A stretch of DNA of 51,009 nucleotides from contig CAYXGW010000029.1 of the NCBI GenBank assembly GCA_964464595.1, positions 1 through 51,009 of the forward strand. Reading direction: 5' to 3'. The notes under the pieces were generated by a model, which was not told where the DNA came from, ran no database searches, and saw only the letters and a list, made by a program, of their open reading frames with translations. A program made the position numbers and the translations under genes. Below, piece by piece: positions 1 to 51,009 of this stretch (positions within the stretch are counted from its first letter, which is position 1; every line of letters starts with the position of its first letter). This DNA is from an uncultured Deferribacteres bacterium. Lineage in GTDB: Bacteria > Zhuqueibacterota > JdFR-76 > DREG01.

Positions 1-119
1 ATTTTTTAAAACTTGAGGCCCTGGCAATTTTTCAAGCAATTCTTGCTTATTTTGCAGTCGATCCATTTGATGTTGCCCCGGTTAGTGGTATTATTCGGGA
101 CGCTGATACTCAAAAACCA

Positions 120-1847
120 ATGGACAATGTTTCCGTTCAGATATTAAACTCAAATAATAATTACTCTACGGATAATTATGGAAACGGCATTTATGTATTT
201 CCCGATTTGCAGGAAGGACAATATATCTTTGAAGTGACTGCTACGGGATATCAACCTAAAGTAGATTCCATTGAAGCCAAATCAGTTGAGTTTAACTTTT
301 TGGATTTTTCTTTACTCCCCAATATTTTGCCATTAATTGAGAATTCTTCACCTAGTCAAGGTGATTCCCTTTTTTCGCCATACGAATGGATCGAGATTCA
401 ATTTACACGGCAGATGGATATACAAAGTGTTGCTTCAGCCATTCTAGCCCTGCCGAATTTTCCAATGAAATTACTTTGGCTAAATCAAAACAGCAAGTTG
501 AGGATTATTCCTCAAGTAATATTGAGCTTTAATGAGGTTTATAATATTCAAATTGATACAACAGCTATGGATTATAATGGTAATCCAATCGACGGCCAGG
601 GCGATGGAAGTGAAGTAAGGCCATATGTTTTAAATTTTAAAACCGCTCCAATTGATTTATCAAAACCCCAGATTTTATCAACATCCCCAATCAATCTAGA
701 GGACGAAATTGTTGTCACGGATTTAGTCCGTATTGATTTGAATAAATCACTTGATCAATCGACTTTAATCAAAGAAAATGTAGTTTTGTTGGATCAAAAT
801 CAAAATAGAGTCGATGCGACATTTCATCAAGCCGCAATAAATGGTAACTACAGTTTATCAATCATTCCTGACAATCCTTTTAATGAAGCAGAAAAGTATA
901 CGGTAACTTTAAGGAAATCCTTAAGTGATTCAAATGGCGCTGGAATGGATCAACATTATCAATTTCACTTTAAATCAGATGAAACAATCCGAGATTATGT
1001 TTTGATTGATGACCTTAATTTAGGATTGGATCAATGGCCTAATCCCACAAATAGCGAGAGGTCTTTTGGATTTGTTGAAGAGCAAACAACTGTTTCCAGC
1101 TCAACTAACAAAGTTTTCAGAGATAGCATTGGGGTCATGCAAATAGAGTATGAAATAGTAGACAACGGTATATTGGATATTGCCTTTCAAGGGGAAAAAG
1201 TAGTATTGTATCCGGAAGATATTGTTGGAATTTATGTTTTTGGTAATGCTTCTAATGATTTAATTAGATTCTATTTTAACGATCCTTCGGATGGTCTGGA
1301 ATCAGGAGATTGGCAAGTAATCGACTGGGTGGGATGGAAACTGGTTGCTTTCCAAGTTGATAAGGATCAATTATTTGATTATGAAAATGGAAACGGAATT
1401 GTAGAAGATCATTTGGAATTTGCCGGATTTCAAATTTCAGGAAATGGCCATGGAACTTTGTTTGTTGAAAATGTCCATCTATTATCAATACCAAGAGTTA
1501 CAGCAGTAGAAGAGAGTGTAGTTGATGATGAGGGAAGCATTCCTGAAACACAAATGCTTGTCCAGGGATATCCTAATCCGTTTTCCAGGAACGCAAATCA
1601 TTCGGGAATATCAATCAACTATGTAATTCCTTCTTACCTCGAAAATGCTAAAATAAACCTTTCAATTTACAATATACTCGGTCAACAAATCCTGGAGTTG
1701 GTTAGTGATAATAAAATGCCTGGGTCTTATGAAATATTTTGGAATGTTCTTGATGAAACAGGTCAAATTTTACCAGCTGGCATTTATTTCTACAGATTGC
1801 AAGTAAATGAAATGGCAACCAATCAACGCCTTGTGATATTAAATTAG
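120..1847 (+). CDS. Secreted T9SS cargo protein with an N-terminal CarboxypepD_reg-like beta-sandwich and a C-terminal T9SS (Por) sorting domain. The reading frame is open back to window position 3, so the 5' end is probably cut by the window edge.
   Basis: The N-terminus reads 'VSGIIRDADTQKPMDNVSVQILNS...GIYVFPDLQEGQYIFEVTATGYQP', typical of a carboxypeptidase-regulatory-like domain. The C-terminus reads 'LVQGYPNPFSRNANHSGISINY...GIYFYRLQVN', matching the type-A T9SS C-terminal domain. There is no in-frame stop between position 3 and 120, and the upstream stretch is hydrophobic (signal-like). Confidence 0.6.
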   Translation: MDNVSVQILNSNNNYSTDNYGNGIYVFPDLQEGQYIFEVTATGYQPKVDSIEAKSVEFNFLDFSLLPNILPLIENSSPSQGDSLFSPYEWIEIQFTRQMDIQSVASAILALPNFPMKLLWLNQNSKLRIIPQVILSFNEVYNIQIDTTAMDYNGNPIDGQGDGSEVRPYVLNFKTAPIDLSKPQILSTSPINLEDEIVVTDLVRIDLNKSLDQSTLIKENVVLLDQNQNRVDATFHQAAINGNYSLSIIPDNPFNEAEKYTVTLRKSLSDSNGAGMDQHYQFHFKSDETIRDYVLIDDLNLGLDQWPNPTNSERSFGFVEEQTTVSSSTNKVFRDSIGVMQIEYEIVDNGILDIAFQGEKVVLYPEDIVGIYVFGNASNDLIRFYFNDPSDGLESGDWQVIDWVGWKLVAFQVDKDQLFDYENGNGIVEDHLEFAGFQISGNGHGTLFVENVHLLSIPRVTAVEESVVDDEGSIPETQMLVQGYPNPFSRNANHSGISINYVIPSYLENAKINLSIYNILGQQILELVSDNKMPGSYEIFWNVLDETGQILPAGIYFYRLQVNEMATNQRLVILN

Positions 1848-2055
1848 TACCAATCTAGCCAACCGCCCTCCTCTTCAAATTTATATTAGCTACCAAATTG
1901 GATTTACAAATCCGCGAAAATTCATACTTTTTGTCATATTGCTATAGACTCTGCAATATTGACACTCTATTGGTTTTGATAATTAGTTATGTTGTAATTC
2001 CTGTAACAATATAATATTAATAAAGTTATAGCATGGTATTATATTATTCTTTTTT

Positions 2056-2071
2056 TGGCACGCCTATTGCT
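2056..2071 (+). promoter_or_regulatory. Candidate sigma54 (RpoN) -24/-12 promoter for hsp20
   Basis: TGGCACGcctaTTGCT matches the TGGCACG-N4-TTGCW consensus exactly. The GC of the -12 element lies 71 nt upstream of the hsp20 ATG. Confidence 0.55.
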
Positions 2072-2140
2072 TTCCAAAGAACAAAGAAATAAAAGTGAAA
2101 TCGAGTAAAATAAACAAAATAAATAGAAGGAGATAAAATT

Positions 2141-2590
2141 ATGACACTAGTAAGATGGCGACCGAGTAGAGATCTACTGAATATAAACAGCGATTTTGAT
2201 CGCTTATTCAGCGATTTTTTTGGCAATAGTCTAAGTAAAAGATATAATGGATCGGAAAGAACCATTTATCCAAGCATTGACCTTTTGGAGTCCGACAAAG
2301 AATTTGTCGTGAAAGCTGAGTTGCCGGGAATTGATAAAGACAATGTTAAGATAACTTTGCAGGAAAATATCTTAACTTTACTTGGTGACAAGATCCAGGA
2401 AAAGGAAGAGAAGAACGAAAATTATCGTCATAATGAAAGAATTTATGGCGTATTTGAGCGTTCGATTCGACTTCCAAATTTTGTTGATGCCAAGAAGATT
2501 AAGGCAAATTTTAAGGATGGAATATTAAGTATTAACTTGCCAAAATCAGCAGAAGCAAAGCTTAAAGAGATCCCTATTTCAGTCAATTAA
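2141..2590 (+). CDS. Hsp20/alpha-crystallin family small heat-shock protein
   Basis: The alpha-crystallin domain reads 'VVKAELPGIDKDNVKITLQENILTLLGDK...GVFERSIRLPNFVDAKKIKANFKDGILSINLPK'. An AGGAG RBS lies 8 nt upstream. Confidence 0.9.
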   Translation: MTLVRWRPSRDLLNINSDFDRLFSDFFGNSLSKRYNGSERTIYPSIDLLESDKEFVVKAELPGIDKDNVKITLQENILTLLGDKIQEKEEKNENYRHNERIYGVFERSIRLPNFVDAKKIKANFKDGILSINLPKSAEAKLKEIPISVN

Positions 2591-2605
2591 TCATTAAAGA
2601 GATAA

Positions 2606-2639
2606 AGGGTGGCGATTTTACTGCCACCCTATTTTTTTC
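2606..2639 (+). terminator. Rho-independent terminator after hsp20
   Basis: Stem AGGGTGGC/GCCACCCT with a 9-nt loop, followed by a T7 run. Confidence 0.75.
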
Positions 2640-2697
2640 AATCAATCCAAAAAAAATATTAGTAACAATTTCAAATTTTATTAAAAGAGATGCATTA

Positions 2698-3201
2698 ATG
2701 ATTAAAATTGATATTGAGTTTGATAAAACAAATAAAACGGTAGAAAATACGCCAAGTAACAATAGCAACAACCAGAGCTCTAAAAGATCTGAATATTTAG
2801 AGTTATTTCAAATGACAAAGGCGGAGTTCGATAATTTTAAAAAAAGAACGGAGAAAGAAAAGTTGGAATTGTCGGAATTCGTTGAAGGAAATTTAATTTC
2901 AAAAATTCTTCCGGTATTGGATGATTTTGAAAGAATGTTGCAATCTGAAGTTCAAGTTAAACCGCTATTAGAAGGTTGTCGCTTAATTTACAAAAATCTT
3001 AATTCAATATTTACTGCACTTGGCTTAAGTGAGTTTGGAAAAATAGGAGATTCATTCGATCCAAATATGCATGAGGCAATCGCAGTAAATAAAGGGGAAG
3101 ATGAGATCGATAACAAAATAATGTCAATATTAGAAAAAGGCTATATATTTAAAAATAGAATACTTAGGTATGCGAAAGTTGAAGTTGGAGCAGCACAATA
3201 A
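2698..3201 (+). CDS. grpE: Nucleotide exchange factor GrpE
   Basis: The GrpE-like coiled-coil and head region reads '[15 protein letters not shown]...[12 protein letters not shown]...[23 protein letters not shown]'. The gene lies immediately upstream of dnaJ. Confidence 0.85.
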
Positions 3202-3221
3202 AGCAAAGGTATTACATAACA

Positions 3222-4115
3222 ATGTCTAACAAAGATTATTACAATATTTTAGGAATTAAAGAAAATGCTTCTTCAGATGAAATTAAAAAAGCCTATAGAA
3301 AACTAGCTAAAAAATATCATCCGGATTCGCATCCAGGTGATAAAACTGCAGAATCTCACTTTAAAAAGATTGCTGAAGCTTATGATGTTTTGTCAGATGT
3401 TACAAAAAGAAAGCAATATAATCAATATCGTAAATATGGTGGTTCTTTTCCCGGTGGTAATTTTGGCAATTCTCAATATGAGTGGAACACTTCAAATGGC
3501 TTAGGCTTTGATTTTGGAAGTAGTTTCGGTGATATTTTTTCCAATTTATTTGGTCAAAATGGCAGTAGTTCCAGGCGAAGCAGGGAAAGAAAAAGTCAGG
3601 ATATTTTTGCTGATTTACAAGTTCCTTTTAAAACAACTGCTTATGGTGGTAAACAAACATTTAGCATACAGGCTAACGGAGTAAAAAAAACTCTCTCAGT
3701 GAATATTAATCCGGGAATAGAGAACAAAGATCAAATTCGCTTATCAGGTCAAGGCTCTAGGGGAATCGGAGGCGAGCCAGGTGATTTGATTTTAACGGTT
3801 TATATCACACCTATAGCTAATTTTAAGAGAGAAGGATTAGATATTATTAACATCGTAGAATTAAATTTAGCTCAAGCTTTACTTGGAACAAAACTTAAAG
3901 TTCAAACATTAGAAGGCAGAAAGGTGCAAGTATCAATTCCTGAAGGAAGCCAGAATGGACAAAGACTTCGTCTTAAAGGACTAGGTATCAAAACTCGGAA
4001 TAATAAGTCTGGAGAATATTTTTTGGAATTTAAGATTAATATGCCAGCAAAACTTAATAAAGACCAAAAAGAACTAATTGAAGAATTTGCACGTAAGAGT
4101 AGTCTAAATTTTTAG
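3222..4115 (+). CDS. J-domain co-chaperone, class B (CbpA/DnaJB-like; J domain plus G/F-rich region, no CxxCxGxG zinc finger)
   Basis: J domain '[31 protein letters not shown]', followed by a Gly/Phe-rich linker and C-terminal substrate-binding domains. No Cys repeats are present. Confidence 0.85.
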
Positions 4116-4128
4116 AAAGGAAGCTATC

Positions 4129-5643
4129 ATGTTAAAAAATAGAAAATTTGGATTAGGTGTATCTTTAATATTTGTAATTGGACTAATGGTTGGAATAATC
4201 CTGACGTCTCAATTGAACACCGCAACCCCCTTAAACGCAACAACTGCGAATCCTGAAATTAATCCTAATCTTGTTCAGAATGCTGAACTAACACCTCAAC
4301 AGGATGATTTAATATCACAGTTAAATGGAATTTTTACGCAAGCTGCAAAAAAAATAAAACCGTCGGTTGTAACTATATTCAGCAAAAAAATCATAAAAAC
4401 TCGAGGCTATACAAGTCCACGTGATCTTTTTGATGAATTTTTTCGCGGACGACGAAGGCAACAACCTAATGAACGAGAATTTGTCCAAAAAGGAATGGGT
4501 TCTGGCGTTATTATTGATGCAGATGGTCTGATTCTAACAAACAACCATGTTGTTCAAGGTGCCGATGATATCAGTGTAAAAACAATAGACGGGAAAATCT
4601 ATGATGCTGAAATCATTGGGACAGATCCAAACACAGATTTAGCGGTAGTAAAAATCGATGTTACAGGTTTACCCGCAGCTAGTTTAGGTAATTCTGATCA
4701 ACTTGAAGTAGGCGAGTGGGTTTTAGCAGTTGGTAATCCTTTTTCAGAAGAATTGCATCAAACAGTTACTAAGGGAATTGTAAGTGCAAAAGGGCGTCAA
4801 GATTTAAATTTAGCTGCATATGAAGATTTCATTCAAACAGATGCTCCGATAAATCCTGGAAATAGTGGAGGGGCTTTGGTTAACTTACGTGGTGAATTAG
4901 TAGGAATTAATACTGCAATTATAGCTCCAAATGGGGCTTTTTCGGGCATCGGTTTTGCTATTCCTGTAAACTTGGCTAGAAGAATCATGAAGGATCTTAT
5001 TGATAAAGGTAGAGTAATTCGTGGCTATTTGGGGGTGGTCATTCAACCTGTAAATGCAGATCTTGCTAAGGTATTAAACCTGAAAGATACAAAGGGTGCA
5101 ATTATTTCGAGCGTTGAAAAAGATAGTCCGGCATACAATGCAGGGTTTAAATCATCGGACGTTATTTTAAAATTTGACGGTACAGAAATTCGTGATGATG
5201 ACCACCTCAGATTTGTAGTTGCGGACATTCAACCGGGGAAAAAAGTTCAGACAATCATTAATCGTGATGGGAAAGAAAAGAGACTCTCGATTGTTATAGG
5301 TGAACGGTCAGAACCGGGGCAGGAGTCCACTCCATCAGTCTCATCAACAATTAAACAAAAATTGGATATAGAAGTTAGCAATTTAACTTCTGAATTAACC
5401 GGACAATACGGCTATACCGAGAACAGTGGTGTGTTGATTACTCATGTTGGAACGAAAATTCAAACCCAGCGAAAAGATTTACGTGTGGGAGATTTAATCA
5501 AAGAAGTGAATCGAAAGAAAGTCACGATTGTTTCAGAATTTTATGAAATAATCAGAAACCTTGAAAAGGGAGATAGAGTATTATTTCTTGCCCAAAGAGG
5601 AGCGAATAACTTTTTTGAAGCATTAGAAATCAATGAGGATTAA
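4129..5643 (+). CDS. htrA: Periplasmic serine endoprotease HtrA/DegP family (trypsin domain plus two PDZ domains)
   Basis: 'LTNNHVV' carries the catalytic His, 'TDLAVVKI' the Asp and 'GNSGGALVN' the Ser. There is an N-terminal TM/signal and a PDZ-like C-terminal half. Confidence 0.9.
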   Translation: MLKNRKFGLGVSLIFVIGLMVGIILTSQLNTATPLNATTANPEINPNLVQNAELTPQQDDLISQLNGIFTQAAKKIKPSVVTIFSKKIIKTRGYTSPRDLFDEFFRGRRRQQPNEREFVQKGMGSGVIIDADGLILTNNHVVQGADDISVKTIDGKIYDAEIIGTDPNTDLAVVKIDVTGLPAASLGNSDQLEVGEWVLAVGNPFSEELHQTVTKGIVSAKGRQDLNLAAYEDFIQTDAPINPGNSGGALVNLRGELVGINTAIIAPNGAFSGIGFAIPVNLARRIMKDLIDKGRVIRGYLGVVIQPVNADLAKVLNLKDTKGAIISSVEKDSPAYNAGFKSSDVILKFDGTEIRDDDHLRFVVADIQPGKKVQTIINRDGKEKRLSIVIGERSEPGQESTPSVSSTIKQKLDIEVSNLTSELTGQYGYTENSGVLITHVGTKIQTQRKDLRVGDLIKEVNRKKVTIVSEFYEIIRNLEKGDRVLFLAQRGANNFFEALEINED

Positions 5644-5693
5644 ATTTTTCTTAAAATTGCTTAAAATTTAATAAATCCGGATAGTATTTTATT

Positions 5694-6938
5694 ATGATCT
5701 TCCATAGTAAAAGCAACATTCTTTTAATTGCATTCTTCATTGTGCTTGGATTGATGAGCATGGGTAGTCCTACCTTTTCTCAGACAAGCAGAACAATGAA
5801 TTATAATTTCCAGGTAAAACAATTTCCTACCGAAAACCCGGATAGCTCTTTGGTTCGATTTTATATTACTGTTTCTTTTGGTTCTTTGGTGTTTGTTCAT
5901 GAAGATTCAGGATTTGTTGCGGCAATTAGCTTTAATCTCTTTGTACAAGATAATGAAAAAAGCATTGTTTATGAATACCCTTGGCGAGAGAAAGTCCATG
6001 TCCGTAGTTATAAGCAAACCAGCAATGATTCTATAACAATTCAACTTAAAGACCAGGTAACCCTAAAGTCGGGAAAGTATAAGATAATCATAGAAGCGAC
6101 GGACGAAAACGTTGGGCTTTCAGACTACAGAGAAATCGAACTTATAGCAAAAGAGGGTACTAGTGAAGTATTAGTTCTCGGGGAAATCTTAAATGTTTAT
6201 GAATCGGTCAATAAAGATTTTGTTTTTAATGAGTTACACCCAATCCCGGACAATACAATTCATAATAAATTTAGCCTGGTTAGCGAAGCATTTGTAGTTA
6301 AACAAAATATTCATTGGACCGGGGAAGTTATCTGGATTGAGAATAATGAAGAAATTCGAAGGGATGATTTGAATTTATTTCATGTTGGTAGAAAATTAAA
6401 ATTGTCTCGTTCTTATTCTATTGAGGATACACCACTGGGTCATTTTTCGGTTTATTTTCGGTTAAAAGGAAATGGTTTTACTTCGAAGACTTTACCAATT
6501 GAGCTTGAAATATTTAAATTGGTTACCTTTATGGACGAAGAAAATTTGGATAAAGCTGTTGAACAAATACGATATATAGGAAGTGGGGCAATTTATGATT
6601 CTTTAACCTCAGCCAGAACGCTTGAACAAAAACAGCACTGGTTCCGTCAATTTTGGAATTCCAATTACCCTTCCAATGATTCCCTTCGAAATCCTATTAA
6701 AGAAGAGTTTTATCGAAGAATAAGGTTCTCTAATAGGGCTTTTGGATCCGGGTTTGAGGGTTGGAAAACAGATCGAGGCCATACTTATATAGTTTATGGG
6801 CCACCAGATGAAATTAATAGAGAGACAAATCAACGTATGTGGCGCTATGAAATTTGGGCGTACACTTCGTTAAGGAAACAATTTATTTTTGTCGATGAAT
6901 ATGGTACCGGAGATTACCGTTTGATTAGAGAGTACTAA
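5694..6938 (+). CDS. GWxTD domain-containing secreted protein
   Basis: Signal peptide, then a C-terminal 'GWKTDRGHTYIVYGPPDEI...WRYEIWAY' match to the GWxTD family signature. Confidence 0.7.
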   Translation: MIFHSKSNILLIAFFIVLGLMSMGSPTFSQTSRTMNYNFQVKQFPTENPDSSLVRFYITVSFGSLVFVHEDSGFVAAISFNLFVQDNEKSIVYEYPWREKVHVRSYKQTSNDSITIQLKDQVTLKSGKYKIIIEATDENVGLSDYREIELIAKEGTSEVLVLGEILNVYESVNKDFVFNELHPIPDNTIHNKFSLVSEAFVVKQNIHWTGEVIWIENNEEIRRDDLNLFHVGRKLKLSRSYSIEDTPLGHFSVYFRLKGNGFTSKTLPIELEIFKLVTFMDEENLDKAVEQIRYIGSGAIYDSLTSARTLEQKQHWFRQFWNSNYPSNDSLRNPIKEEFYRRIRFSNRAFGSGFEGWKTDRGHTYIVYGPPDEINRETNQRMWRYEIWAYTSLRKQFIFVDEYGTGDYRLIREY

Positions 6939-7002
6939 ACTCGACTTGATATTTTCAAAATAAAAAATAAATAGTATCTTTTGGTATCGGAGGTTGCAAT
7001 TT

Positions 7003-7302
7003 ATGCCTACTTATGAATATCGTTGTACTGTATGTGAAAATCAATTTGAAGTCTTTCAATCGATAAAAGATGATCCGATAGACTTATGTCCGGAGTGCGG
7101 GGGAAAAGCAAAAAAACTCTTAAGTGCCGGAATTGGATTAATTTTTAAAGGAAGTGGATTTTACATCACCGATTATAAAAATAATGGCAACAAATCTGAT
7201 AAAAAAGAAAATATTGAAAAAGAGAAAAAAAAGGAAACAGTTAGTTCCGGAAAAGGGGATGGTTCTCAATCCAAAACTTCAGAAAAATCAAAAAATCAAT
7301 AG
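7003..7302 (+). CDS. FmdB-family zinc-ribbon protein with a Lys/Ser-rich tail
   Basis: 'MPTYEYRCTVCENQFEV...CPECGG' is the FmdB CxxC...CxxC zinc ribbon. The ATG at 7003 lies 9 nt after GGAGG. The ORF-track TTG at 6994 is less likely. Confidence 0.7.
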   Translation: MPTYEYRCTVCENQFEVFQSIKDDPIDLCPECGGKAKKLLSAGIGLIFKGSGFYITDYKNNGNKSDKKENIEKEKKKETVSSGKGDGSQSKTSEKSKNQ

Positions 7303-7507
7303 AGAATATATTTGGTGGATTAAGTAAATTTCCGGTTTTTTCATCCGGAATATTCAATATGTAGAAATAATATCTGTCACATAGTCTAGCTCTTCTGACA
7401 ATAAGACCTTAATTTCTGTCATAATTTCAAATCACTCCTTTTTGTAGCATTTTGACAATTGTTCATAACTCATTGATAAATAAGAACTAATATCAATAAA
7501 CAAAACT

Positions 7508-7523
7508 TGGTACAGTGCTTGCT
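7508..7523 (+). promoter_or_regulatory. Candidate sigma54 -24/-12 promoter for the hsp20-dnaK operon
   Basis: TGGTACAgtgcTTGCT gives GG/GC at the canonical spacing, with the -12 GC 41 nt upstream of the hsp20 ATG. Confidence 0.5.
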
Positions 7524-7561
7524 AGTTAAATAGAAAATAATTATTTAGTTGGAGGTTCAAA

Positions 7562-7936
7562 ATGTCAGTTGGTCATATGTTAATGAAACAGAATACCCAT
7601 AATTGCCAAGTTCAAAAAGGGGTTTTCCCTGCAGTGGATGTTTCTGAATCTGATAAATCATTATTATTTCGAGCTGAATTGCCAGGATTTGATAAGAATG
7701 AATTGGAAGTAGCCTATGAAAAGGATAGGCTCATTCTTAAAGGTAAACGAAAACTTGAAATTAAATCTATGAAAGTTCATTTGAAAGAACGTTTTCAAGG
7801 GAAATTTGAACGTCAATTTGTTGTTTCTGAAGAGCTTAATCCGTCGGAATTTAAAGCCAGTTACAAGGATGGTATTTTGAGTGTATCGATTCCTAAAAAA
7901 GAGGAATTGAAGTTTTTGGATATCCCGATTAACTAA
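7562..7936 (+). CDS. Hsp20/alpha-crystallin family small heat-shock protein (second paralog)
   Basis: 'LLFRAELPGFDKNELEVAYEKDRLILKGKRK...FERQFVVSEELNPSEFKASYKDGILSVSIPKK'. A GGAGG RBS is present. Confidence 0.9.
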   Translation: MSVGHMLMKQNTHNCQVQKGVFPAVDVSESDKSLLFRAELPGFDKNELEVAYEKDRLILKGKRKLEIKSMKVHLKERFQGKFERQFVVSEELNPSEFKASYKDGILSVSIPKKEELKFLDIPIN

Positions 7937-7992
7937 CTATTTAATAAAATGAGATAGAAATTAATAAAAATTTACTAACGGAGGTAATTTAA

Positions 7993-9915
7993 ATGGGAAA
8001 AATTATTGGAATCGATTTAGGGACAACGAATTCATGTGTGGCGGTGATGGTCGGTGGTGAGCCGGTCGTTATCCAAAATTCTGAAGGGGTAAGGACTACT
8101 CCATCTATGGTGGGATTTCTGAAGAATGGTGAGAGGGTTGTTGGGCAACCTGCCAAGCGGCAAGCAATTACAAATCCGCAAAAAACAGTTTATTCCATCA
8201 AACGATTCATGGGTAGACGAAATAATGAAGTAACTGAAGAGATTAAGCAAGTGCCTTATAAGATTAAAAAGGGACGTGGAAATGTAGCTGTTGTAGATAT
8301 TGATGGAAAAGACTATACACCGCAAGAGATTTCCGCGATGGTTCTGCAAAAGATGAAGCAAACTGCCGAGGAATATTTAGGCGAAAAAGTAACAGAAGCT
8401 GTGATAACCGTTCCAGCTTATTTTAACGATAGCCAACGCACAGCTACGAAAGAAGCTGGTGAAGTTGCCGGTTTAAAGGTTAGACGAATAATTAATGAAC
8501 CTACAGCAGCTTCCCTGGCATATGGATTAGACAAGAAACATGATGAGAAAATTGCAGTTTATGATCTGGGTGGAGGGACTTTTGATATTTCGATCCTGGA
8601 ATTAGGTGATGGTGTATTTGAAGTGAAAGCAACAAGTGGTGATACTCATTTAGGTGGTGATGATTTTGATAAAAGAGTAATCGACTGGATGGTTGATGAA
8701 TTCAAAAAACAAGAAGGTGTAGATTTAAGCAAAGATCCTATGGCATTGCAGCGGTTAAAAGAAGCTGCTGAAAAAGCTAAAGTTGAATTGTCTAGTACTG
8801 CGCAAACCGATATTAATTTACCCTTTGTAACTGCTACTGAATCCGGGCCAAAGCATTTAACAGTCACTCTTTCTCGAGCTAAATTCGAACAACTTTGTGA
8901 AGATTTATTCGTACGATCCATTGAGCCTTGCAAAATCGCACTAAAAGATGCCAAGTTATCGGTCAATGATATTAATGAAGTTATAATCGTTGGTGGCTCA
9001 ACACGGATTCCTAAAATTCAAGATTTAGTAAAGGAATTCTTTAAGAAAGAGCCTAACCGAAGTGTAAATCCTGATGAAGTTGTGGCAATTGGTGCTGCAA
9101 TCCAGGGTGGTGTGCTTGCGGGTGAAGTTAAAGATGTTCTATTGCTTGATGTTACTCCGTTATCGCTCGGTATTGAGACTTTGGGTGGTGTAGCCACCAA
9201 ACTGATTGAAAAAAATACAACAGTTCCTACAAAGAAGACTGAAATATTCTCTACTGCTGCGGACAACCAGACTTCTGTCGAAATCCATGTATTGCAGGGT
9301 GAACGGGAAATGGCGACTTATAATAAATCTCTTGGCAAATTTCACCTAGATGGAATCCCGCCTTCGCCGCGTGGAGTGCCTCAAATTGAAGTGATCTTTG
9401 ATATCGATGCAAACGGAATTTTACACGTGAAAGCAATTGACAAAGCAACAAATAAAGAGCAATCAATTCGAATTGAAGCTTCCTCCGGATTATCTGATGC
9501 GGAAATTGAAAAAATGGTAAAAGATGCAGAACAGCATGCAGACGAAGATAAGAAACGTAAAGAAATAATTGATACTAAAAATCAGGCGGATCACCTGGTA
9601 TATACAACTGAAAAGAGCTTGAAGGAAAATGAAGAAAAAATATCAGACGATGATAAGAAGTCAATCGAATCTGCAATCGAAAAACTGAAAGAAGCAAATA
9701 AAGGTGAAAATGCTGAAGATATTAAGGCAGAGTTAGAAGCTGTAAACCAGGCCTGGGCTCCGGTTGCTCAGAAGCTTTATGCCGATGCTTCAACTGCTCA
9801 GGCTCAAGCTGAACCGCAACCAGATAGTGACGAAGCTCAAACAAGTAAAAATGGCAAAGAAAAAGTTGAAGATGCTGATTATGAAGTAATCGACGATCAA
9901 GATAAAAAAGAGTAA
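7993..9915 (+). CDS. dnaK: Molecular chaperone DnaK (Hsp70)
   Basis: '[18 protein letters not shown]', '[12 protein letters not shown]' and the C-terminal lid. 640 aa. Confidence 0.98.
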
Positions 9916-9935
9916 ATTACGAGGAATCTAATATT

Positions 9936-9975
9936 ACGGCGAGTTGGAAAATATCCTCTCGCCGTTTTTTATTTT
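9936..9975 (+). terminator. Rho-independent terminator after dnaK
   Basis: Stem ACGGCGAG/CTCGCCGT followed by TTTTTTATTTT. Confidence 0.8.
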
Positions 9976-10037
9976 CAGTTACAATTATTATGATCATAAA
10001 TATTCTTTGGAGAATTTAGGAATTTGGTATATAGCAG

Positions 10038-12650
10038 ATGACATTTGATAAATTGACAATAAAAGTACAAGAGGCATTGAAAAAAGCACAAGAAATTGCT
10101 TCTGAATATAATCAGCAAAAAGTAGATGTGGAACATCTTCTCTTTGCTATGTTAACTGATCCGGATGGAGTTCCTGTTTCAGCTTTAAATAAAATTGGAA
10201 TTAATGCTCAGGTGATTCAATCTCAGGTTACTAAACGGATTGAAAGCATTCCCAAAGTATATGGCGAGGTTTCTCAATTATATATGGATCAGAGGCTCAA
10301 TAAACTAATTGAGAAAGGATTTAAAGAAGCGAAAAATATGAAAGATGAGTATGTGAGTCTCGAACACCTACTTATCGTAATGACCGAGGATGAAGAGGAA
10401 ACGGGTAATATCCTTCGAAGTAATGGGATAACACGGGATAAATTGTATGATGTCCTCAAATCAATTCGGGGCAATCAGCGGGTGACAGACCAAAACCCTG
10501 AAGCAAAATATCAAGCGTTAGAGCGTTATGGACAAAATTTAACAAGTTTGGCAGAACAGGGGAAGTTGGATCCTGTAATCGGAAGAGACGAAGAAGTTAG
10601 ACGGGTTTTGCAAGTACTATCTCGCAGGACTAAAAACAACCCGGTATTGATTGGTGACCCGGGTGTTGGGAAAACTGCAATTGCTGAAGGATTAGCTCAA
10701 AGAATTGTTAGCGGCGATGTACCTGAGAATTTAAAGAACAAACAAATCGTCACATTAGACCTCGGTTCATTAATCGCCGGCTCAAAATATCGAGGTGAAT
10801 TTGAAGATAGATTAAAAGCGGTGCTAAAGGAAATCGAGGGGTCTAATGGCAAAATTATCCTGTTTATTGATGAGTTGCATACTCTGGTTGGAGCAGGAGC
10901 TGCAGAAGGATCTATGGATGCATCGAATATGCTTAAACCTGTATTGGCGCGTGGAGCGCTACGCTGTATCGGTGCAACTACTATAGATGAATTTAGAAAA
11001 TATATCGAAAAAGATGCAGCACTGGAACGCCGTTTCCAGAAAGTTTTTGTAAATGAACCCTCAGTATCGGAAACCATTTCAATTTTACGCGGACTAAAAG
11101 AGAAGTATGAAGTTCATCATGGTGTTCGGATGACTGATTCAGCCATTATTGCAGCGGCAACTTTATCGCACCGCTATATTAGTGATCGATTTTTGCCGGA
11201 TAAGGCTATCGATTTGGTAGACGAGGCGGCTGCAAAACTGCGGATTGAAATTGATAGTATGCCAGATGAGCTTGACGAAGTTGAGCGAAAAATAAAACAA
11301 TTGGAAATAGAACGAGAAGCTGTAAAACGAGATAAAGATGATGCTGCCAGAAATCGTTTAAACAAAATTCAAAAAGAATTGGCTGACTTGAATGAGCAAA
11401 GGAGGGAACTCCGATCACATTGGACTTTGGAAAAGAACTCCATCCAAACCATTAGATCCGTGAAAGAAGAACTGGAGAAAGTTAAAACTCTAATGGCGCA
11501 GGCGGAAAGAGATGGCGATTTAAGTCGAGCCGCTGAATTGAAGTATGGTAGGACGATAGACCTGCAAAAGAAACTTGAATCAGAAAATATTAATCTTCAG
11601 AATATTCAGAAAAATTTCAAAATGCTTAAAGAAGAAGTAGATGAGGAAGATATTGCAGACGTTGTATGTAAATGGACCGGAATACCAGTTAGCAGGATGC
11701 TTGAATCGGAGCGTGAGAAACTCTTGACAATGGAAAAACGCTTGAGAAAAAGAGTAATTGGGCAAGACGAAGCTGTCCAGGCAATTTCGGATGCAATTCG
11801 AAGGTCTCGTGCTGGTTTACAGGATGACAATAGACCCATTGGATCATTTATTTTCTTAGGGTCAACGGGTGTGGGCAAAACGGAATTAGCCAGGGCGTTG
11901 GCTGAATTTTTATTCGATGATGAACATGCGATGATTCGAATTGATATGTCCGAATATATGGAAAGACATTCGGTTGCCAGGCTTATCGGAGCGCCCCCGG
12001 GATATGTTGGCTACGAAGAAGGTGGGCAGTTGACCGAAGCCGTTAGACGAAAACCGTATTCAGTTGTTTTGTTGGATGAAATTGAAAAAGCACACCCTGA
12101 GGTCTTTAATATTCTTCTGCAAGTTTTGGATGATGGACGATTAACGGATAATAAAGGTCATACAGTCAATTTTAAAAATGTTATTGTGATCATGACTTCC
12201 AATTTAGGGGCTCCCATGATCCTGGAAAAATCATTATTGATTACAGAAAAGAATCGAGAGAAAATCTACCAGGAAATCAAATATGAAGCGATTGACTTAT
12301 TAAAAAGGTCAATGCGGCCAGAATTTCTAAATCGCATTGACGAAACTATCGTTTTTCATCCACTTGATTACAAACATATTGCTGAAATTGTGAAATTACA
12401 ATTTCAATTAGTTGCAAAAAAAGCCAATGAGAACGGAATCATTTTATCTATTGTAGACGATGCAATTCAACTACTTACTGAAGTTGGCTACGACCCTGCA
12501 TTTGGAGCCAGGCCAATTAAAAGAGAAATACAAAGATTGATCACCAATAAGCTTGCAAAAGAATTACTAGATGGAAGTATTGTTTCCGGAGATTTAGTCA
12601 AAGTAATTCGCGGTGGAAATTCTCTTGAATTTACAAAGAAATCAAAATAA
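10038..12650 (+). CDS. clpB: ATP-dependent chaperone/disaggregase ClpB
   Basis: Clp N domain, two AAA+ modules ('GDPGVGKT', 'GSTGVGKT') and a long coiled-coil M-domain between them. 870 aa. Confidence 0.97.
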
Positions 12651-12720
12651 ATTATAGAGTTTGTTTTCATAATTTTGTAATATAATTTATTTTGAGAGTT
12701 GATCCTGGAGAGTTGAAGTT

Positions 12721-13236
12721 ATGAGCTATTATATAGTAAAATTCCTAGCATTTATGCTAATCCTTTTTTTATTTGGTTGTGGCGAAAAGGTATCGGAGAA
12801 AGAATATTTTGAACGTGCACAACTTTTGGAACAGAACGAAGAATACGAAGAGGCGGTTGAGACCTATCAGGGTATTTATAAAAAATTTCCTGGTGGGGAA
12901 TTAGGAGATGAGTCTCTATTCAGATCCGCTATCATTCAGGCAAACATTTTAAGACATCATGAGGATGCGATTAAAACCCATGACCGTCTCTTACTGGCTT
13001 TCCCGGAAAGTAGATATGCTCACCAATCTTTTTTTATGAAAGGATTCATATACGCGAACGATATTAAAGATTTTGAAAAAGCAAAAATTATTTATCAAGA
13101 ATTTCTCGAAAAATATCCAAATAGTGAGTTGGCAACTTCTGTTGAATGGGAGATTAATAACCTTGGCAAAGACATCAATCAAATTGAATTTTTAGGGGCC
13201 GATAAAGTCGATAGCAATACAGTTAGAACTCAATAA
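12721..13236 (+). CDS. TPR-like lipoprotein
   Basis: Lipobox 'LFLFGC', then helical TPR-like repeats ('EEAVETYQGIYKKFPGGE...', 'KAKIIYQEFLEKYPNSE'). Confidence 0.6.
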   Translation: MSYYIVKFLAFMLILFLFGCGEKVSEKEYFERAQLLEQNEEYEEAVETYQGIYKKFPGGELGDESLFRSAIIQANILRHHEDAIKTHDRLLLAFPESRYAHQSFFMKGFIYANDIKDFEKAKIIYQEFLEKYPNSELATSVEWEINNLGKDINQIEFLGADKVDSNTVRTQ

Positions 13237-13311
13237 AATAATAATTTGAAAATAATTAGGTCAATCCTTTGGTGCATTTCTATTAAAGCGATTGGCTTTT
13301 TTAAATAGCAA

Positions 13312-14322
13312 ATGGCTAGTTTAATTCGGAGCAATTATTCATTGATTAAACAATTTGGAGATAGAATGGTGCAGAAGAAAAGCCTCTTTTGCTTTGTTTT
13401 TATTATCGCATTCGTTGCACTAAATGCTCAAATGATTATTGCGCAAACTTCAGTATTGGATTCGTTAAATACAAGAATTGAAATCTCGGCAAAAGTTGAA
13501 GAAACAACAGTTCCATTAAATCGCACTATTCAGTTGTATGTTACATTATCCTGGATAGGCGGACCGGATAGATATTCAATTATAAGTTTTGATAATCCTG
13601 TATTGACAAATTTTAATATTGTGGGCACATCTACTGTAAACCGATCTGAAGTAATTAACCAGCAAGCTTATGTTTTTAAAGATTATATCTATACTCTCCA
13701 ACCCCGCGATTTAGGGATGGCATACGTGGAGGGTGTGATTGTAAAATGCAGAGATTCTGTTTTGCAGCGCGATGAGAATATGGTCACCCAAAGGATTCCA
13801 ATAGAAGTTATTGATCCACTTCCGGAACCCGGTTCTTCTAATCTAATTTGGATTTATGCATTGATTATTGTTCTGATTTTAGGTTTTGGTACAGGGTATT
13901 ATTTTTGGTTCAAACGACGCCGAGAGGCAAAGGAGGAATTAGAAATTGAACCACCTCCACCTCTTGAAGAAGTATATTTAAATTTGATACGAGAACAAAT
14001 TAAACTTGATCTCCCAAATTTAACGGAAGATTTTGCAACTTTATCAAAGTTGATAAGACGCTACTTAACCGAACGGTTTAATATCCAAACCTTGGAAGGG
14101 ACGACAGATCAACTGCTTCAGGATTTACATGAGAATGATATGGAGGAACACCAGGTAAGCAGCCTCAAAGAGGTTCTAACGAGATGCGATGAAATTAAAT
14201 TTTCAGCCGTTGAAGGAACTACCGAAGAGTTAAATCGCTTTTATACCCTATTTGAAGGAATACTACAATATTTTTTGCAACAAAAAGAGACAACAGAGAC
14301 GAATAATTTTACAGAAAAATAA
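13312..14322 (+). CDS. BatD-like membrane protein (signal peptide, extracytoplasmic beta-rich domain, single TM, cytoplasmic helical tail)
   Basis: Signal 'FCFVFIIAFVALNAQ'. The N-terminal domain resembles the BatD N-terminus. TM 'LIWIYALIIVLILGFGTGYYFWF' is followed by 'KRRRE' and an acidic tail. The gene sits directly upstream of moxR. Confidence 0.5.
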   Translation: MASLIRSNYSLIKQFGDRMVQKKSLFCFVFIIAFVALNAQMIIAQTSVLDSLNTRIEISAKVEETTVPLNRTIQLYVTLSWIGGPDRYSIISFDNPVLTNFNIVGTSTVNRSEVINQQAYVFKDYIYTLQPRDLGMAYVEGVIVKCRDSVLQRDENMVTQRIPIEVIDPLPEPGSSNLIWIYALIIVLILGFGTGYYFWFKRRREAKEELEIEPPPPLEEVYLNLIREQIKLDLPNLTEDFATLSKLIRRYLTERFNIQTLEGTTDQLLQDLHENDMEEHQVSSLKEVLTRCDEIKFSAVEGTTEELNRFYTLFEGILQYFLQQKETTETNNFTEK

Positions 14323-14396
14323 GAAAAATAATCATTTTTAAACGTCTATAATTATTGAATACTAAAACATAATGAGTCGAAAAAGGAGGCCCAGTT

Positions 14397-15389
14397 TTGT
14401 TACACAAGGATATTAAAGAGATTAATGAGATGATTCAAAAAGAAAGTGAATTTGTTGAGAAGCTGCTTGGCGAATTCAACAAAATTATTATTGGTCAAAA
14501 ATATATGGTCGAACGTTTATTAATAGGCTTATTAAGCAATGGTCACATTTTACTCGAAGGTGTACCCGGCCTGGCCAAGACACTTGCCGTTCGTGTATTA
14601 TCCGGTGCAATAAAAGCTAAATTCCAGAGATTGCAATTTACTCCGGATTTACTTCCTGCTGATTTAATCGGAACGATGATTTTTAACCAACGCAGTGGAG
14701 ATTTTTCTACCAAAAAAGGTCCCATATTTGCGAATCTCATCTTGGCGGATGAAATCAACAGATCGCCTGCTAAAGTTCAAAGTGCACTTCTTGAAGCAAT
14801 GATGGAACGCCAAGTTACAATTGGAGAAAATACTTTTAAGCTGGACGATCCCTTTTTAGTGCTCGCTACACAAAATCCAATCGAACAAGAGGGAACCTAT
14901 CCATTACCGGAAGCCCAAATTGACCGATTTATGTTAAAGCTTTCCATCGGTTATCCAAATAAAGATGAGGAATTGGAGATCATGCGACTCAATTCAGGAG
15001 ATGGGTTACCGGAACCTACACCTGTGGTTAGTACAAAAGAGATCATTCGAGCTCGGAAAGTTGTATCTCAAATCTATATTGATGAAAAAATTGAACGCTA
15101 TATCATCGATATTGTCTTTGCTACTCGAAATCCTTCGGATTACCAACTCACCGATATGAAGGATCTGATTGCTTTTGGCGCCTCACCACGTGCTTCAATT
15201 GGGTTGGCTGCTGCCAGCAAGGCACATGCATTTTTAAGGCGAAGAGGATATGTAACTCCTGAAGATGTCCGAGCAATTGGCATGGATGTATTGAGACATC
15301 GTGTTATTCCAACGTACGAAGCCGAAGCGGAAGAAGTAAGTTCCGAGGACATAGTACGTAAAGTATTAAATCATATTGAAGTACCTTAA
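14397..15389 (+). CDS. MoxR-family AAA+ ATPase
   Basis: Walker A 'GVPGLAKT', Walker B 'LILADEINR', and 'ATQNPIEQEGTYPLPEAQIDRF'. A TTG start lies 7 nt after AGGAGG. Confidence 0.9.
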   Translation: MLHKDIKEINEMIQKESEFVEKLLGEFNKIIIGQKYMVERLLIGLLSNGHILLEGVPGLAKTLAVRVLSGAIKAKFQRLQFTPDLLPADLIGTMIFNQRSGDFSTKKGPIFANLILADEINRSPAKVQSALLEAMMERQVTIGENTFKLDDPFLVLATQNPIEQEGTYPLPEAQIDRFMLKLSIGYPNKDEELEIMRLNSGDGLPEPTPVVSTKEIIRARKVVSQIYIDEKIERYIIDIVFATRNPSDYQLTDMKDLIAFGASPRASIGLAAASKAHAFLRRRGYVTPEDVRAIGMDVLRHRVIPTYEAEAEEVSSEDIVRKVLNHIEVP

Positions 15390-15409
15390 TCGCTTTTCCA
15401 AAAATTAGT

Positions 15410-16288
15410 ATGATCCCTAAAGAAATACTTAAAAAAGTTAAGCGCATCGAAATTACAACCCGCGGTTTGGTAAATGATGTATTCTCCGGACAATACCATT
15501 CGGTATTCAAAGGAAGAGGGATGGATTTTACCGAAGTACGTGAGTACACTCCGGGTGATGACATACGTGTAATTGATTGGAACGTATCCGCACGAATGGG
15601 CCATCCTTTTGTTAAAGTATATGAAGAAGAGCGAGAATTAACGGTCATTTTAATGGTTGATGTCAGCTCATCTGGGAATTTTGGTACTTTTGAGCAAATG
15701 AAAGGTGAAATTGCAATTGAGATTTGTGCACTGCTGGCTTTTTCTGCAATTAAAAATAATGACAAAGTCGGTTTGATAATATTTACAGATGGAGTCGAAA
15801 AATTTGTAGCACCTAAAAAAGGCAAGAGTCATGTGCTTCGTGTGCTAAGAGAATTATTATTTCATAAACCCCAAAGTACAAAAACCGATATCGGTGGAGC
15901 CTTGGAATTTTTAAATCACATAGCAAAAAGAAGGAGTGTTGTTTTTTTGGTTTCAGATTTTATGTCAGAAGATTACAAAAAAGCGCTGCAAATAGCGAAT
16001 AAACGTCATGATGTAGTTGCAATCACAATCACAGATCCAAGAGAGACGGAATTGCCCGCAGTTGGATTTATCGAATTCGAAGATGCCGAAACCGGTGAGA
16101 TTTTCATGGTTGACACCAACAGTTCCGATATCCGTACCGGTTTCGTTCAAAAAGCGGATGCTCGCAAAATTGAACGTGAAAAACTATTTAAATCAATGAA
16201 TATCGACCATATAGATATTTTTACACATCAAGCTTACCCAGAGCCTTTAATGCGATTTTTTCGAATGCGAGCGAAACGGTTCAGATAG
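15410..16288 (+). CDS. DUF58 (vWA-like) protein, MoxR partner
   Basis: 'VREYTPGDDIRVIDWNVSAR', a DUF58 signature. Conserved gene order with moxR. Confidence 0.85.
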   Translation: MIPKEILKKVKRIEITTRGLVNDVFSGQYHSVFKGRGMDFTEVREYTPGDDIRVIDWNVSARMGHPFVKVYEEERELTVILMVDVSSSGNFGTFEQMKGEIAIEICALLAFSAIKNNDKVGLIIFTDGVEKFVAPKKGKSHVLRVLRELLFHKPQSTKTDIGGALEFLNHIAKRRSVVFLVSDFMSEDYKKALQIANKRHDVVAITITDPRETELPAVGFIEFEDAETGEIFMVDTNSSDIRTGFVQKADARKIEREKLFKSMNIDHIDIFTHQAYPEPLMRFFRMRAKRFR

Positions 16289-16317
16289 AAAAAACAAGAA
16301 TAGGAATATAAATAACA

Positions 16318-17244
16318 ATGAAATGGTGTAATTTGATTTTTTTCGTTATCTCTTTGGCGATTTTGACGGGTTGTAGTTCAAGTTCTCAACCGGATTTTAG
16401 TGCTGAAAAAATCCGGGAATTTGCCAATGAACTTTATAATCGACAGCTGTTTGAACAAGCAGTCGATCAATATCAGTTTTATCTCGAAAACTACAACCTG
16501 AAGCCAAAAGAGCAGGCGAATATTACCTATCAAATTGCTAATATTTATTTTGATCGCATGCGTGATTATAAAAATGCACTTGCACATTTTCTTAAAATCA
16601 AAACTTTATATCCGGAAAGCCCGCTTATTTCGGAAGTGAACAAAAAAGTCATCATCTGTTTAGAACGATTACAAAGACCCGCCGATGCTCAACAAGTGTT
16701 GAGGGAAAGCACATCGTTTGAAGGTCAGACCCGCAAAAGTCGCCCGGGAGAAGTCATAGCTAAGATTGGCAAGCGAGATATCACATTAGGAGACCTGGAT
16801 TTTGAGATCAGCAAATTGCCACCTGAGCTCCGGTCACAATATATCACGATTGATAATAAAATAGAATTTCTTCGCAGGTATTTGGCAACAGAATTATTGT
16901 ATGATTCTGCCAAACGACAGGGGCTCGAAAATGATGATCAGGTTTTGGAAAACGTTTTTCAAGCAAAAAAAACTTTTATGGTAACAAAGTTATTAGAAGA
17001 AGAAATCAGTAAAAAAGTAAAAATCACAGAAGATGATGTTAAACTTTATTATGATGCACATAAAAATGATTTTGCGGAAAAAGATGAAGATGGAAATGTG
17101 AAACGGATGTTGTCCTTTGAAGAAGCGGGTCAACAAGCAGCACAAAAATTAGCTTTTGAGCGACAAGAAAAAGCATATAATGAATTGATTTCCTCGTTAT
17201 TTCTAGCCGAAAAAGTCGTAATTTATGATGACCTGATAAAATAA
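16318..17244 (+). CDS. Lipoprotein with a TPR-like N-terminus and a SurA-N-like chaperone domain
   Basis: Lipobox 'ILTGC', then helical repeats. The C-terminal half has periplasmic-chaperone-like character. Confidence 0.45.
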   Translation: MKWCNLIFFVISLAILTGCSSSSQPDFSAEKIREFANELYNRQLFEQAVDQYQFYLENYNLKPKEQANITYQIANIYFDRMRDYKNALAHFLKIKTLYPESPLISEVNKKVIICLERLQRPADAQQVLRESTSFEGQTRKSRPGEVIAKIGKRDITLGDLDFEISKLPPELRSQYITIDNKIEFLRRYLATELLYDSAKRQGLENDDQVLENVFQAKKTFMVTKLLEEEISKKVKITEDDVKLYYDAHKNDFAEKDEDGNVKRMLSFEEAGQQAAQKLAFERQEKAYNELISSLFLAEKVVIYDDLIK

Positions 17245-17257
17245 ACCGGTAGATTAA

Positions 17258-18355
17258 ATGATGTTTGGTTACAAAAAAATTTATTTAATTTTAATTCTCA
17301 TTTATTTATTTATTTTCAATTTTGTTTCCGATGGATTCGGTCAGGGTAACATTTCGCTGTCTGCCAGTGTGGATAAAGCGACAATTACCATTGGTGATAT
17401 CATAACCTATTCAGTATCTGTTATACGAGATGAGGATGTATCTGTCGAACTTCCAAGCTTGGGTGGAAACCTGGGACAATTCGAAATTCGTGATTATAAC
17501 ATTTATGAACCTGAAAAAAAAGATGGCAAAATCATTGACCGGGTTGATTATACAATTTCGACCTTTGAGGTTGGTGAATTTGAGATACCACCGGTTGGTA
17601 TCAGGTATTTTATCCTACCGGATTCAACTGAACAAAGCCTCAAAACCGAAGTGATTAATATTACTGTAGAAAGTGTTAAACCCAGCGAAGAAGGCGATAT
17701 CCAAGATATTAAACCACCCTGGGAAATCTTATTCAATTGGAGGCCCATTATTATTGGCGGATCGATCGCATTAATTGTGATTCTACTAATAATCGGTTTG
17801 ACTATTTATTTGCGCAAGCGGAAAAAAGGCGAATCATTTTTGCCGAAAAAAATTGAAATACCCAGGCCTCCCCATGAAATTGCTTATGAAGAGCTTAAAA
17901 TATTACAAAATTCGGATCTTCTTAAACAGGGTCAAATCAAGCTTTATTATTCAGAAATATCGGAAATTATTCGGAAATATATTGAGGGGCGATTTCAAAT
18001 TATTTCGCTTGAACTAACTACTACAGAATTGATGATTGAACTTAATACTACAGATTTATCTTCAGAAAATGTATCACTTTTTGAAATGTTTTTTACCAAT
18101 TGCGACCTGGTTAAATTTGCAAAGTTTATTCCAGGTGATGAAGAAAATGATGAAATTATGAAGTCAGCTATTCGCATTTTAGATGAAACCAAATGGGTAG
18201 AGGAACTAATTTCGGAGCTGCAAGAAAAAACGACGGATGATGAAGTGAAAGTCGATGACAAAGATCAAATGAAAGATGAAAGGAATCAACATGCTGAAGT
18301 TGCAATTGTCACGGATGAAGAGCTTTCGTCAAATTTGAATAAGGAAGATAATTAG
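17258..18355 (+). CDS. BatD-like / Bat-operon membrane protein (signal, extracytoplasmic domain, one TM, cytoplasmic tail)
   Basis: 'ISLSASVDKATITIGDIITYSVSV...' resembles the BatD N-terminal domain. TM 'WRPIIIGGSIALIVILLIIGLTIYL' is followed by RKRKK. The gene sits between DUF58 and batA, where Bat operons carry a small membrane protein. Confidence 0.5.
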   Translation: MMFGYKKIYLILILIYLFIFNFVSDGFGQGNISLSASVDKATITIGDIITYSVSVIRDEDVSVELPSLGGNLGQFEIRDYNIYEPEKKDGKIIDRVDYTISTFEVGEFEIPPVGIRYFILPDSTEQSLKTEVINITVESVKPSEEGDIQDIKPPWEILFNWRPIIIGGSIALIVILLIIGLTIYLRKRKKGESFLPKKIEIPRPPHEIAYEELKILQNSDLLKQGQIKLYYSEISEIIRKYIEGRFQIISLELTTTELMIELNTTDLSSENVSLFEMFFTNCDLVKFAKFIPGDEENDEIMKSAIRILDETKWVEELISELQEKTTDDEVKVDDKDQMKDERNQHAEVAIVTDEELSSNLNKEDN

Positions 18356-19351
18356 ATGCTTTATCGATTAGCCGATCCATATTTTTTATTCTTATTGCTG
18401 TTTTTACCGGTATTGCTCTTTTTGCATTTCAAACGGCGCTCTCCACAAACTGTAACTTTGCAATATTCTAATTTAAATATCATTAAGTCTGCCGGCAAAT
18501 CTCGATGGTATTTTTATAGGCATATCTTATTTGGTCTTCGGCTGTTGGCAATGGGATTCATCATTATTGCTTTGGCAAGACCACAATCTGGCAGTAAGGA
18601 AGAGGAAATTACAACAGAAGGGATCGATATTATTTTGGCTTTGGATATTTCAAGTTCTATGCTGGCAGAAGACTTTAAGCCCAAAAATAGATTGGAAGTT
18701 GCAAAACTTGTCGCAGAGAATTTCGTAAAAGGTCGAACAAGCGATAGAATCGGTATGGTGGTTTTTGCCGGAGAAAGTTATACGCAATGTCCACTAACTT
18801 TAGACTATGGAATCTTGTTGAACTTTATAAGAGATGTAAAAATAGGTTTGGTTGAAGACGGCACTGCAATCGGCATGGCTGTTGCAAATGCCGTTAACCG
18901 CCTTCGTGATAGTAAAGCTAAGAGTAAAGTAATTATTCTATTAACTGATGGCCGCAACAATTCCGGCGAATTACACCCTTTATCGGCTGCACAAATTGCC
19001 AAAGCTTTAGATGTAAAGATTTACACCATTGGTGCAGGCAGCAAAGGTACTGCATTGTACCCAATTGTAGATCCCGTGTTTGGAAAAAGATATCAACGCT
19101 TGCCCGTTGAAATTGATGAGGACCTTTTACAAAAAATGGCATCTATGACAGGCGGGCAATATTTCAGAGCCATAGATAAAAGTTCTCTTGAGAAAATTTT
19201 TGATGAGATTGGTCAACTAGAAAAAACCAAGATTGAAGTTAAAGAATACACTCGTTATCGGGAATTGTTTTCAATTTTTCTTTCTGTAGGATTGATTTTG
19301 TTTGGGTTGGAAATGTTATTATCAAATACAAAATTCAAGAAAATACCATAA
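18356..19351 (+). CDS. batA: vWA-domain protein BatA
   Basis: Two N-terminal TMs and a vWA domain with MIDAS 'DIILALDISSSM'. Confidence 0.85.
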   Translation: MLYRLADPYFLFLLLFLPVLLFLHFKRRSPQTVTLQYSNLNIIKSAGKSRWYFYRHILFGLRLLAMGFIIIALARPQSGSKEEEITTEGIDIILALDISSSMLAEDFKPKNRLEVAKLVAENFVKGRTSDRIGMVVFAGESYTQCPLTLDYGILLNFIRDVKIGLVEDGTAIGMAVANAVNRLRDSKAKSKVIILLTDGRNNSGELHPLSAAQIAKALDVKIYTIGAGSKGTALYPIVDPVFGKRYQRLPVEIDEDLLQKMASMTGGQYFRAIDKSSLEKIFDEIGQLEKTKIEVKEYTRYRELFSIFLSVGLILFGLEMLLSNTKFKKIP

Positions 19352-19367
19352 GACTTTTAGGATTACA

Positions 19368-20399
19368 ATGTTTCGATTTGCAAGCGAACAATATTTATAT
19401 ACTCTTTTATTTGTTCCGGTACTGTTCCTGTTTTTTGTTTGGGTCCAAAAATCAAAAATGAAAGCCCTTGAGCGTTTCGGCAATATAAAATTGATGGATA
19501 AATTAATGTTGTCAAAAAGTCCAAAACGACAGAATTGGAAAAAAGCGCTTTTGATTCTATCATTATTTTTCTTTCTTGTTGCCCTTGCCCGGCCTCAAAT
19601 TGGGACAAAACTTGAAGAAGTAAAGCGCAGCGGAGTTGATATTTTTGTCGCGATTGACGTATCCAAATCGATGTTGGCGGAGGACATCAAACCCAACCGG
19701 TTGACCAAAGCAAAGCATGAAGTAGCAACACTTATACATCAACTGCGAGGAGATCGTATTGGGCTAATTGTGTTTGCCGGGGAAGCATTTGTCCAATGCC
19801 CGCTTACTTTAGATTATGGCGCGCTAAAAATTTTTCTGGATATTATCGAACCGGGATTAATTCCAAGGCCTGGTACGGCTATAGGCAAAGCAATAGAAAA
19901 ATCAATTGAATCATTTGTAGAGACTGAAAGAAAACATAAAGTATTGATTCTCATTACAGATGGAGAAGATACCGTAAAGGATCCTATGAAAGTTGCAGAG
20001 ATTGCAGAAAAAGAAGGTATCGTAATCTATACAGTAGGAATTGGTTCTTCACAAGGAGTTCCGATCCCTGAGTTTGATGGATCTGGAAAACAAGTGGGGT
20101 TTAAAAAAGACAAAAAAGGGAATGTGGTTACTTCTAAATTGGATCCACTCACTCTCGAAAAAATTGCACTTCAAACGAATGGTAAATATTATAATGCTAC
20201 ACCCGCGGAAATGGAACTTTCCAAAATCTATGAAGATATAGATAAAATGGATAAAAAGGAGTTATCGTCAAGAATATTTTCACAATACGAAGATCGATTT
20301 CAATACTTCTTAGCCATCGGCCTATTTTTGCTATTAGCTGATCTATTTATTCCGGAACGAAGAAAAGTAAAAACCGAGTGGAGAGGAAGGTTTGAGTAA
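19368..20399 (+). CDS. batB: vWA-domain protein BatB
   Basis: N-terminal TMs, MIDAS 'DIFVAIDVSKSM', C-terminal TM. The ATG at 19368 follows the batA stop at 19351. The ORF-track start at 19302 overlaps batA and was rejected. Confidence 0.85.
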   Translation: MFRFASEQYLYTLLFVPVLFLFFVWVQKSKMKALERFGNIKLMDKLMLSKSPKRQNWKKALLILSLFFFLVALARPQIGTKLEEVKRSGVDIFVAIDVSKSMLAEDIKPNRLTKAKHEVATLIHQLRGDRIGLIVFAGEAFVQCPLTLDYGALKIFLDIIEPGLIPRPGTAIGKAIEKSIESFVETERKHKVLILITDGEDTVKDPMKVAEIAEKEGIVIYTVGIGSSQGVPIPEFDGSGKQVGFKKDKKGNVVTSKLDPLTLEKIALQTNGKYYNATPAEMELSKIYEDIDKMDKKELSSRIFSQYEDRFQYFLAIGLFLLLADLFIPERRKVKTEWRGRFE

Positions 20400-20425
20400 A
20401 CTTATTCGACCAAATAGGTAATATT

Positions 20426-21148
20426 ATGAAATTGTTTAGATATACAACTGTTTTACTTGTTCTGATTTTACCAACTATTCTGTTTTCCCAATCTACCAGG
20501 GAAAGGGTAAAAAATGGTAATGAATTATTTGCTGATAAGAACTATGATCAGGCATTAAATAAATATCAAGATGCTCTTTTGTCAGATCCTGAGAATGATA
20601 GAATTCAATTCAATGTTGGCAATACATTATACAAAAAGAATAATTATGAAGATGCTTTGCAAGAATACCAAAAAGTTATGGGGAGTGAAGATTTGCAGCT
20701 AGAACAACAAGCATATTATAATGTTGGCAACACTCTATATAAACTTGGGAAATTACCTGAGAGTATTCTTGCTTATCAGCAAGCGTTAAAAATGAACCCT
20801 GACGATATCGATGCCAAATACAATTTAGAATATGTTCGCCGTAAATTAAAAGATAATAAAGATGAGCAGAACCAGGATCAACAGAACCAACAACAGCAAC
20901 AACAGCAAGACCAACAGAATCAGCAGCAACAACAAGGAGACGATGAGCAAGATCAGCAGCAACAAGAACAGCAAGGTGATGAGGAACAAGAGCAACAAGG
21001 TGAGCAACAAAACCAACAGAGCTCTGAACAATTGTCAAAAGAAGATGCCGAACGAATTTTAGATGCCTTAAAGAATGATGAAAAGGAGATTCAGAAAAAA
21101 CGGAAAGTTAAGAGTAAAGGGCGGTATCGGGTGGAAAAAGATTGGTGA
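20426..21148 (+). CDS. batC: TPR-repeat protein BatC with a Gln/Glu/Asp-rich low-complexity tail
   Basis: Signal peptide, three TPR units ('YDQALNKYQDALLSDPEND', 'YEDALQEYQKV', 'LPESILAYQQALKMNPDD'), then roughly 60 aa of poly-Q/E/D. Confidence 0.8.
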   Translation: MKLFRYTTVLLVLILPTILFSQSTRERVKNGNELFADKNYDQALNKYQDALLSDPENDRIQFNVGNTLYKKNNYEDALQEYQKVMGSEDLQLEQQAYYNVGNTLYKLGKLPESILAYQQALKMNPDDIDAKYNLEYVRRKLKDNKDEQNQDQQNQQQQQQQDQQNQQQQQGDDEQDQQQQEQQGDEEQEQQGEQQNQQSSEQLSKEDAERILDALKNDEKEIQKKRKVKSKGRYRVEKDW

Positions 21149-21152
21149 GAAA

Positions 21153-23036
21153 ATGACTTTTAATAAGAACATAAAAATCAAATTTCCAAATAAAAATTTA
21201 GATGCACTTTATTTTCTTGTTTTATTCTTTTTTACATTTCCACATTTTCTCTTTAGTCAGGATTTAACGCTGAAAACCTTAGTCGATCGCACGAAAGTAG
21301 CAACCAACCAACAATTCTCTTTAACAATTGAAATATCAGGAAAGGAAGCTCAATCCGTAGGAATTCCCAATCCACCGGATTTATCATCATTTGCCATTTT
21401 ATCCGGCAACTCAGGTACCACATCCAGTTTTCAGCTATTAAATGGCAGAATGTCAGTTTCAAAGAGTGCAACCTACAACTATATTGCGAGCACAGAAGGT
21501 GAATTTAATATTCCATCCATCTCGATTAATTTTAGCGGAAACACATATCGTTCAAGGCCAATTAAAATTGAAATCGTTAAGGGTACTACCCCGCCTTTAA
21601 CTGCTCGAAATCGGAGTTCAAGGAGTGGCGGTATTCAACCGGAAGGGGAGCTTGAAGGGAATTTGTATTTAGCCGCAGAAATCAATAAGAATACGGTTTT
21701 TAGAAATGAACCAATTGTCGTTACCTATAAAATTTATACCAGGGTTGAGGTGAGTAATTACAGCCTGATCAAATCGCCGGATCTGATCGGTTTTTGGACT
21801 GAAGATTTTGAGATTCCCAAGCAACCAAATACTTATGAAGAAATTATTGATGGTAAAAGATTTCTTGTAGCTGAAATCAAAAAGATTGCACTTTTTCCTA
21901 CCCAAACAGGGGAAAAAATTTTGGGGCCGATGGAAATAGATTGTGAAGTCCGGCTCAAAACACGAAGAAGAAGTCGTGATATTTTTGAGGATTTTTTTGA
22001 TAGTAGCAGTCTTTTTGGTCAAAGGGTTCGGACAACCATTACAAGTAAACCACTTAAAATTACGGTAAAACCCTTGCCTCTGGAGGGAAGACCTTCAGAT
22101 TTTAATGGTGTGGTTGGCAGTTTTAGTTGGAACGTATCTTTGGATAAGAATGAAGTATCCACCAACGAGGCGATTACTCTGAAGATGAAAATCAAAGGGA
22201 GAGGAAATATTAAAATATTGCCTGAGCCAAAATTTAAATTTCCTCAAGGGTTTGAAATGTATGAACCGGAAGTAAGCCAGAAAATAAATCGAACCGGTAA
22301 TGTAATAAGTGGTGAAAAAGTATACGAATATGTTTTTATTCCCAGGTTTGCAGGGACACACAGGATTAAGCCAATATCCTTTGTATATTTTGATCCAAAT
22401 TCTTTTTCTTATAAGAGGCTGGAAACACCTGAATTTGTAATCAAGGCCAAAGCTTCGACGGGAACGGGTGCGCCAATCACAAGCGGGTTAACTCGTGAAG
22501 AGATAAAATTCATAGGTAGGGATATTCGTTTTATTAAAGAAAGACCGGTTGAATTCCAGAAGATTGGCAATCATTTTCATAAATCATTTCTTTTTGGATT
22601 TTTAATTAGTATCCCCCTTGTTGCTTTTGGTGGCACATTATTATACCGCCAAAGGCAAGGAAAAATGGAAGTGAATGTCGCGTATGCAAGAAATCGGCGG
22701 GCGAATCAGATGGCGAAGAAAAAACTCGCAGGAGCCCACAAAATATTAAAACCCGATCACCAAAAAGAATTTTATGCTGAGATTTCAAAAGCTTTGCTTG
22801 GATTTATCTCTGACAAACTAAACCTATCAGCGGCTGGATTAAACAGTGATGAGGTTGAAGAAAAGCTGAAAGAAAGAAAAGTTAAAAAGGAAGTTGTTGC
22901 AGAGGTATTATCCATTGTTCAAGAGTGTGATTTCCAAAGATTTGCACCTTCGAATACTACGGTAGAAGATATGCAGCAATTCTATAATCGAGCGACTTCC
23001 GCAATATCTAACCTGGAAAAATCAGATCTTAGTTAA
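21153..23036 (+). CDS. batD: BatD (oxygen-tolerance) protein
   Basis: About 620 aa: signal peptide, large extracytoplasmic region, TM 'FLFGFLISIPLVAFGGTLLY', cytoplasmic C-terminus. Sits in the canonical batC-batD-batE position. The ATG at 21153 follows the batC stop. Confidence 0.8.
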   Translation: MTFNKNIKIKFPNKNLDALYFLVLFFFTFPHFLFSQDLTLKTLVDRTKVATNQQFSLTIEISGKEAQSVGIPNPPDLSSFAILSGNSGTTSSFQLLNGRMSVSKSATYNYIASTEGEFNIPSISINFSGNTYRSRPIKIEIVKGTTPPLTARNRSSRSGGIQPEGELEGNLYLAAEINKNTVFRNEPIVVTYKIYTRVEVSNYSLIKSPDLIGFWTEDFEIPKQPNTYEEIIDGKRFLVAEIKKIALFPTQTGEKILGPMEIDCEVRLKTRRRSRDIFEDFFDSSSLFGQRVRTTITSKPLKITVKPLPLEGRPSDFNGVVGSFSWNVSLDKNEVSTNEAITLKMKIKGRGNIKILPEPKFKFPQGFEMYEPEVSQKINRTGNVISGEKVYEYVFIPRFAGTHRIKPISFVYFDPNSFSYKRLETPEFVIKAKASTGTGAPITSGLTREEIKFIGRDIRFIKERPVEFQKIGNHFHKSFLFGFLISIPLVAFGGTLLYRQRQGKMEVNVAYARNRRANQMAKKKLAGAHKILKPDHQKEFYAEISKALLGFISDKLNLSAAGLNSDEVEEKLKERKVKKEVVAEVLSIVQECDFQRFAPSNTTVEDMQQFYNRATSAISNLEKSDLS

Positions 23037-23801
23037 ATGCTTATTCGAAAAACTATATTTCAATTTTGTCTATACTTTCTTTTAATATTTTGTGGCAATG
23101 TCTATGCAGATCATCAAGAGCATAAATTTAATGAGGCAAACCAGTTTTATCAAAATGGTCAGTATGAAGAAGCGATTAACGCTTACGAAGAAATTCTGGA
23201 AATGGGGTATGAAAGTGCAGAACTATATTATAATCTTGGTAATTCTCTTTATAAATTGGGAAAAAATCCTCGAGCGATTTTAAATTATGAGAGAGCTTTG
23301 CGACTGAAACCAAATGATGAAGATATCCAATTCAACTTACAAATTGCTAATTTACAAGTACTCGATAAGATTCCATCCATCCCAGAATTGTTTTATGTAA
23401 AATTCATTAATGAGATAGGGAATTATTTTAGCCTGCATTCACTTACATTGTTGACAATATTCATTTATATCTGTTTTTTTTCTTTTTTGATAATCTGGAT
23501 TCTAATTAAACCCGGTTCGCTCAAGAGAATATTTAAGACAATGTCATATGGACTTGGTATAATTCTAATCTTTTTTTCTTTCTTATTCATTTCCAAAGTA
23601 TCCCATAAAAGAGTTGATGCCATCGTTATGGAAAGTGAGATTGATGTTAGAAGCGCCCCATCCTCAGATGGAACTGAGATATTTAAAATTCATGAAGGCC
23701 TAAAAGTAAAAATAACGGATCGACGAGGTGATTGGATCGAGATCAGGCTTTCTGATGGAAAAGAAGGATGGCTTGAGTCTTTGACCATCGAAACAATTTA
23801 G
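23037..23801 (+). CDS. batE: BatE (TPR repeats, TM segments, C-terminal SH3b-like domain)
   Basis: TPR units ('YEEAINAYEEILEMGYES', 'NPRAILNYERALRLKPND'), two TMs, C-terminal 'GDWIEIRLSDGKEGWL' (SH3b-like). Confidence 0.75.
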   Translation: MLIRKTIFQFCLYFLLIFCGNVYADHQEHKFNEANQFYQNGQYEEAINAYEEILEMGYESAELYYNLGNSLYKLGKNPRAILNYERALRLKPNDEDIQFNLQIANLQVLDKIPSIPELFYVKFINEIGNYFSLHSLTLLTIFIYICFFSFLIIWILIKPGSLKRIFKTMSYGLGIILIFFSFLFISKVSHKRVDAIVMESEIDVRSAPSSDGTEIFKIHEGLKVKITDRRGDWIEIRLSDGKEGWLESLTIETI

Positions 23802-23873
23802 TTTTTAATCACGGTTTTATTCAAAACGAGTATTTAATTCATCAAGCGAATATTCAAAAAGGAGAATAACTGA

Positions 23874-24374
23874 ATGATTAGTAAAAAAATGGAAAAAATG
23901 TTAAATAAACATATTCAAGAAGAGTTTGACTCTTCGGCAATTTATCTAGCCATTTCAGCTTGGTGTTCGGCCAATGATTTAAATGGAACCGCACTTTTTT
24001 TCAGGAGGCAAGCTGAAGAGGAAAATGCTCACGGAATGCGAATTTATGACCATTTATTCAATGTAAGTGCTAGAGCGAATGTACCGTCTGTCGCTCAACC
24101 TTTGGCCAATTATGATTCTGTGATGGACATATTTACAAAAGCCCTTGAGTACGAACAACATATTACCGGATGTATAAACAAACTTGTGGACCTGGCAAAT
24201 CAAGAGAAGGACTATGCAACTTTAACTTTACTAAATTGGTTTGTGACGGAACAAATTGAGGAAGAAGCTACCTTTAAATCTATTTTGGCTAAGATCAAAA
24301 TGATTGGTACTGATGGCAGAGGTTTATATTTACTTGATCGGGAGTTAGGAGAAAGACAACAAACAAGCGGATAG
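23874..24374 (+). CDS. ftn: Non-haem ferritin
   Basis: Ferroxidase-centre residues lie in 'EEFDSSAIYLAISAWC...EENAHGMRIYDHL...ALEYEQHITGCINKL...WFVTEQIEEEA'. Confidence 0.9.
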   Translation: MISKKMEKMLNKHIQEEFDSSAIYLAISAWCSANDLNGTALFFRRQAEEENAHGMRIYDHLFNVSARANVPSVAQPLANYDSVMDIFTKALEYEQHITGCINKLVDLANQEKDYATLTLLNWFVTEQIEEEATFKSILAKIKMIGTDGRGLYLLDRELGERQQTSG

Positions 24375-24434
24375 GAAAGAAAAATGGCAGGTCAATTAAG
24401 GATTCCTGTTTATTTTTGTATTCAGTCGAAAAAC

Positions 24435-24875
24435 TCATAATGGCTTAGTATATACCAAATAGAAAATTGCAGCAATAATAATCAGTTGCAGGTGTTTGTA
24501 AAGGTTCATTTTCTTTTGGGCAAGAACCAGGGACTCATTTGCATTCTCTGTCTCCATTCGTAACTTGAGCGCTTTTGTCCCCAATGCACCCATTAATGCC
24601 ATCCATACAATATACAGGATAAATTTTAAGATTATCCATAATGCTCCAACCTTAAAAAATGGAGTTCCCATATATCCACCGATCAAGAATGCAGCAATTG
24701 CACTAAAAGTTACCCCTCTGTGGATTTTTCGCATTGTCTGGTTGAATTTTTGATATTCAGTTGAATTAGATTCCATTCTCCCAATTCTATAATCCAGCCA
24801 ATATAGTAGTAAAGCATAACTGGCTATAACATAACCTATTGCGGCATGTACATAATACAGGATTTGGTAAATCAT
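24435..24875 (-). CDS. Small polytopic membrane protein (4 TM), function unknown; downstream of the receiver gene on the minus strand
   Basis: Four hydrophobic helices. No recognisable family from sequence alone. Confidence 0.5.
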   Translation of the reverse strand: MIYQILYYVHAAIGYVIASYALLLYWLDYRIGRMESNSTEYQKFNQTMRKIHRGVTFSAIAAFLIGGYMGTPFFKVGALWIILKFILYIVWMALMGALGTKALKLRMETENANESLVLAQKKMNLYKHLQLIIIAAIFYLVYTKPL

Positions 24876-25064
24876 TCAATTCTCCTTTTTGAAAATGGAA
24901 TACTCTTACATATTTTCAAAATAAAAAATTTAAGGAAACTAGCAAGCAGTATTAAGTGTAGTTAAAAAAATCTTTATTGAGGACTAATATTGGAATCTAA
25001 ATTTAAAGGCTGTTTTTTGACTAAAGAACTTCATTCATTTCAGATTAAAGGTGTAAATCGAGGA

Positions 25065-25532
25065 TTACCGCAATAAATTAGCGAGAATGATTCCCAAGAT
25101 CAACCAGAATGGGATTGATATTAATAATGACCAGTTGGCGCCTTTAAATATTTTTAATGAATGGCCAAGTTTAGATCTTTCTAACCCGCGATCAACTTTT
25201 ACTTTTAGTTCATCCAAATCGATGGGTTTGATGAGATAGTCGTATGCGCCTTCTTTCATGGAGTGCACGGCTGATTCCACAGATGGATAGCCCGTCAATA
25301 AAATAACTGTTAGATTTGGGTTGACTTTTTTTAGGTTTTCCAGAAAAGTCATGCCATCCATTTTAGGCATTCGGATATCAGATAAAACAAGCTCTATAGG
25401 AACATCCTGCAATTTTTGCAAGGCATCTTCGCCATCCCTTGCTATAATAGGTAAGTGTCCCCATTTTTTTACAACATCAGATAATAATTCTAGTATATCC
25501 TCTTCATCATCCACTATTAAAATATTATCCAT
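25065..25532 (-). CDS. Single-domain response-regulator receiver (CheY-like) with a C-terminal hydrophobic TM tail
   Basis: 'ILIVDDEEDILELL...LVLSDIRMPKMDGMTFLENLK...VILLTGY...YDYLIKP' has the conserved D, D, T and K positions. The C-terminus 'WSLLISIPFWLILGIILANLL' is a predicted TM. Confidence 0.75.
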   Translation of the reverse strand: MDNILIVDDEEDILELLSDVVKKWGHLPIIARDGEDALQKLQDVPIELVLSDIRMPKMDGMTFLENLKKVNPNLTVILLTGYPSVESAVHSMKEGAYDYLIKPIDLDELKVKVDRGLERSKLGHSLKIFKGANWSLLISIPFWLILGIILANLLR

Positions 25533-25807
25533 TGTTACTTTCCTTTTGTAATTTCCACAGTTCTTTTTGTGAATTATGAAACCACCTACTAACTAAAACG
25601 AAGGGTTTCCAATCAATATTATCGACCGGATTGGCAATTAAATTTATGTGCATCAGCAAACAAAACATAAATTAACAAATGGATGTGTTAAAAGTATTAC
25701 CAAATGCACGATTGGATTTATATTGACTTTGATCAAAATTTATCTAAATTAAATTTTCTATATTTGAAAATATATTCTCATTTGAAATGACGAAATAAGG
25801 AGCGTAT

Positions 25808-27265
25808 ATGTCAGTTCCTGAAAGATTTACTTCAAGATGGGGTTTGATTTTAGCAGCAATTGGTATGGCGGTTGGTGCAGGAAACATCTGGCGCTTTCCA
25901 AGAATGGTGGCAGAAAATGGCGGCAGTGCATTTTTAATTCCCTGGATTATCTTCCTTTTCATTTGGTCAATTCCATTATTGATTGCAGAATTTGCAATCG
26001 GTAAACATACACGTAAAGGAACGATTGGATCCTTTGCCCAAATAATGGGTGGGAAATTTGCCTGGATGGGAAGTTTCGTCGGATTTTGTACAATGGGAAT
26101 TATGTTTTATTATTCAGTTGTAACCGGATGGAGCCTTTTTTATTTCATCCAATCGATTTCCGGAAAGCTTGCAACTACAGCCGATTATGCAAAGAACTGG
26201 AATGGGTTTACTACTTCAAATTGGCCATTACTGGTCCATTTAATTGCTATTTCATTTGCCGGTATTGTGGTATATAAAGGAATTGTAAAAGGAATTGAAA
26301 AAGCAGCAAAAATTTTCGTGCCATTATTATTTATACTATTGGTAATTGCAGCTACCCGCGCTTTATTCTTACCAAATGCTTTAGAAGGATTGAATTTCCT
26401 TTTTAACCCGGATTTTGATAAACTTGTAGACTACCGGGTATGGTTGCAAGCTTTGTCACAATCAGCATGGTCAACCGGGGCTGGTTGGGGATTAATTCTT
26501 ACTTATGCTGTGTATATGAAACAAAAAGAAGATGTAAACTTGAATGCCTATATTGTTGGTTTTGGGAATAATGCGGCTTCACTAATTGTGGCATTAGCGA
26601 TTATTCCAACTGTATTTTCAATCTTAGGTGGGACCCAAGCTCTAGAAGTAATGGGCCAGGGTAACCAGGGATTTACATTTATTTGGATGCCTCAACTGTT
26701 CAATCAAATGGCCAATCCAAGTTTGTTTTCAACTGTGTTTTTCTTTGCTTTATTTATTGCAGCGCTTTCTTCCCTGATCCCAATGGTTGAATTGACTGCT
26801 CGAATTTTTATGGATTTTGGCATGGAACGACAAAAGGCCGTTAAATTTGTCTGGCTTGGTACATTGTTGATTGGAGTGCCATCGGCGTTATCTTTGGATT
26901 TTTTTAACAACCAGGATTGGAGTTGGGGCCTGGGTCTTATGTTAAGTGGATTCTTTTTTGCATTAGCAGTTAGAAAATTTGGAGCGGAAAAATTTAGATC
27001 AAAATTGGTGAATACTGCACCTAATGATTTGCGAGTTGGGAAGTGGTATTCGTTTTTGATAAAATATGTCATTCCAATCGAGTTTGTTGTTTTAATCGTT
27101 TGGTGGGCTTATCAATCCGTAACAGTTTTGGAAACGGAAAGTTGGTGGAATCCCTTCAAAACATATAGTCTGGGCACTTGTATATTTCAATGGGGAATTG
27201 TGATAGGTTTGTTTATGTTATTTAATAAGAAAATAGTGAATAAAATTCATCTGGAGGCGCAATGA
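25808..27265 (+). CDS. Neurotransmitter:sodium symporter (NSS/SNF) family transporter
   Basis: The N-terminal 'GNIWRFPRMVAENGGSAFLIPWIIFL...AEFAIGK' is the NSS signature. About 12 TMs. Confidence 0.9.
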   Translation: MSVPERFTSRWGLILAAIGMAVGAGNIWRFPRMVAENGGSAFLIPWIIFLFIWSIPLLIAEFAIGKHTRKGTIGSFAQIMGGKFAWMGSFVGFCTMGIMFYYSVVTGWSLFYFIQSISGKLATTADYAKNWNGFTTSNWPLLVHLIAISFAGIVVYKGIVKGIEKAAKIFVPLLFILLVIAATRALFLPNALEGLNFLFNPDFDKLVDYRVWLQALSQSAWSTGAGWGLILTYAVYMKQKEDVNLNAYIVGFGNNAASLIVALAIIPTVFSILGGTQALEVMGQGNQGFTFIWMPQLFNQMANPSLFSTVFFFALFIAALSSLIPMVELTARIFMDFGMERQKAVKFVWLGTLLIGVPSALSLDFFNNQDWSWGLGLMLSGFFFALAVRKFGAEKFRSKLVNTAPNDLRVGKWYSFLIKYVIPIEFVVLIVWWAYQSVTVLETESWWNPFKTYSLGTCIFQWGIVIGLFMLFNKKIVNKIHLEAQ

Positions 27266-27375
27266 AACCATTAGCCATTGTATTTATGATTCTACTTTTG
27301 ACGATTGTATGGGGAGGTTTTGCTGCACTAATTGCTATAGCCTTTCGAAAAGAACGACAAGCTCAGTCGAATTAA
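27262..27375 (+). CDS. Small (37 aa) single-TM protein, MetS-like NSS-associated subunit
   Basis: MKPLAIVFMILLLTIVWGGFAALIAIAFRKERQAQSN. An ATGA start/stop overlap with the NSS gene. The ORF is below the track's 60-aa cutoff. Confidence 0.55.
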   Translation: MKPLAIVFMILLLTIVWGGFAALIAIAFRKERQAQSN

Positions 27376-27390
27376 ATATTAAATGCGAAA

Positions 27391-28395
27391 ATGAATTTTC
27401 AAGAATTCCTTAAACAGTTCAATTCCGGAAAAGTATCTCCTGTCTACTTTTTTTATGGAGCCGAAAATTATTTTAAAAACCAGGCTTTAGACATTATTTT
27501 CTCCAAATATGTCACCAGCCAGACTGCCAGTTTTAATAGAGATATTTTTTACGGAGATGATGGAGATGCTGCACAAATTGTGAATACAGCATTAACCATA
27601 CCTATGATGTCAGAGAAGAGGGTTGTTGTTGTTAAGAATTATCAACGATTGTCTCAACCCAATAAAGAATTGATCCTGAAATATTGTAAAAAATCAGTTT
27701 CTCAAACAATATTGGTTTTAATAGCGGATGAGATAGATTTTCGCAAAAAGGATTATTCCTCACTAAGAGATTGTGCAGAATGTATTGAATGTAAACCCCC
27801 TTATGATAACCAGGTACCAATGTACATTTCACAATTTTCTGAAAAGCAAGGGAAAAAAATATCGCTTGCTGCTATCAATCTTCTTCAATCCAAATCAGGA
27901 AATTCACTTGGAGAACTAATGAGTCAGGTTGAGAAACTTATTAGCTATACAGGCGATAAGGAAATTATCTCAGAAGATGATGTGGAAAAATTGGTTGGGA
28001 TTTCCAGAAATTACAACATTTTTCAACTTCGAGATGCGATTGGAGATAGAAGGATTTCGGAAAGTCTAATCATCTTGAGAAGAATGATTGAGATGGGAGA
28101 ATCACCTATTTACGTTGTTTCATCTTTGACGAATTTTTTTACTGTGCTTATTCGAGCCAAAGAATTAATTAGAAAGCGAATTCCAAGAAGTGATATGGCT
28201 AAACAATTGGGAGTGCATCCTTATTTTCTAGATGCAACAATCAGACAAGCGAAATCATATACTGATTCTGAGATTAACACTATTTTTGAATTATTGCTTG
28301 AGGCCGATAAAAACTTGAAAACAAGTTACCAGAAACCCAAAATTGTAATGGAGATTTTGGTGTTTCAAATTTTGAATCAAAAGAAAGCAGCTTAA
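27391..28395 (+). CDS. holA: DNA polymerase III delta subunit
   Basis: N-terminal 'VYFFYGAENYFKNQALDII', with typical HolA length and helical C-terminal domain. Confidence 0.8.
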   Translation: MNFQEFLKQFNSGKVSPVYFFYGAENYFKNQALDIIFSKYVTSQTASFNRDIFYGDDGDAAQIVNTALTIPMMSEKRVVVVKNYQRLSQPNKELILKYCKKSVSQTILVLIADEIDFRKKDYSSLRDCAECIECKPPYDNQVPMYISQFSEKQGKKISLAAINLLQSKSGNSLGELMSQVEKLISYTGDKEIISEDDVEKLVGISRNYNIFQLRDAIGDRRISESLIILRRMIEMGESPIYVVSSLTNFFTVLIRAKELIRKRIPRSDMAKQLGVHPYFLDATIRQAKSYTDSEINTIFELLLEADKNLKTSYQKPKIVMEILVFQILNQKKAA

Positions 28396-28419
28396 CAATA
28401 GTCATTCGATAAGTAGAAT

Positions 28420-29046
28420 ATGAGTTTTTCAACAAAAGAAAATTATTTACAAGCTAAACAAAGAAGGTTGGAGTTATCTGATCAGGATGATGAAGATTTA
28501 ATATTTTCATTTCAACAAGGAGAAGTTCTTGCATTTGACGAAATAGTAAAACGCTATAAAGATCCTCTAATGAATTTTGTCTATCGATTTTTAGGAGATT
28601 CAATAGAATCCGAAGATGTTGTACAAGAAACATTTTTGCGAGTATTTAGAAATAAACATGCATACAAAAAAATTGCAAAATTCTCAACTTGGATATATAC
28701 TATTGCTGGGAATTTGGCAAAAACAGAGTTGCGTAAAAGGAAGAAAAGAAACATTCACTCTTTAAGTGAAATTGGTTTTGAAGACAAAGATTATGAAATC
28801 TCCGATGAATCGCAAAGTCCGGAAAAAAACACCAATTCAAGTATGTATGACGAAATTATTCAACGAGAAATTCAGCAACTTTCTCCTAAGTTTCGTGAAG
28901 TGGTTATTTTGCGTGATATTCAGGAACTTTCATATGAAGAGATCAGTAAGATTATTGATGTGCCACTTGGGACAGTTAAATCACGTGTGAATCGCGCAAG
29001 ATTACGATTACAGGAGAAACTTAAATTTTTAATGGATAAAAAGTAA
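28420..29046 (+). CDS. ECF (group IV sigma70-family) sigma factor
   Basis: Region 2 'FLRVFRNKHAYKKIAKFSTWIYTIAGNLA' and region 4 'VVILRDIQELSYEEISKIIDVPLGTVKSRVNRARLRL'. Confidence 0.9.
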   Translation: MSFSTKENYLQAKQRRLELSDQDDEDLIFSFQQGEVLAFDEIVKRYKDPLMNFVYRFLGDSIESEDVVQETFLRVFRNKHAYKKIAKFSTWIYTIAGNLAKTELRKRKKRNIHSLSEIGFEDKDYEISDESQSPEKNTNSSMYDEIIQREIQQLSPKFREVVILRDIQELSYEEISKIIDVPLGTVKSRVNRARLRLQEKLKFLMDKK

Positions 29047-29056
29047 TAATTAATTC

Positions 29057-29698
29057 ATGGAGGAAATGGTGTTAAATTGTGAAGATGTTAAAAGTAGAAT
29101 ATCAGATTATTTGGACAGAACTCTCGATAGTAGGGAAAAACTTAGCTTTGAGCAGCATTGTAAAGAGTGTGTCGAATGTAATTCTGTTCTTAATCGCATG
29201 AAAGAGCTAAGTCATCATCTCAATAATCTTGAGAAAGTTAAGACTTCTGATTCATTTCAGGCTGTTTTAAGAAGCCGACTTAGAAGAGAACTTGAACATG
29301 AATCTGAAACTATTATTGGTAAAATTTTTCTGTTTTTCCAATCAAAAACAACACCTGCATTAGGTTATTCTTTAGCGGCAGTTCTATTTCTTGTTTATTT
29401 ATCTTATGATGTTTATCATCACTTTGGGAATGAAAATATACAGCATGTCAGTACTCAAAATTCGCCGCAGAAACTTCTTACAATAATTCCCGATCAAAAG
29501 CCAATTGTTCTTGATCAAGAACAAAGTACGGAGCAATTATATTATATTCTTGAAGAAGTGAAAGAAAAAGATATTCTTAAGGATTCGGAATGGAACCATT
29601 CGGAATCTATAAAAAGATATAAGCAGCAAAGACCTCTGCAAACTGTTGCTGATAAAAACCGGATCTTACAAACCAATCTTCTAACAGTAACTTTTTAA
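29057..29698 (+). CDS. Zinc-binding (ZAS-type) anti-sigma factor with a single TM
   Basis: 'HCKECVECNSV' (H-x3-C-x2-C) and TM 'ALGYSLAAVLFLVYLSY'. Immediately downstream of the ECF sigma gene. Confidence 0.75.
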   Translation: MEEMVLNCEDVKSRISDYLDRTLDSREKLSFEQHCKECVECNSVLNRMKELSHHLNNLEKVKTSDSFQAVLRSRLRRELEHESETIIGKIFLFFQSKTTPALGYSLAAVLFLVYLSYDVYHHFGNENIQHVSTQNSPQKLLTIIPDQKPIVLDQEQSTEQLYYILEEVKEKDILKDSEWNHSESIKRYKQQRPLQTVADKNRILQTNLLTVTF

Positions 29699-29714
29699 CT
29701 AGTTTGAGGATAAT

Positions 29715-30767
29715 ATGCGGAATAAAAATAAAATAAAATATACCCTGGGGACTGGAATTATACTACTCCTGTCTGGTATTAATTATTCCGCTATTGCGCA
29801 AAGTCCGGCTTTTAATACGCTGGAAACTGAATTACAAAAGTTAATCTCATATTCCCAACAGTATGTTGTAACCGTAATCGGGGTATCCCAGGAAATGTAT
29901 GATGAAGAGACTGTTCAATCTGCAGATTCTATCCAAAGTCCTAGATCGATTATAAAGCCAGTTTATTATAAAAATGTAGGTTCAGGGTTACTAGTGGATT
30001 CTCAAGGGATCGTGCTTACAAGATCTAGCATAGTTAAAAACAAAAATAAGATATACGTTCGATTATTTACAGGTGAAGAGGTTGATGCAGAAATATTAGG
30101 TGAGCAACCCAATGGGATAACAGTATTGAAAATTAATCGAATTAATATTGCAAATCCATCTTTTGCTCATGATTCTGGAATGAGACTTGGAAGTTGGATT
30201 TATGTTATGGGTTCTTCTTTCGGTTATGGTCCAGCTGTTGCGCTTGGCCTTGTTGAGGGGATCCTTGATAATGGTTATGTCTTGATTGGTGCACGTGCCT
30301 GGAATGGCTGTTCCGGGGCGCCTGTTTTTAATTTGAATGGCCAGGTTGTTGGAATTTTAGCAGCAAAAGTTGAATTGACGCAAGAGTTAACCAAATATAC
30401 CGGCATAGTAGACCATGATGAATATGTAGTAGTCCCAATTGGTTCTCTTCTCCCCCGAATTGCTCAAGTTGTTGACAAATCGGCAGGATGGATTGGATTA
30501 TCAATTACGGAGAATCCCCAACAAAGGGGGGTTTTCCAAATTAGTCAAATTCAAGAAGACAGCCCTGCTTCACAAGCCGGCATCCAAGTTGGAGATGAAA
30601 TTGTTTCGTTTAATGAAAGAGAAGTTAAGAGTATTTCTGAGATTTGGTCTCAAATAAAAAATAGTAGCGTTGATGATCAAATTAAATTAAAAGTAAAACG
30701 AGGCAATGAAACTATTCAAACTAATATAAAATTTGCTCCCCGTTCAATAATTACACTAAAGAAATAA
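29715..30767 (+). CDS. HtrA-like trypsin-fold protein plus PDZ domain, with the catalytic triad apparently degenerate (His and Asp substituted, Ser retained)
   Basis: 'GSGLLVDSQGIVLTRSSIV...GEQPNGITVLKI...GCSGAPVF' aligns to DegP 'GSGVII..TNNHVV...DPRSDIALI...GNSGGAL', with H->S and D->G. A C-terminal PDZ is present. Signal peptide. Confidence 0.65.
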   Translation: MRNKNKIKYTLGTGIILLLSGINYSAIAQSPAFNTLETELQKLISYSQQYVVTVIGVSQEMYDEETVQSADSIQSPRSIIKPVYYKNVGSGLLVDSQGIVLTRSSIVKNKNKIYVRLFTGEEVDAEILGEQPNGITVLKINRINIANPSFAHDSGMRLGSWIYVMGSSFGYGPAVALGLVEGILDNGYVLIGARAWNGCSGAPVFNLNGQVVGILAAKVELTQELTKYTGIVDHDEYVVVPIGSLLPRIAQVVDKSAGWIGLSITENPQQRGVFQISQIQEDSPASQAGIQVGDEIVSFNEREVKSISEIWSQIKNSSVDDQIKLKVKRGNETIQTNIKFAPRSIITLKK

Positions 30768-30954
30768 AAAAATTTAGGGGTTTTAAGGTTTATTTCCCTT
30801 TCAATCGGTAGTTGTGATTGAATTTTAATTTAATGTATTTATCCGTCCTCAAAAAAAATAATAATTGCTTTTAAGCTGCTTGTTTATCAATTATTTATAT
30901 TGAATATCAAGGTTAATTTATTATATTTATGATTCAATAAAATAGGATAATTGA

Positions 30955-32244
30955 ATGAGGAGTTCTACAAGCTCTGATAAGCAAACAATCTGGCACATAT
31001 TTAGCGAACGTTATATATTAGGCCTGCTTGCGTTACTATTTATTGTAGGCCTTTTTCTTTCTGTTCTTTTCAAGGAATTATTTATCATCTGGATATTAAG
31101 ATTTGTTATTCTAGGTTTAGGTCTTGCATTGTTTTATTTACTCCGGAATTATCAAATCAAATCTGAAAGTGGATATAAAAATGTTTCAGATGAAATTACA
31201 CAATCCAATTCTGCGATTCAATCAATAAAAGAATATTCGGTAAGTTCGTCAAATGAAAGAGAAGAACAATTTGATTTTTATCAGGAAATTAACCAGTTTT
31301 TTGGAAATACAATTAAAATAATCCAGGCTTCTTTTGCTGCAAATTCGGCAGTCGTTTTTTTATGGAATGATCATTTTAAGGCGCTGCAAGTTGAATTTTG
31401 CTCAAGCAACAGTAGTGCTTTAAAAGCTGGGACTCATATAGATCGAGATGGCACACTTCCTGGCAGCGTTTTAGTGAATAAAACGGTAATATCTGAAAAA
31501 AATATTCCATCCGGTCAACCTGTTCAATATTATGAAAAACCGGTCGACATTCGATCTTTTCTCGGTGTTCCAATGACAATTAGTGGCGAGATCAAAGGTG
31601 TTCTGTGCATCGATAGTTTAGCCGCCAACGATTTCAGTGATAATGATGTGGATTTACTTACATCTTTTGAAAAACTAATTAGTCAAGGTGTTGAATTAAT
31701 CAGTGAGCGAGAAAAAGTTAGATTAATTAATCAGTCTATTTCAGCTCAAAAAGTGTTTCTGGATAGTTTAAATGATGACTTTTCTAAGGGCAACGCATTT
31801 GTAGCTATTGGAAAAGCTTGTAAAAAAGTGTTTAATTATGATCGTCTTTCAATTAGCATGGTTACGCAAGAAAACAACGATGAAGGAGTTGTAGTTAAAG
31901 TCTTCGGTCAACAAGATAGTATGCAAGAAGGATATCGATTCGCACTTTCTGACGGTATCAATGGGTGGGTAATTCGTAAAAATGAACCGTTGTTACTTGG
32001 CGATTTGGAGAAAGGAGAATTATTTAGGCCTCGTTATTCGAAACATGATAAATCAAATTTTGGATTGCGATCTTTTCTCGGTGTCCCAATAAATTTTCAA
32101 GATAAAGTATTTGGAAATATAAGTCTTGAAATTAAACTACCTGAATACTATACGGAATGGGATCAAACTATTTTGATGATTCTGGCTTCCAATTTTGGGA
32201 TGGCTTTTTCCGTAATGACAGATTCGTCAAACAGAAATAATTAA
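30955..32244 (+). CDS. Membrane-anchored tandem GAF-domain protein with no recognisable output domain
   Basis: Two N-terminal TMs, then two GAF-like modules ('FLGVPMTISGEIKGVLCIDS...', 'FLGVPINFQDKVFGNISLE'). Confidence 0.65.
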   Translation: MRSSTSSDKQTIWHIFSERYILGLLALLFIVGLFLSVLFKELFIIWILRFVILGLGLALFYLLRNYQIKSESGYKNVSDEITQSNSAIQSIKEYSVSSSNEREEQFDFYQEINQFFGNTIKIIQASFAANSAVVFLWNDHFKALQVEFCSSNSSALKAGTHIDRDGTLPGSVLVNKTVISEKNIPSGQPVQYYEKPVDIRSFLGVPMTISGEIKGVLCIDSLAANDFSDNDVDLLTSFEKLISQGVELISEREKVRLINQSISAQKVFLDSLNDDFSKGNAFVAIGKACKKVFNYDRLSISMVTQENNDEGVVVKVFGQQDSMQEGYRFALSDGINGWVIRKNEPLLLGDLEKGELFRPRYSKHDKSNFGLRSFLGVPINFQDKVFGNISLEIKLPEYYTEWDQTILMILASNFGMAFSVMTDSSNRNN

Positions 32245-32270
32245 CAACAAAAAATAAAATTGGAGGAAAC

Positions 32271-32471
32271 ATGGCAAAAGGGCAATCATTTGCAGACAAA
32301 TTGGCTAAAAAATCCCAGGTATCAACCAATACCTGTCCGGTCTGTAATGGAGAATATAAAAGAATTAAATCAGTTAAGTCTTATCAATCAGACTCTTCTG
32401 GAAGCTGGAAGTTCAACCAAAAAATGGTTAATGTTTGTAAATGCAATGAAAAAGAGGTTTACTCGCTTTAG
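32271..32471 (+). CDS. Small Cys-rich zinc-ribbon protein (66 aa)
   Basis: 'CPVCNG...CKCNE'. GGAGG lies 5 nt upstream. The stop abuts the rdgB start (32472). Confidence 0.5.
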   Translation: MAKGQSFADKLAKKSQVSTNTCPVCNGEYKRIKSVKSYQSDSSGSWKFNQKMVNVCKCNEKEVYSL

Positions 32472-33137
32472 ATGGAGATAAATCTTCAAAAGATAGTTGT
32501 AGCTACCAATAATGAAGACAAATTGAATGAAATCAAAATGCTTCTTAATAATTTGGAACTAAATATTTTAAGTAAAAATGATTTTGTGAATTTTCCGGAA
32601 ATAGAAGAAACAGGGAAAAGTTTAAAAGCAAACGCGTTGCTAAAAGCAAAAGGAACATTTCAAGGGACGGGCTTACCATCAATAGCGGATGATACCGGGT
32701 TGGAAGTGTATGAACTAAACGGCGCTCCAGGGGTTTATTCGAGTCGATATGCAGGAACATTAGCGAGCTATGATGATAATGTGCAAAAACTACTAAATGA
32801 AATGAAAAATGTTCCTAAGGAAAGAAGAGGAGCTCAATTTCATTGCGTTATAGCTTTCGTTGATGGTGAACATGAGTTTACAGTTGAAGGTGTTTGCAAA
32901 GGAATAATTATTCATTCTCCACAAGGTAAAGACGGATTTGGCTATGACCCCATTTTTTTCGTCCCTGAATATGGAAAAACGTTTGCTGAAATGTCGCCTG
33001 AATTAAAAAATAGCATCAGCCATCGCGGAAAGGGTTTAACAAAAATTAATTCCTATTTATCCAAGTATTTTGAAGCAAAGGTTATTCATCAAAAAGTAAA
33101 TATTCAAACGAACAGTAATATAAACAAAATTGTTTGA
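32472..33137 (+). CDS. rdgB: Non-canonical purine NTP pyrophosphatase (RdgB/HAM1 family)
   Basis: 'KIVVATNNEDKLNEIK...GAPGVYSSRYAG...FGYDPIFFVPE...SHRG'. Confidence 0.9.
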   Translation: MEINLQKIVVATNNEDKLNEIKMLLNNLELNILSKNDFVNFPEIEETGKSLKANALLKAKGTFQGTGLPSIADDTGLEVYELNGAPGVYSSRYAGTLASYDDNVQKLLNEMKNVPKERRGAQFHCVIAFVDGEHEFTVEGVCKGIIIHSPQGKDGFGYDPIFFVPEYGKTFAEMSPELKNSISHRGKGLTKINSYLSKYFEAKVIHQKVNIQTNSNINKIV

Positions 33138-33179
33138 AATTTAATTATCTAAAACGTAAATTGTGATCTTTGAAAAAAT

Positions 33180-33256
<77 letters not shown>

Positions 33257-33320
33257 TTCTTTTAGCTATTCCATTTAAAACAGGAATTCTATTTGCAGGT
33301 AGTTTATTATATTCACTTCT

Positions 33321-33599
33321 GTGTCGATATATTGTAAAAAATCAATTTATACATTGCCTACCTATAACGATATATTAAGAAATTATGTTGGAGCCGTAGG
33401 GAAACTAACCCGGTTTAAAGGCGAGTTCCATCGCTTCAGAGTTGCATTCAAGATTGCAGATCCGTCAGTAGTTAAAGATATGCGTAGCCAGGGAGCCGAG
33501 TTGTATACTCTTGTCGAAGTCGGCGACGATTATATTGCTTTTCAAACCTCTAATACTAAAGTGTACCTTCCAACGTCGACCGTAGTTTTAGAAGACTAA
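33321..33599 (+). CDS. Hypothetical small protein (up to 92 aa; alternative ATG at 33386)
   Basis: Open frame only. No recognisable motif and no strong RBS. Lies between the tRNA and the BMC locus. Confidence 0.3.
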   Translation: MSIYCKKSIYTLPTYNDILRNYVGAVGKLTRFKGEFHRFRVAFKIADPSVVKDMRSQGAELYTLVEVGDDYIAFQTSNTKVYLPTSTVVLED

Positions 33600-33630
33600 A
33601 TTTAACTATATCTACACCCTATTTTCGTAA

Positions 33631-33718
33631 TTTGTCAATTAAAACTTGACAAAGTAATATTTTTTTAATACGTTTTGGACAAATGTTCAACATAAGTGAA
33701 CATATGTTCAAATGAACA
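33631..33718 (+). promoter_or_regulatory. Candidate operator region of the DeoR/SorC regulator: two palindromic elements upstream of and overlapping its start codon
   Basis: TTTGTCAA-n7-TTGACAAA at 33631-33653. Alternating TGTTCA/TGAACA half-sites at 33684-33718, including the perfect palindrome TGAACAtaTGTTCA. Confidence 0.45.
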
Positions 33719-34677
33719 AAAATATAAATCAAACACACATGATAGTAGAAGCAGCTCAATTATATTACGAGCATCAATTTAGTCAACAATTGATATCAAA
33801 GAAGTTGGGTATCTCCCGCCCCGGGGTATCTCGACTTCTAAAGCAAGCTCGAGATAAAGGTATTGTTAAGATTGAAGTTATCGATCCAACAAAAAAAGGG
33901 ACTCGATTAGAAGCAAAATTAAAAGAAAAATTTGGATTAAAAAAAGTTATAGTTGTCCCAATCGATACAGATTCTTCCCAAAGTATTAAGCAGATGCTGG
34001 GTAATGCAGCAGTTAAAATTCTGGAAGTATTGGTTGAAGATAACATGATTTTGGGGGTGTCTTGGGGAACTACTATGCAAGAAGTTGCCCGGCAAGTAAA
34101 TGTGAAAATGTTTAAAGATTTAATTGTAGTTCAACTAAACGGTGGGGTTTCACGTGCCGAATATGATACTCATGCTAGTGAAATTGCCTTGAAGATTGGT
34201 GAAAAATTCCATGCAATTCCATTTTTGCTTCCCTTGCCAGCGATTGTTGATAGCCCGGAAGTTAAAAAGGCCATTGTATCAGACAAAAATATCGCTCGAA
34301 CTTTAGATTTAGCTAAACAAGCAAAAGTAGCAATATTTACAATTGGCTCATTTGGGTTAGAGTCAGTTTTGGTAAAGGCTGACTATTTCGAACAAGATGA
34401 GATAGATGCCTTATTGAAACAAAAGGCAATTGCGGATGTTTGCTCAAGAATTATAGACTCTGAAGGTAATTTATGTTCAAGTGAGCTTAACTCTCGTACA
34501 ATAGGCATTGAAATCGAGGAATTACAAAAAAAACCTTATTCAATCGCGGTTGCAGGTGGCAAAGAAAAATTAAATGCGATTCAAGCTGGTTTAAAAGGAA
34601 AAATTTTCAATATTCTAATAACAGATGAATGGGTTGCCAAAGAGCTTTTGGAAATTGATACCGACGAAAGATACTAA
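33712..34677 (+). CDS. SorC/DeoR-family sugar-phosphate-responsive transcriptional regulator
   Basis: N-terminal HTH 'LISKKLGISRPGVSRLLKQARDKGIVKI' and a C-terminal sugar-binding (SorC-like) domain. First gene of the BMC locus. Confidence 0.85.
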   Translation: MNKNINQTHMIVEAAQLYYEHQFSQQLISKKLGISRPGVSRLLKQARDKGIVKIEVIDPTKKGTRLEAKLKEKFGLKKVIVVPIDTDSSQSIKQMLGNAAVKILEVLVEDNMILGVSWGTTMQEVARQVNVKMFKDLIVVQLNGGVSRAEYDTHASEIALKIGEKFHAIPFLLPLPAIVDSPEVKKAIVSDKNIARTLDLAKQAKVAIFTIGSFGLESVLVKADYFEQDEIDALLKQKAIADVCSRIIDSEGNLCSSELNSRTIGIEIEELQKKPYSIAVAGGKEKLNAIQAGLKGKIFNILITDEWVAKELLEIDTDERY

Positions 34678-34686
34678 AAAAATAAA

Positions 34687-36093
34687 ATGACCGCAAAGAA
34701 AAATATTAACATTGCAATTGGTTCTGATCATGGTGGTTTTGATCTCAAAGAAAATTTAAAAATATTTTTATCTGAGAAAGGCTATCAATTTTCTGATTGT
34801 GGGACGGATAGTAAAGAATCAGTAGATTATCCAAAATTTGCCTATGCGGTTGCTAATAAAATTGCAAATGATGAAGTACATTTCGGCATTATGATAGATG
34901 GCGCTGGTATAGGCTCTGCTATAGCAGCAAATAAGGTTAAAGGAGTTCGTGCAGCATCTTGCTACAATGTTCAAACTGCAAAAAATGCGCGAGAACACAA
35001 TAATGCAAATATGCTCACTTTGGGAGGTGGTTTAATAGAACCAGGGTTGGCTAGGCAAATCGTTGAAATATTTTTAACTACAGATTGTACTATCGATAGA
35101 CATTTGCGCCGAGTGCAAATGATCAATGAATTAGATAATACAATGCCACCAAACAAGTTATTAAAAGATAATAGTCTAACAAACAAGGAGAAAACCTTGA
35201 TAAATATTTCTAGTGCAGATCTTGCTAGAATTGCTGAAAGAGTGGGTGAATTAATCGTAGGTTCCAGTGAGAGTACACAAGGCGCGAATTGTGGAACGGA
35301 TATGGTGTGCGCATGCGGTATGTGTGTAGAGCGAAAGCCTGAAACCATTCGTAAATTCCTCAATTCCGGAGTTGAAAGAATCGGTTATCATGATGGAACT
35401 GGCTGTGAATGTGTACCTCAAGACATCGCGCATTGTATCGATCACACCTTGCTGAAACCTGATGCCATGGAAAAAGATGTCATACAGCTTTGTAATGAAG
35501 CGAGAGAATACAATTTTGCTACTGTGTGCATTAGTCCAAGTTATGTTAGGTTAGCGGCAAAACATCTTGCAGGAACCCGGGTTAAAGTCTGTACCGTTGT
35601 GGGTTTCCCATCGGGTGCACATTTACCAGAAATTAAAGCAATGGAAACGAGACAAGCAATCCGCGACGGCGCTAGTGAGATTGATATGGTCATCAATATT
35701 GGCGCTTTAAAAAGTGGAAATGATGACCTAGTCTACCGGGATATTCGCATGGTTTGTGAAGCATGCGAAGATGGAGGTGTAATCAGTAAAGTTATTATAG
35801 AGGCGGCTCTGTTATCAGATGATGAAAAGCTTCGAGCTTGCAATTTGGCAAAGATAGCTCGTGCAAATTTTGTTAAGACCTCTACCGGTTTTGGACCTCA
35901 TGGGGCTACAGCTGAAGATGTTTCTCTTATGAGCAGGGTAGTGCAGCAGTCAGGAATTGAAGTAAAAGCTGCAGGAGGTATTCGCGATTTAGAATCAGCA
36001 AAAGAAATGATTGCAGCGGGTGCAACTAGAATTGGGGCAAGTGCAGGCATCAAAATCTTGCAAGAAGCTAAATCAATTACAGTATCAAATTGA
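34687..36093 (+). CDS. Bifunctional fusion: RpiB/LacAB-family sugar-phosphate isomerase (aa 1-150), Cys-rich linker with an amphipathic helix (aa 151-245), then deoxyribose-phosphate aldolase DeoC/DERA (aa 246-468)
   Basis: RpiB: 'NIAIGSDHGGFDL...DYPKFAYAVA...GIMIDGAGIGSAIAANK'. Linker: 'ADLARIAERVGELIV' and 'CGTDMVCACGMCVERK...GTGCEC'. DERA: 'HCIDHTLLKPDA...ATVCISP...VGFPSG...FVKTSTGF' (Schiff-base Lys). Confidence 0.85.
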   Translation: MTAKKNINIAIGSDHGGFDLKENLKIFLSEKGYQFSDCGTDSKESVDYPKFAYAVANKIANDEVHFGIMIDGAGIGSAIAANKVKGVRAASCYNVQTAKNAREHNNANMLTLGGGLIEPGLARQIVEIFLTTDCTIDRHLRRVQMINELDNTMPPNKLLKDNSLTNKEKTLINISSADLARIAERVGELIVGSSESTQGANCGTDMVCACGMCVERKPETIRKFLNSGVERIGYHDGTGCECVPQDIAHCIDHTLLKPDAMEKDVIQLCNEAREYNFATVCISPSYVRLAAKHLAGTRVKVCTVVGFPSGAHLPEIKAMETRQAIRDGASEIDMVINIGALKSGNDDLVYRDIRMVCEACEDGGVISKVIIEAALLSDDEKLRACNLAKIARANFVKTSTGFGPHGATAEDVSLMSRVVQQSGIEVKAAGGIRDLESAKEMIAAGATRIGASAGIKILQEAKSITVSN

Positions 36094-36168
36094 AACGGAA
36101 TAAACAAAAACTGGTAAGGTTTTTACGAATGAAATTCAGTAACAATAATAAAATGAGGAGACAATCAA

Positions 36169-36789
36169 GTGGTTGATCTAAGAGCTTACGTATTTTTAGA
36201 TAAACTGCAGCCACAATATGCTGCATTTTTAGGAACAATAGCTCAGGGATTTTTACCGATTGCGGGTATGGCATCTTTATATATCGAAATATCTCCTGGC
36301 ATCGAAATTAACCGGATCACCGACATCGCTCTAAAATCTACCAATGTAACTCCGGGTATGCAGATTGTAGAAAGATTGTATGGCATGTTGGAAATCCACT
36401 CGGAATCCCAAGCAGATGTTCGTCAAGCGGGAAGGGCAATTCTGGATGCGCTTGAATTGAATGAAGAGGATCGGTGGAAACCGAAGATATTTTCCAAACA
36501 GGTCATTCGACGAATAGATGATCACCAGACCCAATTAATCAATCGGATGCGGCATGGTAACATGATAGTTCCCGGTGAAACACTTTTCGTTATGGAGGTT
36601 CAACCGGCGGCTTACGCAGCCCTGGCAGCAAACGAAGCAGAAAAAGCTTCGGAAATTAATATCTTAGAAGTCCGGTCGTTCGGTAGTTTTGGAAGAATTT
36701 ATTTGGGCGGAGAAGAACGGGATATAGATGTTGGTTGGCGCGCTGCCGTAAGGGCAATTGAAGAAGTTACAGGTAAAGAAAAAGAATAA
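36169..36789 (+). CDS. BMC shell protein, tandem/permuted BMC-domain type (BMC-T, EutL/PduB-like)
   Basis: 206 aa. '[25 protein letters not shown]' is a permuted-BMC N-terminus and a second BMC-like repeat lies in the C-terminal half. The gene sits among shell genes. Confidence 0.6.
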
Positions 36790-36844
36790 TGATTGAAATT
36801 TAGAATTCTCGTATTTACACCAAAATTATCTGGAGGTAATTAAG

Positions 36845-37156
36845 ATGGCTGAAGCATTAGGAATGATAGAAACACGTAGTTACCCGGCAATGGTAGAAGC
36901 AGCAGATGCAATGGTAAAGGCTGCAAAAGTTGAATTAGTGGCATTTCAAAATACAGGTGGGGGCTATGTTACCGCAGTTGTGCGTGGCGATGTAGCGGCT
37001 GTGAAAGCAGCTTGCGACGCCGGCAGGGCAGGCTCTGCGCGAGTGGGTGAAATTGTAGCAGTTCATGTCATTGCACGTCCTCATAACAATGTGGATGAGG
37101 TTTTACCATTGGGCCGACAAGAAGAAAGCAAGTCTCCGTCCAAGACTAAAAAATAA
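36845..37156 (+). CDS. BMC-H hexameric shell protein (PduA/EutM/CcmK-like)
   Basis: '[58 protein letters not shown]' is the canonical Pfam BMC-domain consensus. Confidence 0.95.
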
Positions 37157-37168
37157 TAGGGAGGCACA

Positions 37169-37468
37169 ATGGTTCTCGCTAAAGTTGTGGGTACTGTAGT
37201 ATCCACGCGTAAAGAGGAAAGTATGGAAGGACTTAAATTCCTTATCTTACAGCAAGTTGATTTGGATGGTAATAATAGCGGAGGCATTGTTGTCGCCGCC
37301 GATGCGGTTGATGCGGGAGTTGGCGAATTGGTCCTTTATGCCAGCGGCAGTTCAGCTCGTCAAACCATAAAAACAGATAAACGCCCATGTGATGCGGTTG
37401 TTATGGCTATTGTGGATAATTGGGAAGTTGGTGGTAATATTAAATATAAAAAAGGCATTGATGATTAG
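37169..37468 (+). CDS. BMC-P pentameric vertex protein (EutN/CcmL/PduN family), paralog 1
   Basis: '[31 protein letters not shown]...[26 protein letters not shown]'. Confidence 0.9.
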
Positions 37469-37543
37469 TGTATTTTAGTATCCAGTTTTTAATGAAAATA
37501 GCGGTTAATGACAATGAACGAAAAATGTTTATGAAGGTGTAGT

Positions 37544-38998
37544 ATGTCACAGCTAACCCAAGAACAAGTAGATTTGATTGCTTCGCAAGTAGCAACCCTG
37601 ATAAAAGGCAAGCCCAATCAAACCACTTTGTCTCAAGCAACTTCTCACCAGACCTCAAATCCTCAGACCGCGAGTATGGGTGTATTTCCTGATATTGATT
37701 CAGCAGTGGCTGCAGCGAATCATGCTCATCTGCAATTGATGTCAATGACTCTACAAAAACGCAATGATATTATAGCGAGCATCCGAAAAAAAATGTTGGA
37801 GCACACTGAGGAATTGGCCAAACAAGCGCATGCAGAAACGGGGCTCGGAAGAGTTGAAGATAAAATTGCAAAAAATCGCTTAGTGACTGAAAAAACACCA
37901 GGTACAGAAGCCCTGGAACCAGTAGCTTATTCCGGAGATCGAGGATTAACTTTAATGGAGTTGGCTCCTTATGGTGTTATTGGAGTCATTACACCAACTA
38001 CTAATCCGACTTCAACGATTATCTGTAATACCATTGGCATGGTAGCGGCTGGCAACGCGGTTGTGTTTAATGTCCATCCTGGAGCAAAACAGGTAAGTGT
38101 TTACAACGTTGAGCTCTTAAATGAAGCTATAACAGAAGTCGGCGGACCTGCAAATTTGGTCACCACAATAGCTGATCCAACCATTGCAAGCGCTCAAGAG
38201 CTAATGACTCATAGTGGAGTTCGGCTATTGGTTGTTACCGGGGGCGCTGGTGTTGTCAAAGCAGCAATGACCAGTGGAAAACGGGCGATCTGTGCCGGGC
38301 CTGGAAATCCTCCCGTTGTAGTAGATGAAACTGCCGACATTGAAAAAGCTGCGAAGTCGATCATTGTTGGTGGGTCCATGGACAATAATATTATTTGTGT
38401 GGATGAAAAGGAAGTCTTCGTTGTTGAATCCGTAGCCGATCAATTAATTGCAGCCCTTGCGCAAGTAGATGCAATCATTTTAACTCCGGAGCAAGTTCAA
38501 CAAATAGAAAAAGTTATTTTTACAGAAAACCGTGGACCGGGCAAACCGGGAGTAATGTGTAAGGACTATATTGGGAAAAATATCAACATCATTCTTGCTA
38601 AAATTGGTTTGCAGGTAGAGAATAAAATTCGATTAGCCATAGCTCCTGTCCCTCAAGACCATCCTTTGGTGTGGAGTGAACAGATGATGCCAATTATGCC
38701 GGTAGTACGCATGCCAAATGTGGATGCGGCAATCGATATTGCAAAAGAAGCTGAGCATGACTTTCGCCATACTGCGGTCATGCATTCGCGGAATTTAGAT
38801 AACCTGAGCCGGATGGCGAAATTAATGAATTGTAGCATTTTTGTAAAAAATGGACCTTCCGTAGCGGGGCTTGGTTATGGTGGTGAAGGGTTTTGCTCAT
38901 TTTCCATAGCGAGTCCGACGGGAGAAGGCTTAACGAACCCAAGAAGTTTTTCAAGAGAAAGACGTTGTGTTTTGGTCGATCATTTTAGAATAGTATGA
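37544..38998 (+). CDS. CoA-acylating aldehyde dehydrogenase (PduP/EutE-like) with an N-terminal encapsulation-peptide-like amphipathic helix
   Basis: ALDH fold with catalytic Cys in 'ICVDEKE' and 'GPGNPPVVVDETAD'. The N-terminal 'LTQEQVDLIASQVATLIKG' amphipathic helix is followed by a polar linker. Confidence 0.85.
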   Translation: MSQLTQEQVDLIASQVATLIKGKPNQTTLSQATSHQTSNPQTASMGVFPDIDSAVAAANHAHLQLMSMTLQKRNDIIASIRKKMLEHTEELAKQAHAETGLGRVEDKIAKNRLVTEKTPGTEALEPVAYSGDRGLTLMELAPYGVIGVITPTTNPTSTIICNTIGMVAAGNAVVFNVHPGAKQVSVYNVELLNEAITEVGGPANLVTTIADPTIASAQELMTHSGVRLLVVTGGAGVVKAAMTSGKRAICAGPGNPPVVVDETADIEKAAKSIIVGGSMDNNIICVDEKEVFVVESVADQLIAALAQVDAIILTPEQVQQIEKVIFTENRGPGKPGVMCKDYIGKNINIILAKIGLQVENKIRLAIAPVPQDHPLVWSEQMMPIMPVVRMPNVDAAIDIAKEAEHDFRHTAVMHSRNLDNLSRMAKLMNCSIFVKNGPSVAGLGYGGEGFCSFSIASPTGEGLTNPRSFSRERRCVLVDHFRIV

Positions 38999-39002
38999 TA
39001 AT

Positions 39003-39614
39003 ATGATGAATAGATACCCGGCACTTGCCTTAATCGAATATTCTAGCATTGCAACCGGAATTTATTGCGGTGATGCAATGGTAAAACGTGCACCCATTAC
39101 AGTCCTCAAATCAGGAACAGTCCATCAAGGGAAATTTCTTGTGCTCATTGGCGGAAGTGTAGCTGCTGTTGAAGAATCCTACGAAGAAGGTCTTGCAATG
39201 GGTGGAGATTCTGTAATAGACAAAGTATTTCTACCATTTGTTCATACCCAGGTTCATGATGCAATTTTGGGAAAACGGCAGCCTTGTTCAAATGATGCTG
39301 TTGGAGTGATAGAAACAAACACCGTTGCTGCTACGATTCAATCGGCGGATGCTGGAGTAAAAGGCGCAGATGTAACTATTGTAGAAATCAGGTTGGCAGA
39401 TGACATTGGTGGAAAAGCAATAGCTGTTTTCAATGGAAAATTGGAAGAAGTAGAAGCCGCTGTCATGATTGCGAAAGACCAGGTCACAGAACAAGAACAT
39501 TGGCTTGGAGATGTAATAATTCCGAGAATACATGCTGAAATGGCTCATCAAATCGAACAGTCTACCAGTTTTGCTAATGTAGATCTCAATCAAGTTGAAG
39601 GGTTTGAGGTCTAA
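39003..39614 (+). CDS. BMC-T shell protein (two tandem BMC domains, PduT-like)
   Basis: Domain 1 'ALIEYSSIATGIYCGDAMVKRAPITVL...', domain 2 'VGVIETNTVAATIQSADAGVKGADVTIVEI...'. 203 aa. Confidence 0.8.
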   Translation: MMNRYPALALIEYSSIATGIYCGDAMVKRAPITVLKSGTVHQGKFLVLIGGSVAAVEESYEEGLAMGGDSVIDKVFLPFVHTQVHDAILGKRQPCSNDAVGVIETNTVAATIQSADAGVKGADVTIVEIRLADDIGGKAIAVFNGKLEEVEAAVMIAKDQVTEQEHWLGDVIIPRIHAEMAHQIEQSTSFANVDLNQVEGFEV

Positions 39615-39896
39615 ATGCTGCTTGGTAAAGTCATAGGAACATTAACGCCTTGCGTAGTTTATGAAGGACTGGAAGGTGTCCCATTGCTTTTAATTCAACC
39701 TCTCGATAAAAATAAAAACAAAACCGGCACACCACTTGTTGCTGCAGATTCAACCAGAATGGCAGGTCCTGATGAACTTATCTATTACGAAGGTGGAAGG
39801 GAAGCAGCGATGGCGTTGGAACCATGGTTTGTGCCTATAAACCATACAATTATCGGGATCGTTGATGGCGTTCATTTACTTGATTTGGAGGACTAA
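39615..39896 (+). CDS. BMC-P vertex protein, paralog 2
   Basis: 'MLLGKVIGTLTPCVVYEGLEGVPLLLIQPLD...PLVAADSTRMAGPDELIYYEGG'. The start abuts the upstream stop. Confidence 0.85.
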   Translation: MLLGKVIGTLTPCVVYEGLEGVPLLLIQPLDKNKNKTGTPLVAADSTRMAGPDELIYYEGGREAAMALEPWFVPINHTIIGIVDGVHLLDLED

Positions 39897-40190
39897 ATGA
39901 TTTTGGGCCGCATCAGCGGAGCTATTCATTCGACAATAAATCATGATTTTTATGACAACAAAAGACTTCTAATTGTTGACCTGCTAAACATTGACGGGAA
40001 GCCAACTGGCAAGTATTTAATCGCAGTTGATTCAGTAGATGCCGGCGTGGGTGAAACGGTGCTAGTGATAGACGAAGGCAATTCGGCCAGGCAGATCCTG
40101 GATGATGCACTGGCACCGATAAGATCTATTATCGTCGGCATTGTTGATGAAGTGCATTTACCAGGCATAATTAATTCTTTTAATTTGTAG
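39897..40190 (+). CDS. BMC-P vertex protein, paralog 3
   Basis: 'MILGRISGAIHSTINHDFYDNKRLLIVDL...YLIAVDSVDAGVGETVLVIDEGNSARQ'. The start abuts the upstream stop. Confidence 0.85.
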   Translation: MILGRISGAIHSTINHDFYDNKRLLIVDLLNIDGKPTGKYLIAVDSVDAGVGETVLVIDEGNSARQILDDALAPIRSIIVGIVDEVHLPGIINSFNL

Positions 40191-40495
40191 GACAAAATAT
40201 CTTGGTCAGATTATCACTTAACCTTTTATCAACTTCAACTAATGTGTAAAAACATTTATTAGCAATGGATCAAAATAGATTTTATATGAATTTCCCAAAA
40301 GACCAATTCATGTCATCCCGTCGTGGACGGAATCTCGTTAATAAACAACAACTTACGTTATGTCTAAGTAGATTCCTCCTGAATGACATTAGATGTTTAT
40401 TTGTGTTTTGTAGAAATATGTTATGTTTTCAGTCAGTCTCACATTTACCGGGGATCTATTTTATATCATGCTAACCTTGTTGAAAGATTACTAAA

Positions 40496-41143
40496 ATGTT
40501 TACAGATTGGGAAGCAAGGCGACAGATCGTCAGTTTTGGTAAAAAGACATATGAAAAGGGTTTGGTAGCCGCGACAGATGGTAATATTTCGGTCCGAATG
40601 ATGTCTGACCGATTCATGATAACACCCAGTGGAGTTCCTCTTTCGGATCTTGATTTAAATGATCTTGTCTATGTTAATTTAGACGGACAGGTTTTGCAGG
40701 GGCGAAAAAAGCCATCCTCCGAATTACCGATGCATCTGGAAATTTACCGGCAACGTCCCGAAATGAATGCAGTCATTCACGCCCATCCGCCCACAACTGT
40801 TGCATTTACAATAGCCGGGGAGACTTTTATTCAGCCGGTATTACCGGAACTTGTCGTTCTATTCGGTGAAATTCCCATCGCCACCTATGCTACTCCCGCC
40901 ACAGAAGAAAGCGCTAACTCCATTCGTGATTTAATTCCAAATAATGATGTAATTGTTTTAGATCACCATGGTGCCGTAACTGTAGGTAAGTCCCTGGATG
41001 ACGCCTTTGCAAAAATGGAAAAATTAGAGCATTCTTCAATCACGTTATTAGCAGCAAAACAAATTGGCCGCATCAATCCTTTAGAGCCTTCCGACGTCCG
41101 CAAACTTGAAAAGATGCGTAAAGAGAAGGGGTATAGCAATTAA
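40496..41143 (+). CDS. Class II aldolase/adducin-family protein (FucA/AraD-like)
   Basis: 'DGNISVRM...ITPSG...ELPMHLEIYRQRPEMNAVIHAHPP', metal-binding His cluster. Confidence 0.85.
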   Translation: MFTDWEARRQIVSFGKKTYEKGLVAATDGNISVRMMSDRFMITPSGVPLSDLDLNDLVYVNLDGQVLQGRKKPSSELPMHLEIYRQRPEMNAVIHAHPPTTVAFTIAGETFIQPVLPELVVLFGEIPIATYATPATEESANSIRDLIPNNDVIVLDHHGAVTVGKSLDDAFAKMEKLEHSSITLLAAKQIGRINPLEPSDVRKLEKMRKEKGYSN

Positions 41144-41480
41144 CCTGAATTTTTCAGTATTAGCAAAAACCGAAAACATTTATTGAGTGAAAACAAGAGG
41201 TTAAGACAATATTTTAATTTGCAAGAAGAATCCAAAATTGCAATCCTAATTAAAATCCGTACTATTTCATCGTTTATCGTCGGTTGTCTTTCGATGTTTA
41301 TAAATTGATAAGGTCAACTGTTCGAAATTTTGAAATCAGAAGCCTATACAAAAATGTCAGGTCACTTACTTATTTTGAATCGATAGTCATTCAAAATTCA
41401 TTATTCTTGTTTGCATTCTATTTCAATCAAAAGTATTATTATTTTACTCGATTAACATCCAATAAATGAGGTTATAATTC

Positions 41481-42029
41481 ATGCGTATTCAAATCAACAA
41501 AAGCGCAATTCACATCATGCAGGGAGATATCACGCATCAAAATACGGATGCTATTGTGAATGCTGCAAATAATTCATTAATGGGTGGCGGTGGTGTTGAT
41601 GGCGCCATTCATCGGGCAGGCGGACCTGAAATATTGGCAGAAAACAAGAAAATAGTAAAAGAAAAAGGACCGTTACCAACCGGTGAGGCAGTTATTACTA
41701 CTGCAGGCAAAATGCCATCAAAGTATGTGATTCACACCGTCGGACCCATCTATAAAAATGGTGCCTCAGGAGAAGCGGAATTGTTGACCAATGCATATCG
41801 GAATAGCCTTGTTTTAGCGGCAGAAAAACAACTTGAATCGATCAGTTTTCCTTCTATCAGTACCGGTGTTTTTGGCTATCCAATTCCTGATGCAGCTGAT
41901 ATTGCCATTGAAAGTGTGATTCAATTTCTAAGAGAGAATGTTCAAATAAAATTGGTACGATTCGTCCTATTTGACGATCGCACTTTCTTGTCTTATCAGC
42001 AAGCATTAAACAAGATTGGGAAAGACTGA
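41481..42029 (+). CDS. Macro-domain protein (O-acetyl-ADP-ribose deacetylase / ADP-ribose-binding, YmdB-like)
   Basis: 'IMQGDITHQNTDAIVNAANNSLMGGGGVDGAIHRAGG...FPSISTGVFGYP'. Confidence 0.85.
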   Translation: MRIQINKSAIHIMQGDITHQNTDAIVNAANNSLMGGGGVDGAIHRAGGPEILAENKKIVKEKGPLPTGEAVITTAGKMPSKYVIHTVGPIYKNGASGEAELLTNAYRNSLVLAAEKQLESISFPSISTGVFGYPIPDAADIAIESVIQFLRENVQIKLVRFVLFDDRTFLSYQQALNKIGKD

Positions 42030-42057
42030 TACCGACTAACCTGAAGAATTCTTAGGC

Positions 42058-42089
42058 ACAAAGTAACAAAGTAACAAAGTAACAAAGTA
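42058..42089. repeat. Tandem repeat (ACAAAGTA)x4, intergenic
   Basis: Four perfect 8-bp units read directly. Confidence 0.9.
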
Positions 42090-42248
42090 TTGAATAGAAA
42101 GAAGAAAATAAGTTTTATCATATAAATTGAAAAAAGCTCAGTTTTTAGTGGTAGTTTTTCTAAGTTATATAATCTTGTGTCTCAGATCTTGGTGGCAGAA
42201 ATTATAAATAACGCAGGCTAATTTAAACAACATAAACGAGGTAATTTT

Positions 42249-42749
42249 GTGAAAATCTATATTTCAAAATTGGAATCACCTTTTGGCATTATTTATTTGG
42301 CATCCTCTGATGATGGCCTGGTTCAGATTGGACTATCAACAGAAGAGAAATTTTTGGTTGAATTGAATAAAAAATATCCCAAGTCACAAATTGAAGAGAA
42401 CGATGCTAAAAACGAAATGGCATTGCAACAGCTTAAAGATTACTTTAGTGGAGAACGAAACGAGTTTTCTGTTCCGATTAGATTGGCCGGAACTGAATTT
42501 CAAAAGAAAGTATGGAATGAACTGCTAAAAATCCCTTATGGCCAAACGATTTCCTATGGAGAAATCGCCAGAAATATCGGCAATCCGAAAGCGGTAAGAG
42601 CGGTAGGTTTGGCGAATAATCGGAATCCTGTCTCAATTATTGTCCCATGCCATCGCGTTATAGGAGCAAACGGGAAATTGGTAGGGTATGGTGGTGGTTT
42701 GGATATGAAAGAAAATTTGCTTAGATTAGAGGGAGCTTTGTTGGCCTGA
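42249..42749 (+). CDS. ogt: Methylated-DNA-protein-cysteine methyltransferase
   Basis: Active-site 'PCHRV' and 'GYGGGL'. GTG start. Confidence 0.9.
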   Translation: MKIYISKLESPFGIIYLASSDDGLVQIGLSTEEKFLVELNKKYPKSQIEENDAKNEMALQQLKDYFSGERNEFSVPIRLAGTEFQKKVWNELLKIPYGQTISYGEIARNIGNPKAVRAVGLANNRNPVSIIVPCHRVIGANGKLVGYGGGLDMKENLLRLEGALLA

Positions 42750-42797
42750 CATAACTAACTTCAGGATTAAATCACGAGTATTAGGAGATATAATTAG

Positions 42798-42977
42798 ATG
42801 GAGACTTTAAAACAAGAAGCGCTTGAAGCAATCTCAAAGTTACCTGAAAGTGCTGAAATTGATGATATAATGTACCGAATTTATGTTATTGATAAAGTAA
42901 GAAAAGCAAAGAAATCTATCAATGATGGCGAATCGATAAGTATTGAAGATCTTAAAAAAGAAATAGAATCAAGGTAA
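42798..42977 (+). CDS. Small antitoxin-like protein (59 aa; 'addiction module component' type)
   Basis: 'METLKQEALEAISKLPESAEIDDIMYRIYVIDKVRKAKKSINDGESIS'. Not in the ORF track (under 60 aa). Immediately precedes a ParE-like reading frame. Confidence 0.5.
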   Translation: METLKQEALEAISKLPESAEIDDIMYRIYVIDKVRKAKKSINDGESISIEDLKKEIESR

Positions 42978-42979
42978 TA

Positions 42980-43369
42980 TGGTCTTCCCCTGCAAAAGAG
43001 GACTTAAAGATTATTTATGATTACATTGCGAAAGATTCTAAAGTCTATGCAAAAAAAGTAGTTGAAAGAATTGTTGAAACTACGGAAAAGCTAAATGAAT
43101 TTCCAAAAATAGGTAGAATGGTTCCTGAGATTGATAGTCAAAACGTGAGAGAGCTATTCATCTATTCCTATCGAATTATTTACCAAATAGCCCAAAATAG
43201 AATTGAGATTCTTATAATGTTCATAGTAAAAGAGATTTCTCTTCAGGAATTCTTAAATAAAAAATTAAATACCATTACAATTAAAAACTTTAACCGGAGA
43301 AATAATGCAATATGGCATAGTCAAGAATTGGGATTCATCACGGGGATATGGATTCATTGTTACGGATGA
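42980..43369 (+). pseudogene. RelE/ParE-family toxin-like reading frame without a canonical start codon in the expected position. 3' boundary uncertain: overlaps the csp gene.
   Basis: The frame encodes 'WSSPAKEDLKIIYDYIAKDSKVYAKKVVERIVETTEKLNEFPKIGRMVPEI...ELFIYSYRIIYQIAQNRIEILIMFIVKE' (ParE-like). The frame is open from 42956 but has no ATG/GTG/TTG before 43118. Confidence 0.4.
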
Positions 43370-43511
43370 TGATGAAGATATATTTGTGAACGTAATTGAT
43401 CTGGACATCACCATAAAAAAAAGAGGACTTCAAGAGGGTGACAAGGTTTCTTTTGATGTTCGCAGTGATCTGAAAGGTGAGAAAGCCATAAATGTACGGT
43501 TGGCCCATTGA
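43305..43511 (+). CDS. Cold-shock domain protein (CspA family)
   Basis: 'GIVKNWDSSRGYGFIVTDDDEDIFVNV' matches the RNP1-like motif of cold-shock domains. Confidence 0.8.
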   Translation: MQYGIVKNWDSSRGYGFIVTDDDEDIFVNVIDLDITIKKRGLQEGDKVSFDVRSDLKGEKAINVRLAH

Positions 43512-43529
43512 GACAGTTTTGGAGGATCT

Positions 43530-44360
43530 TTGCCAGAATTACCTGAAGTTGAAACTGTACGCCAGGGTTTAATTCAGGCAGTATTGAATAGAAAAATTAA
43601 GGATGTTGAAATCTTTCAACCGCAATTACGGTTTCCAGTTCCGGTTGAAAAATTGCAGAGGGGAATCATTGGTTGTGAATTTCGATCTATCCAAAGAAGA
43701 GCCAAATACTTATTACTCGAATTGAATAATGGTTTATCGCTTATTGTCCATTTGGGTATGAGTGGGCGATTATTTGTAACCTCTCATAACAGCAAAATAG
43801 ATAAACATGACCACATCATTTTCAGGCTTGAAGGAGGAGATCATCTACGATTTCGTGACCCCCGGAGGTTTGGAATGATCGATATTTATCCTTCTGATGA
43901 TTTGGAGAATCACGCCAGGTTAAAGGAACTCGGTGTCGAGCCTTTAACATCTGACTTTGATAATAATTATTGTTTAAAAAAAGGTAAAAATTCCAAAAGA
44001 CCCATAAAAAATATGTTAATGGATGCATCCTTTGTGGTCGGTTTGGGAAATATCTACACAAGCGAAGCGCTTTATGATGCAAAAATTCACCCCGCTCGAG
44101 CATCAAATTTACTAACAAAGAAACAGTGGAAAATGCTAATTGGTTCGATTCAATCTGTTCTTAAAGAAGCCATTGTTCAGGGTGGAACTACCTTACAGGA
44201 TGAAGGATTTAAAAATGTTTTAGGATCAGGTGGCATGTTCCAGTTAAAACTAAAAGTATATGGAAAAGCAGGTGAGCCCTGTGAAACTTGTGGCCATTCG
44301 ATTATCAGGTTGGTTCAACAAGGAAGAGGTAGTTTTTTTTGTAAAAAATGTCAACGGTAA
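43530..44360 (+). CDS. mutM: Formamidopyrimidine-DNA glycosylase (Fpg/MutM)
   Basis: N-terminal 'PELPEVETV' (catalytic Pro after the initiator), H2TH, C-terminal zinc finger 'CETCGHSI...CKKCQ'. TTG start. Confidence 0.9.
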   Translation: MPELPEVETVRQGLIQAVLNRKIKDVEIFQPQLRFPVPVEKLQRGIIGCEFRSIQRRAKYLLLELNNGLSLIVHLGMSGRLFVTSHNSKIDKHDHIIFRLEGGDHLRFRDPRRFGMIDIYPSDDLENHARLKELGVEPLTSDFDNNYCLKKGKNSKRPIKNMLMDASFVVGLGNIYTSEALYDAKIHPARASNLLTKKQWKMLIGSIQSVLKEAIVQGGTTLQDEGFKNVLGSGGMFQLKLKVYGKAGEPCETCGHSIIRLVQQGRGSFFCKKCQR

Positions 44361-44458
44361 GTTTATGCAAATCAAAGAATTAATCCTATTCATGTTTGAT
44401 CAGTTTAATAAATATGGACGATGAACTTTTTAATATCATTGCCGTTTAAAATTTTAAT

Positions 44459-45646
44459 ATGGAGGAGATAACGATTAACAGAGCCTTGGTTTTTTATGTT
44501 TTATTTGTTTGTATTTTCAATCAAAATTGTGCAGATTTACAATATGCAAAATACCTGTTACAAGGCAGGTTGATCACTTCTATTGAAAATCATATGACAG
44601 AAATTGACCTTGATGCCCAACCAAGGTTTGCAGATGCTTTTGATATCGACAATGATGGGGATGATGATTTGGTAATAATCGACGATCATGATGTGCTCCT
44701 TATTTACAAAAATGTTTCTTTAGGCAGGTTCTCAACACCGCCCTATGAGTTTGTTATTGAAGAAGGCGCCCAACGAATCGCACATGGGAATTTCGACAGT
44801 AATGGATCGGTTGATATGGCAGTTTCAAACCAATATTCGGATGATATAGCCATTATGCTCAATGAGGGTAGTGGAGATTTTTTTGAAGTTTATTATAGTG
44901 AAGTCGGAATTGAACCTTTTGCGATCCGTGCCGGAGATCTCAACAATGATGGCAAAATCGATTTACTGGTGTCTCACCTCAGCGAAAATTCAATCATTAA
45001 TATTTTGGTGGGACAAGGAGATGGTGATTTCAATATCAAGAAGATGATAGAAGTTGGTCACATTCCATACGATATCGCATTGATTGATTTGGACAATAAT
45101 GGTTTCCTGGATATTTTATCGGCTAATTTCGATTCAAATGATCTTTCCGTTTTCCACAATGTCGGTGATTTCTTGTTCCATACTGAAAAAGTATATTCAA
45201 TTACGGGTAATCCGTTTAATTTGACGGCGGTAAATTTTAATCAAGACGATTTTCCTGATGTTGCGGTTACCTTGTTTGATGTTGATTCTCTTGCCATTTT
45301 AATCAATAACGGTAAAGGAGAATTTGACGAAATACTGAAATTTAATACAGGGAAGTCACCACTATCTTTGGCATCAGCCGATTTCGATGGAAATGGTTGG
45401 GAAGATATAGTTGTAGCAAATTCTGAAGAGGATTCACTATCATTTTATTTCAATGACTCAGACTATCTTGAACAATTCAAAATAGGATTGGAGGATAATT
45501 TTCAACCAACAATGGTAAAAATTTGTAATTTTAACCAGAATGACTATCCTGATTTAGTCTTAACTTATTTTGATAACCAGAAAGTTAGAATCTATTATGA
45601 CATTTTCAGCCCAGAAAGCAGAGATAATGAAATTAGGAAATTCTAA
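44459..45646 (+). CDS. FG-GAP-repeat (integrin-alpha-like beta-propeller) protein
   Basis: Repeated 'D-x-D/N-x-DG-x-x-D' Ca-binding-like loops ('DIDNDGDDDLV', 'DLNNDGKIDLL', 'DLDNNGFLDIL', 'DFDGNGWEDIV'). Confidence 0.7.
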   Translation: MEEITINRALVFYVLFVCIFNQNCADLQYAKYLLQGRLITSIENHMTEIDLDAQPRFADAFDIDNDGDDDLVIIDDHDVLLIYKNVSLGRFSTPPYEFVIEEGAQRIAHGNFDSNGSVDMAVSNQYSDDIAIMLNEGSGDFFEVYYSEVGIEPFAIRAGDLNNDGKIDLLVSHLSENSIINILVGQGDGDFNIKKMIEVGHIPYDIALIDLDNNGFLDILSANFDSNDLSVFHNVGDFLFHTEKVYSITGNPFNLTAVNFNQDDFPDVAVTLFDVDSLAILINNGKGEFDEILKFNTGKSPLSLASADFDGNGWEDIVVANSEEDSLSFYFNDSDYLEQFKIGLEDNFQPTMVKICNFNQNDYPDLVLTYFDNQKVRIYYDIFSPESRDNEIRKF

Positions 45647-45732
45647 TTGTGTTTAAAGATAAAAAACATACTATTTTTGATAATTCCATTTTAATGATAT
45701 ATATTAAAAGCTAAAAGTTGAATGGATTTTTT

Positions 45733-47373
45733 ATGAAGCATAAAACCAAATTAACATTACTTTTTCTTTTCATTTTCTCATCCAATAATAATGCGCAGCA
45801 GAAGTCTACATGGGAAATTATACAAGATAAAATCTTAACGCCTACCTGTACGAGTTGTCATGTTGCAGGATCTTCTTTTGCCATTCAATCCGGGTTGGTT
45901 TTAACCAAGGATGTTGCTTATAAAAATATAGCAAATCGCACGCCTAACAATGAAGCAGCAAGGAGCGATGGATTATTGCTGGTGGGTAATAAAGGGCTGG
46001 AAAGTCTTTATAAAAGCTATTTGTGGGAAAAAATTGATGCTATCGATCAGGAACATTTTTATTCGGATCATCCGTACTATGGTTCCTTAATGCCTTTGGG
46101 GGCGCCACCTCTTACAAATGGACAATTAAAATTTATAAGAGAATGGATACTTGCCGGAATCCCTGAAACCGGAATTGTGGCAGATGAATCCATTCTTGAA
46201 GATATGAGTCGATTTGAAATTCCTGAGTTCCAGGCATTGGCAGCACCTGAACACGGTGTGCAACTTCATCTTGGCCCTTTCGACGTTCAAACCAATTTTG
46301 AAAGAGAATTTTTTTATTACCTGCCGCTGAATAATAATGAGGAGATTTTTATAAATCGTATTGAAATAAATATGCGGCGAGGTAGCCATCATTTTATTGC
46401 ATATCAATTTAATTCTGAAATCCCTGATTATTTAATCCCCCAGGCGAATGTTATTCGAGATATTCGTAACAGTGACGGAAGCTATAATATTTTAAATTTA
46501 TTAGCCACGCCATTTCATACTTTTGTTACTGGTACGCAATGGCCAATCTTGAATTATCATTTACCCCCGGGGGTAGCCTTAAGACTACCGGCCAATATCG
46601 GATTGGATCTAAATCTACACTACGTAAATAGAACTGATGAGATCATGCAAGGTGAAATATATGCAAATTTACACTTTGTAGAACCTCAGAATGTTGTTCA
46701 TGAAGCAAAGGCACTTAATCTTGGGAAATTTGATATAGAACTTCCCCCTCACCAAGTTACTACTTTAACTAAAACATTTACATTTTGGGAGACTAGACAT
46801 ATCTTCCAGCTATTTTCTCATGCACATGAGCATATGACAGAATTTAGAGTTGAGATTGATGGAGGTCCTAGGAATGGAGAGCTTGTCTATATCACTTACG
46901 ATTGGGAACACCCGCCTATTCTGGAATTAGATCCCCCATTAGTCATAGAAGAAGGCCAGGGTTTAAAACTAATCACAACGTATAATAATTGGACAGATCG
47001 TACTTTAAATTTTGGCTTGCGTAGTGATGATGAAATGATGATTCTGTTTGGGGCATATTACTTGAAAAAGGCCACGGGTGTTGATGATAATGAGCGAGGT
47101 AACCTGCCTGAAGTTTTTACCTTGGAGCAGAATTATCCAAACCCATTTAATCCACAAACTACGATCAGTTACAAATTGCCTCAACAAACTCAGGTCAATT
47201 TGGCTATTTATGATATAACAGGGAGAGTGGTTGAACAATTATTTGATGGTACCCAGCCTGCGGGAATCCATCAAATCATTTGGAACGCAAATGGCGCCCC
47301 ATCTGGCATGTATATTGTTAGAATTAAAACGGATAGTTTTCAGTCTATGCGGAAAATGCTGTACTTGAAGTAA
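45733..47373 (+). CDS. Secreted PHM/DBH-like copper type II monooxygenase fold, fused to an N-terminal mono-haem cytochrome c domain and a C-terminal T9SS sorting domain
   Basis: Signal peptide. 'CTSCH' haem-c motif with downstream 'SLMPLG'. 'GSHHFIAY' (HH), 'LHYV', 'HAHEHM' (HxH), 'SDDEMMILFGAYY' (Met-ligand region). T9SS CTD 'NYPNPFNPQTTISY...GMYIVRIKT'. Confidence 0.6.
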   Translation: MKHKTKLTLLFLFIFSSNNNAQQKSTWEIIQDKILTPTCTSCHVAGSSFAIQSGLVLTKDVAYKNIANRTPNNEAARSDGLLLVGNKGLESLYKSYLWEKIDAIDQEHFYSDHPYYGSLMPLGAPPLTNGQLKFIREWILAGIPETGIVADESILEDMSRFEIPEFQALAAPEHGVQLHLGPFDVQTNFEREFFYYLPLNNNEEIFINRIEINMRRGSHHFIAYQFNSEIPDYLIPQANVIRDIRNSDGSYNILNLLATPFHTFVTGTQWPILNYHLPPGVALRLPANIGLDLNLHYVNRTDEIMQGEIYANLHFVEPQNVVHEAKALNLGKFDIELPPHQVTTLTKTFTFWETRHIFQLFSHAHEHMTEFRVEIDGGPRNGELVYITYDWEHPPILELDPPLVIEEGQGLKLITTYNNWTDRTLNFGLRSDDEMMILFGAYYLKKATGVDDNERGNLPEVFTLEQNYPNPFNPQTTISYKLPQQTQVNLAIYDITGRVVEQLFDGTQPAGIHQIIWNANGAPSGMYIVRIKTDSFQSMRKMLYLK

Positions 47374-47621
47374 TGTATTTTTTGTCGACCTCCTCAATTT
47401 ATTCAAACCTCGAAACTAATCCTCATTCATTTCGTATTTTTTGAATCAATATAACTTCAAATCCTTAATTACTTTGGTTGTTCTTGACTTTAAGATCATG
47501 AAAAAGTAATTTAATAATAAGCGTTTTATTTAGATTTAATACACGGAAATGGTAAAACTAGTCTAAATTCCTGTCTGAAGGAATTATAAAATTTTGAATC
47601 CATAAAAACTTCAGGAGGCTT

Positions 47622-49718
47622 ATGTTAAAATCATCCTTAATTTATAGATTGGTTTGTACTTTGATCTTCAGTACAAGTTGTGTTTTTGCCCAGCAGGCGA
47701 TGCTGGAAAAGCAACCGGTACTTTTTGCGGAACCATTGAGTCCACGAATTGCCAATTATGATATTGATGTCAAGCTGGACACGGACACCCGCATTCTTAC
47801 GGGAAAACAAACCCTGGTTTGGCACAATACATCAAATGAACGGATTGATGAGCTGCAATTTCACCTGTATCTTAATGCATTCCGCAATAATCAATCTACT
47901 TTTATGCGGGAATCCGGCGGCACGCATCGTGGTAACGCGATAGATGATGATGGCTGGGGTTTTATGGAAGTGGAAAAAATCTCAATTGCTGATGGAGAAG
48001 ATTTGACTTCAGTCTTGGAATTCGTTCATCCGGATGATAATTATTTAGATGACAAAACTGCTGCAAGGGTACCGCTTTCGAAGTCAATTCCACCGGGAGG
48101 ATCGATTGTCGTAAATATTGATTTTAAAGCCAAATTACCCAGCCCTCCGTTTGCCCGTACAGGGGCAAAGGATGAGTATTTTTTTGTTGGACAATGGTTC
48201 CCCAAAATAGCGGTTTATACCGAGGATGGCTGGAATAATCATCAATTTCATGCCAATTCAGAATTTTTTGCTGATTACGGTGTTTATAATGTCAAAATTA
48301 CTGTACCTGAAGAGAATGTGGTAGGTGCGACAGGTCTTGAAGTAGAACTGACCAATAACGGCGATGGCACATCGACTCACTATTTCCATGCCGAGGATGT
48401 GCATGATTTTGCCTGGACTACAAGCCCGGAATTTGTTGAATTTACCGGTAAAGCACAAGATGTTGACATTCGTGTTCTTATGCAGCCGAATCATGCTTAC
48501 CAGGGTGAACGACATTTAGCTGCTTCGATTGCATCTGTTGAATATTTTCAAAATTGGTATGGTGATTATCCATTCCCGAATTTAACGGTAGTTGATCCCA
48601 GGCGTGGAGCTGGTGGCTCCGGCGGCATGGAATATCCAACTTTAATAACTGCCGGGACACAATATGGTTTGCCTGAAGGGTTAAGATTTGTTGAGATGGT
48701 TATAGTGCATGAGTTTGGTCATAATTTTTGGTATCATCTTCTCGCTTCAAATGAGTTTGAAGAAAGTTGGATGGATGAAGGGATCAACACCTACACAGAA
48801 ATTCAAATTATGGATGCGGAATATACCAAGAATGGAGGTGGGGCAGCGATTGATTTTTTAGGCATTAAGATCAATGATGTCCAGATGCAGCGTGGTCAAT
48901 ATATTTTTGGTAAGGACCTGGATCCGGTAGTAAAAAAGGCATGGGAATTTTATAATAACACCAGTTATGGGGTCAATTCGTACGCAAAACCTGGCGTCAT
49001 TTTAACAACTCTGCAGAATTATATCGGTACAGAAAAAATGAAAGAAGTGATGCAGGCCTATGTCCATCGCTGGCGTTTCAAACATCCGAAATCACAGGAT
49101 TTCTTTGATGTGGTTAATGACGTTACCGGACAAGATTTCACCTGGTTTTTTGACCAGGCATTTTATTCAAGAAAACAAATTGATTATACCGTAGCAAACG
49201 TTTTTTCACAGGAGATTCGAGACAAAACAGGATTTGATTTTTCTGTTTCGACTGATGAAATGGATACTGATTTAGCAATTAGTATTTCCGATTCAACTTC
49301 AGAATTTACCCTGGAAGAAACCGAACCTATGGAGGGTGACTCTGTTGAATCCATCGAAGAAGAGGCCAGCCCCAAAATGTTTCACAACGAAGTAAGAGTT
49401 CGGCGTTTGGGCGACTTTGTTTTTCCGGTTGAAGTCCAAATCGTGTTCGATAACGGTGATACTTTAGTTGAAAATTGGGATGGTAAGGACTTATGGAAAA
49501 AATATAAATATACAAGACCAAACAAGGTGGTTTCGGCAACAGTCGACCCGGGACAAAAAATTATTCTCGATGTGAATTATACCAACAACAGTCGGTTGGT
49601 TGATAGCCGTTCGATTGGGATTAATAAACTGTCAATCCGTTGGATGTTCTGGATGCAATTCTTGATCGACCAACCGGATTTTATGAACTTGTTGTCGGCA
49701 TTTAATGAGGTATTTTAA
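47622..49718 (+). CDS. M1-family zinc metallopeptidase (aminopeptidase N-like), secreted
   Basis: 'VIVHEFGHNFWYHLL...ESWMDEGINTY' is the HExxH-x18-E gluzincin motif. Signal peptide. Confidence 0.85.
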   Translation: MLKSSLIYRLVCTLIFSTSCVFAQQAMLEKQPVLFAEPLSPRIANYDIDVKLDTDTRILTGKQTLVWHNTSNERIDELQFHLYLNAFRNNQSTFMRESGGTHRGNAIDDDGWGFMEVEKISIADGEDLTSVLEFVHPDDNYLDDKTAARVPLSKSIPPGGSIVVNIDFKAKLPSPPFARTGAKDEYFFVGQWFPKIAVYTEDGWNNHQFHANSEFFADYGVYNVKITVPEENVVGATGLEVELTNNGDGTSTHYFHAEDVHDFAWTTSPEFVEFTGKAQDVDIRVLMQPNHAYQGERHLAASIASVEYFQNWYGDYPFPNLTVVDPRRGAGGSGGMEYPTLITAGTQYGLPEGLRFVEMVIVHEFGHNFWYHLLASNEFEESWMDEGINTYTEIQIMDAEYTKNGGGAAIDFLGIKINDVQMQRGQYIFGKDLDPVVKKAWEFYNNTSYGVNSYAKPGVILTTLQNYIGTEKMKEVMQAYVHRWRFKHPKSQDFFDVVNDVTGQDFTWFFDQAFYSRKQIDYTVANVFSQEIRDKTGFDFSVSTDEMDTDLAISISDSTSEFTLEETEPMEGDSVESIEEEASPKMFHNEVRVRRLGDFVFPVEVQIVFDNGDTLVENWDGKDLWKKYKYTRPNKVVSATVDPGQKIILDVNYTNNSRLVDSRSIGINKLSIRWMFWMQFLIDQPDFMNLLSAFNEVF

Positions 49719-49785
49719 TCAGTTCAATTTAATGGAACCTGTAGACGAGAGCTCCTAACAGTTAATTTAAAGTAGAGGAAGAAAA

Positions 49786-50703
49786 ATGGTAGGAACAGCT
49801 TTGAAAACTGGCTTTTCAAACATGTGGATAAACAAACGCATGTTGATCGTTTTTTATGTAAGCAATTTATTTTTTGGCATGATTTTGATGCTGCCGTTTC
49901 GTGGAGTACTTTCCGATTATATCGGCAACAGCAAAATGGGTGAGATCCTGGCAGGCCGATTGGACATGGATTTCGTATTGGAATTCATCCAGAATATTGA
50001 TTCTGTGATGGGTCTATTTGGGTCGTTAGTTCCTTTGGTGCCGATCCTTTTTTGGTTATTCCTGATATTCCTTTCCGGCGGCGCATTTGCAGTTTTTGCC
50101 AGTGGAGATAAATATACACCTGTTGCTTTCTGGGGCGGTTGTGCGCAATATTTCGGACGGTTTATTCGGTTGGTTTTATGGAGTTTGCTGTTCGGTGTGT
50201 TATTCTTCCTTTTGCAATTATTGGTTTCTATAGTTGGAAAATTATTTGGCGACGATCCTTACCAGAACGTAACCTATTGGTTAGGATGGGTAACGGTTGG
50301 CGTCCGTTACATCAGTATTATTTTATTTGGAATATTGTTGGATTATGCCAGAATTCATGCAGTCACAACAGGAGATCGCAGAATGCGAGTCTCGGTTTGG
50401 TATGCTTTCAAGTTCATGTTCAGGAATTTTATTAAAACCTTCAGTCTTGCTTTTTTCTTGTTTGCTATTGGCGCTATCGTTTTGGTGATTTATAATCTTA
50501 TATCCGGCAGTTTATCGGCTCCGAGTGCTTTTGTCATTCTTTTGTTATTCGTTTTTCAACAGATTTATATGATCTTTAGAATGATGATGAGGTTGACTTT
50601 TTATTCGAGTCAGACGAATTTATTTCAGAGCTTAAGTGATGAGAACGTTACGGTGACTGAGTCTTCGGAAGGTGAGGTTGGTATGGAGGGTGCACCGGCG
50701 TAG
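49786..50703 (+). CDS. Polytopic integral membrane protein, function unknown
   Basis: At least six hydrophobic helices. No recognisable motif. Confidence 0.5.
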   Translation: MVGTALKTGFSNMWINKRMLIVFYVSNLFFGMILMLPFRGVLSDYIGNSKMGEILAGRLDMDFVLEFIQNIDSVMGLFGSLVPLVPILFWLFLIFLSGGAFAVFASGDKYTPVAFWGGCAQYFGRFIRLVLWSLLFGVLFFLLQLLVSIVGKLFGDDPYQNVTYWLGWVTVGVRYISIILFGILLDYARIHAVTTGDRRMRVSVWYAFKFMFRNFIKTFSLAFFLFAIGAIVLVIYNLISGSLSAPSAFVILLLFVFQQIYMIFRMMMRLTFYSSQTNLFQSLSDENVTVTESSEGEVGMEGAPA

Positions 50704-51009
50704 ATGGTTTTTCTGATTCGTAAAACTATGGTTATATATGGGATAAGTTTTTTATAGGAATAATAAAAGCTATAGACTCAAGCATAAAAAAATGTTATTC
50801 GGAGGAATCTATTTTGCCTGGCTAAAGTGCCGCTATTAATTTAGATTCTTCGTATTATTTATTTAATAAGGCCACTCTTAGAAAGTCATCCCTTTTTTAT
50901 TTGTTCATAATCCAATTCCAGCTAAATATCCTATATAAAAAAATCCCCTCGGATGAGGCTGTTGCAGAATAGGCAAAAAGCCTGGAATTGTCATCCTGAA
51001 TGGAGCGAA

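What the first reader, a model, noticed from the sequence alone, without database searches (positions are those of the whole stretch)
1931..2140. Sigma54-type promoter with an upstream palindrome in front of a small heat-shock gene
TGGCACGcctaTTGCT (2056-2071) is a textbook -24/-12 element correctly placed for the hsp20 at 2141. About 95-125 nt upstream lies an imperfect inverted repeat, TGTCATATTGC-n9-TGCAATATTGACA (1931-1963). That is the position and geometry expected of a bacterial enhancer-binding-protein site. RpoN-dependent transcription of heat-shock genes is unusual and would imply an EBP-mediated stress circuit. No EBP gene with an AAA+ sigma54-interaction domain is in this window.
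Basis: partly seen in the sequence, partly recalled or inferred. Interest (0 to 1): 0.6.

Follow-up and report, generated by a model that had tools for sequence, protein, structure and literature searches.

The report
Sigma-54 heat-shock promoter with enhancer sites
The small heat-shock gene, and a second one in front of dnaK, each sit behind a conserved sigma-54 promoter with activator-binding sites about 100-145 bases upstream, an arrangement already reported in Bacteroidota that this work extends to a KSB1-like bacterium and many other phyla.

Summary
TGGCACGcctaTTGCT (2056-2071) is the only exact sigma-54 consensus in the window (0 of 100 shuffles). The inverted repeat is present but lies at 1932-1964, one base off.

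It is best read as two 13-bp dyads, TGTCA-TAT-TGCTA and TGCAA-TAT-TGACA, centred 20 bp apart. A second sigma-54 promoter (7508-7523) with its own TGTCA/TGACA cluster precedes hsp20B-dnaK. Both modules are conserved in relatives whose flanking DNA has diverged.

Across 80 hsp20 loci from many phyla, 28-40 carry a sigma-54 promoter. The dyad TGYCA-N3-TGRCA is about 100-fold enriched 60-180 bp upstream of those promoters and absent where there is no such promoter. A sampled metagenome scan for dyad plus promoter returned mostly dnaK, hsp20 and groES/EL.

The best explanation is an activator-dependent sigma-54 chaperone regulon. The activator is not in the window. NtrC-type response regulators sit next to the module in three other lineages.

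Sigma-54 chaperone promoters are already documented in Flavobacterium and predicted in Bacteroidota and Planctomycetota. This is therefore a new member of a known kind. I did not find the dyad motif described in the searchable literature.

The parts
1932..1944 (.). Distal activator site (dyad A), TGTCA-TAT-TGCTA. The outer half is perfect and the inner half degenerate.
   Evidence: Sequence. Rank 12 of about 51,000 positions against a dyad matrix built from other phyla. The half-sites are conserved and the 3-nt spacer varies in L005.
1952..1964 (.). Proximal activator site (dyad B), TGCAA-TAT-TGACA. Its centre is 20 bp from dyad A and about 99 bp upstream of the -24 GG.
   Evidence: Rank 2 in the window against the dyad matrix. 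Conserved in L001-L005.
1965..2055 (.). AT-rich spacer between the activator sites and the promoter, presumed to be the looping segment. It has no IHF consensus.
   Evidence: Sequence. The IHF pattern scan found no site here. The looping role is inferred.
2056..2071 (+). Sigma-54 -24/-12 promoter P1, TGGCACGcctaTTGCT.
   Evidence: Only exact consensus match in the window, 0 of 100 shuffles. The TGGCA and the whole CCTATTGC stretch are invariant in L001-L005, with one C-to-T change in the -24 element of L005 (TGGCAT), while the flanks diverge.
2082..2140 (+). Predicted 5' leader. The transcription start is inferred at about 2082, some 12 nt after the -12 GC. The leader is A-rich and unstructured, with AAGGAG at 2127-2132.
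   Evidence: Minimum free energy 0 kcal/mol, so no thermometer-like fold. No Rfam family reached its gathering score. The start site is inferred from promoter geometry and has not been mapped.
2141..2590 (+). hsp20A, a small heat-shock protein of 149 aa.
   Evidence: Pfam HSP20, E 1.2e-22. 91% identical to a candidate division KSB1 protein.
2606..2637 (+). Strong intrinsic terminator after hsp20A (9-bp stem with 6 GC pairs, then a T-run).
   Evidence: -18.5 kcal/mol, z -4.6. It implies that hsp20A is largely its own transcription unit.
2698..6938 (+). Downstream proteostasis genes: grpE, dnaJ/cbpA-like, htrA and a GWxTD-domain protein. They may be reached by read-through. No promoter of their own was identified.
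   Evidence: Pfam. Gene order is conserved in L001-L005. Co-transcription has not been shown.
7375..7400 (.). Upstream element of the second module, TGTCAcatagtctagctcttcTGACA. It is strongly conserved but does not fit the 13-bp dyad.
   Evidence: the left half is invariant in L001-L005. The matrix score is poor. Its exact role is unexplained.
7417..7457 (.). Two dyad-like sites, TGTCATAATTTCA (7417-7429) and TAGCATTTTGACA (7445-7457).
   Evidence: Ranks 19 and 12 against the dyad matrix. The first is conserved in relatives and the second is not.
7466..7478 (-). IHF-consensus match (TATCAATGAGTTA) between the second site cluster and promoter P2.
   Evidence: There were 9 matches in the window against 7.8 expected, so it is not significant on its own. 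Only its position is suggestive.
7508..7523 (+). Second sigma-54 promoter P2, TGGTACAgtgcTTGCT (10 of 12). Close relatives have TGGCAC.
7562..9915 (+). hsp20B (7562-7936) and dnaK (7993-9915). A hairpin and T-run follow at about 9938-9971.
   Evidence: Pfam. Sequence.

Best explanation
This is an enhancer-dependent sigma-54 promoter module for chaperone genes in a KSB1-like bacterium. RNA polymerase carrying sigma-54 binds TGGCACG-N4-TTGCT as a closed complex that cannot open by itself. An AAA+ enhancer-binding protein, encoded elsewhere in the genome, binds the two 13-bp dyads at 1932-1944 and 1952-1964. These lie on the same DNA face, about 124 and 144 bp upstream of the inferred start. The activator then loops across the AT-rich spacer and uses ATP to open the promoter. 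Transcription starts near 2082. It yields an unstructured, A-rich leader and hsp20A, and mostly stops at the terminator at 2606-2637. A sister module at 7375-7523 drives hsp20B-dnaK. The activator is most likely an NtrC-type response regulator (receiver, AAA+ and Fis-type HTH domains), so the stress signal would arrive through phosphorylation by a histidine kinase.

Shown: the sequence elements, their conservation, their statistical association with chaperone genes across phyla, and the absence of an RNA thermometer and of CIRCE.

Inferred: sigma-54 dependence in vivo, the start site, which protein binds the dyads, and that heat or protein misfolding is the inducing signal.
For: - The exact 16-nt consensus is unique in the window, with 0 of 100 shuffles matching.
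- Promoter and both dyads are conserved in L005 (Hsp20 73% identical) although the flanks have diverged. The half-sites are kept while the 3-nt spacers change, as expected for protein-binding sites.
- A second promoter with a TGTCA/TGACA cluster lies before hsp20B-dnaK and is also conserved.
- Half-sites and matrix hits cluster in the window at P about 3e-6 each.
- Of 80 hsp20 loci from other phyla, 28 (strict) to 40 (relaxed) have a sigma-54 promoter 38-140 nt upstream.
- TGNCA-N3-TGNCA occurs 24 times in the 7 kb upstream of those promoters against 0.09 expected. Only the 3-nt spacing shows enrichment of this size; other spacings give 1-7 hits. The dyad is absent from the 40 loci without such a promoter. 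Its centres cluster near -85 and -125.
- A metagenome scan for the dyad, 100-130 nt, then TGGCAC-N5-TTGC returned 74 loci with a downstream ORF. The first genes were 20 dnaK, 9 hsp20, 3 groEL and 2 groES.
- NtrC-type activator genes abut the module in L011, L052 (with a kinase gene) and L118.
- Precedents exist in PMC9723704, PMC12316311, PMC2831329 and PMC3892784.
Against: - No activator gene and no rpoN gene are in the window, so sigma-54 in this genome is inferred only from the promoters.
- Neither dyad in the window is a perfect TGYCA-N3-TGRCA. Each has one degenerate half.
- The best-conserved element of the second module (7375-7400) does not fit the 13-bp model.
- The three neighbouring activators are only 37-44% identical to one another and are not demonstrably one orthologous group.
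- Closer relatives of the L011 activator are mostly not next to chaperone genes.
- The same dyad class also occurs next to activators of unrelated genes (L102, L112, L161, L170), so the motif alone does not identify one regulator.
- There are no expression data for this organism. In Flavobacterium the sigma-54 chaperone cluster was reported induced on blood agar and under osmotic stress, and heat was not reported (PMC9723704).
Confidence: 0.8

Rival explanations
1. The inverted repeat at 1932-1964 acts as an RNA hairpin, that is a terminator or stabiliser for the upstream T9SS-type gene ending at 1847, and not as a protein-binding site.
For: As RNA it folds to -10.7 kcal/mol, z -2.5, with 2 of 200 shuffles doing as well. 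It lies 85 nt after the upstream stop codon.
Against: The stem is AT-rich and no T-run follows it. The terminator scan did not flag it, although it found the real terminator at 2606. The same half-sites recur upstream of the second promoter with no hairpin potential. The 13-bp dyad is enriched only upstream of sigma-54 promoters in unrelated genomes with different upstream genes.
Confidence: 0.05
2. The dyads bind a regulator that is not an AAA+ activator, for example a heat-shock repressor or an accessory DNA-bending protein, and the sigma-54 promoter is activated from elsewhere or from solution.
For: No activator has been assigned. The dyad class occurs in several contexts. The element at 7375-7400 is conserved but does not fit the dyad.
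Against: A position 60-180 bp upstream of the -24 element, in phased pairs 20 or 40 bp apart, is the classic activator geometry, and a repressor would be expected to overlap the promoter (established knowledge of sigma-54 systems). The dyad is absent from hsp20 loci lacking sigma-54 promoters. In L011, L052 and L118 the dyads lie directly beside an activator gene.
Confidence: 0.1
3. The -24/-12 match is fortuitous or vestigial, and hsp20A is really transcribed from a sigma-70-family promoter, whether housekeeping or RpoH-like.
For: The region is AT-rich and holds several weak sigma-70-like matches, for example at 2017-2045 and 2111-2139. Promoter types of this phylum are unknown.
Against: The sigma-70-like matches are fewer than in shuffles (25 against 30.2). 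The sigma-54 element is exact, unique and conserved while its neighbours diverge. All sites scoring 11 of 12 or better in about 1 Mb of related loci lie in front of an hsp20 gene or immediately downstream of one.
Confidence: 0.05

Closest known systems
Sigma-54 (SM4-motif) chaperone promoters of Flavobacterium psychrophilum, Bacteroidota (Guerin et al. 2021, PMC9723704)
   Same: In both cases -24/-12 promoters lie directly upstream of proteostasis genes. In Flavobacterium these are dnaK, grpE-dnaJ, groESL, clpB, lon and htpG, with mapped starts, co-expressed as a cluster. The lineage belongs to the same broad FCB group as KSB1 (T9SS sorting domains occur in the window). The activator was not assigned there either.
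   Different: Here the promoters lead with hsp20 genes. clpB has no -24/-12 element in its 120-nt upstream region. The phylum is different. That paper does not mention palindromes, inverted repeats or upstream activating sequences, whereas a phased dyad pair is defined here. This organism has no transcript data.
Computational survey of sigma-54 regulons (Carrera-Reyna et al. 2025, PMC12316311)
   Same: It reports that GroEL, GroES, IbpA, GrpE, DnaJ and DnaK COGs are enriched for predicted sigma-54 promoters in Bacteroidota and Planctomycetota.
   Different: In the passages I read the chaperone enrichment is named only for Bacteroidota and Planctomycetota. My loci also include Ignavibacteria, Zixibacteria, Calditrichota, Gemmatimonadota, Poribacteria, Verrucomicrobia and Dadabacteria. 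I did not see an upstream activator motif described in those passages.
Myxococcus xanthus HsfB/HsfA two-component system activating lonD (Ueki and Inouye, J Biol Chem 277:6170, cited in PMC3892784)
   Same: A heat-shock gene is driven by an NtrC-type response-regulator activator with a partner histidine kinase. This is the architecture seen next to the module in L052.
   Different: The target gene and phylum differ. Orthology to HsfA was not tested. The activator of the window's organism is unidentified.
Escherichia coli ibpB sigma-54 promoter (Kuczynska-Wisnik et al. 2001, used as ChIP positive control in PMC2831329)
   Same: A small heat-shock gene carries a sigma-54 promoter.
   Different: In E. 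coli it is an auxiliary promoter beside sigma-32 control, and dnaK is explicitly not sigma-54 dependent (PMC2831329). Here dnaK lies behind the second sigma-54 promoter, and the promoter match is far closer to consensus.

Membership tests
Sigma-54 (RpoN) dependent promoter | GG and GC doublets exactly 10 nt apart within TGGCAC-N5-TTGC, on the coding strand upstream of a gene | tested here: met
   12 of 12 consensus positions at 2056-2071, 69 nt before the ATG. Unique in the window, with 0 of 100 shuffles matching.
Sigma-54 (RpoN) dependent promoter | Conservation of the element in orthologous loci | tested here: met
   The TGGCA and the whole CCTATTGC stretch are invariant in L001-L005, with one C-to-T change in the -24 element of L005, while the flanks diverge. 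28-40 of 80 homologous hsp20 loci in other phyla have one.
Sigma-54 (RpoN) dependent promoter | rpoN present in the genome, and transcription starting about 12 nt after the -12 GC and abolished without rpoN | not testable with these tools
   No rpoN gene was found in the window (Pfam scans). No transcript data or genetics are available.
Enhancer-binding-protein upstream activating sequence | Dyad-symmetric sites, usually two or more and helically phased, about 80-200 bp upstream of the -24 element | tested here: met
   The dyad centres are at 1938 and 1958, 20 bp apart, at -119 and -99 from the GG. Other phyla show the same class at -85 and -125.
Enhancer-binding-protein upstream activating sequence | The same motif recurs at other promoters of the regulon | tested here: met
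   Sites at 7417-7429 and 7445-7457 lie before P2. Cross-phylum enrichment is 24 observed against 0.09 expected. A pattern scan recovered chaperone genes.
Enhancer-binding-protein upstream activating sequence | A cognate AAA+ activator (GAFTGA loop plus DNA-binding domain) that binds the sites | tested here: inconclusive
   None is in the window. NtrC-type activators adjoin the module in L011, L052 and L118, but orthology is unclear. Binding cannot be tested here.
Bacteroidota-type sigma-54 proteostasis regulon | Sigma-54 promoters in front of several chaperone and protease units (dnaK, grpE-dnaJ, groESL, clpB, lon, htpG) | tested here: inconclusive
   Met for hsp20A (possibly with grpE-dnaJ-htrA) and for hsp20B-dnaK. 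Not met for clpB (no -24/-12 element in 9916-10037). groESL, lon and htpG are not in the window.
RNA thermometer (ROSE or fourU type) control of small heat-shock genes | A structured 5' leader that masks the ribosome-binding site | tested here: not met
   The leader 2082-2160 has a minimum free energy of 0 kcal/mol, and the hsp20B leader folds worse than shuffles. No Rfam family reached its gathering score.
HrcA/CIRCE heat-shock repression | The inverted repeat TTAGCACTC-N9-GAGTGCTAA near chaperone promoters | tested here: not met
   No match in the window even with 3 mismatches allowed.

The most novel reading that the evidence does not exclude
Many non-proteobacterial phyla (FCB relatives such as KSB1, Ignavibacteria, Zixibacteria, Calditrichota and Bacteroidota, plus Poribacteria, Verrucomicrobia and probably Planctomycetota) may share one ancient heat-shock circuit. 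In it the core chaperone genes are driven by sigma-54, and a single still-unnamed family of NtrC-type response regulators recognises the dyad TGYCA-N3-TGRCA. This circuit would take the place that sigma-32 or HrcA holds in textbook bacteria. The window would be one instance of it, and the dyad would be the handle for finding the regulator and its kinase.
Probability: 0.4. Interest if true: 0.65.

Novelty: new member of a known kind. Interest (0 to 1): 0.45.

Why it matters
Textbook heat-shock control rests on sigma-32, HrcA/CIRCE, HspR or CtsR. A sigma-54 route works differently. It gives essentially no transcription without an ATP-driven activator, so the stress signal must pass through a dedicated sensor protein.

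This window shows that the sigma-54 route reported for Flavobacterium also operates in an uncultured KSB1-like lineage. The comparative work adds a concrete, testable cis-element, TGYCA-N3-TGRCA in phased pairs. That element predicts chaperone genes across phyla and could be used to identify the unknown activator and sensor. For annotation of metagenome-assembled genomes, it offers a simple way to call the stress regulon.

Tried and rejected
- **Ungapped repeat finder on 1848-2140.**
- **Whole 13-mer with mismatches.** Not enriched (37 matches against 29.6 expected). Only the matrix and half-site tests were informative.
- **RNA thermometer idea.** Rejected, because the leader is unstructured.
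- **CIRCE/HrcA.** Rejected.
- **IHF site between the activator sites and P1.** None found. The one before P2 is not significant.
- **Rfam.** Only sub-threshold chance hits, mostly on the terminator.
- **clpB as a third sigma-54 unit.** Rejected.
- **Apparent TGGTAT...TTGC before the zinc-ribbon gene (6978-6994).** The spacing is one base too long and it overlaps the ribosome-binding site, so it was rejected from the sequence.
- **Finding the activator by orthology.** Relatives of the L011 activator were looked up in four places. One lies next to hsp20-lon, but no sigma-54 promoter or dyad was found near that hsp20. The others are not near chaperones, so no orthologous group could be tied to the module.
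- **The window's stand-alone receiver protein (25065-25532).** It is unrelated (19% identity) to the receiver family found behind the module in metagenomes.
- **First attempt at the metagenome pattern.** It failed on a syntax rule and was rerun as the reverse complement.
- **Literature search for the motif string.** It found nothing.

Full report
**What is in the window.** The window has 36.6% GC. Its first 12.6 kb form a proteostasis supercluster on the + strand:
- the end of a Big_5/T9SS-tailed surface protein (to 1847)
- hsp20A (2141-2590)
- grpE (2698-3201)
- a dnaJ/cbpA-like gene (3222-4115)
- htrA (4129-5643)
- a GWxTD-domain gene (5694-6938)
- a small zinc-ribbon gene (6994-7302)
- hsp20B (7562-7936)
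- dnaK (7993-9915)
- clpB (10038-12650)

The closest named protein to Hsp20A is 91% identical and comes from a candidate division KSB1 bacterium.

**Check of the observation.** TGGCACGCCTATTGCT is at 2056-2071 as stated. It matches every specified position of TGGCACG-N4-TTGCW. It is the only such match on either strand of 51 kb, and none occurred in 100 dinucleotide-preserving shuffles. Its arms differ by one indel, so the ungapped repeat finder missed it. No activator gene is present. There is no GAFTGA-type loop in any frame. Pfam scans of 48 of the 55 ORFs of 100 aa or more, including nearly all the long + strand ORFs, show only a weak AAA+ cross-hit of PF00158 inside ClpB.

**A second module in the same window.** A one-mismatch scan found TGGTACAgtgcTTGCT at 7508-7523, 38 nt before hsp20B-dnaK. 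Close relatives have TGGCAC at this position. Upstream of it lie:
- TGTCAcatagtctagctcttcTGACA (7375-7400)
- TGTCATAATTTCA (7417-7429)
- TAGCATTTTGACA (7445-7457)

The two 131-nt upstream regions together hold six TGTCA/TGACA half-sites against 0.37 expected from the window's own frequency (P about 3e-6).

**Conservation.** Syntenic loci were recovered for proteins 91% (L001-L004) and 73% (L005) identical to Hsp20A. In L005 the intergenic DNA has largely diverged, but three things survive: both dyads, the promoter (TGGCATGCCTATTGCA) and the ribosome-binding site. Within the dyads the TGTCA, TGCTA, TGCAA and TGACA pentamers are kept, while the three central bases change (TAT to TGT, TAT to TAA). 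One base is also inserted between the two sites. That pattern fits two protein-binding sites better than one long hairpin. The second module is likewise conserved. A 52%-identical locus of another lineage (L006) has TTGGCACagtcaTTGCT before hsp20-hsp20-dnaK and a cluster of TGTCA repeats upstream.

**The module across phyla.** A genome-collection scan with an Hsp20 alignment gave 80 loci. Twenty-eight have a site scoring 10 of 12 or better with GG and GC, 38-140 nt before the hsp20 start. Forty qualify if TTGT at -12 and 9 of 12 are allowed. They are labelled Ignavibacteria, Zixibacteria, Calditrichota, Gemmatimonadota, Poribacteria, Cytophagia/Bacteroidetes, Verrucomicrobiia, Phycisphaerae and Dadabacteria. 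Loci labelled Chlorobiaceae, Nitrospirota, Desulfobacterota, Dehalococcoidales and Atribacteria lack a high-scoring site. All sites scoring 11 of 12 or better in about 1 Mb of these loci lie in front of an hsp20 gene or immediately downstream of one.

**The dyad motif.** Reading the upstream regions showed a recurring 13-bp dyad, for example TGTCATATTGGCA, TGCCATAATGACA and TGTCAAATTGACA.
- Formally, TGYCA-N3-TGRCA occurs 19 times in the 7 kb upstream of the 40 promoters. It occurs 6 times in the other 947 kb and 0 times upstream of the 40 hsp20 genes without such a promoter.
- With any central base (TGNCA-N3-TGNCA), the count is 24 against 0.09 expected.
- Only the 3-nt spacing shows enrichment of this size. 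Other spacings give 1-7 hits, against 24 at N3.
- The inverted arrangement dominates (19 inverted, 5 direct, 0 everted).
- Centres cluster near -85 and -125 from the -24 GG.

A matrix built from these foreign sites ranks 1952-1964 second and 1932-1944 twelfth among all window positions. The two sites before P2 rank 12th and 19th. Their centres are 20 bp apart, about two helical turns.

**An independent test.** I scanned metagenome contigs for the dyad, 100-130 nt, then TGGCAC-N5-TTGC, with no reference to any gene. Of the 74 loci with a downstream ORF, the first gene was:
- dnaK in 20
- hsp20 in 9
- groEL in 3
- groES in 2
- a single-domain receiver protein of about 136 aa in 12 (lying just upstream of groEL in L139, the one such locus whose neighbourhood I examined)
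- a zinc-ribbon protein like the one at 6994 in 1

The rest are mixed and probably include chance matches and other regulons. In the chaperone-linked set the commonest form is TGCCA-AAA-TGGCA. The cis-module is thus a good predictor of chaperone genes.

**Which activator.** The window gives no answer. In three unrelated loci an NtrC-type response regulator (receiver, Sigma54_activat and HTH_8 domains) sits directly beside the module:
- In L011 it is divergent from hsp20-dnaK, with TGTCA/TGACA elements and TGGCACGgtaaTTGT in the shared 130-nt spacer.
- In L052 it is divergent from hsp20 and followed by a histidine-kinase gene.
- In L118 the activator's stop codon is followed by two dyads, TTTGGCACtcgagTTGC and dnaK.

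These three proteins are only 37-44% identical to one another. Closer relatives of the L011 protein are mostly not next to chaperone genes. I therefore cannot name one orthologous group. The dyad class also occurs beside activators of unrelated genes: GspC-like, MTHFR-like and NifX-like. The class of regulator is a reasoned inference, and its identity remains open.

**Other layers of control were checked.**
- The predicted leader (about 2082-2140) is completely unstructured, so an RNA thermometer is unlikely.
- There is no CIRCE element.
- No Rfam family reached its gathering score.
- A strong terminator follows hsp20A. hsp20A is therefore probably a separate unit, and transcription of grpE-dnaJ-htrA remains unexplained.
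- clpB has no -24/-12 element.
- As RNA the repeat could fold to -10.7 kcal/mol. It lacks a T-run, however, and the comparative data favour a DNA site.

**Comparison with what is known.**
- Sigma-54 promoters with mapped starts precede groESL, lon, dnaK, grpE-dnaJ, htpG, skp and clpB in Flavobacterium psychrophilum. The activator is unassigned, and the paper does not mention an upstream element (PMC9723704).
- A 2025 matrix-based survey found chaperone COGs enriched for sigma-54 promoters in Bacteroidota and Planctomycetota (PMC12316311).
- E. coli ibpB has an auxiliary sigma-54 promoter, whereas E. coli dnaK does not (PMC2831329).
- Myxococcus uses the HsfB/HsfA kinase and NtrC-type pair for lonD (PMC3892784).
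- I found no paper containing the dyad written in six common notations.

**Verdict.** It is a new member of a known kind and not a new kind. It extends the sigma-54 chaperone regulon to a KSB1-like lineage. The survey suggests the same circuit, with a shared activator-site motif, is widespread outside the classical model phyla. The motif and its breadth are the parts that may be new. They rest on sequence statistics only and need start-site mapping and binding assays.

Noticed in passing
window 7375-7523: A second sigma-54 promoter (TGGTACAgtgcTTGCT) with its own TGTCA/TGACA cluster lies in front of hsp20B-dnaK. The most conserved piece, TGTCAcatagtctagctcttcTGACA, does not fit the 13-bp dyad, and its role is unclear.
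   Followed up: yes
L108, L120, L125, L129, L134, L139 (4072-4482), L148, L158, L159 and others: A family of single-domain receiver proteins of about 136 aa (MVSNLSKLEEVNVLAS...FIKKY) sits directly behind the dyad plus sigma-54 module in 12 metagenome contigs. In L139 it lies just upstream of groEL. It may be a feedback component of the same circuit.
   Followed up: partly
L091 2072-2084 and L092 1921-1933: In two loci, one named Zixibacteria (L092) and one unnamed (L091), a perfect dyad (TGTCAGAATGGCA or TGTCAAAATGACA) overlaps the start codon of a Na/Pi-cotransporter gene. That gene heads a kinase-activator gene pair related to the L011 activator. No sigma-54 promoter is nearby. This could be autoregulation or chance.
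   Followed up: no
L102, L170, L112, L161: The same dyad-plus-promoter pattern lies next to activator genes but in front of non-chaperone genes (GspC/PDZ-like, MTHFR-like, NifX-like). The dyad class is therefore not exclusive to chaperone regulons.
   Followed up: partly
window 25065-25532 (- strand): A stand-alone receiver protein whose sequence resembles the receiver domain of NtrC-type activators (…VILLTGYPSVESAVHSMKEGAYDYLIKPIDL…) but which has no AAA+ or DNA-binding part. It is not related to the metagenome receiver family above.
   Followed up: partly
window 33712-41143: A bacterial microcompartment locus: a SorC-type sugar-binding regulator, an RpiB-DeoC fusion, BMC shell proteins (36845, 39003), an aldehyde dehydrogenase and a class II aldolase.
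   Followed up: no
window 13312-23801: A MoxR / DUF58 / BatA-BatD aerotolerance-type operon with TPR proteins, followed by a ferritin gene (23874-24374).
   Followed up: no
window 28420-30767: An ECF sigma factor, a zf-HC2 anti-sigma factor and a DegS-like trypsin/PDZ protease in a row. This is a second, envelope-type stress module.
   Followed up: no
window 6994-7302; L006 10734-10952; L093: A small FmdB-type zinc-ribbon gene keeps company with the heat-shock genes in several lineages. In one metagenome contig (L093) it is the first gene behind the dyad plus sigma-54 module.
   Followed up: no
window 2606-2637: A strong intrinsic terminator lies between hsp20A and grpE, and I could not recognise a promoter for grpE-dnaJ-htrA in 2640-2697.
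   Followed up: partly

Follow-up and report, generated by a model that had tools for sequence, protein, structure and literature searches.

A predicted sigma-54 promoter with upstream phased dyads at an hsp20-dnaK operon, and related arrangements in other lineages

Predicted sigma-54 promoters are enriched at the genes for GroEL, IbpA (Hsp20), GroES, GrpE, DnaJ and DnaK in Bacteroidota and Planctomycetota, and grpE and groES are stated to be sigma-54 dependent in B. thetaiotaomicron and F. psychrophilum (PLoS One 2025, PMC12316311). The passages of that survey considered here give promoter predictions only, and no enhancer motif, site architecture or activator was found in them. In E. coli, a sigma-54 promoter is on record for the Hsp20-family gene ibpB (Kuczynska-Wisnik et al. 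2001, cited in PMC4316790). A full-text literature search for an activator or enhancer of sigma-54 chaperone genes returned only this in-silico survey and the ibpB citation, while Francke 2011, a Rhodopirellula paper and a Myxococcus paper held nothing relevant on either. What is already known is the computational prediction of sigma-54 promoters at chaperone genes; a description of the enhancer motif and its activator was not found in the literature searched.

Promoters of this class need RpoN and start transcription ~12 nt past the GC of the box, and their classical layout is enhancer, IHF site, promoter. In the psp system of Enterobacteria, PspF is a sensor-less activator of the EBP type controlled in trans by PspA. 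At the norVW promoter, NorR, an EBP with a GAF sensor domain, uses three GT-N7-AC sites, all of which are required.

The window (the whole stretch of 51,009 nucleotides analysed here) provides a further instance, from a related uncultured lineage, of what the survey predicts, and several of the lineages compared below (KSB1-like, Calditrichota, Balneolales, Gemmatimonadota, Marinimicrobia, Latescibacterota and Eisenbacteria) lie beyond those named in its passages. As with E. coli ibpB, a small heat-shock gene has its own sigma-54-type promoter. However, the ibpB promoter is an internal, secondary one in a sigma-32 operon, and dnaK, grpE and dnaJ of E. coli are sigma-32 genes, whereas in the window no promoters of the core DnaK system can be recognised other than the sigma-54-type ones, which come with a conserved putative enhancer. 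Target genes and physiological purpose are the same as in HrcA/CIRCE, sigma-32 and RNA-thermometer control. The window differs from these in having a -24/-12 and not a sigma-32-type promoter, no CIRCE element (TTAGCACTC-N9-GAGTGCTAA; 0 matches anywhere in the window with as many as 3 mismatches allowed), no leader structure of the ROSE or fourU kind (both hsp20 5' UTRs are unstructured, with MFE values of -0.9 and 0 kcal/mol, shuffled sequences folding more stably) and no Rfam match with E <0.3 in the hsp20 leaders. Coordinates of the features discussed are collected in Table 1.

Table 1. Predicted promoters, candidate regulatory sites and genes at the two chaperone loci of the window
Feature	Coordinates	Strand	Sequence	Remarks
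P1 weak partner site	1931-1945	.	TTGTCATATTGCTAT	3.2 bits; centre -118; 20 bp from strong site
P1 strong candidate enhancer site	1951-1965	.	CTGCAATATTGACAC	16.0 bits, rank 2 in window; centre -98 from P1 TGG
Sigma-54-type promoter P1	2056-2071	+	TGGCACGCCTATTGCT	Upstream of hsp20(1), grpE, dnaJ-like, htrA
hsp20(1)	2141-2590	+		P1 gene
grpE	2698-3201	+		P1 gene
dnaJ-like	3222-4115	+		P1 gene
htrA	4129-5643	+		P1 gene
FmdB-family zinc-ribbon gene	6994-7302	+		Directly upstream of P2 enhancer; Pfam Zn_ribbon_8, TIGR02605
P2 candidate enhancer site 1	7374-7388	.	CTGTCACATAGTCTA	6.0 bits, rank 69 of ~102,000 positions; left half CTGTCA strong, right half weak; centre -127 from T of -24 TGG
P2 candidate enhancer site 2	7395-7409	.	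CTGACAATAAGACCT	10.0 bits, rank 19; centre -106 from -24 TGG
P2 candidate enhancer site 3	7416-7430	.	CTGTCATAATTTCAA	11.6 bits, rank 9; centre -85 from -24 TGG
Fourth TGACA box	7452-7466	.	TTGACAATTGTTCAT	Single good half; 2.5-2.6 bits in either register
IHF-consensus match	7466-7478	-	TATCAATGAGTTA	Between enhancer and -24 box
Sigma-54-type -24/-12 promoter P2	7508-7523	+	TGGTACAGTGCTTGCT	GG 7509-7510, GC 7521-7522
hsp20(2)	7562-7936	+		124 aa; first gene of P2 operon; Pfam HSP20, E = 5.6e-20
dnaK	7993-9915	+		640 aa; second gene of P2 operon; Pfam HSP70, E = 2.4e-271
clpB	10038-12650	+		870 aa; Pfam; own sigma-54 box absent

In the P2 box, which follows the extended consensus TGGCAC-N5-TTGCW, exactly 10 bp separate the GG from the GC doublet; the box is intergenic and sense-oriented, with 38 nt between its end and the hsp20(2) ATG; dnaK begins 56 nt past the hsp20(2) stop. 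A first-pass annotation had described canonical GG/GC spacing here, 38 nt before the second hsp20 and with dnaK close behind, and all of its coordinates were reproduced. We infer a P2 transcription start near 7534; the Shine-Dalgarno sequence GGAGG of hsp20(2) occupies 7552-7556. The P1 box, likewise on the sense strand, lies 69 nt from the hsp20(1) ATG. In the window as a whole, TGGYAY-N5-TTGCW has two matches against 0.28 expected, and both precede hsp20 genes. With a relaxed pattern, 99 of 159 related loci have a sigma-54-type box ahead of dnaK, hsp20-dnaK or Zn-ribbon-dnaK. Of the 94 strict matches, 83 share the strand of dnaK, and among the first 80 loci ~30 have a strict box no more than 1.5 kb upstream of dnaK, compared with ~0.01 expected per locus. 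Orthologues of P2 include the promoters of locus L001 (TGGCACGGTGCTTGCA) and of Balneolales (TGGCATTGTGCTTGCT), and in L002 and L004 syntenic sigma-54 promoters stand in front of grpE-dnaJ-htrA. We take 7508-7523 to be a real sigma-54-type promoter of the hsp20/DnaK operon. Because neither rpoN (no Sigma54 domains among window ORFs of at least 100 aa by Pfam) nor an EBP gene (Pfam on the same ORF class, a GAFTGA/Walker-A regular expression and an EBP HMM on six-frame ORFs) is present in the window, sigma-54 dependence and EBP binding are deduced from sequence only. Sigma54_activat matches to ClpB and MoxR were discarded as generic AAA+ matches.

The two Hsp20 proteins share 36% identity. A terminator-like hairpin (2606-2630) lies past hsp20(1), and a hairpin with a T-run can be read from the sequence at 9939-9975, 3' of dnaK; clpB, the next gene, could be transcribed by read-through from P2 or from a separate promoter, and its adjacency to dnaK is kept in L002 and L004. 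Synteny of the FmdB-family gene with dnaK extends to the closest relatives (9 loci), and in L017, L024 and L041 the gene is part of the sigma-54 operon. Genome and metagenome scans gave closest relatives with at most 76% DnaK identity; the sole identical sequence belongs to the same organism (L161), whose proteins are singletons.

Upstream of P2, the pentamers TGTCA (7375), TGACA (7396), TGTCA (7417) and TGACA (7453) follow each other at spacings of 21, 21 and 36 bp, their positions being those first noted, and these four TGWCA words within 83 bp form the only cluster of three or more in the window. We read them as the strong halves of imperfect 15-bp palindromes of the form cTGnCA-N3-TGnCAg. 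The first-pass annotation had treated the 5-bp half-site as the unit and all four pentamers as one array: the pentamers are real, but the functional unit would be a dyad of 13-15 bp, and while three of them fall within scoring sites, the fourth is unsupported as a full site. This fourth box, in which the decamer TTYTGACAAT of site 2 is repeated, may be a site of low affinity, or else a -35 hexamer (TTGACA) of the sigma-70-like kind. The scores of Table 1 come from a position weight matrix (PWM) whose training set left out the window sequence. Taken singly, the P2 sites score modestly (6.0-11.6 bits), and every one of the three pairs a good half with a poor one. At P1, where the same half-sites had been seen to form a palindrome before the first hsp20, read as TGTCATATTGC...GCAATATTGACA (1932-1964), the PWM resolves that palindrome into a strong and a weak site together.

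Motif discovery on orthologous promoters, proposed along with the initial description, recovered the dyad blind and showed it to be conserved. The set consisted of 85 non-redundant regions upstream of sigma-54-type dnaK/grpE promoters, with the window excluded and with KSB1, Calditrichota, Balneolales, Gemmatimonadota, Marinimicrobia, Latescibacterota and Cytophagales among its lineages; an unbiased dyad count and expectation maximisation (EM) from 684 seeds converged on aTGnCAATATGGCAG. A site of at least 12 bits occurs in ~80% of the 85 regions, against 0.8% of shuffled sequences and ~2% of random genomic 185-mers, and in two-fold cross-validation 74-84% of held-out promoters but 4.8% of controls scored 10 bits or more. 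The exact form TGNCA-N3-TGNCA is found in 30 of the 85 regions (0.5% in controls). Spacings between adjacent sites in relatives have modes at 18-21, 28-32, 39-42 and 51-52 bp, and the usual distance of a site upstream from the -24 box is 85-130 bp, the placement at P2 being typical; L086 has three sites at -124/-104/-84, a layout like that of P2, and L002 dnaK has two inverted sites at -125/-105, a layout like that of P1. In Balneolales, Cytophagales and some Gemmatimonadales the motif adjoins the -24 box, its centre being 15-42 bp upstream; an enhancer unusually lies so near, and an operator would fit this position as well. The PWM also scores on ATGGCA and ATGTCA start codons, and some of its matches are therefore coding coincidences.

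Taking these observations together, we consider 7374-7523 to be probably a control region in which a sigma-54 promoter and an upstream enhancer of three EBP dyads serve hsp20-dnaK, with an activator shared with P1. The operon driven by P2 would comprise hsp20-dnaK and possibly clpB too. The three dyads are exactly two helical turns apart and therefore share one face of the DNA; each would most likely be bound by one dimer of an EBP with a Fis-type helix-turn-helix, and three such dimers may assemble into a hexameric AAA+ ring, which would reach the closed sigma-54 holoenzyme by looping and use ATP hydrolysis to open it. Directly observed are the promoter and site sequences, their excess over chance and their conservation at orthologous promoters of many lineages; binding by an EBP, hexamer assembly and a start near 7534 are deduced. 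The AT-rich stretch between enhancer and promoter that matches the IHF consensus may aid the loop, and its position fits the classical layout; with 9 window matches to the consensus WATCAANNNNTTR against 7.8 expected, which is chance level, 7466-7478 is a possible bending site of low confidence. Like sites are present at P1 (strong plus weak, 20 bp apart, ~100 bp upstream), so that one activator probably co-regulates both operons, as a heat or protein-folding stress regulon of the two chaperone operons. A single regulator for both promoters had been suggested from the outset, and the presence of the dyad motif at P1 and P2 and at both chaperone promoters of the syntenic loci L002, L004 and L005 (sites of 16-21 bits) speaks for it.

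The palindromes could instead be operators of a heat-shock repressor, functionally HrcA/CIRCE- or HspR/HAIR-like, that would block the sigma-54 promoter or its activator while the obligatory EBP acts from other sites or from solution. An inverted repeat is the typical form of a heat-shock operator, the window has no linked EBP gene, and the promoter-proximal motifs of Balneolales, Hymenobacter/Rufibacter and Gemmatimonadales lie nearer than classical enhancers do. Against this, a motif whose distance from the promoter varies between ~15 and ~190 bp across lineages, and which occurs in helically phased multi-site arrays, behaves as an enhancer and not as an occluding operator; no P1 or P2 site comes closer to the -24 box than 85 bp, blind discovery gave no second conserved motif that could serve as the enhancer, and in Eisenbacteria-type loci the equivalent dyads come directly behind an EBP gene. 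We regard repression through these sites as unlikely.

Less likely still is that the TGTCA/TGACA boxes are -35 elements of one or more housekeeping sigma-70-type promoters of hsp20-dnaK, unrelated to the sigma-54 box. Basal expression is normally needed for dnaK, and the fourth box offers TTGACA (7452-7457) followed after 17 nt by GATAAA, a pair that matches at 10 of 12 positions and lacks the final T; a site half in L004 is similarly TTGACA followed after 16 nt by TAAAAT. However, a sigma-70 scan listed no plus-strand promoter in 7303-7561 (the pair at the fourth box included), and boxes 1-3 have no -10 partner, so that, for these three, the sigma-70 account named at the outset as one that could overturn the half-site array finds no support in the scan. 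Further to that, the unit conserved in relatives, GC-rich genomes included, is a 15-bp dyad, and 21-bp phasing is not a property of promoters. At most, sigma-70 accounts for the fourth box, as an added basal promoter compatible with the enhancer. Chance clustering of short, functionless AT-rich words in an AT-rich spacer, to which the 28% G+C of the region and the individual weakness of the sites might point, is effectively refuted by conservation of the motif across distant lineages and by its rarity in controls: in Markov simulations of the whole window a cluster of four TGWCA words arose anywhere in 7 of 300 and a 21/21 triple in 0 of 300, and a phased triple of PWM sites (each at least 5.9 bits) was seen in 0 of 20,000 composition-matched random regions (probability <1e-4) and in none of 2,506 real segments of 205 nt from other parts of the 51 kb.

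As to the activator that the enhancer would bind, an indirect pointer comes from Eisenbacteria-type loci (L085, L139 and L168-L170). All five have an EBP gene encoding only AAA+ and HTH_8 domains, and in all five the order is EBP gene, two GTTCCA-N3-TGGAAC dyads ~23 bp apart, sigma-54 box, hsp20, dnaK. The half-site of these dyads is related to the window motif yet different. No linked EBP was found in the loci closest to the window, and the candidate EBPs score below every NCBIfam equivalog cut-off. Because Eisenbacteria-like relatives encode an EBP upstream of an equivalent enhancer, promoter and hsp20-dnaK, the idea can be carried over to the window that its activator is a sensor-less EBP, kept inactive by free chaperones and released when these are titrated by unfolded protein; this remains speculative. 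A sensor-less EBP encoded next to lptE in Marinimicrobia (L049, L162-L167) was also considered as binder of the motif and set aside, as the top PWM matches there overlap the uvrB start codon: their right half is ATGGCAG (Met-Ala-Glu), and other ATGGCA/ATGTCA starts score too. It is a weak lead only, because the PWM matches trace to start codons. LptE was not detected beside the EBPs of L091 and L127.

The resemblance to psp lies in a sigma-54 stress regulon with upstream dyads and, in relatives, candidate EBPs made of AAA+ and HTH domains with no N-terminal sensor. These candidates are, however, not orthologues of PspF (292, 276 and 313 bits with TIGR02974, whose cut-off is 443.55); no pspA-like gene was seen, the targets are cytoplasmic chaperones and the site sequence is another. 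With NorR the P2 region shares three dimer sites upstream of a sigma-54 promoter, which would fit a hexamer built from three dimers, and a perfect TGTCA-N3-TGACA contains GT-N7-AC. Yet GT-N7-AC is mostly not kept in the window sites, and the candidate EBPs reach 319-335 against a NorR cut-off of 476.

A wider reading, which we put forward tentatively and with the balance somewhat against it, is that across much of the FCB superphylum and its neighbours hsp20, dnaK, grpE, dnaJ and htrA are run not by sigma-32 or HrcA but by sigma-54 and one dedicated, conserved, sensor-less EBP, switched by chaperone titration after the fashion of PspA/PspF and acting on phased ..CA-N3-TG.. dyads (mostly TGnCA-N3-TGnCA, and GTTCCA-N3-TGGAAC in Eisenbacteria). 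It would take in KSB1-like bacteria, Calditrichota, Balneolales, Gemmatimonadota, Marinimicrobia, Latescibacterota, Eisenbacteria and Cytophagales. If true, this would add a third major means of heat-shock control in bacteria, with the window as a clean two-promoter example.

On the sensing of heat and folding stress by Bacteroidota-related bacteria and others of the FCB group, the literature searched offers computational sigma-54 predictions only. The same design of promoter and sites is found ahead of chaperone genes in many related lineages, most of them uncultured. The locus and its relatives provide a testable enhancer motif (cTGnCA-N3-TGnCAg), a defined architecture of two to three dyads two helical turns apart and ~85-130 bp upstream of the -24 box, and, as candidate activators, a class of sensor-less AAA+/HTH EBPs that Eisenbacteria-type genomes encode beside the target. 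With motif, architecture and activator class in hand, the regulator should be findable by DNA-affinity methods or DAP-seq, and the regulon could be predicted across thousands of uncultured genomes.

The two chaperone operons of the window each follow a predicted sigma-54 promoter (P1 before hsp20(1)-grpE-dnaJ-htrA, P2 before hsp20(2)-dnaK), and these are the only two matches to TGGYAY-N5-TTGCW in the window, where 0.28 are expected; the looser TGG-N9-TGC is uninformative there (25 matches vs 17.7 expected). The coordinates of the first-pass annotation all agree with the sequence: P2 ends 38 nt before the hsp20(2) ATG, half-sites start at 7375 (TGTCA), 7396 (TGACA), 7417 (TGTCA) and 7453 (TGACA), and a palindrome precedes hsp20(1). 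The two Hsp20 proteins share 36% identity.

For comparison we retrieved 160 loci via their DnaK genes. The closest DnaK relatives are 70–76% identical and carry the labels KSB1, Calditrichota, Ignavibacteria, Balneolales, Gemmatimonadota and similar (for loci from MAGs, as deposited). A strict pattern, TGG[CT]A[CT]-N5-[TC]TGC[ATC], occurred 94 times in the fetched loci, 83 of them on the dnaK strand, and once matches within the dnaK coding sequence were excluded these lay immediately 5' of dnaK, hsp20-dnaK, Zn-ribbon-dnaK or grpE-dnaJ. With a slightly relaxed version, 99 of 159 loci have a match 5' of dnaK, Hymenobacter and Rufibacter among them. Two loci syntenic with the window (L002, L004) have two such promoters each, before grpE-dnaJ-htrA and before dnaK-clpB. 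Likeness of non-coding DNA over such distances requires selection, and we conclude that this predicted sigma-54-type promoter of chaperone genes is conserved.

Motif discovery was run on 85 non-redundant regions 15–200 bp 5' of these sigma-54-type promoters, with the window left out. Two blind methods, a gapped 4-mer pair count and EM from 684 different seed words, returned one 15-mer, aTGnCAATATGGCAG, that is TGnCA-N3-TGnCA with a flanking G, a dyad, since TGnCA reads the same on both strands. The half-sites of the window belong to this conserved element. Of the 85 regions, 80% contain a site of at least 12 bits, compared with 0.8% of shuffled sequences and 2% of random 185-mers of genomic DNA, the related loci being phylogenetically non-independent, a concern reduced by k-mer de-duplication and the wide lineage spread. 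In two-fold cross-validation 74–84% of held-out promoters reached at least 10 bits (4.8% of controls), and the exact TGNCA-N3-TGNCA is found in 30/85 regions (0.5% of controls). Most promoters of the relatives have at least two sites, with neighbour spacings peaking at 18–21, 28–32, 39–42 and 51–52 bp, i.e. whole helical turns; an extra mode at 12–13 bp reads as overlapping sites in Balneolales-type loci.

Features of the two chaperone operons and of a related module (bits and ranks from a window scan with a dyad position weight matrix, PWM, trained without the window, among ~102,000 positions; distances from the T of the -24 TGG)
Feature	Position	Strand or placement	Basis or score	Remark
P1 site TTGTCATATTGCTAT	1931-1945		3.2 bits, rank not high	centre -118
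Long palindrome TGTCATATTGC...GCAATATTGACA	1932-1964	upstream of hsp20(1)	sequence	
P1 site CTGCAATATTGACAC	1951-1965		16.0 bits, rank 2	centre -98
P1 sigma-54 promoter TGGCACGCCTATTGCT	2056-2071	upstream of hsp20(1)	sequence match	
hsp20(1)	2141-2590	+		then grpE, dnaJ-like gene, htrA
P2 site CTGTCACATAGTCTA	7374-7388		6.0 bits, rank 69	centre -127
P2 site CTGACAATAAGACCT	7395-7409		10.0 bits, rank 19	centre -106
P2 site CTGTCATAATTTCAA	7416-7430		11.6 bits, rank 9	centre -85
P2 sigma-54 promoter TGGTACAGTGCTTGCT	7508-7523	sense to hsp20(2)	sequence match	
hsp20(2), 124 aa	7562-7936	+		first gene after P2
dnaK	7993-9915	+		56 nt after hsp20(2) stop
clpB	10038-12650	+		next after dnaK
Eisenbacteria-type module	L085 5949-7500; L139 1-1010; L168-L170 3501-5300			

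Taken singly the P2 sites are weak; in each, the left half (CTGWCA) is strong and the right one weak. No cluster of three or more TGWCA exists within 51 kb other than the four found here in 83 bp; in Markov simulations of the whole window four occurred anywhere in 7/300 and a 21/21-bp triple in 0/300. Three phased sites of P2 quality were seen in none of 20,000 random regions of matched dinucleotide composition and in none of 2,506 actual 205-nt stretches from the rest of the window. A related locus, L086, has a comparable triple at -124/-104/-84, and pairs ~20 bp apart occupy the same zone in six others (L002, L041, L043, L066, L081, L087). Of the window's 20 highest PWM matches, the ones ahead of the two hsp20 genes fall between ORFs of at least 100 aa, and nearly all others inside such ORFs.

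Of the four-half-site array proposed earlier, the first three boxes stand as phased, scoring sites and the fourth does not: scored as a full site, TGACA at 7453 reaches only 2.5–2.6 bits whichever register is used, and it is out of phase. It shares the decamer TTYTGACAAT with the second site and can be read as TTGACA-N17-GATAAA, which is absent from the sigma-70 scan list; it may represent either a site of low affinity or a -35 box serving a weak basal promoter. Between the putative enhancer and the promoter lies a minus-strand IHF-consensus match (7466-7478), a motif whose window-wide count is at chance level. A 9.4-bit match, GGTTCAAAATGTCAG (7554-7568), covers the hsp20(2) start codon, 3' of the predicted transcription start, and might mark a downstream site or arise by chance from the ATGTCA start. 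The best match in the window (17.7 bits, 41626-41640, minus strand) lies inside a macro-domain gene (41481-42029), 76 bp from a sigma-54-like TGGCATTTTGCCTGCA (41702-41717, minus strand) in the same gene; no downstream gene on the minus strand there makes sense of the pair, which is possibly chance. Spurious matches also arose from the ATGGCA start of an unannotated 66-aa ORF with CxxC...CxC cysteines (32272-32472), between a GAF-domain and a Ham1 gene.

To fire, a sigma-54 promoter needs an enhancer-binding protein (EBP), and EBPs bind dyads as dimers through their Fis-type HTH domains. Because an EBP is obligatory and the dyad is the only conserved upstream motif, its economical reading is as a putative EBP enhancer. 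The main rival is a repressor operator. This would suit Balneolales, Cytophagales and some Gemmatimonadales, where one site adjoins the -24 box; against it stand the variable distance to the promoter (85–130 bp 5' of the -24 box in KSB1-like, Latescibacterota, Marinimicrobia and part of the Gemmatimonadota loci), the phased arrays and dyads that adjoin an EBP gene. The latter are found in all five Eisenbacteria-type loci (L085, L139, L168, L169, L170), where the stop of a 330–400-aa EBP gene with AAA+ and HTH_8 domains only is directly followed by two 15-bp dyads, GTTCCA-N3-TGGAAC, ~23 bp apart, then a sigma-54 box, hsp20 and dnaK. Geometry and the CA-N3-TG core are as in the window motif, whereas the outer bases differ, and L139 therefore lacks the TGnCA form. 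An RNA thermometer is unlikely, since both hsp20 leaders are unstructured and without an Rfam match, and no CIRCE element was found in the window.

Domain searches of ORFs and motif and profile scans found no rpoN or EBP gene in the window, and neither the window nor the flanks of its closest relatives hold a gene for the binder. Leads to it come from two sets of more remote loci, the Eisenbacteria-type ones above and those of Marinimicrobia. In Marinimicrobia a sensor-less EBP (about 400–414 aa, AAA+ plus HTH_8; L049 4684-5916, L162-L167 about 4001-5236) is conserved beside lptE, 4–5 kb from dnaK in L049 and L128. Its cluster is of housekeeping type: uvrB, (purD), (epimerase), EBP, lptE and an aminoacyl-tRNA synthetase gene (Pfam tRNA-synt_2). 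The strong PWM matches of this operon cover the uvrB start codon (ATGGCAG) and are probably coding coincidences. No candidate EBP of the relatives reached the cut-off of a named EBP family.

Within the operons, a terminator-like hairpin (2606-2630) sits directly 3' of hsp20(1), ahead of grpE, which suggests hsp20(1) in excess over grpE-dnaJ-htrA or a second promoter for grpE; a hairpin with T-run (9939-9975) stands between dnaK and clpB, and clpB lacks a sigma-54 box. An FmdB-family zinc-ribbon gene (6994-7302) lies just 5' of the dnaK promoter, likewise in the closest relatives (L001-L005, L081), and is within the sigma-54 operon (promoter, Zn-ribbon, dnaK) in three Gemmatimonadota/Latescibacterota-type loci (L017, L024, L041); it might be part of the chaperone regulon or of its control. 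Elsewhere, 14397-23801 and 28420-30767 hold a Bat/MoxR aerotolerance-type operon (MoxR ATPase, DUF58, BatA/BatD, vWA, TPR proteins) and a second stress module, of envelope type, in which an ECF sigma, a zf-HC2 anti-sigma and an HtrA-like protease are clustered; 33712-41143 is a bacterial microcompartment locus (sugar-binding regulator, RpiB-DeoC fusion, several BMC shell proteins, aldehyde dehydrogenase, class II aldolase). Membership of the FCB group is indicated by type IX secretion tails, a GWxTD protein and the Bat/MoxR operon. The window spans an entire 51-kb NCBI contig; in the protein collection searched its proteins occur as singletons, and a piece identical to the window is present in run SRR9822615.

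Each sigma-54-type promoter of the window has the dyad motif before it, P2 with three phased sites, and both features are conserved in orthologous promoters. On the enhancer reading, one EBP dimer would occupy each dyad, three dimers on one face of the DNA would form the active hexamer, and this would loop to the closed complex and open it; we infer that both operons form one regulon, as the first-pass annotation had suggested. More speculatively, a sensor-less EBP might be kept inactive by free chaperones until these are titrated away, by analogy with PspA/PspF and DnaK/sigma-32 and in view of the Eisenbacteria-type arrangement.

A 2025 survey, which cites earlier work for grpE and groES, predicts sigma-54 promoters at GroEL, IbpA, GroES, GrpE, DnaJ and DnaK genes in Bacteroidota and Planctomycetota (PMC12316311), and a sigma-54 promoter of E. 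coli ibpB is cited in PMC4316790. A full-text literature search of incomplete coverage, and thus absence of evidence only, returned no description of the enhancer motif, the phased architecture or the activator. Judged from sequence and on this lack of a prior account of the motif, the feature would be a sigma-54 promoter served by an EBP enhancer, which is a known kind, and there is a real chance that the locus is part of a broad system of heat-shock control that is still uncharacterised.

Follow-up and report, generated by a model that had tools for sequence, protein, structure and literature searches.

ORF calling on the window (the whole stretch of DNA that was analysed, 51,009 nucleotides or 51 kb) gives ten intact open reading frames on the + strand between 33712 and 41143, in agreement with the ten consecutive same-strand genes claimed by the first-pass annotation. 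All ten proteins score above the gathering score in Pfam HMM searches, a check that the annotation had proposed for PF00936, PF03319, PF01791, PF02502 and PF00171. Families were assigned by these gathering scores and by the cut-offs of the NCBIfam models. The features are as follows:

33676-33710, no strand: predicted operator (two palindromes), from motif search and conservation in related loci
33712-34677, + strand: SorC/DeoR-like regulator, 321 aa; PF04198, 250 bits
34687-36093, + strand: RpiB-DERA chimera, 468 aa; PF02502, 177 bits, and PF01791, 77 bits
36169-36789, + strand: BMC-T(dp), CcmP-like, 206 aa; PF00936, 25.9 bits
36845-37156, + strand: BMC-H, 103 aa; PF00936, 95 bits
37169-37468, + strand: BMC-P 1, 99 aa; PF03319, 101 bits
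37544-38998, + strand: CoA-acylating aldehyde dehydrogenase (AldDH), 484 aa; PF00171, 120 bits
39003-39614, + strand: BMC-T(s), PduT-like, 203 aa; PF00936, 109.5 bits over two stretches
39615-39896, + strand: BMC-P 2, 93 aa; PF03319, 59 bits
39897-40190, + strand: BMC-P 3, 97 aa, third of the BMC-P triplet; PF03319, 79 bits
40496-41143, + strand: class II aldolase, 215 aa; PF00596, 175 bits

The intergenic gaps among genes 1-9 are 0-75 nt, with the start of BMC-P 2 directly abutting the stop of BMC-T(s), and the aldolase follows only after 305 nt. The locus start proposed earlier, 33631, is 81 nt 5' of the regulator ATG, and the predicted operator falls inside the locus drawn in this way.

The operator consists of two palindromes of 14 bp each, TGGACAAATGTTCA (33676-33689) and TGAACATATGTTCA (33697-33710), with a spacing of 21 bp, and the pair ends 2 nt before the regulator ATG. 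The 51-kb window contains no match to TGAACANNTGTTCA with at most one mismatch besides these two, against 0.25 expected by chance. Of 24 related loci, 22 have at least one site just 5' of their SorC gene, 17 of these 22 carry a pair with the same 21-bp spacing, and only 3 matches are found elsewhere in those related loci; this pattern suggests that the regulator binds the palindrome pair. The best solved relative of the regulator is the B. subtilis deoxyribonucleoside regulator (8r7y, 258 bits), and the effector of B. subtilis DeoR is deoxyribose-5-phosphate (dR5P). The arrangement resembles the B. subtilis DeoR/dra-nupC-pdp regulon in that a SorC-family regulator is associated with an operon that has DERA as its key enzyme, and in that a palindromic operator lies at the promoter; here the regulator is the first gene and probably represses the operon. 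The differences are a score under the equivalog cut-off of the Bacillus-type DeoR model (NF053881, 367.5 bits against 420) and an Asn (in VVQLNGG), invariant in 25 of 25 homologs, at the Lys of the DeoR motif VVQLKGG. We take this Lys of Bacillus DeoR to be the residue that binds dR5P covalently, and therefore the effector may differ or may be bound in a different way.

The chimera is composed of an RpiB-like domain (aa 8-150), an amphipathic helix (aa 176-192), a Cys-rich region (aa 202-250) and a DERA barrel (aa 245-460), and its linker contains a conserved four-Cys segment. It reaches 281 bits against the deoC model TIGR00126 (cut-off 117), and the DERA domain alone, which is about 60% identical to characterised DERAs, reaches 257 bits against a solved DERA (8qps). 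The DERA catalytic residues D333, K397 and K427 and His104 of the RpiB domain are invariant in 60 homologs; the position of the RpiB catalytic Cys is occupied by Asp71 in 57 of the 60 and by Asn in the remaining 3. In the AlphaFold model the two domains are confident, and the linker, modelled with low confidence, contains helices at 176-189 and 218-226. The helix at aa 176-192 is conserved and has the highest hydrophobic moment of the whole protein (0.71), and this helix between the two domains is likely an encapsulation peptide. The regulator stop is just 9 nt upstream, which leaves the chimera no space for an N-terminal extension.

The AldDH scores 655.6 bits against the EutE-type model PRK15398 (cut-off 403) and keeps the catalytic Cys (DNNIICVDEKE). 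Its best solved relative (5jfl, 456 bits), labelled in the database just 'Aldehyde dehydrogenase', is presumably a microcompartment AldDH from R. palustris. The N-terminal helix LTxxQVDxIAxxVA (aa ~4-22), which 17 loci share and behind which the linker (aa ~23-44) varies, is predicted from its sequence to be an N-terminal encapsulation peptide. Both of the encapsulation-peptide-like helices announced at first pass were located, one in each of the two enzymes.

Among the shell proteins, the weak PF00936 score of BMC-T(dp) is expected of a permuted double-layer trimer. With the NCBIfam CcmP model (cut-off 340) this protein reaches 338.6 bits; comparison with the CcmP structures 5lsr and 4ht5 gives 284 bits, and with the Haliangium trimer HO-5816 it gives 245 bits. 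The Glu-Arg pair in its motif QIVERLYG is invariant in 20 loci and presumably forms the gate, as in the literature on CcmP and CsoS1D. BMC-H resembles EutM with 121 bits, which is under the cut-off of that model, and its pore-adjacent motif is FQNTGGG, whereas YEKTGGG is present in 19 of 19 other loci. BMC-T(s) scores 121-122 bits against the PduT structures 3pac and 3n79; its His40, invariant in 16 of 16 homologs, is aligned to the Cys of the PduT motif TICPGKF, presumably Cys38, the Fe-S ligand of PduT.

The class II aldolase reaches the cut-off of no NCBIfam model. Its best solved relative is the 5-deoxyribulose-1-P aldolase DrdA (6btd, 104 bits, versus 89 bits for FucA), which releases acetaldehyde and DHAP; our protein retains the catalytic Glu and all three His ligands. 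Its alignment with unencapsulated homologs runs over the full length and leaves no terminal extension or encapsulation peptide, and the search of the 51-kb window revealed no operator copy before its gene. Orthologs with 58-88% identity are located directly 3' of the third BMC-P in the related loci L029, L030, L032 and L035 and within a nearby mutase-aldolase-nucleoside phosphorylase cluster in L018 and L033; the aldolase is missing from most loci labelled Neomarinimicrobiota despite the same core. The earlier listing of the aldolase as a locus gene is thus retained in part: it recurs next to such loci without belonging to their core, and from its sequence a FucA/DrdA-like, DHAP-dependent accessory enzyme is predicted.

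Assignment to the DERA-centred SPU class, made at first pass, is supported on all features tested. DERA within the locus is the defining, SPU-exclusive feature (Dwyer 2024, PMC11585597), and a clean PDU, EUT or GRM type, which the annotation had named as the outcome that would speak against SPU, did not emerge, as no signature enzyme of these types was found anywhere in the 51-kb window. By gene content and protein features, the locus is most like subtype SPU3, which is described as having a BMC-P triplet, BMC-T(s), a CcmP-like BMC-T(dp) and no PTAC (PMC8217296; PMC11585597), the last being typical for this subtype (PMC11585597). All of these characteristics (with at least one BMC-T(s)) are present here together with the RPI-DERA chimera, in which, as in SPU3, the RPI domain is N-terminal, no N-terminal encapsulation peptide exists and the interdomain helix is the likely encapsulation peptide. 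The N-terminal encapsulation peptide of the AldDH and the occasional presence of a class II aldolase as an accessory are likewise shared, as is the replacement of the RPI Cys66 by Asp with His kept, a change reported for all SPU RPIs (Dwyer 2024, PMC11585597). On the other hand, the window has no PduS homolog, which is reported as frequent in every subtype but SPU6, and the SPU3 chimera for which a model has been published is that of a Verrucomicrobia MAG.

The sole SPU proteins studied biochemically, none of them from SPU3, are the DERA and RPI of the SPU6 locus of Chloroflexi bacterium GWB2_54_36, which were purified; the DERA was active on dR5P (Dwyer, Sutter & Kerfeld 2024, PMC11585597), the RPI had almost no RPI activity and a DERA-RPI complex was shown (PMC11585597). 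The same DERA catalytic triad and the same RPI Cys-to-Asp change occur in our locus, and the two partners that form a physical complex there are permanently joined here in one fusion protein. SPU6 differs in that DERA and RPI are separate, each with an N-terminal extension, the encapsulation peptide of AldDH is C-terminal, BMC-T(dp) comes from another clade, BMC-H falls in the pink/fuchsia clades and the regulator of the model locus is GntR/UTRA instead of SorC/DeoR-like. Neither a shell nor an in vivo function has so far been demonstrated in the literature for an SPU locus of whatever subtype.

The FCB-group, T9SS-bearing host proposed earlier is supported by a T9SS sorting tail on the protein at 45718-47373 and by a ClpB that is 94% identical to a protein labelled 'candidate division KSB1 bacterium', KSB1 being placed inside the FCB superphylum beside SAR406 (PMC9012183). 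The host is an uncultured FCB-superphylum bacterium related to KSB1 and a typical SPU carrier. At least 20 MAGs, mostly of FCB-related phyla (labelled Neomarinimicrobiota, Calditrichia, Zixibacteria and others), contain the nine-gene core with its order strictly kept, near-identical loci are present in several independent assemblies, and among the named homologs of the fusion protein the nearest carry the label Candidatus Marinimicrobia. More than 280 SPU loci are known across 26 phyla (Sutter et al. 2021, PMC8217296), and the founding description drew partly on Marinimicrobia genomes, in which the aldolase forms one protein with the isomerase and no PTAC is present (Axen 2014, PMC4207490). 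With that Marinimicrobia SPU our locus shares the DeoC-RpiB-type fusion, the AldDH, the lack of a PduL PTAC and an FCB-related candidate phylum as host, although our host is nearer KSB1 by the ClpB identity; the Marinimicrobia locus is a fragment from a single-cell genome (PMC4207490), and ours is complete on a 51-kb contig. The two novelty claims of the first-pass annotation are therefore not upheld: that an SPU locus in an FCB-group organism would be notable is contradicted by the founding description and by the recurrence of the core, and that the class has essentially no experimental characterisation is out of date given the in vitro work on SPU6 DERA and RPI. The locus is a complete, intact example of a type catalogued since 2014 and common among uncultured marine and sediment bacteria of this group, and thus a good example and not a discovery; what is added here are the operator pair, the four-Cys segment of the linker, the Asn of the regulator and the aldolase as a recurrent accessory gene.

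What function does this operon perform? We consider it probable that it is an intact SPU-type metabolosome operon, most like SPU3, which degrades the deoxyribose of DNA. The DeoR-like SorC repressor would bind the two operators overlapping the promoter/start region, and a sugar phosphate, most likely dR5P, would release it. BMC-H, the PduT-like BMC-T, the gated CcmP-like double-layer BMC-T and the three BMC-P paralogs would build the shell, to which amphipathic helices would recruit two cargo proteins, the chimera by its internal helix and the AldDH by its N-terminal one. Inside, DERA would split dR5P into glyceraldehyde-3-P, which exits to glycolysis, and acetaldehyde, which the AldDH would trap as acetyl-CoA with reduction of NAD+; this chemistry, already implied by the first-pass annotation, agrees with the sequence features tested. 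As there is no phosphotransacylase or alcohol dehydrogenase in the locus, CoA, acetyl-CoA and NAD(H) would have to cross the shell, presumably by the large gated pore of the CcmP-like trimer, and the route of cofactor recycling is unexplained by this mechanism. No nucleoside phosphorylase, phosphopentomutase, deoxyribokinase or transporter adjoins the locus in the 51-kb window. In related loci the operon has a PGM-family mutase gene and a pyrimidine-nucleoside phosphorylase gene as neighbours, whose products would supply it with dR5P made from deoxynucleosides. The RpiB-like domain, in which Asp replaces the Cys, is more likely a scaffold than a ribose-5-P isomerase, and the aldolase, having no targeting peptide, is probably a cytosolic accessory enzyme.

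Cleavage of dR5P does not by itself explain why DERA is accompanied by a class II aldolase and by an RpiB-like domain that is conserved. Two other readings were weighed. The aldolase could be a second source of aldehyde, cleaving a ketose-1-phosphate (5-deoxyribulose-1-P, ribulose-1-P or fuculose/rhamnulose-1-P) to DHAP and acetaldehyde, glycolaldehyde or lactaldehyde for the same AldDH. Its recurrence at or near related loci, the products of DrdA and the kept Glu and His ligands are consistent with this, and in PVM and GRM5 microcompartments class II aldolases are the signature enzymes that generate the aldehyde, while 'SPU-like' loci also contain them (PMC4207490). Still, we regard such a route as unlikely: the SPU5 and ACI aldolases carry C-terminal encapsulation peptides and this one does not, the gene stands behind the 305-nt gap with no operator in front, most Neomarinimicrobiota-labelled loci manage the same core without it, the preference for DrdA over FucA is small with no NCBIfam cut-off reached, and no ribose-1-P-type isomerase is nearby to make the ketose-1-phosphate. 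It is even harder to favour a substrate other than dR5P, with the RpiB-like domain an active isomerase using Asp as base and the fused aldolase taking its product, which we hold to be improbable. The M. tuberculosis RpiB works with Glu for Cys, RpiB enzymes are promiscuous and the assays of SPU RPI left out rare sugar phosphates (Dwyer 2024, PMC11585597), whereas the only SPU DERA assayed cleaves dR5P and the only SPU RPI assayed is inactive on R5P (PMC11585597). The strong conservation of the RpiB-like domain, with many invariant residues including His104 and with Asp71 in 57 of 60 sequences, seems to exceed the needs of a pure scaffold, and the regulator is without the Lys that we take to be the covalent dR5P binder of DeoR. 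Against this, the DERA domain is a strong deoC equivalog close to characterised DERAs, and the phosphopentomutase-like and nucleoside phosphorylase genes by related loci point to (deoxy)nucleosides. Furthermore, dR5P lacks the 2-OH and is thereby excluded as a substrate of RpiB, so that an isomerase step upstream of DERA is unneeded.

A third reading, in which the operon is decaying or a silent remnant, or else represents a microcompartment type other than SPU (HO, PVM-like or MIC), is hardly credible. Core cofactor-recycling and feeder enzymes are indeed missing from the window, but the ten ORFs are intact with catalytic and structural residues kept, gene order and operator are conserved across phyla, the independent assemblies agree, and the SPU-exclusive DERA and the absence of PTAC typical of SPU3 (PMC11585597) argue against this reading. 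The shell of Haliangium ochraceum (HO) is similar in that it combines a single BMC-H with both single-layer and double-layer BMC-T and with three BMC-P; however, the main HO locus has no DERA, and three BMC-T are present there compared with two here. Besides the match of BMC-T(dp) to HO-5816, our BMC-T(s) scores 91 bits against 5dih ('Microcompartments protein' in the database), which we take to be the Haliangium trimer BMC-T1.

The ten genes of the microcompartment locus lie in a row on the + strand (33712-41143, ORF listing), and every one of the ten proteins scores above its Pfam gathering threshold. Genes 1-9 are separated by gaps of 0-75 nt, and the class II aldolase gene comes after a gap of 305 nt. 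Three PF00936 proteins (25.9, 95.1 and 109.5 bits; gathering score 24.5) and three PF03319 proteins (101, 59 and 79 bits; gathering score 25) are encoded in a cluster within 4 kb, which qualifies the region as a microcompartment locus. [quoted passage not shown] The window encodes DERA, AldDH, an RpiB domain with the same Cys to Asp change and the His kept, and a BMC-P triplet, counted as PF03319 genes. The first-pass annotation had called the locus SPU, and this call holds: the DERA gene lies in a shell locus together with the other SPU characters, the shell proteins pass the Pfam thresholds, and none of the PDU, EUT or GRM signature enzymes (B12 diol dehydratase, ethanolamine ammonia-lyase, glycyl-radical enzyme and its activase) was found among ORFs across the window.

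The subtype can be specified further. The RPI-DERA chimera is present in 20 SPU3 loci, a CcmP-like permuted double-layer trimer, BMC-T(dp), in SPU2 and SPU3, phosphotransacylase (PTAC) is essentially limited to SPU1, SPU4 and SPU7, and AldDH has an N-terminal encapsulation peptide in all SPU subtypes but SPU6 (PMC11585597). The locus shares with SPU3 the fusion with an inter-domain helix, a CcmP-like BMC-T(dp) next to a BMC-T(s), the lack of PTAC and the N-terminal peptide of AldDH. PTAC (PF06130) had no match among window ORFs of at least 150 aa, the DnaK, ClpB, HtrA and sodium transporter ORFs being scanned with NCBIfam only. No PduS homolog, TPI or alcohol dehydrogenase was found among the ORFs scanned across the window either; these are frequent in SPU loci, yet are not presented as defining (PMC11585597). 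Judged by these published features, the locus is classified from its sequence as SPU of the SPU3 kind.

Among the shell proteins, the first trimer has the weak PF00936 score (25.9 bits) and is CcmP-like, scoring 338.6 bits against the NCBIfam model (cut-off 340) and, among solved structures, 284 bits against CcmP (5lsr) and 245 bits against the Haliangium trimer HO-5816. It had been described as a permuted BMC-T, correctly, as it is a double-layer BMC-T(dp). In its QIVERLYG motif the Glu-Arg pair, which we take to be the pore-gating residues, is invariant. The second trimer is PduT-like (122 bits among solved structures). Its His40 (window 39120-39122) is invariant in 16/16 homologs and is aligned to the Cys of the PduT motif TICPGKF, presumably the Fe-S ligand Cys38; at this position three His residues would face the central pore of the BMC-T(s) trimer. 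The hexamer protein, BMC-H, has FQNTGGG in the pore-adjacent motif at aa ~31-37 (window 36935-36955), whereas YEKTGGG is found in 19/19 other loci, and the Glu-Lys pair of that motif is thus lost.

The chimera joins an RpiB domain (PF02502, 177 bits) and a DeoC domain (PF01791, 77 bits) in a single ORF of 468 aa. The DERA part belongs to the deoC equivalog TIGR00126 (281 bits, cut-off 117), and its catalytic residues D333, K397 and K427 are invariant in 60 homologs. In the RPI part, Asp71 is aligned to the catalytic Cys of the T. maritima and C. thermocellum RpiB proteins (Asp in 57/60 homologs and Asn in 3/60), and His104 is kept in all 60. Deoxyribose-5-phosphate (dR5P) cannot be a substrate of RpiB. 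The RpiB-like domain is nevertheless strongly conserved although it has no catalytic Cys; a scaffold role has been guessed for it (PMC11585597), and instead of this some isomerase activity of another kind is conceivable. The gene start leaves 9 nt upstream, and therefore no N-terminal encapsulation peptide is possible on the RPI domain, as is the case in SPU3 (PMC11585597). The highest hydrophobic moment of the chimera (0.71) is located at about aa 176-192, in an amphipathic and conserved stretch, and the AlphaFold model based on a 60-sequence alignment has two confident domains and a low-confidence linker with a helix at 176-189, in agreement with the published chimera model. This inter-domain helix would be the targeting helix in place of an N-terminal peptide.

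A Cys-rich segment (chimera aa 202-250, window 35290-35436) links the targeting helix to the DERA barrel. C208, C210, C242 and C250 are present in 56-60 of 60 homologs (93-100%), and ordinary DERAs have Met where the chimera has C250. The linker was also considered as a complete Fe-S motif of the CxxC type, and this reading was rejected: several of the cysteines vary in a smaller GTDB set, and the four named are the ones conserved at 93% or more in the 60 sequences. The conserved linker cysteines of the chimera are not mentioned in PMC11585597. The four may form a metal or redox site, and if so, this site could control the packaging or activity of the chimera.

AldDH (PF00171, 120 bits) is of EutE type (PRK15398, 655.6 bits, cut-off 403) and has the catalytic Cys. 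At its N-terminus, aa 4-22 form a conserved helix, and ~25 aa of variable linker separate this helix from the catalytic domain; the helix is predicted to be the N-terminal encapsulation peptide. Taken together, induction of the operon would yield a shell of one BMC-H, two BMC-T and three BMC-P proteins, in which the chimera and AldDH would be enclosed via their own amphipathic helices; DERA would then cleave dR5P into GAP and acetaldehyde, and AldDH would convert acetaldehyde to acetyl-CoA. As PTAC and alcohol dehydrogenase are absent, CoA, acetyl-CoA and NAD(H) must in this scheme cross the shell. SPU types without PTAC typically have BMC-T(dp), whose large gated pore has been proposed as the route (PMC11585597).

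The first gene of the operon encodes a SorC-type sugar-binding regulator (PF04198, 250 bits). Among solved structures it is closest to DeoR, the deoxyribonucleoside regulator of B. subtilis (8r7y, 258 bits). Two characteristics separate it from B. subtilis DeoR. On the one hand, it scores 367.5 bits against the DeoR equivalog NF053881, below the cut-off of 420; on the other hand, its motif VVQLNGG (aa ~138-144, window 34120-34140) has Asn in 25/25 homologs, whereas B. subtilis DeoR has Lys (VVQLKGG). This Lys is K146 of chain 8r7y and was counted as K141 of the native protein, which we take to be the Schiff-base residue in covalent dR5P binding. Because of the low score and the invariant Asn, the effector or the binding mode may differ from those of DeoR, for which dR5P is the effector and is bound covalently (PMC11229326). 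Directly in front of the regulator gene lies a pair of palindromes:

33676-33710: two 14-bp palindromes, TGGACAAATGTTCA and TGAACATATGTTCA, 21 bp apart and ending 2 nt before the regulator ATG

These two are the only matches in the window, where 0.25 are expected by chance. Of 24 related loci from several phyla, 22 have at least one such site in the corresponding position, 17 of them with the 21-bp-spaced pair, and only three sites occur elsewhere in those 24 loci. We infer that the SorC/DeoR regulator binds this pair, which is probably the operator through which the operon regulates itself. Terminator and promoter scans gave counts equal to those in shuffled sequence, the sigma-70 consensus being one that may not fit the phylum of the host. 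A search against Rfam at E<=1 returned only the tRNA, and the idea of an RNA element such as a riboswitch, either ahead of the operon or in the 305-nt gap before the aldolase gene, was rejected on this basis.

The tenth gene encodes a class II aldolase (PF00596, 175 bits; all NCBIfam models below cut-off) in which the catalytic Glu and all three His ligands are conserved. Orthologs with 58-88% identity follow directly after the third BMC-P gene, as in the window, in four related loci (L029; L030 from Calditrichia; L032 from bacterium BMS3Abin05; L035), in two others (L018 and L033) the ortholog sits in a mutase-aldolase-phosphorylase cluster a few kb off, and it is absent from most loci labelled Neomarinimicrobiota. 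The aldolase has no terminal extension in the alignment and the motif scan of the window found no operator copy in front of its gene; on these grounds it is treated as a probable cytosolic accessory enzyme. PF00596 enzymes are of the FucA/RhaD/AraD type and are not FBP aldolases, and a role in making fructose-1,6-bisphosphate therefore seems unlikely, although this has been suggested for aldolases of this sort in SPU loci (PMC11585597). The best solved relative is, by a small margin over FucA, DrdA (6BTD), a 5-deoxyribulose-1-phosphate aldolase that yields acetaldehyde and DHAP, and, compared with fructose-1,6-bisphosphate synthesis, release of an aldehyde is the more interesting possibility. 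The aldolase gene often travels with genes for a PGM-family mutase that may be a phosphopentomutase and for a pyrimidine-nucleoside phosphorylase; in related loci these genes flank the SPU3 operon or cluster with the aldolase. The PGM/PMM-family mutase and phosphorylase genes lie within the following stretches:

1600-12136 of L030: mutase and pyrimidine-nucleoside phosphorylase
1-10645 of L032: mutase and pyrimidine-nucleoside phosphorylase
907-4200 of L018: mutase and pyrimidine-nucleoside phosphorylase
8507-11991 of L033: mutase and pyrimidine-nucleoside phosphorylase

Together the two enzymes would be expected to supply dR5P from deoxynucleosides. Neither was found when both were looked for across the window, and their genes, if they exist, are therefore located elsewhere in the genome. 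On a further reading, SPU3 would be more than a compartment converting dR5P to acetyl-CoA, with the DrdA/FucA-like aldolase as a second aldehyde-releasing entry and C208, C210, C242 and C250 as a metal or redox site. We consider this combined reading improbable; were it true, the aldolase entry would take 1-phosphorylated pentuloses from nucleosides or 5'-deoxyadenosine. Neither the aldolase-entry idea nor the Cys-site idea was found in the SPU literature consulted.

Axen et al. (2014, PMC4207490) named the SPU type on the basis of Atribacteria, Gemmatimonadetes and Marinimicrobia single-cell genomes, and more than 280 loci in 26 phyla have been recorded (Sutter et al. 2021). With one genome per GTDB species, the fusion is encoded in 26 loci at 60-71% identity; by MAG label these are mostly Neomarinimicrobiota, with Calditrichia, Zixibacteria, Fraserbacteria, Bacteroidota and others also represented. 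On every contig of sufficient length the genes follow the order regulator, chimera, T(dp), H, P, AldDH, T(s), P, P. The best 120 matches in a large protein collection are all PF02502 and PF01791 fusions of 453-484 aa, several of them named Candidatus Marinimicrobia. Several independent assemblies contain loci that are nearly identical or closely related and share the flanks of the window (L028, L029, L035 from GCA_022571655.1, and L036), and the sequencing runs SRR9822615 and SRR20820740 are among those with near-identical contigs. In one related locus, L001, two extra fragments of ~25 aa resembling the third BMC-P (80% identity) are located just upstream of the full gene (15382-15456 and 15527-15601), and either a tandem duplication or an artefact of the assembly could explain them.

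The host had been proposed to be a T9SS-bearing member of the FCB group, which would have made the locus notable. The placement is supported, since the ClpB of the window is 94% identical to a protein labelled 'candidate division KSB1 bacterium' (next named match Calditrichaeota, 72%), a protein with a T9SS sorting tail is encoded in the window, and KSB1 lies within the FCB superphylum beside SAR406 (PMC9012183). The notability is not, because SPU3 is the rule in this neighbourhood: the host is a usual carrier of this known microcompartment type, and what is known of the type and its taxonomic range is unchanged. The view that SPU has seen essentially no experimental work was likewise too broad, as the DERA of SPU6 cleaves dR5P and forms a complex with the SPU6 RPI, itself inactive on R5P (PMC11585597), but it remains accurate for shells, physiology and all SPU3 proteins. 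SPU ranks among the most widely distributed types of metabolosome, and its presumed benefit is that anaerobes of detritus-rich habitats can feed on DNA-derived deoxyribose with the acetaldehyde contained; no SPU shell or in vivo function has yet been demonstrated. The window holds an SPU3 operon that is compact, complete and apparently functional, on a 51-kb contig of a KSB1-like bacterium. With its predicted operator and clear predicted cargo-targeting helices it would be a handy template for heterologous shell and encapsulation work, and it would suit the question of how cofactors are recycled when a metabolosome has neither PTAC nor alcohol dehydrogenase. Small new leads are the predicted operator, the four-Cys segment, the Asn in place of Lys in the regulator and the DrdA-like aldolase that recurs in related loci.

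The GC content over the locus is 0.41-0.435 against ~0.35, and its GC3 (0.27-0.42) is slightly above that of most genes in the rest of the window (0.20-0.32). As GC3 is barely raised, the increase mostly reflects the amino acid composition of Ala- and Gly-rich shell proteins. Recent horizontal transfer is therefore not claimed, and no integrase or flanking direct repeats were seen around the locus. Its surroundings contain the following features:

2698-12650: heat-shock and protein-quality-control cluster on one strand (GrpE, DnaJ-like, HtrA/DegP, GWxTD-domain protein, DnaK, ClpB)
14397-23801: complete Bat-type aerotolerance operon (MoxR AAA ATPase, DUF58, two unassigned ORFs, BatA/VWA, VWA, TPR, BatD, TPR-SH3)
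32472-33137: RdgB/Ham1, upstream flank of the locus
33180-33256: tRNA-Pro(TGG), 455 nt upstream of the regulator and the only tRNA in the window (Rfam)
33321-33599: small ORF between tRNA and regulator (81-92 aa, according to the start chosen), with no Pfam match
41481-44360: macro domain protein, MGMT, cold-shock protein and Fpg, downstream flank

The flanks consist of nucleotide and DNA housekeeping genes and are the same in L029, L035 and L036; their position beside a locus predicted to use a DNA sugar may be a coincidence. The small ORF recurs with 84% identity in a further related locus, L010, and an ORF of 81 aa occupies the same position in L029 and L035.

What the first reader, a model, noticed from the sequence alone, without database searches (positions are those of the whole stretch)
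34687..36093. RpiB-linker-DERA fusion with an internal encapsulation-peptide-like helix and a six-cysteine cluster
A single 468-aa ORF joins an RpiB/LacAB isomerase domain to a DeoC aldolase. Between them lies a 95-aa linker. It contains an amphipathic helix 'ADLARIAERVGELIV' (nt ~35212-35256), which is shaped like a BMC encapsulation peptide. It also contains the cysteine pattern C-x5-C-x-C-x2-C-x26-C-x-C (nt ~35290-35412), which suggests Zn or Fe-S binding. An encapsulation peptide placed internally between two catalytic domains would be an unusual targeting architecture. The Cys cluster could be structural or redox-sensing.
Basis: seen in the sequence. Interest (0 to 1): 0.75.

Follow-up and report, generated by a model that had tools for sequence, protein, structure and literature searches.

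The report
Known microcompartment isomerase–aldolase fusion enzyme
This gene encodes an already described fusion of a sugar-phosphate isomerase-like domain and a deoxyribose-phosphate aldolase that is probably packaged into a bacterial protein organelle; the one feature I did not find described is a small four-cysteine, probably metal-binding motif beside the packaging helix.

Summary
Window 34687-36093 (+) is one 468-aa ORF with an RpiB/LacAB domain (aa 9-151) and a deoC-type DERA barrel (aa ~247-459). The amphipathic helix and the stated cysteine spacing are both present.

The architecture is not new. It sits in a sugar-phosphate-utilisation (SPU) microcompartment locus. The fusion was reported for Marinimicrobia in 2014 and for 20 SPU3 loci in 2024. 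The 2024 paper already calls the "linker" the DERA's own N-terminal extension and proposes its helix as an internal encapsulation peptide.

What I add:
- **Linker anatomy.** It is a flexible tether, an encapsulation-peptide-like helix, a Cys4 motif, and a segment that duplicates DERA alpha7-beta8.
- **Ancestral cysteines.** Only C202, C208, C210 and C213 belong to a widespread motif. At least four Cys occur in 56 of 80 species-level loci across many phyla, but the motif has been lost in several lineages.
- **Clade-specific cysteines.** C240 and C242, plus an unlisted C250, are confined to the Marinimicrobia-type clade.
- **One helix for two domains.** Fused RpiB domains of the query's clade lack the N-terminal extension that unfused SPU RpiBs carry.

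Metal binding is plausible (structural Zn favoured, Fe-S not excluded) but untested. AlphaFold2 does not resolve the motif.

The parts
34687..36093 (+). Whole ORF, 468 aa: RpiB-like domain, tether, DERA N-terminal extension, DERA barrel.
   Evidence: At least 120 homologues share this architecture.
34711..35139 (+). RpiB/LacAB-fold domain (aa 9-151). The canonical catalytic Cys-Gly-Thr-Gly is replaced by Asp71-Gly-Ala73-Gly. There is no N-terminal encapsulation peptide.
   Evidence: Pfam PF02502 matches aa 9-146. Alignment to the solved T. maritima and C. thermocellum RpiB shows 'midgagig' against 'llCgTglg'. Dwyer 2024 reports Cys66 to Asp in all SPU RPIs. The RpiB domain starts 5-12 residues after the Met in six of the eight fused loci (the query's fusion clade plus L059), against a median 67-aa extension on unfused RpiBs.
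35140..35211 (+). Flexible tether (aa 152-175). It is poorly conserved, contains indels and is predicted to be disordered.
   Evidence: Per-column conservation is 17-46% with gaps. pLDDT is below 50 for aa 153-174.
35212..35262 (+). Amphipathic helix (aa 176-192) resembling an encapsulation peptide. It is internal here but N-terminal in unfused SPU DERAs.
   Evidence: Highest hydrophobic moment in the protein, 0.64. AlphaFold2 helix 176-191, pLDDT about 94 with alignment A3. D178, I182 and A183 are 92-97% conserved. The same helix lies about 70 residues before IDHT in 80 loci. It resembles the N-terminus of the locus's own AldDH, 'EQVDLIASQVATLI'.
35290..35325 (+). Cys4 motif C202-x5-C208-x-C210-x2-C213. 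This is the local version of a four-Cys motif widespread in SPU DERA extensions and is a candidate metal site.
   Evidence: Distant fused and unfused relatives carry C-x(3-9)-C-x2-C-x2-C, C-x2-C-x3-C-x3-C, CC-x4-C-x4-C or C-x-C-x6-CC at the same place. At least four Cys occur in 56 of 80 loci. AlphaFold2 pLDDT is below 50.
35332..35400 (+). Helix-strand segment (aa 216-238, 'RKPETIRKFLNSGVERIGYHDGT') paralogous to the DERA's own alpha7-beta8 ('LESAKEMIAAGATRIGASAGI', aa 435-455).
   Evidence: hhalign of the extension profile against the DERA profile gives probability 92.3%, E 5.5e-7 and score 34.7. The maximum over 60 column shuffles is 16.1 and the reversed alignment scores 12.7. The same similarity appears against solved DERAs.
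35404..35436 (+). Clade-specific cysteines C240, C242 and C250, on the segment that enters beta1 of the barrel.
   Evidence: Conservation among the 120 close fusion homologues is C240 50%, C242 96% and C250 100%. This segment has no Cys in 73 of 80 loci from other lineages.
35425..36090 (+). DERA (class I aldolase) TIM barrel. The catalytic residues D333, K368 and K397 are present.
   Evidence: TIGR00126 deoC equivalog matches aa 247-458 at 280.8 bits. Foldseek's best hit is Geobacillus DERA 8qps, 60% identity, E 1.1e-26. D333, K368 and K397 are invariant in alignment A1. Their equivalence to E. coli D102, K167 and K201 comes from the motifs EIDMV, KVIIE and FVKTSTG, which I recalled from my own knowledge of the E. 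coli sequence.
33712..34677 (+). SorC-type sugar-binding transcriptional regulator directly upstream.
   Evidence: PF04198 E 2e-74. The same position is occupied in L001.
36169..36789 (+). CcmP-like double-stacking tandem-BMC shell protein (BMC-T dp).
   Evidence: phmmer against the PDB: CcmP 5lsr, E 7.1e-84. It is conserved next to the DERA gene in most related loci.
36845..37468 (+). BMC-H (36845-37156) and BMC-P (37169-37468) shell proteins.
   Evidence: PF00936 E 2.4e-27 and PF03319 E 4.5e-29.
37544..38998 (+). Acylating aldehyde dehydrogenase with an N-terminal EP-like helix. It would take the acetaldehyde released by DERA.
   Evidence: PF00171 E 1.3e-34. N-terminus 'MSQLTQEQVDLIASQVATLIKGK' followed by a low-complexity linker.
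39003..40190 (+). PduT-like BMC-T s (39003-39614) and two further BMC-P proteins (39615-39896 and 39897-40190).
   Evidence: PduT 3pac E 2e-34. Pfam BMC and EutN_CcmL hits.
40496..41143 (+). Class II aldolase at the end of the locus.
   Evidence: PF00596 E 1.6e-51.

Best explanation
This is the cargo enzyme of a sugar-phosphate-utilisation (SPU) bacterial microcompartment, in its known fused RPI-DERA form.

The C-terminal DERA barrel is intact. [quoted passage not shown] The neighbouring acylating aldehyde dehydrogenase then oxidises the acetaldehyde inside the shell.

The N-terminal RpiB-fold domain lacks the canonical catalytic Cys and Thr. It is probably a partner or scaffold, or an isomerase for another substrate.

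The 95-aa 'linker' has four parts:
1. A disordered tether (aa 152-175).
2. The DERA family's own amphipathic encapsulation helix (aa 176-192). Because of the fusion it is internal, and it serves both domains.
3. A Cys4 motif (C202, C208, C210, C213). I infer that it binds a structural metal, most likely Zn, and stiffens the junction.
4. A helix-strand piece (aa 216-238) that arose as a partial duplicate of DERA alpha7-beta8 and packs on the barrel.

C240, C242 and C250 are additions of the Marinimicrobia-type clade. They may tie the Cys4 motif to the start of the barrel.

Shown here: the domain identities, the locus context, the helix properties, the conservation patterns and the internal duplication. 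Inferred: encapsulation by the helix, metal binding, and the role of the RpiB domain.
For: - Domains and catalytic residues.
- Locus holds BMC-H, three BMC-P, CcmP-like and PduT-like BMC-T, AldDH and a SorC regulator.
- The same gene order occurs in L001-L004 and L014, and in many loci with unfused genes.
- Fusion already published: PMC4207490 and PMC11585597. The latter also reports that RPI and DERA form a complex and that the extension makes full-length DERA insoluble.
- Helix: top hydrophobic moment, pLDDT about 94, conserved about 70 residues before IDHT in 80 loci, absent from all solved DERAs.
- Inter-domain EPs reported, with EP deletion abolishing recruitment, in archaeal SPU enzymes.
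- Fused RpiB lacks the N-terminal extension that unfused RpiBs carry.
- Cys4 motif: four Cys is the modal count (46 of 80 loci) and at least four occur in 56 of 80, with several spacing classes. It is strongly enriched over the barrel.
- The scattered distribution of Cys-rich and Cys-poor forms resembles dispensable structural Zn sites. This comparison is from my own knowledge.
- Internal duplication.
Against: - No direct evidence for metal binding. No Pfam, NCBIfam or PDB match covers the extension.
- AlphaFold2 leaves aa 195-212 below pLDDT 50 in both models.
- Within the query's own clade the ancestral quartet is eroding. C202 is 63% and C213 67% conserved, and one subgroup keeps only C208, C242 and C250. 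The site cannot be essential in its ancestral form.
- Encapsulation by this helix has not been tested for any RPI-DERA fusion.
- The only SPU RPI that has been assayed showed weak and inconsistent ribose-5-phosphate isomerase activity. The role of that domain is open.
Confidence: 0.7

Rival explanations
1. The Cys motif binds an iron-sulfur cluster with a redox role. It could relay electrons out of the lumen to recycle NADH made by the aldehyde dehydrogenase, or it could sense redox state and gate cargo condensation.
For: - The commonest family variant, C-x(3-9)-C-x2-C-G-x-C-[VA]-x-[RK]-[RK]-P, resembles the CxxCGxC core of 4Fe-4S ferredoxins.
- JGI annotated two extension fragments as 'ferredoxin'.
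- A PDB profile search gave thematically similar hits to 4Fe-4S proteins, but they are not significant (E 1.6-9).
- This locus has no alcohol dehydrogenase or phosphotransacylase among the genes scanned, so cofactor recycling is unexplained.
- Compact Cys4 motifs can hold one 4Fe-4S cluster, as in endonuclease III (my own knowledge).
Against: - The query's spacing, C-x5-C-x-C-x2-C, departs from the CxxCxxC core.
- The motif has been lost or reduced to two or fewer Cys in 20 of 80 loci and in part of the query's own clade. That is unusual for an essential redox cofactor.
- The locus has no PduS or flavoprotein partner.
- Its PduT-like shell protein has His41-Gln42 where PduT has the cluster-ligand Cys-Pro, so no canonical electron conduit is visible.
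Confidence: 0.15
2. The cysteines bind no metal. They are a lineage-variable Cys-rich loop, either without specific function or forming intermolecular disulfides that help cargo aggregate.
For: - Cys number (0-6) and spacing vary between lineages.
- Three of the four ancestral Cys are lost in a subgroup that is still more than 60% identical to the query.
- AlphaFold2 gives low confidence there.
- Full-length SPU6 DERA is insoluble and becomes soluble when the extension is removed.
Against: - Exactly four Cys is by far the commonest state (46 of 80 loci). They always lie within about 10-17 residues at the same place, in phyla as distant as Planctomycetota, Chloroflexota, Acidobacteriota, Bacteroidota and Myxococcota.
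- Some variants replace one Cys by His at the same spot, for example CxxCHGSCAAHS. That is typical of ligand sets.
- None of 77 DERA barrels reaches the same Cys density.
Confidence: 0.12
3. The helix is not an encapsulation signal. It is a structural or oligomerisation element that docks the RpiB domain on DERA or holds cargo multimers together.
For: [quoted passage not shown]
- RPI and DERA form a complex.
- The adjoining segment is a copy of a barrel strand and helix. It could take part in strand exchange between subunits.
Against: - The SPU6 RPI-DERA complex forms without the extension (delta-N DERA), so the helix is not needed for that contact.
- The helix is flanked on both sides by poorly conserved, low-confidence spacers, as EPs are.
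- Its sequence pattern matches the N-terminal helices of the locus's AldDH and of unfused SPU RpiBs.
- Extension-bearing DERAs lie next to RpiB and BMC shell genes in most loci sampled.
Confidence: 0.1
4. The ORF is an assembly or frameshift artefact that joins two separate genes.
For: In most SPU loci rpiB and deoC are separate adjacent genes in the same order.
Against: - At least 120 independent homologues from NCBI, JGI, ENA and Logan have the same length and both domains.
- Fused versions occur in GTDB genomes of Neomarinimicrobiota, Planctomycetota, Calditrichia and others.
- There is no stop in frame.
- The fusion is published.
Confidence: 0.01

Closest known systems
SPU3-type RPI-DERA chimera (Dwyer et al. 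2024, Commun Biol, PMC11585597; first noted for Marinimicrobia by Axen et al. 2014, PMC4207490)
   Same: - Same domain order: RpiB-fold, then the DERA N-terminal extension, then the DERA barrel.
- Same kind of locus: AldDH, BMC-H, three BMC-P, CcmP-like BMC-T.
- RpiB lacks its own N-terminal EP.
- Catalytic Cys of RpiB replaced by Asp.
- The best database hits are named Candidatus Marinimicrobia.
   Different: Nothing in the architecture differs. The published text describes the extension as a helix plus two low-confidence strands. It does not mention the Cys4 motif, the clade-specific C240, C242 and C250, or the alpha7-beta8 duplication.
Unfused SPU DERA with N-terminal extension (for example SPU6 DERA of Chloroflexi bacterium GWB2_54_36, characterised by Dwyer et al. 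2024)
   Same: - Same extension layout: EP-like helix, Cys-rich stretch, 'PExVRxxxxxGAxRIG' segment, then IDHTLLKP.
- Active DERA catalytic triad.
   Different: - There the extension is N-terminal, and RpiB is a separate protein with its own EP-bearing extension (median 67 aa).
- Chloroflexota-type spacing is C-x2-C-x3-C-x3-C rather than C-x5-C-x-C-x2-C.
Flav+DERA fusion of Hodarchaeales SPU-type archaeal microcompartments (preprint PMC12747264)
   Same: Another enzyme domain is fused upstream of DERA, and the enzyme is among four reported to carry EPs at termini or as inter-domain linkers. EP-deletion variants were not recruited to shells.
   Different: The upstream domain is a flavoprotein, not RpiB, and the host is archaeal. 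I could not examine whether the Cys4 motif is present.
Canonical N- or C-terminal encapsulation peptides of metabolosome cargo (PduP, PduD and AldDH type)
   Same: An amphipathic helix of about 15-18 residues set off from the enzyme by poorly conserved linkers. The pattern is similar to the AldDH N-terminus in this locus.
   Different: It is internal rather than terminal. It is followed by a conserved Cys4 motif and a barrel-derived segment rather than by a simple linker.
Housekeeping DERA (DeoC) and RpiB
   Same: - The DERA barrel is 60% identical to Geobacillus DERA.
- The RpiB domain matches T. maritima RpiB at E 3e-36.
   Different: - Solved DERAs lack the extension.
- Canonical RpiB has Cys-Gly-Thr-Gly where this protein has Asp-Gly-Ala-Gly.

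Membership tests
Deoxyribose-phosphate aldolase (DeoC/DERA, class I aldolase) | Sequence match above the curated equivalog threshold. | tested here: met
   TIGR00126 scores 280.8 bits against a cut-off of 117.3. Pfam PF01791 E 2e-21.
Deoxyribose-phosphate aldolase (DeoC/DERA, class I aldolase) | Schiff-base Lys and its partners (E. coli D102, K167, K201). | tested here: met
   D333, K368 and K397 sit in the motifs EIDMV, KVIIE and FVKTSTG and are invariant in 40 homologues. The equivalence to E. coli numbering rests on motifs I recalled. Dwyer 2024 report the triad conserved in SPU DERA.
Deoxyribose-phosphate aldolase (DeoC/DERA, class I aldolase) | TIM-barrel fold superposable on solved DERAs. 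| tested here: met
   Foldseek: 8qps E 1.1e-26, TM(target) 0.85, rmsd 2.0 A, 60% identity.
Deoxyribose-phosphate aldolase (DeoC/DERA, class I aldolase) | Aldolase activity on 2-deoxyribose 5-phosphate. | not testable with these tools
   Activity has been shown only for the SPU6 homologue.
RpiB/LacAB sugar-phosphate isomerase | Full-length domain match. | tested here: met
   PF02502 covers profile positions 1-138 of 138, E 2.9e-52. TIGR01120 scores 148.1 bits against a cut-off of 138.65.
RpiB/LacAB sugar-phosphate isomerase | Catalytic base Cys (E. coli Cys66) and the neighbouring Thr68. | tested here: not met
   Asp71 and Ala73 align with the Cys and Thr of the T. maritima and C. thermocellum RpiB. 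The same substitution is reported for all SPU RPIs. The domain has the fold, but ribose-5-phosphate isomerase activity should not be assumed.
SPU (sugar phosphate utilisation) microcompartment locus | DERA (PF01791) and RpiB (PF02502) together with AldDH and BMC-H, BMC-T and BMC-P shell genes. | tested here: met
   The SPU criteria come from Sutter 2021 and Dwyer 2024.
SPU (sugar phosphate utilisation) microcompartment locus | Assignment to subtype SPU3 with the authors' HMM and colour scheme. | not tested
   Inferred only. The fusion is reported in SPU3, and CcmP-like BMC-T dp proteins are reported for SPU2 and SPU3, consistent.
BMC encapsulation peptide | Amphipathic helix of about 15-20 residues. 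| tested here: met
   Hydrophobic moment 0.64, the maximum for the protein. AlphaFold2 helix 176-191.
BMC encapsulation peptide | Separated from the catalytic domain by poorly conserved linkers, and absent from homologues not associated with a BMC. | tested here: met
   The flanks aa 152-175 and 192-201 are variable and contain indels. Solved DERAs lack the region. Extension-bearing DERAs lie beside RpiB and shell genes.
BMC encapsulation peptide | Necessary and sufficient for loading cargo into the shell. | not testable with these tools
   The only indirect precedent is that EP-deletion variants of archaeal SPU enzymes, Flav+DERA among them, were not recruited to shells.
Structural zinc site or Fe-S cluster site | Four conserved ligand residues (Cys or His) in a compact motif. 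| tested here: inconclusive
   The query has them: C202, C208, C210, C213. At least four Cys occur in 56 of 80 loci, but two or fewer in 20 of 80. Conservation is only 63-99% per position in the query's own clade.
Structural zinc site or Fe-S cluster site | Match to a curated metal-binding family or a solved metal site. | tested here: not met
   The extension has no Pfam or NCBIfam family. PDB hits to Fe-S proteins have E 1.6-9. The canonical ferredoxin CxxCxxCxxxCP spacing is absent in the query.
Structural zinc site or Fe-S cluster site | Metal content of the protein. | not testable with these tools
   This needs ICP-MS, UV-visible spectroscopy or EPR.

The most novel reading that the evidence does not exclude
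The Cys4 motif next to the encapsulation helix is a real metal centre (Zn or an Fe-S cluster) and a working part of the SPU targeting module. Packaging or condensation of DERA cargo would then depend on metal or redox state. The adjoining alpha7-beta8 copy would allow strand exchange between DERA subunits and drive cargo self-association. That would be a metal-dependent encapsulation domain not described for any microcompartment. It would also explain why full-length SPU DERA is insoluble when made in E. coli.
Probability: 0.15. Interest if true: 0.6.

Novelty: already known. Interest (0 to 1): 0.3.

Why it matters

The useful residue is a finer anatomy of the DERA N-terminal extension. This is the element that current work treats as the encapsulation signal of one of the most widespread microcompartment types.
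- A conserved Cys4 motif sits directly after the helix.
- The rest of the extension originated as a copy of the barrel's own alpha7-beta8.
- Some lineages have lost the motif, and the Marinimicrobia-type clade has gained extra cysteines.

If the motif binds metal, expression without the right metal or under air could explain the insolubility seen for the full-length enzyme. Constructs that use this extension as a targeting tag would then need the motif intact.

Tried and rejected
- **AlphaFold2, two runs.** I used the full protein with 40 close homologues and the extension plus DERA with 150 diverse sequences. The helix became confident, but the Cys4 motif (aa 195-212) stayed below pLDDT 50. 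The tool returns no coordinates. I could therefore not test whether the cysteines converge, nor search folds with the motif alone.
- **Foldseek against the PDB.** It returned only DERA barrels.
- **Representative-library search with the 89-aa extension alone.** It gave only 14 hits. One, P0126, a 2179-aa repeat protein, is a chance match to 'IGYDDGDSEENVPADRIRA' and was discarded.
- **Profile search of the 5.8-billion-protein set.** It returned mostly short fragments and frameshifted calls. I used these only for motif counting, not for architecture.
- **Pfam, NCBIfam and PDB sequence searches of the extension.** They found no family.
- **Supplementary tables of Dwyer 2024.** They are not held, so I could not check whether the cysteines appear in their logos or tables.
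- **Redox conduit through the shell.** The PduT-like protein has His-Gln instead of the cluster-binding Cys-Pro.
- **Compensation between lost knuckle Cys and gained C240.** I looked for this in the close clade and found no simple pattern.
- **Frameshift or two-gene artefact.** Rejected.
- **Full neighbour-joining tree of DERA domains.** The script stopped on a missing locus. Only the nearest-neighbour lists for six of the fused DERAs were obtained.
Full report
**1. Observation**

Window 34687-36093 (+) is a single ATG-initiated ORF of 468 aa with no internal stop.
- Pfam places a complete LacAB_rpiB domain at aa 9-146 (E 2.9e-52) and a DeoC aldolase domain at aa 250-459 (E 2e-21).
- NCBIfam's deoC equivalog model scores 280.8 bits (cut-off 117.3). 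The rpiB equivalog scores 148.1 bits (cut-off 138.65).
- The cysteine spacing C202-x5-C208-x-C210-x2-C213-x26-C240-x-C242 is exact. A seventh cysteine, C250, directly precedes the IDHTLLKP motif that opens the barrel.

**2. Context**

The gene lies in a microcompartment locus.

| Window coordinates | Product |
|---|---|
| 33712-34677 | SorC-type regulator |
| 34687-36093 | RpiB-DERA fusion |
| 36169-36789 | CcmP-like BMC-T dp (E 7e-84 to CcmP) |
| 36845-37156 | BMC-H |
| 37169-37468 | BMC-P |
| 37544-38998 | Aldehyde dehydrogenase with an N-terminal EP-like helix |
| 39003-39614 | PduT-like BMC-T s |
| 39615-40190 | Two further BMC-P |
| 40496-41143 | Class II aldolase |

DERA, RpiB, AldDH and shell genes together define the SPU type. 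The closest named homologues are from Candidatus Marinimicrobia.

**3. The fusion is real and already published**

- The 120 listed homologues, 63-95% identical, are all 453-484 aa and carry both domains.
- Fused genes occur in species-representative genomes of Neomarinimicrobiota, Planctomycetota/Phycisphaerae, Calditrichia, Thermoanaerobaculia and Terriglobia.
- Axen et al. [quoted passage not shown]
- Dwyer et al. 2024 found the chimera in 20 SPU3 loci. [quoted passage not shown] - A 2025 preprint on archaeal SPU compartments reports EPs at termini or as inter-domain linkers in four core enzymes, a Flav+DERA fusion among them. EP-deletion variants were not recruited to shells.

An internal EP between two domains is therefore neither new nor unprecedented.

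**4. Anatomy of the 'linker'**

Conservation among the 120 close homologues and two AlphaFold2 runs divide it into parts.
- **aa 152-175:** variable, with indels, pLDDT below 50. This is the true tether.
- **aa 176-192:** amphipathic helix. D178, I182 and A183 are 92-97% conserved, and pLDDT is about 94 with the 150-sequence alignment.
- **aa 193-201:** variable spacer.
- **aa 202-213:** cysteine motif, pLDDT below 50.
- **aa 218-226 and 232-234:** a helix and a strand.
- **aa 240-250:** the segment that enters beta1.

In 80 related loci an amphipathic helix of the pattern [DE]-x-L-[VI]-E-x-[IV]-T-x-E-V-L lies a median of 71 residues before IDHT. The locus's own AldDH starts with a similar helix.

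Unfused SPU RpiBs carry N-terminal extensions, median 67 aa, with helices of the same type. In fused proteins of the Marinimicrobia, Planctomycetota, Calditrichia and Thermoanaerobaculia loci, the RpiB domain starts 5-12 residues after the Met. After the fusion, one helix serves both domains.

**5. The cysteines**

A search of 1.84 billion representative proteins with the extension alone found few but informative relatives. A profile search and a scan of GTDB genomes added many more.

Across Planctomycetota, Chloroflexota, Acidobacteriota, Bacteroidota, Ignavibacteria, Myxococcota, Actinomycetota and others, the stretch after the helix usually holds four cysteines within about 10-17 residues. 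The lineage-typical spacings are:
- C-x(3-9)-C-x2-C-x2-C
- C-x2-C-x3-C-x3-C
- C-x-C-x3-C-x3-C
- C-x-C-x6-CC
- CC-x4-C-x4-C

Cysteine counts per locus in that window:

| Cys count | 0 | 1 | 2 | 3 | 4 | 5 | 6 |
|---|---|---|---|---|---|---|---|
| Loci (of 80) | 1 | 12 | 7 | 4 | 46 | 4 | 6 |

At least four Cys within 20 residues occur in 53 of 77 extensions and in none of 77 barrels. C202, C208, C210 and C213 of the query are this motif with one residue deleted.

The segment holding C240, C242 and C250 has no cysteine in 73 of 80 loci. Those three are an innovation of the Marinimicrobia-type clade.

Within that clade the best-conserved positions are C208 (99%), C242 (96%), C250 (100%) and C210 (85%). 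C202, C213 and C240 are 50-67% conserved, and one subgroup keeps only C208, C242 and C250.

**6. What the motif is**

A four-ligand set at a fixed place, with variable spacing and occasional Cys-to-His replacement, is what metal sites look like. The scattered distribution of Cys-rich and Cys-poor forms is typical of dispensable structural Zn sites. That comparison is my own knowledge, not a test.

The CxxCGxC core of the commonest variant also resembles ferredoxin motifs, and JGI named two fragments 'ferredoxin'.

Three points argue against a redox role here.
- The motif has been lost repeatedly.
- The locus has no PduS or flavoprotein.
- The PduT-like shell protein has His41-Gln42 where PduT has the cluster-binding Cys-Pro.

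No curated family, solved structure or confident model covers the motif. I found no paper in the held library that mentions it.

I therefore favour a structural metal site, probably Zn, and keep Fe-S as a live rival.

**7. An unexpected origin for the rest of the extension**

The PDB profile search aligned the 'PExVRxFxxxGAxRIGxxxG' part of the extension to the C-terminal 'MIxAGAxRIGASAG' of solved DERAs.

Profile-profile comparison of the extension (70 sequences) with the DERA barrel of the same proteins gave probability 92.3%, E 5.5e-7 and score 34.7. It matched the extension to alpha7-beta8 of the barrel. Sixty column shuffles reached at most 16.1, and the reversed alignment 12.7.

The extension thus seems to have begun as a partial duplication of the DERA C-terminus. 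[quoted passage not shown] It also suggests, as inference only, that it could pair with the barrel in cis or in trans.

**8. The catalytic domains**

- **DERA.** The barrel is 60% identical to Geobacillus DERA. It keeps D333, K368 and K397.
- **RpiB.** The domain aligns end to end with solved RpiBs, but it has Asp71-Gly-Ala73-Gly where they have Cys-Gly-Thr-Gly. Dwyer et al. report this Cys-to-Asp change for all SPU RPIs. Their SPU6 protein showed weak and inconsistent ribose-5-phosphate isomerase activity.

**9. How many fusion events**

By DERA-domain distance, the fused proteins of Marinimicrobia, Planctomycetota and Calditrichia are each other's nearest neighbours. The Terriglobia fusion L035 is nearest to unfused DERAs, and its RpiB keeps a 59-aa N-terminal extension. 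This points to at least two fusion events and to locus transfer between phyla.

**10. Verdict**

The architecture and the internal-EP idea are already in the literature.

The remaining interest lies in three points I did not find described:
- the Cys4 motif of the SPU DERA extension;
- its remodelling in the Marinimicrobia-type clade;
- the barrel-derived origin of the extension.

Interest is 0.3.

Noticed in passing
window 35332-35400 compared with 35989-36051; also L001-L080: The second half of the DERA N-terminal extension ('RKPETIRKFLNSGVERIGYHDGT') is paralogous to the barrel's own alpha7-beta8 ('LESAKEMIAAGATRIGASAGI'). hhalign gives probability 92%, E 5.5e-7 and score 34.7, against at most 16.1 in 60 column shuffles. 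The extension probably arose by partial duplication of the DERA 3' end.
   Followed up: yes
window 39003-39614, residues His41-Gln42 (nt 39123-39128): The PduT-like BMC-T s shell protein (E 2e-34 to PduT 3pac) has 'TVHQGKF' where PduT has 'TICPGKF'. The cysteine that holds the 4Fe-4S cluster at the trimer pore is replaced by histidine.
   Followed up: partly
window 36169-36789: Pfam barely detects this shell gene (BMC domain E 9.7e-06). It is nevertheless a very close relative of the carboxysomal CcmP double-stacking trimer (E 7.1e-84). It sits directly after the DERA gene in most related loci.
   Followed up: partly
window 36001-39000 compared with the rest of the window: GC content is higher in the shell and AldDH part of the locus, 0.43 against about 0.35 for the rest of the window. 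This is compatible with locus transfer or with the Ala/Gly-rich composition of shell proteins.
   Followed up: no
window 37544-37620: The AldDH N-terminus, 'MSQLTQEQVDLIASQVATLIKGK', is followed by a Q/T/S-rich low-complexity linker. It is an EP-like helix with the same D-L-[IA]-x-x-V-x-x-L-I pattern as the internal helix of the fusion.
   Followed up: partly
L029, L033, L034, L043, L051, L053, L054, L072, L078-L080; fused L035 and L045 (RpiB N-terminal extensions): Many SPU RpiB proteins carry a second conserved N-terminal module after their EP-like helix, of the form 'ITEDDVRxLxxGxxLxIxxGAxLTPLAxDIxxExxIELV'. The query lacks it. I did not identify it.
   Followed up: no
L035 and L045 (Terriglobia) compared with L001-L004 and L014: The Terriglobia RpiB-DERA fusion appears to be an independent event. 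The DERA domain of L035 is nearest to unfused DERAs, and the RpiB of both L035 and L045 keeps a 59-89 aa N-terminal extension.
   Followed up: partly
L015, L018, L019, L037, L046, L052, L062 (Acidimicrobiia/Actinomycetota); L023, L032, L036, L068 (Melioribacter, Rhodothermaceae, Ignavibacteriales and an unclassified bacterium): These lineages have reduced the Cys motif of the DERA extension to one or two cysteines, yet they keep the helix and the alpha7-beta8-like segment. I did not examine whether the loss tracks an aerobic lifestyle.
   Followed up: no
L007, L008, L049 (Kofleriaceae, Haliangiales, delta proteobacterium); L009, L017, L021, L024, L026, L039, L056, L066 (Bacteroidota, Ignavibacteria, Kryptonia): Here extension-bearing DERAs with a full Cys4 motif occur with no RpiB or shell gene detected within 6 kb by single-sequence phmmer. 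Sutter 2021 mentions satellite DERAs with EP-like extensions in genomes that have HO-type compartments.
   Followed up: no
window 33321-33599: A 92-aa GTG-initiated ORF lies between the Ham1-family gene and the SorC regulator. It has no Pfam match.
   Followed up: no

Follow-up and report, generated by a model that had tools for sequence, protein, structure and literature searches.

The window, that is, the whole stretch of 51,009 bases analysed here, is the entire source contig of a metagenome-assembled genome from an uncultured bacterium, and the inventory below covers this single contig. On its forward strand lie six shell protein genes of a bacterial microcompartment (BMC), and the composition given in the preliminary description holds: one hexamer gene (BMC-H), two different trimer genes (BMC-T) and three pentamer genes (BMC-P). 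Together with the neighbouring enzyme and regulator genes, they are arranged as follows.

33712..34677, + strand: SorC/DeoR-type sugar-binding transcriptional regulator (Pfam Sugar-bind PF04198, E=2e-74, plus an N-terminal HTH)
34687..36093, + strand: RpiB-DeoC fusion (pfam02502 + pfam01791), 468 aa; LacAB_rpiB E=3e-52 (aa 9-146), DeoC E=2e-21 (aa 250-459)
36169..36789, + strand: BMC-T(dp), 206 aa, GTG start; CcmP-like permuted tandem-domain double-stacking gated trimer
36845..37156, + strand: BMC-H, 103 aa; Pfam BMC E=2e-27
37169..37468, + strand: BMC-P1 (P1), full-length EutN_CcmL, E=4e-29
37544..38998, + strand: aldehyde dehydrogenase (AldDH), core cargo enzyme; Aldedh E=1e-34; putative N-terminal encapsulation peptide
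39003..39614, + strand: BMC-T(s), 203 aa; two BMC domains, E=8e-32; standard tandem-domain, PduT-like trimer
39615..39896, + strand: BMC-P2 (P2), full-length EutN_CcmL, E=7e-16; first of the adjacent pentamer gene pair
39897..40190, + strand: BMC-P3 (P3), full-length EutN_CcmL, E=4e-22; second of the adjacent pentamer gene pair
40496..41143, + strand: class II aldolase (pfam00596), accessory enzyme; Aldolase_II E=2e-51

No further BMC or EutN domain was found in the 51,009 bases by tblastn or by profile HMMs run on all six-frame segments of at least 30 aa.

The RpiB-DeoC fusion contains an internal encapsulation-peptide-like helix, SADLARIAERVGELIV, as well as a Cys-rich insert, and its orthologues conserve an amphipathic helix (fusion aa ~176-191) flanked by variable linkers. 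The aldehyde dehydrogenase carries a conserved N-terminal amphipathic helix, EQVDLIASQVATLI (aa ~6-22), followed by a variable linker. Both helices are predicted to act as encapsulation peptides. The SorC/DeoR-type gene is probably the regulator of the locus; an orthologue lies upstream of the cassette in 16 of the 80 related loci presented below, all of them from the subset closest to the window. The class II aldolase gene starts 305 bp downstream of P3; an aldolase gene follows P3 in 8 of these 80 loci at more than 70% query coverage, with 9 ORFs best matching aldolase in a separate listing. Domain scanning of 50 ORFs of the window revealed neither PduS nor PTAC, and no alcohol dehydrogenase or acetate kinase.

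A conserved cassette with three distinct pentamer genes

Relatives of P2 are encoded at 348 loci among 185,579 species genomes. The best 80 of these, from at least 10 phyla and with 51 complete, served as the sample of related loci; since they were chosen by P2 similarity, the apparent conservation of P2 is biased upward and only loci resembling the SPU3 (sugar-phosphate utilisation) type are represented. Within this sample, the exact set of one BMC-H, one BMC-T(dp), one BMC-T(s) and three BMC-P genes occurs in the same order in 50 of the 51 complete loci. The cassette is self-contained and colinear, running from RpiB-DeoC through T(dp), H, P1, AldDH, T(s) and P2 to P3, and it recurs almost unchanged in many phyla. 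The P2 family itself has 1756 database matches, the best 120 of which are 73-100% identical to it.

The three pentamer proteins of the window had been described as divergent, and so they are, with identities of 34.5% (P1/P2), 34.4% (P1/P3) and 29.5% (P2/P3). At 30-35% identity they are therefore not recent duplicates. Clustering of the BMC-P proteins from the 80 loci yields three clean orthologue groups, with a median identity of 62-71% within groups vs 30-36% between them (70% for the 67 members of the P1 group), and orthologues of each protein, 54-87% identical to it, occur across at least 10 phyla. The cargo enzymes change faster than any of the three, with Kimura distances of 0.51 for AldDH and 0.60 for RpiB-DeoC vs 0.36 for P2, 0.39 for P1 and 0.49 for P3, and each BMC-P is kept under purifying selection.

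The abutting codons reported for P2 and P3 are also present, with the TAA of P2 ending at 39896 and the ATG of P3 beginning at 39897, and the stop codon of T(s) abuts the start of P2 in the same way (39614/39615). Wherever P2 and P3 both occur in related loci they are adjacent, and in 58 of 76 loci the start of P3 overlaps the stop of P2 by 4 nt. At the protein level, all three match positions 1-83 of the PF03319 profile and have no extra domain. The best match in the PDB is the BMC-P of the Haliangium ochraceum (HO) shell for P1 (5v74, Hoch_5814, E=8e-32) and E. coli EutN for P3 (2e-13). For P2, an AF2 monomer model of moderate confidence (pLDDT 68.6) matches only BMC-P folds, at TM 0.7-0.8 and with EutN (2z9h) on top. 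P2 differs from P1 and P3 in its invariant motifs TPC, YYEGGREAA and WFVP.

Vertices, facets and pores of the shell

Why should one shell need three kinds of pentamer? The preliminary description argued that, since pentamers occupy only 12 vertices, three paralogues imply sub-functionalisation or a non-vertex role. The first half is a fair inference, as each BMC-P is maintained as its own orthologue group under purifying selection, which speaks for some division of labour. The second half finds no support, for the docking motifs xAGxGE (MAGPxE in P2) and IVD are kept in all three groups: the terminal Glu of the former is present in 67/67 P1, 78/80 P2 and 64/77 P3 sequences, and the Asp of the latter is invariant throughout. 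In solved shells these motifs make the pentamer-hexamer contact, with the equivalent acidic residue forming a salt bridge to the Arg of (A/P)RPH, and the partner residues of BMC-H, K25 and R78, are invariant in its orthologues. The most likely reading, at about an even chance, places P1, P2 and P3 all at five-fold vertices, where they would be alternative caps that differ in surface or pore, and the shell would then have more than one kind of vertex. P1, the closest to the vertex pentamer of the H. ochraceum shell structure, would be the generic cap, and P2 and P3 would be a translationally coupled pair made together with T(s).

A different arrangement, in which P1 alone caps the 12 vertices and P2 and/or P3 serve as hexamers or other oligomers in the facets, or as cargo or assembly scaffolds in the lumen, is unlikely but has several points in its favour. 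That an icosahedral shell needs only 60 pentamer subunits, which hints at an additional role, is a remark already made in the published catalogue of BMC types (Sutter et al., 2021). Hoch_5814, a protein of the P1 type, is the only kind of BMC-P in the solved H. ochraceum shell, and P2 has invariant motifs of its own. E. coli EutN, the best solved relative of P3 and the top fold match of the P2 model, crystallised as a hexamer; in solution, however, EutN is a pentamer. The conserved contact motifs and the full-length canonical domain, with nothing added to it in any of the three, also argue against this arrangement.

Somewhat less probable again is the co-assembly of P2 and P3 into mixed pentamers. 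Such co-assembly would account for the adjacency of the two genes in each locus that has both and for their translational coupling, by the overlap of 4 nt in most loci and by abutting codons in the window. However, the mirror-tree partial correlation between P2 and P3 (0.18) is not above that of other gene pairs and thus indicates no special co-evolution, their rates are unequal (0.36 vs 0.49), and no report of BMC-P heteropentamers was found in the literature searched. Since AldDH, T(s) and P2 are tightly coupled too, the coupling of P2 to P3 may merely reflect operon compaction.

The facets would be tiled by BMC-H, the sole hexamer gene found by HMM in the 51-kb contig, whose orthologues (n = 62) conserve the edge motifs KAAK (K25 in 62/62) and ARPH (R, P and H in 62/62) and the pore motif TGGGY. 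It is improbable, more so than mixed pentamers, that this single hexamer is an artefact of reading one contig, with satellite loci in the rest of the genome encoding additional BMC-H or other shell proteins. Such loci are common among other BMC types, some genomes of the FCB group have scattered shell genes (FRAG types; Melioribacter with seven BMC-P), and the window is indeed a single contig, 51 kb long, from a metagenome-assembled genome. Yet, as to the additional BMC-H genes that might have lain just outside the set, the HMM scan found no extra shell gene in the 33 kb upstream or the 10 kb downstream, nor was any BMC-H seen within ~5-10 kb around the cassette in the 51 complete related loci; 50 of these likewise have just one BMC-H (median flank lengths, 4.9 and 9.7 kb).

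The two trimers are, as had been proposed, one permuted and one tandem BMC-T. In the first, Pfam BMC matches the C-terminal half only; the protein nevertheless aligns end to end with the solved structures of CcmP (5lsr, E=7e-84, aa 2-204), HO-5816 (6e-72) and CsoS1D (5e-54), which identifies 36169-36789 as a permuted double-stacking BMC-T(dp), and 60/60 orthologues share its gate residues E68-R69. The second has two BMC domains and finds its best solved matches among PduT structures (E ~1e-34). In PduT-type trimers, the pore cysteine of each subunit (Cys38) ligates a 4Fe-4S cluster, usually with PduS as partner. The cysteine pointed out in the IYCGDAM motif of T(s) does exist (C22), and together with the closeness to PduT it could suggest an electron-conducting Fe-S tile, an idea that is now highly improbable. 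C22 belongs to the first helix motif and not to the pore, and it is not conserved (A43/T20/S6/C5/G2/V1 in 77 orthologues, hence A, T, S or G in 71/77). The true PduT ligand, within TICPGKF, aligns with His41 of T(s), in a column that reads H34/S31/Q6/T6 and contains Cys in 0/77 orthologues. A PduT-type cluster is thus ruled out by the His in place of the ligand, by the position of C22 outside the pore and by the absence of PduS from the window, in line with the SPU3 T(s) being described as lacking a pore cysteine (Sutter et al., 2021).

The least credible alternative, that the three pentamer genes are redundant recent duplicates or include one or two decaying copies, has nothing beyond common family membership to recommend it and was counted as already refuted by the 30-35% identity and the three clean groups, besides the orthologues retained in at least 10 phyla and rates below those of the cargo enzymes.

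As for the working of the compartment, the families involved and the published catalogue (Sutter et al., 2021) suggest a metabolic role, read from domain content. The encapsulated aldehyde dehydrogenase would convert acetaldehyde to acetyl-CoA, larger sugar phosphates would pass through the T(dp) gate and its invariant Glu-Arg pair, and T(s) would be a structural or pore tile and not an Fe-S electron conduit. The locus contains no PTAC or alcohol dehydrogenase for cofactor recycling, an observation that counts against this metabolic reading.

Relation to known microcompartment types

Several known systems share parts of this gene set. The carboxysome trimers CcmP and CsoS1D have the end-to-end alignment and the Glu-Arg gate in common with T(dp), whereas the latter belongs to a heterotrophic metabolosome locus; CcmP-like T(dp) proteins have already been noted in SPU2, SPU3 and HO loci (Sutter et al., 2021). 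PduT, the Fe-S BMC-T(s) of the propanediol microcompartment, shares its tandem-domain architecture with T(s) but not its ligand cysteine or its PduS partner. SPU5, PVM and PVM-like loci are metabolosomes with a class II aldolase, an enzyme also encoded in the window. In SPU5, however, pfam02502 is missing, and the T(s) has a pore Cys and is associated with PduS. PVM loci have PTAC, acetate kinase and a lactate/malate-type dehydrogenase but neither RpiB nor DeoC, and the window shows the opposite; lacking these three enzymes, it was rejected as a PVM locus despite its aldolase.

The HO shell comes closer, combining a single BMC-H with three BMC-P and with tiles of both the T(s) and the T(dp) kind, all of which are also found in the window; its vertex protein Hoch_5814 is the nearest relative of P1, and HO-5816 is near to T(dp). 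Moreover, HO satellite loci combine two BMC-P genes and an aldolase in a manner resembling P2, P3 and the aldolase here. On the other hand, HO has three BMC-T genes (one T(s) and two T(dp)), and its main loci, the function of which has been called enigmatic, lack the RpiB/DeoC signature enzymes. The RpiB-DeoC fusion and the presence of only two BMC-T genes thus rule out an HO-type locus.

The region is very probably the shell-gene set of an SPU3-type microcompartment, and its host is probably a Neomarinimicrobiota-like bacterium of the FCB group. In the catalogue, the SPU3 shell is made up of a single standard BMC-H, a triplet of BMC-P, a T(dp) resembling CcmP and a T(s) that lacks a pore cysteine and occurs without PduS (Sutter et al., 2021, Nat Commun 12:3809, Supplementary Data 2). 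The SPU3 signature enzymes are pfam01791 (DeoC) and pfam02502 (RpiB), which are often joined in one protein with RpiB at the N-terminus, and in the BMC-P triplet the grey- and orange-clade BMC-P are always adjacent and accompanied by a third (Sutter et al., 2021). The window matches each of these features: an encapsulation-peptide-like helix inside an RpiB-first fusion, a single BMC-H whose edge motifs are standard (as far as the 51-kb contig goes), three distinct BMC-P with two abutting, a T(dp) of the CcmP-like major clade, and a T(s) free of pore Cys and PduS. P2 would be of the grey/orange-clade type. Of the three, P1 alone is tied to a clade, and this indirectly: it is linked to the green "paleGreen" subclade through Hoch_5814 and the tree labels, in which main-locus BMC-P from HO and SPU3, 95-100 aa long, bear that name. 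The window departs from the SPU3 description by its class II aldolase and SorC regulator, and by the patchily conserved Cys-rich insert in its RpiB-DeoC linker.

The preliminary description had regarded the inventory as unusual, most characterised BMCs having several BMC-H paralogues and a single BMC-P. This does not hold for SPU3, for which the same set is the published standard and the "BMC-P triplet" is named as such (Sutter et al., 2021); why BMC loci retain three pentamer genes is likewise a question already in print. Since one hexamer, two trimers and three old pentamer genes are the standard set of that type, the locus is a typical representative of an established family, and it shares with SPU3 the host phyla in which its relatives occur: Marinimicrobia, Calditrichaeota, Verrucomicrobia, Planctomycetes, Acidobacteria and KSB1.

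Shell gene cluster and its surroundings

Ten closely packed genes lie on the + strand between 33.7 and 41.1 kb and are listed here with their positions in the window. The shell proteins among them are a BMC-H hexamer, a permuted double-stacking BMC-T (T(dp)), a standard tandem BMC-T (T(s)), and three EutN/CcmL-type BMC-P (P1, P2, and P3).

33712-34677, +, SorC/DeoR-type sugar-binding regulator
34687-36093, +, RpiB-DeoC fusion
36169-36789, +, T(dp), 206 aa; full-length alignment to CcmP (E=7e-84), HO-5816, and CsoS1D
36845-37156, +, BMC-H, 103 aa
37169-37468, +, P1, EutN/CcmL protein
37544-38998, +, aldehyde dehydrogenase (AldDH)
39003-39614, +, T(s), 203 aa, two domains; nearest PduT, E about 1e-34
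39615-39896, +, P2, EutN/CcmL protein
39897-40190, +, P3, EutN/CcmL protein
40496-41143, +, class II aldolase, starting 305 bp beyond P3

Domain searches and structure matches agree on this six-gene shell inventory (one BMC-H, two different BMC-T, three BMC-P), just as the preliminary description had listed it from the sequence. The abutting stop and start codons that it reported between P2 and P3 are also present: TAA is directly followed by ATG at this junction, and likewise at T(s)/P2. Only 12 nt separate BMC-H from P1, and 4 nt AldDH from T(s). A scan of 33.1-41.6 kb found no clear terminator or promoter in the gap between P3 and the aldolase, and promoter and terminator counts over the whole scanned stretch are not above those of shuffled sequence. 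The BMC-H ends in a Lys/Ser-rich tail (37115-37156) that varies among orthologues, the conserved core finishing at about ...VLPLGR. Directly upstream of the regulator lies a 92-aa ORF (33321-33599) that matches nothing in Pfam, lacks a counterpart among 80 related loci, and may not be a real gene.

No further shell domain was found in the 51,009 bases, which are the entire contig, either by tblastn or by running profile HMMs built from orthologue alignments on all six-frame segments. Pfam scans of 50 window ORFs detected no PduS, PTAC, alcohol dehydrogenase, or acetate kinase. Elsewhere, the contig encodes a heat-shock cluster (two Hsp20, GrpE, DnaJ, an HtrA-like protease, DnaK, and ClpB; 2141-12650), a Bat/MoxR aerotolerance-type operon (MoxR, DUF58, BatA/VWA, TPR, and BatD; 14397-23801), and a protein with a T9SS C-terminal sorting domain (45718-47373), all of which fit an FCB-group host. 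G+C content is 0.42-0.43 over the shell genes (36001-40000), whereas the bulk of the contig lies near 0.33-0.36. Since the DnaK/ClpB region (8-12 kb) also reaches about 0.40, the explanation may lie in conserved proteins rich in Ala and Gly and not in a recent transfer.

Conservation of the cassette

P2 has 1756 relatives in the database, the best 120 being 73-100% identical to the window protein. Scanning the P2 alignment against 185,579 species, with one genome each, yielded 348 loci, and the best 80 of these were fetched with flanks of up to 10 kb. They come from Verrucomicrobiota, Calditrichota, Neomarinimicrobiota, Planctomycetota, Acidobacteriota, KSB1, Zixibacteria, Ignavibacteria, Bacteroidota, and a Clostridia-labelled MAG. 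On every contig of sufficient length, a single strand carries, in this order, RpiB-DeoC, T(dp), BMC-H, P1, AldDH, T(s), P2, and P3. This eight-gene cassette is near-invariant across at least ten phyla: of the 51 loci with all eight genes, 50 have exactly one BMC-H, one T(dp), one T(s), and three BMC-P in this order, the sole exception (L036) carrying two tandem T(dp) that are 84% and 81% identical to that of the window. The preliminary description had left room for additional BMC-H genes just outside the window. None of the related loci has a second BMC-H within its flanks, whose median length is 4.9 kb on the upstream side and 9.7 kb on the downstream side.

The closest cassettes to that of the window are L008, L010, and L022. 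Together with the names attached to P2 relatives and the T9SS protein, they point to an FCB-group, Neomarinimicrobiota-like bacterium as the probable host. The genes flanking the cassette here (Ham1, macro domain, MGMT, and Fpg) do not accompany it elsewhere, apart from one locus each with Ham1 and with the macro domain. The cassette behaves as a self-contained module in varied genomic settings, and the presence of DNA-repair genes beside a DNA-sugar compartment looks like a coincidence. Two complete cassettes, regulator through P3, occur on two contigs of a single MAG (L022 and L044; JADHYC01, Candidatus Neomarinimicrobiota BS750m-G69). Their identities to the window differ, which could mean that there is a genuine second locus, that strains are mixed, or that the binning is at fault.

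Three pentamer genes for 12 vertices

Why should a shell with only 12 vertices keep three pentamer genes, as many compartment types do? The puzzle was already stated in 2021, and the preliminary description's inference of sub-functionalisation or a non-vertex role, reasonable in itself, repeats that published remark. Recent duplication of the BMC-P genes is ruled out. The three window proteins share 34.5%, 34.4%, and 29.5% identity pairwise, and average-linkage clustering of 224 aligned BMC-P returns three clean groups that are exactly P1, P2, and P3, with median identities of 70%, 71%, and 62% within groups and 30-36% between them. P1, P2, and P3 are ancient orthologue groups, none of them redundant or decaying. 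By mean Kimura distance, each of the three BMC-P changes more slowly than either cargo enzyme.

Mean Kimura distance per protein over 49 complete loci and the window (P2 is biased low because loci were picked by likeness to P2)
T(dp), 0.27
BMC-H, 0.28
P2, 0.36
P1, 0.39
P3, 0.49
AldDH, 0.51
RpiB-DeoC, 0.60
T(s), 0.90

Solved shells show a salt bridge between the acidic residue of the pentamer motif and the Arg of (A/P)RPH, and a contact between the glycine of the same motif and the Lys of KAA (PMC13370225). On the hexamer side, the edge motifs KAAK and ARPH, together with the pore TGGGY, are essentially invariant in 62 orthologues. On the pentamer side, the xAGxGE motif is kept in all three groups, as (G/D)AGxGE in P1 and P3 and as MAGP(G/D)E in P2. 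Its terminal Glu is present in 67/67 P1, 78/80 P2, and 64/77 P3 sequences, and the IVD Asp never varies in any of the groups. Because these docking motifs are retained throughout, we give about even weight to the reading that all three BMC-P would serve as alternative vertex caps. P1, nearest to the pentamer at the vertices of the Haliangium ochraceum (HO) model shell, would be the generic cap, and P2 and P3 would be produced together. That P2 or P3 acts somewhere other than at vertices seems unlikely beside these motifs. An AF2 monomer model of P2 (pLDDT 68.6, moderate) matches only BMC-P structures (EutN, GrpN, CcmL, and HO BMC-P; TM 0.7-0.8), which confirms the fold and is silent on oligomeric state.

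P2 and P3 might also be more than spare caps, forming a functionally obligate, co-translated pair that makes either mixed pentamers or a special class of vertex for recruiting cargo or setting shell size. The two genes always sit side by side, with a 4-nt overlap in 58 of 76 loci, and P2 carries invariant motifs specific to its family, all of which is compatible with such a pair; the AldDH/T(s) and T(s)/P2 junctions are likewise mostly overlapping or abutting in related loci. Against it stand the vertex-docking motifs in all three paralogues and a mirror-tree test of P2-P3 co-evolution over 49 complete loci and the window, in which the partial correlation was 0.18, like that of unrelated gene pairs. 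We regard an obligate pair as a doubtful proposition, and mixed P2/P3 pentamers by themselves, to which the same test lends no support, as more doubtful still. The P2-P3 pair recurs across SPU, HO, PVM, ACI, MIC, MUF, and FRAG compartments, and if it were obligate, so compact and highly conserved a cassette would be a good minimal system to show its role. The literature searched contained no experimental study of the role of the BMC-P triplet, nor any paper mentioning Hoch_4425 or Hoch_4426.

Trimers, cargo, and comparison with catalogued compartments

In T(dp), Glu68-Arg69 is invariant (60/60) and aligns with the gate residues termed universally conserved in the catalogue of BMC loci (Sutter et al., 2021, PMC8217296). 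The Cys in IYCGDAM of T(s), which the preliminary description had flagged, leads nowhere: this residue (C22) is not conserved among 77 sequences (A in 43, T in 20, S in 6, C in 5, G in 2, V in 1), and it is not at the position of the PduT Fe-S ligand Cys38 (TICPGKF). That position is occupied by His41 (39123-39125), in a column that holds H in 34, S in 31, Q in 6, and T in 6 of the 77 orthologues and never Cys; an Fe-S function for C22 is ruled out. Three His at the trimer pore could bind a metal or gate the pore.

AldDH opens with an amphipathic helix that is conserved (L-S/T-x-E-Q-I/V-D-x-I-A) and leads into a variable linker, and the two domains of RpiB-DeoC are separated by a conserved helix, SADLARIAERVGELIV, with variable linkers on either side. 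Both helices look like encapsulation peptides. Between the internal helix and the DeoC domain lies a Cys-rich insert, NCGTDMVCACGMCVERKP...GTGCECVP (aa about 200-243, window 35280-35420), a candidate site that could bind Fe-S or Zn in a cargo enzyme. The pattern C-x4-6-C-x1-2-C-x2-C occurs in about 11 of 54 RpiB-DeoC orthologues, several with ferredoxin-like CxxCxxC spacing. Two of the cysteines are lost in the nearest relatives L010 and L022, and the segment is wholly absent from the Verrucomicrobiota and Acidobacteriota orthologues. No link was found between the insert and the T(s) pore residue (His/Ser). Among the 80 related loci, no more than 8 carry the class II aldolase (>70% query coverage). 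The aldolase orthologues of L009, L021, and L042 end in the Cys motif SLCEQCGICK, whereas that of the window lacks it and ends in ...KEKGYSN.

From protein families and the catalogue, a working scheme can be proposed. BMC-H would tile the facets, the gated T(dp) would let in larger phosphorylated substrates, and T(s) would be a non-redox tile. The co-encapsulated AldDH would convert acetaldehyde to acetyl-CoA, while RpiB, here with the class II aldolase, would broaden the range of usable sugar phosphates. This suggests an organism able to degrade deoxyribose and ribose phosphates inside a protein shell, with DNA in detritus as their probable source.

A PVM-like identity is rejected because RpiB and DeoC in the locus define SPU. 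The catalogue's sugar-phosphate-utilisation type SPU3 comprises 31 loci, with Marinimicrobia among the hosts. It combines an aldehyde dehydrogenase with pfam01791 and pfam02502, which 12 loci have as a fusion beginning with pfam02502, and has encapsulation peptides N-terminally on AldDH and inside the fusion, a CcmP-like T(dp), a T(s) without PduS or pore cysteine, and uncommon satellite loci (PMC8217296). Apart from the clade colours, which rest on the catalogue's HMMs, every catalogue feature checked is found in the window locus; P1 is tied only indirectly to the green 'paleGreen' subclade. The locus is thus a typical SPU3 locus, of an already known kind, in a publicly deposited contig, and the finding as such is routine annotation of another SPU3 locus in an uncultured FCB-group bacterium. 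It may be useful for choosing an experimental system, given a near-invariant cassette, slow pentamers, retained docking motifs, and P2/P3 genes that are usually translationally coupled. The premise that the inventory is unusual was mistaken: SPU3 has the same set, as do nearly all the complete related loci, and the HO model shell is similar, likewise with three BMC-P and one BMC-H but with three BMC-T. HO also has satellite loci with two BMC-P and an aldolase, an arrangement similar to the window's P2-P3-aldolase.
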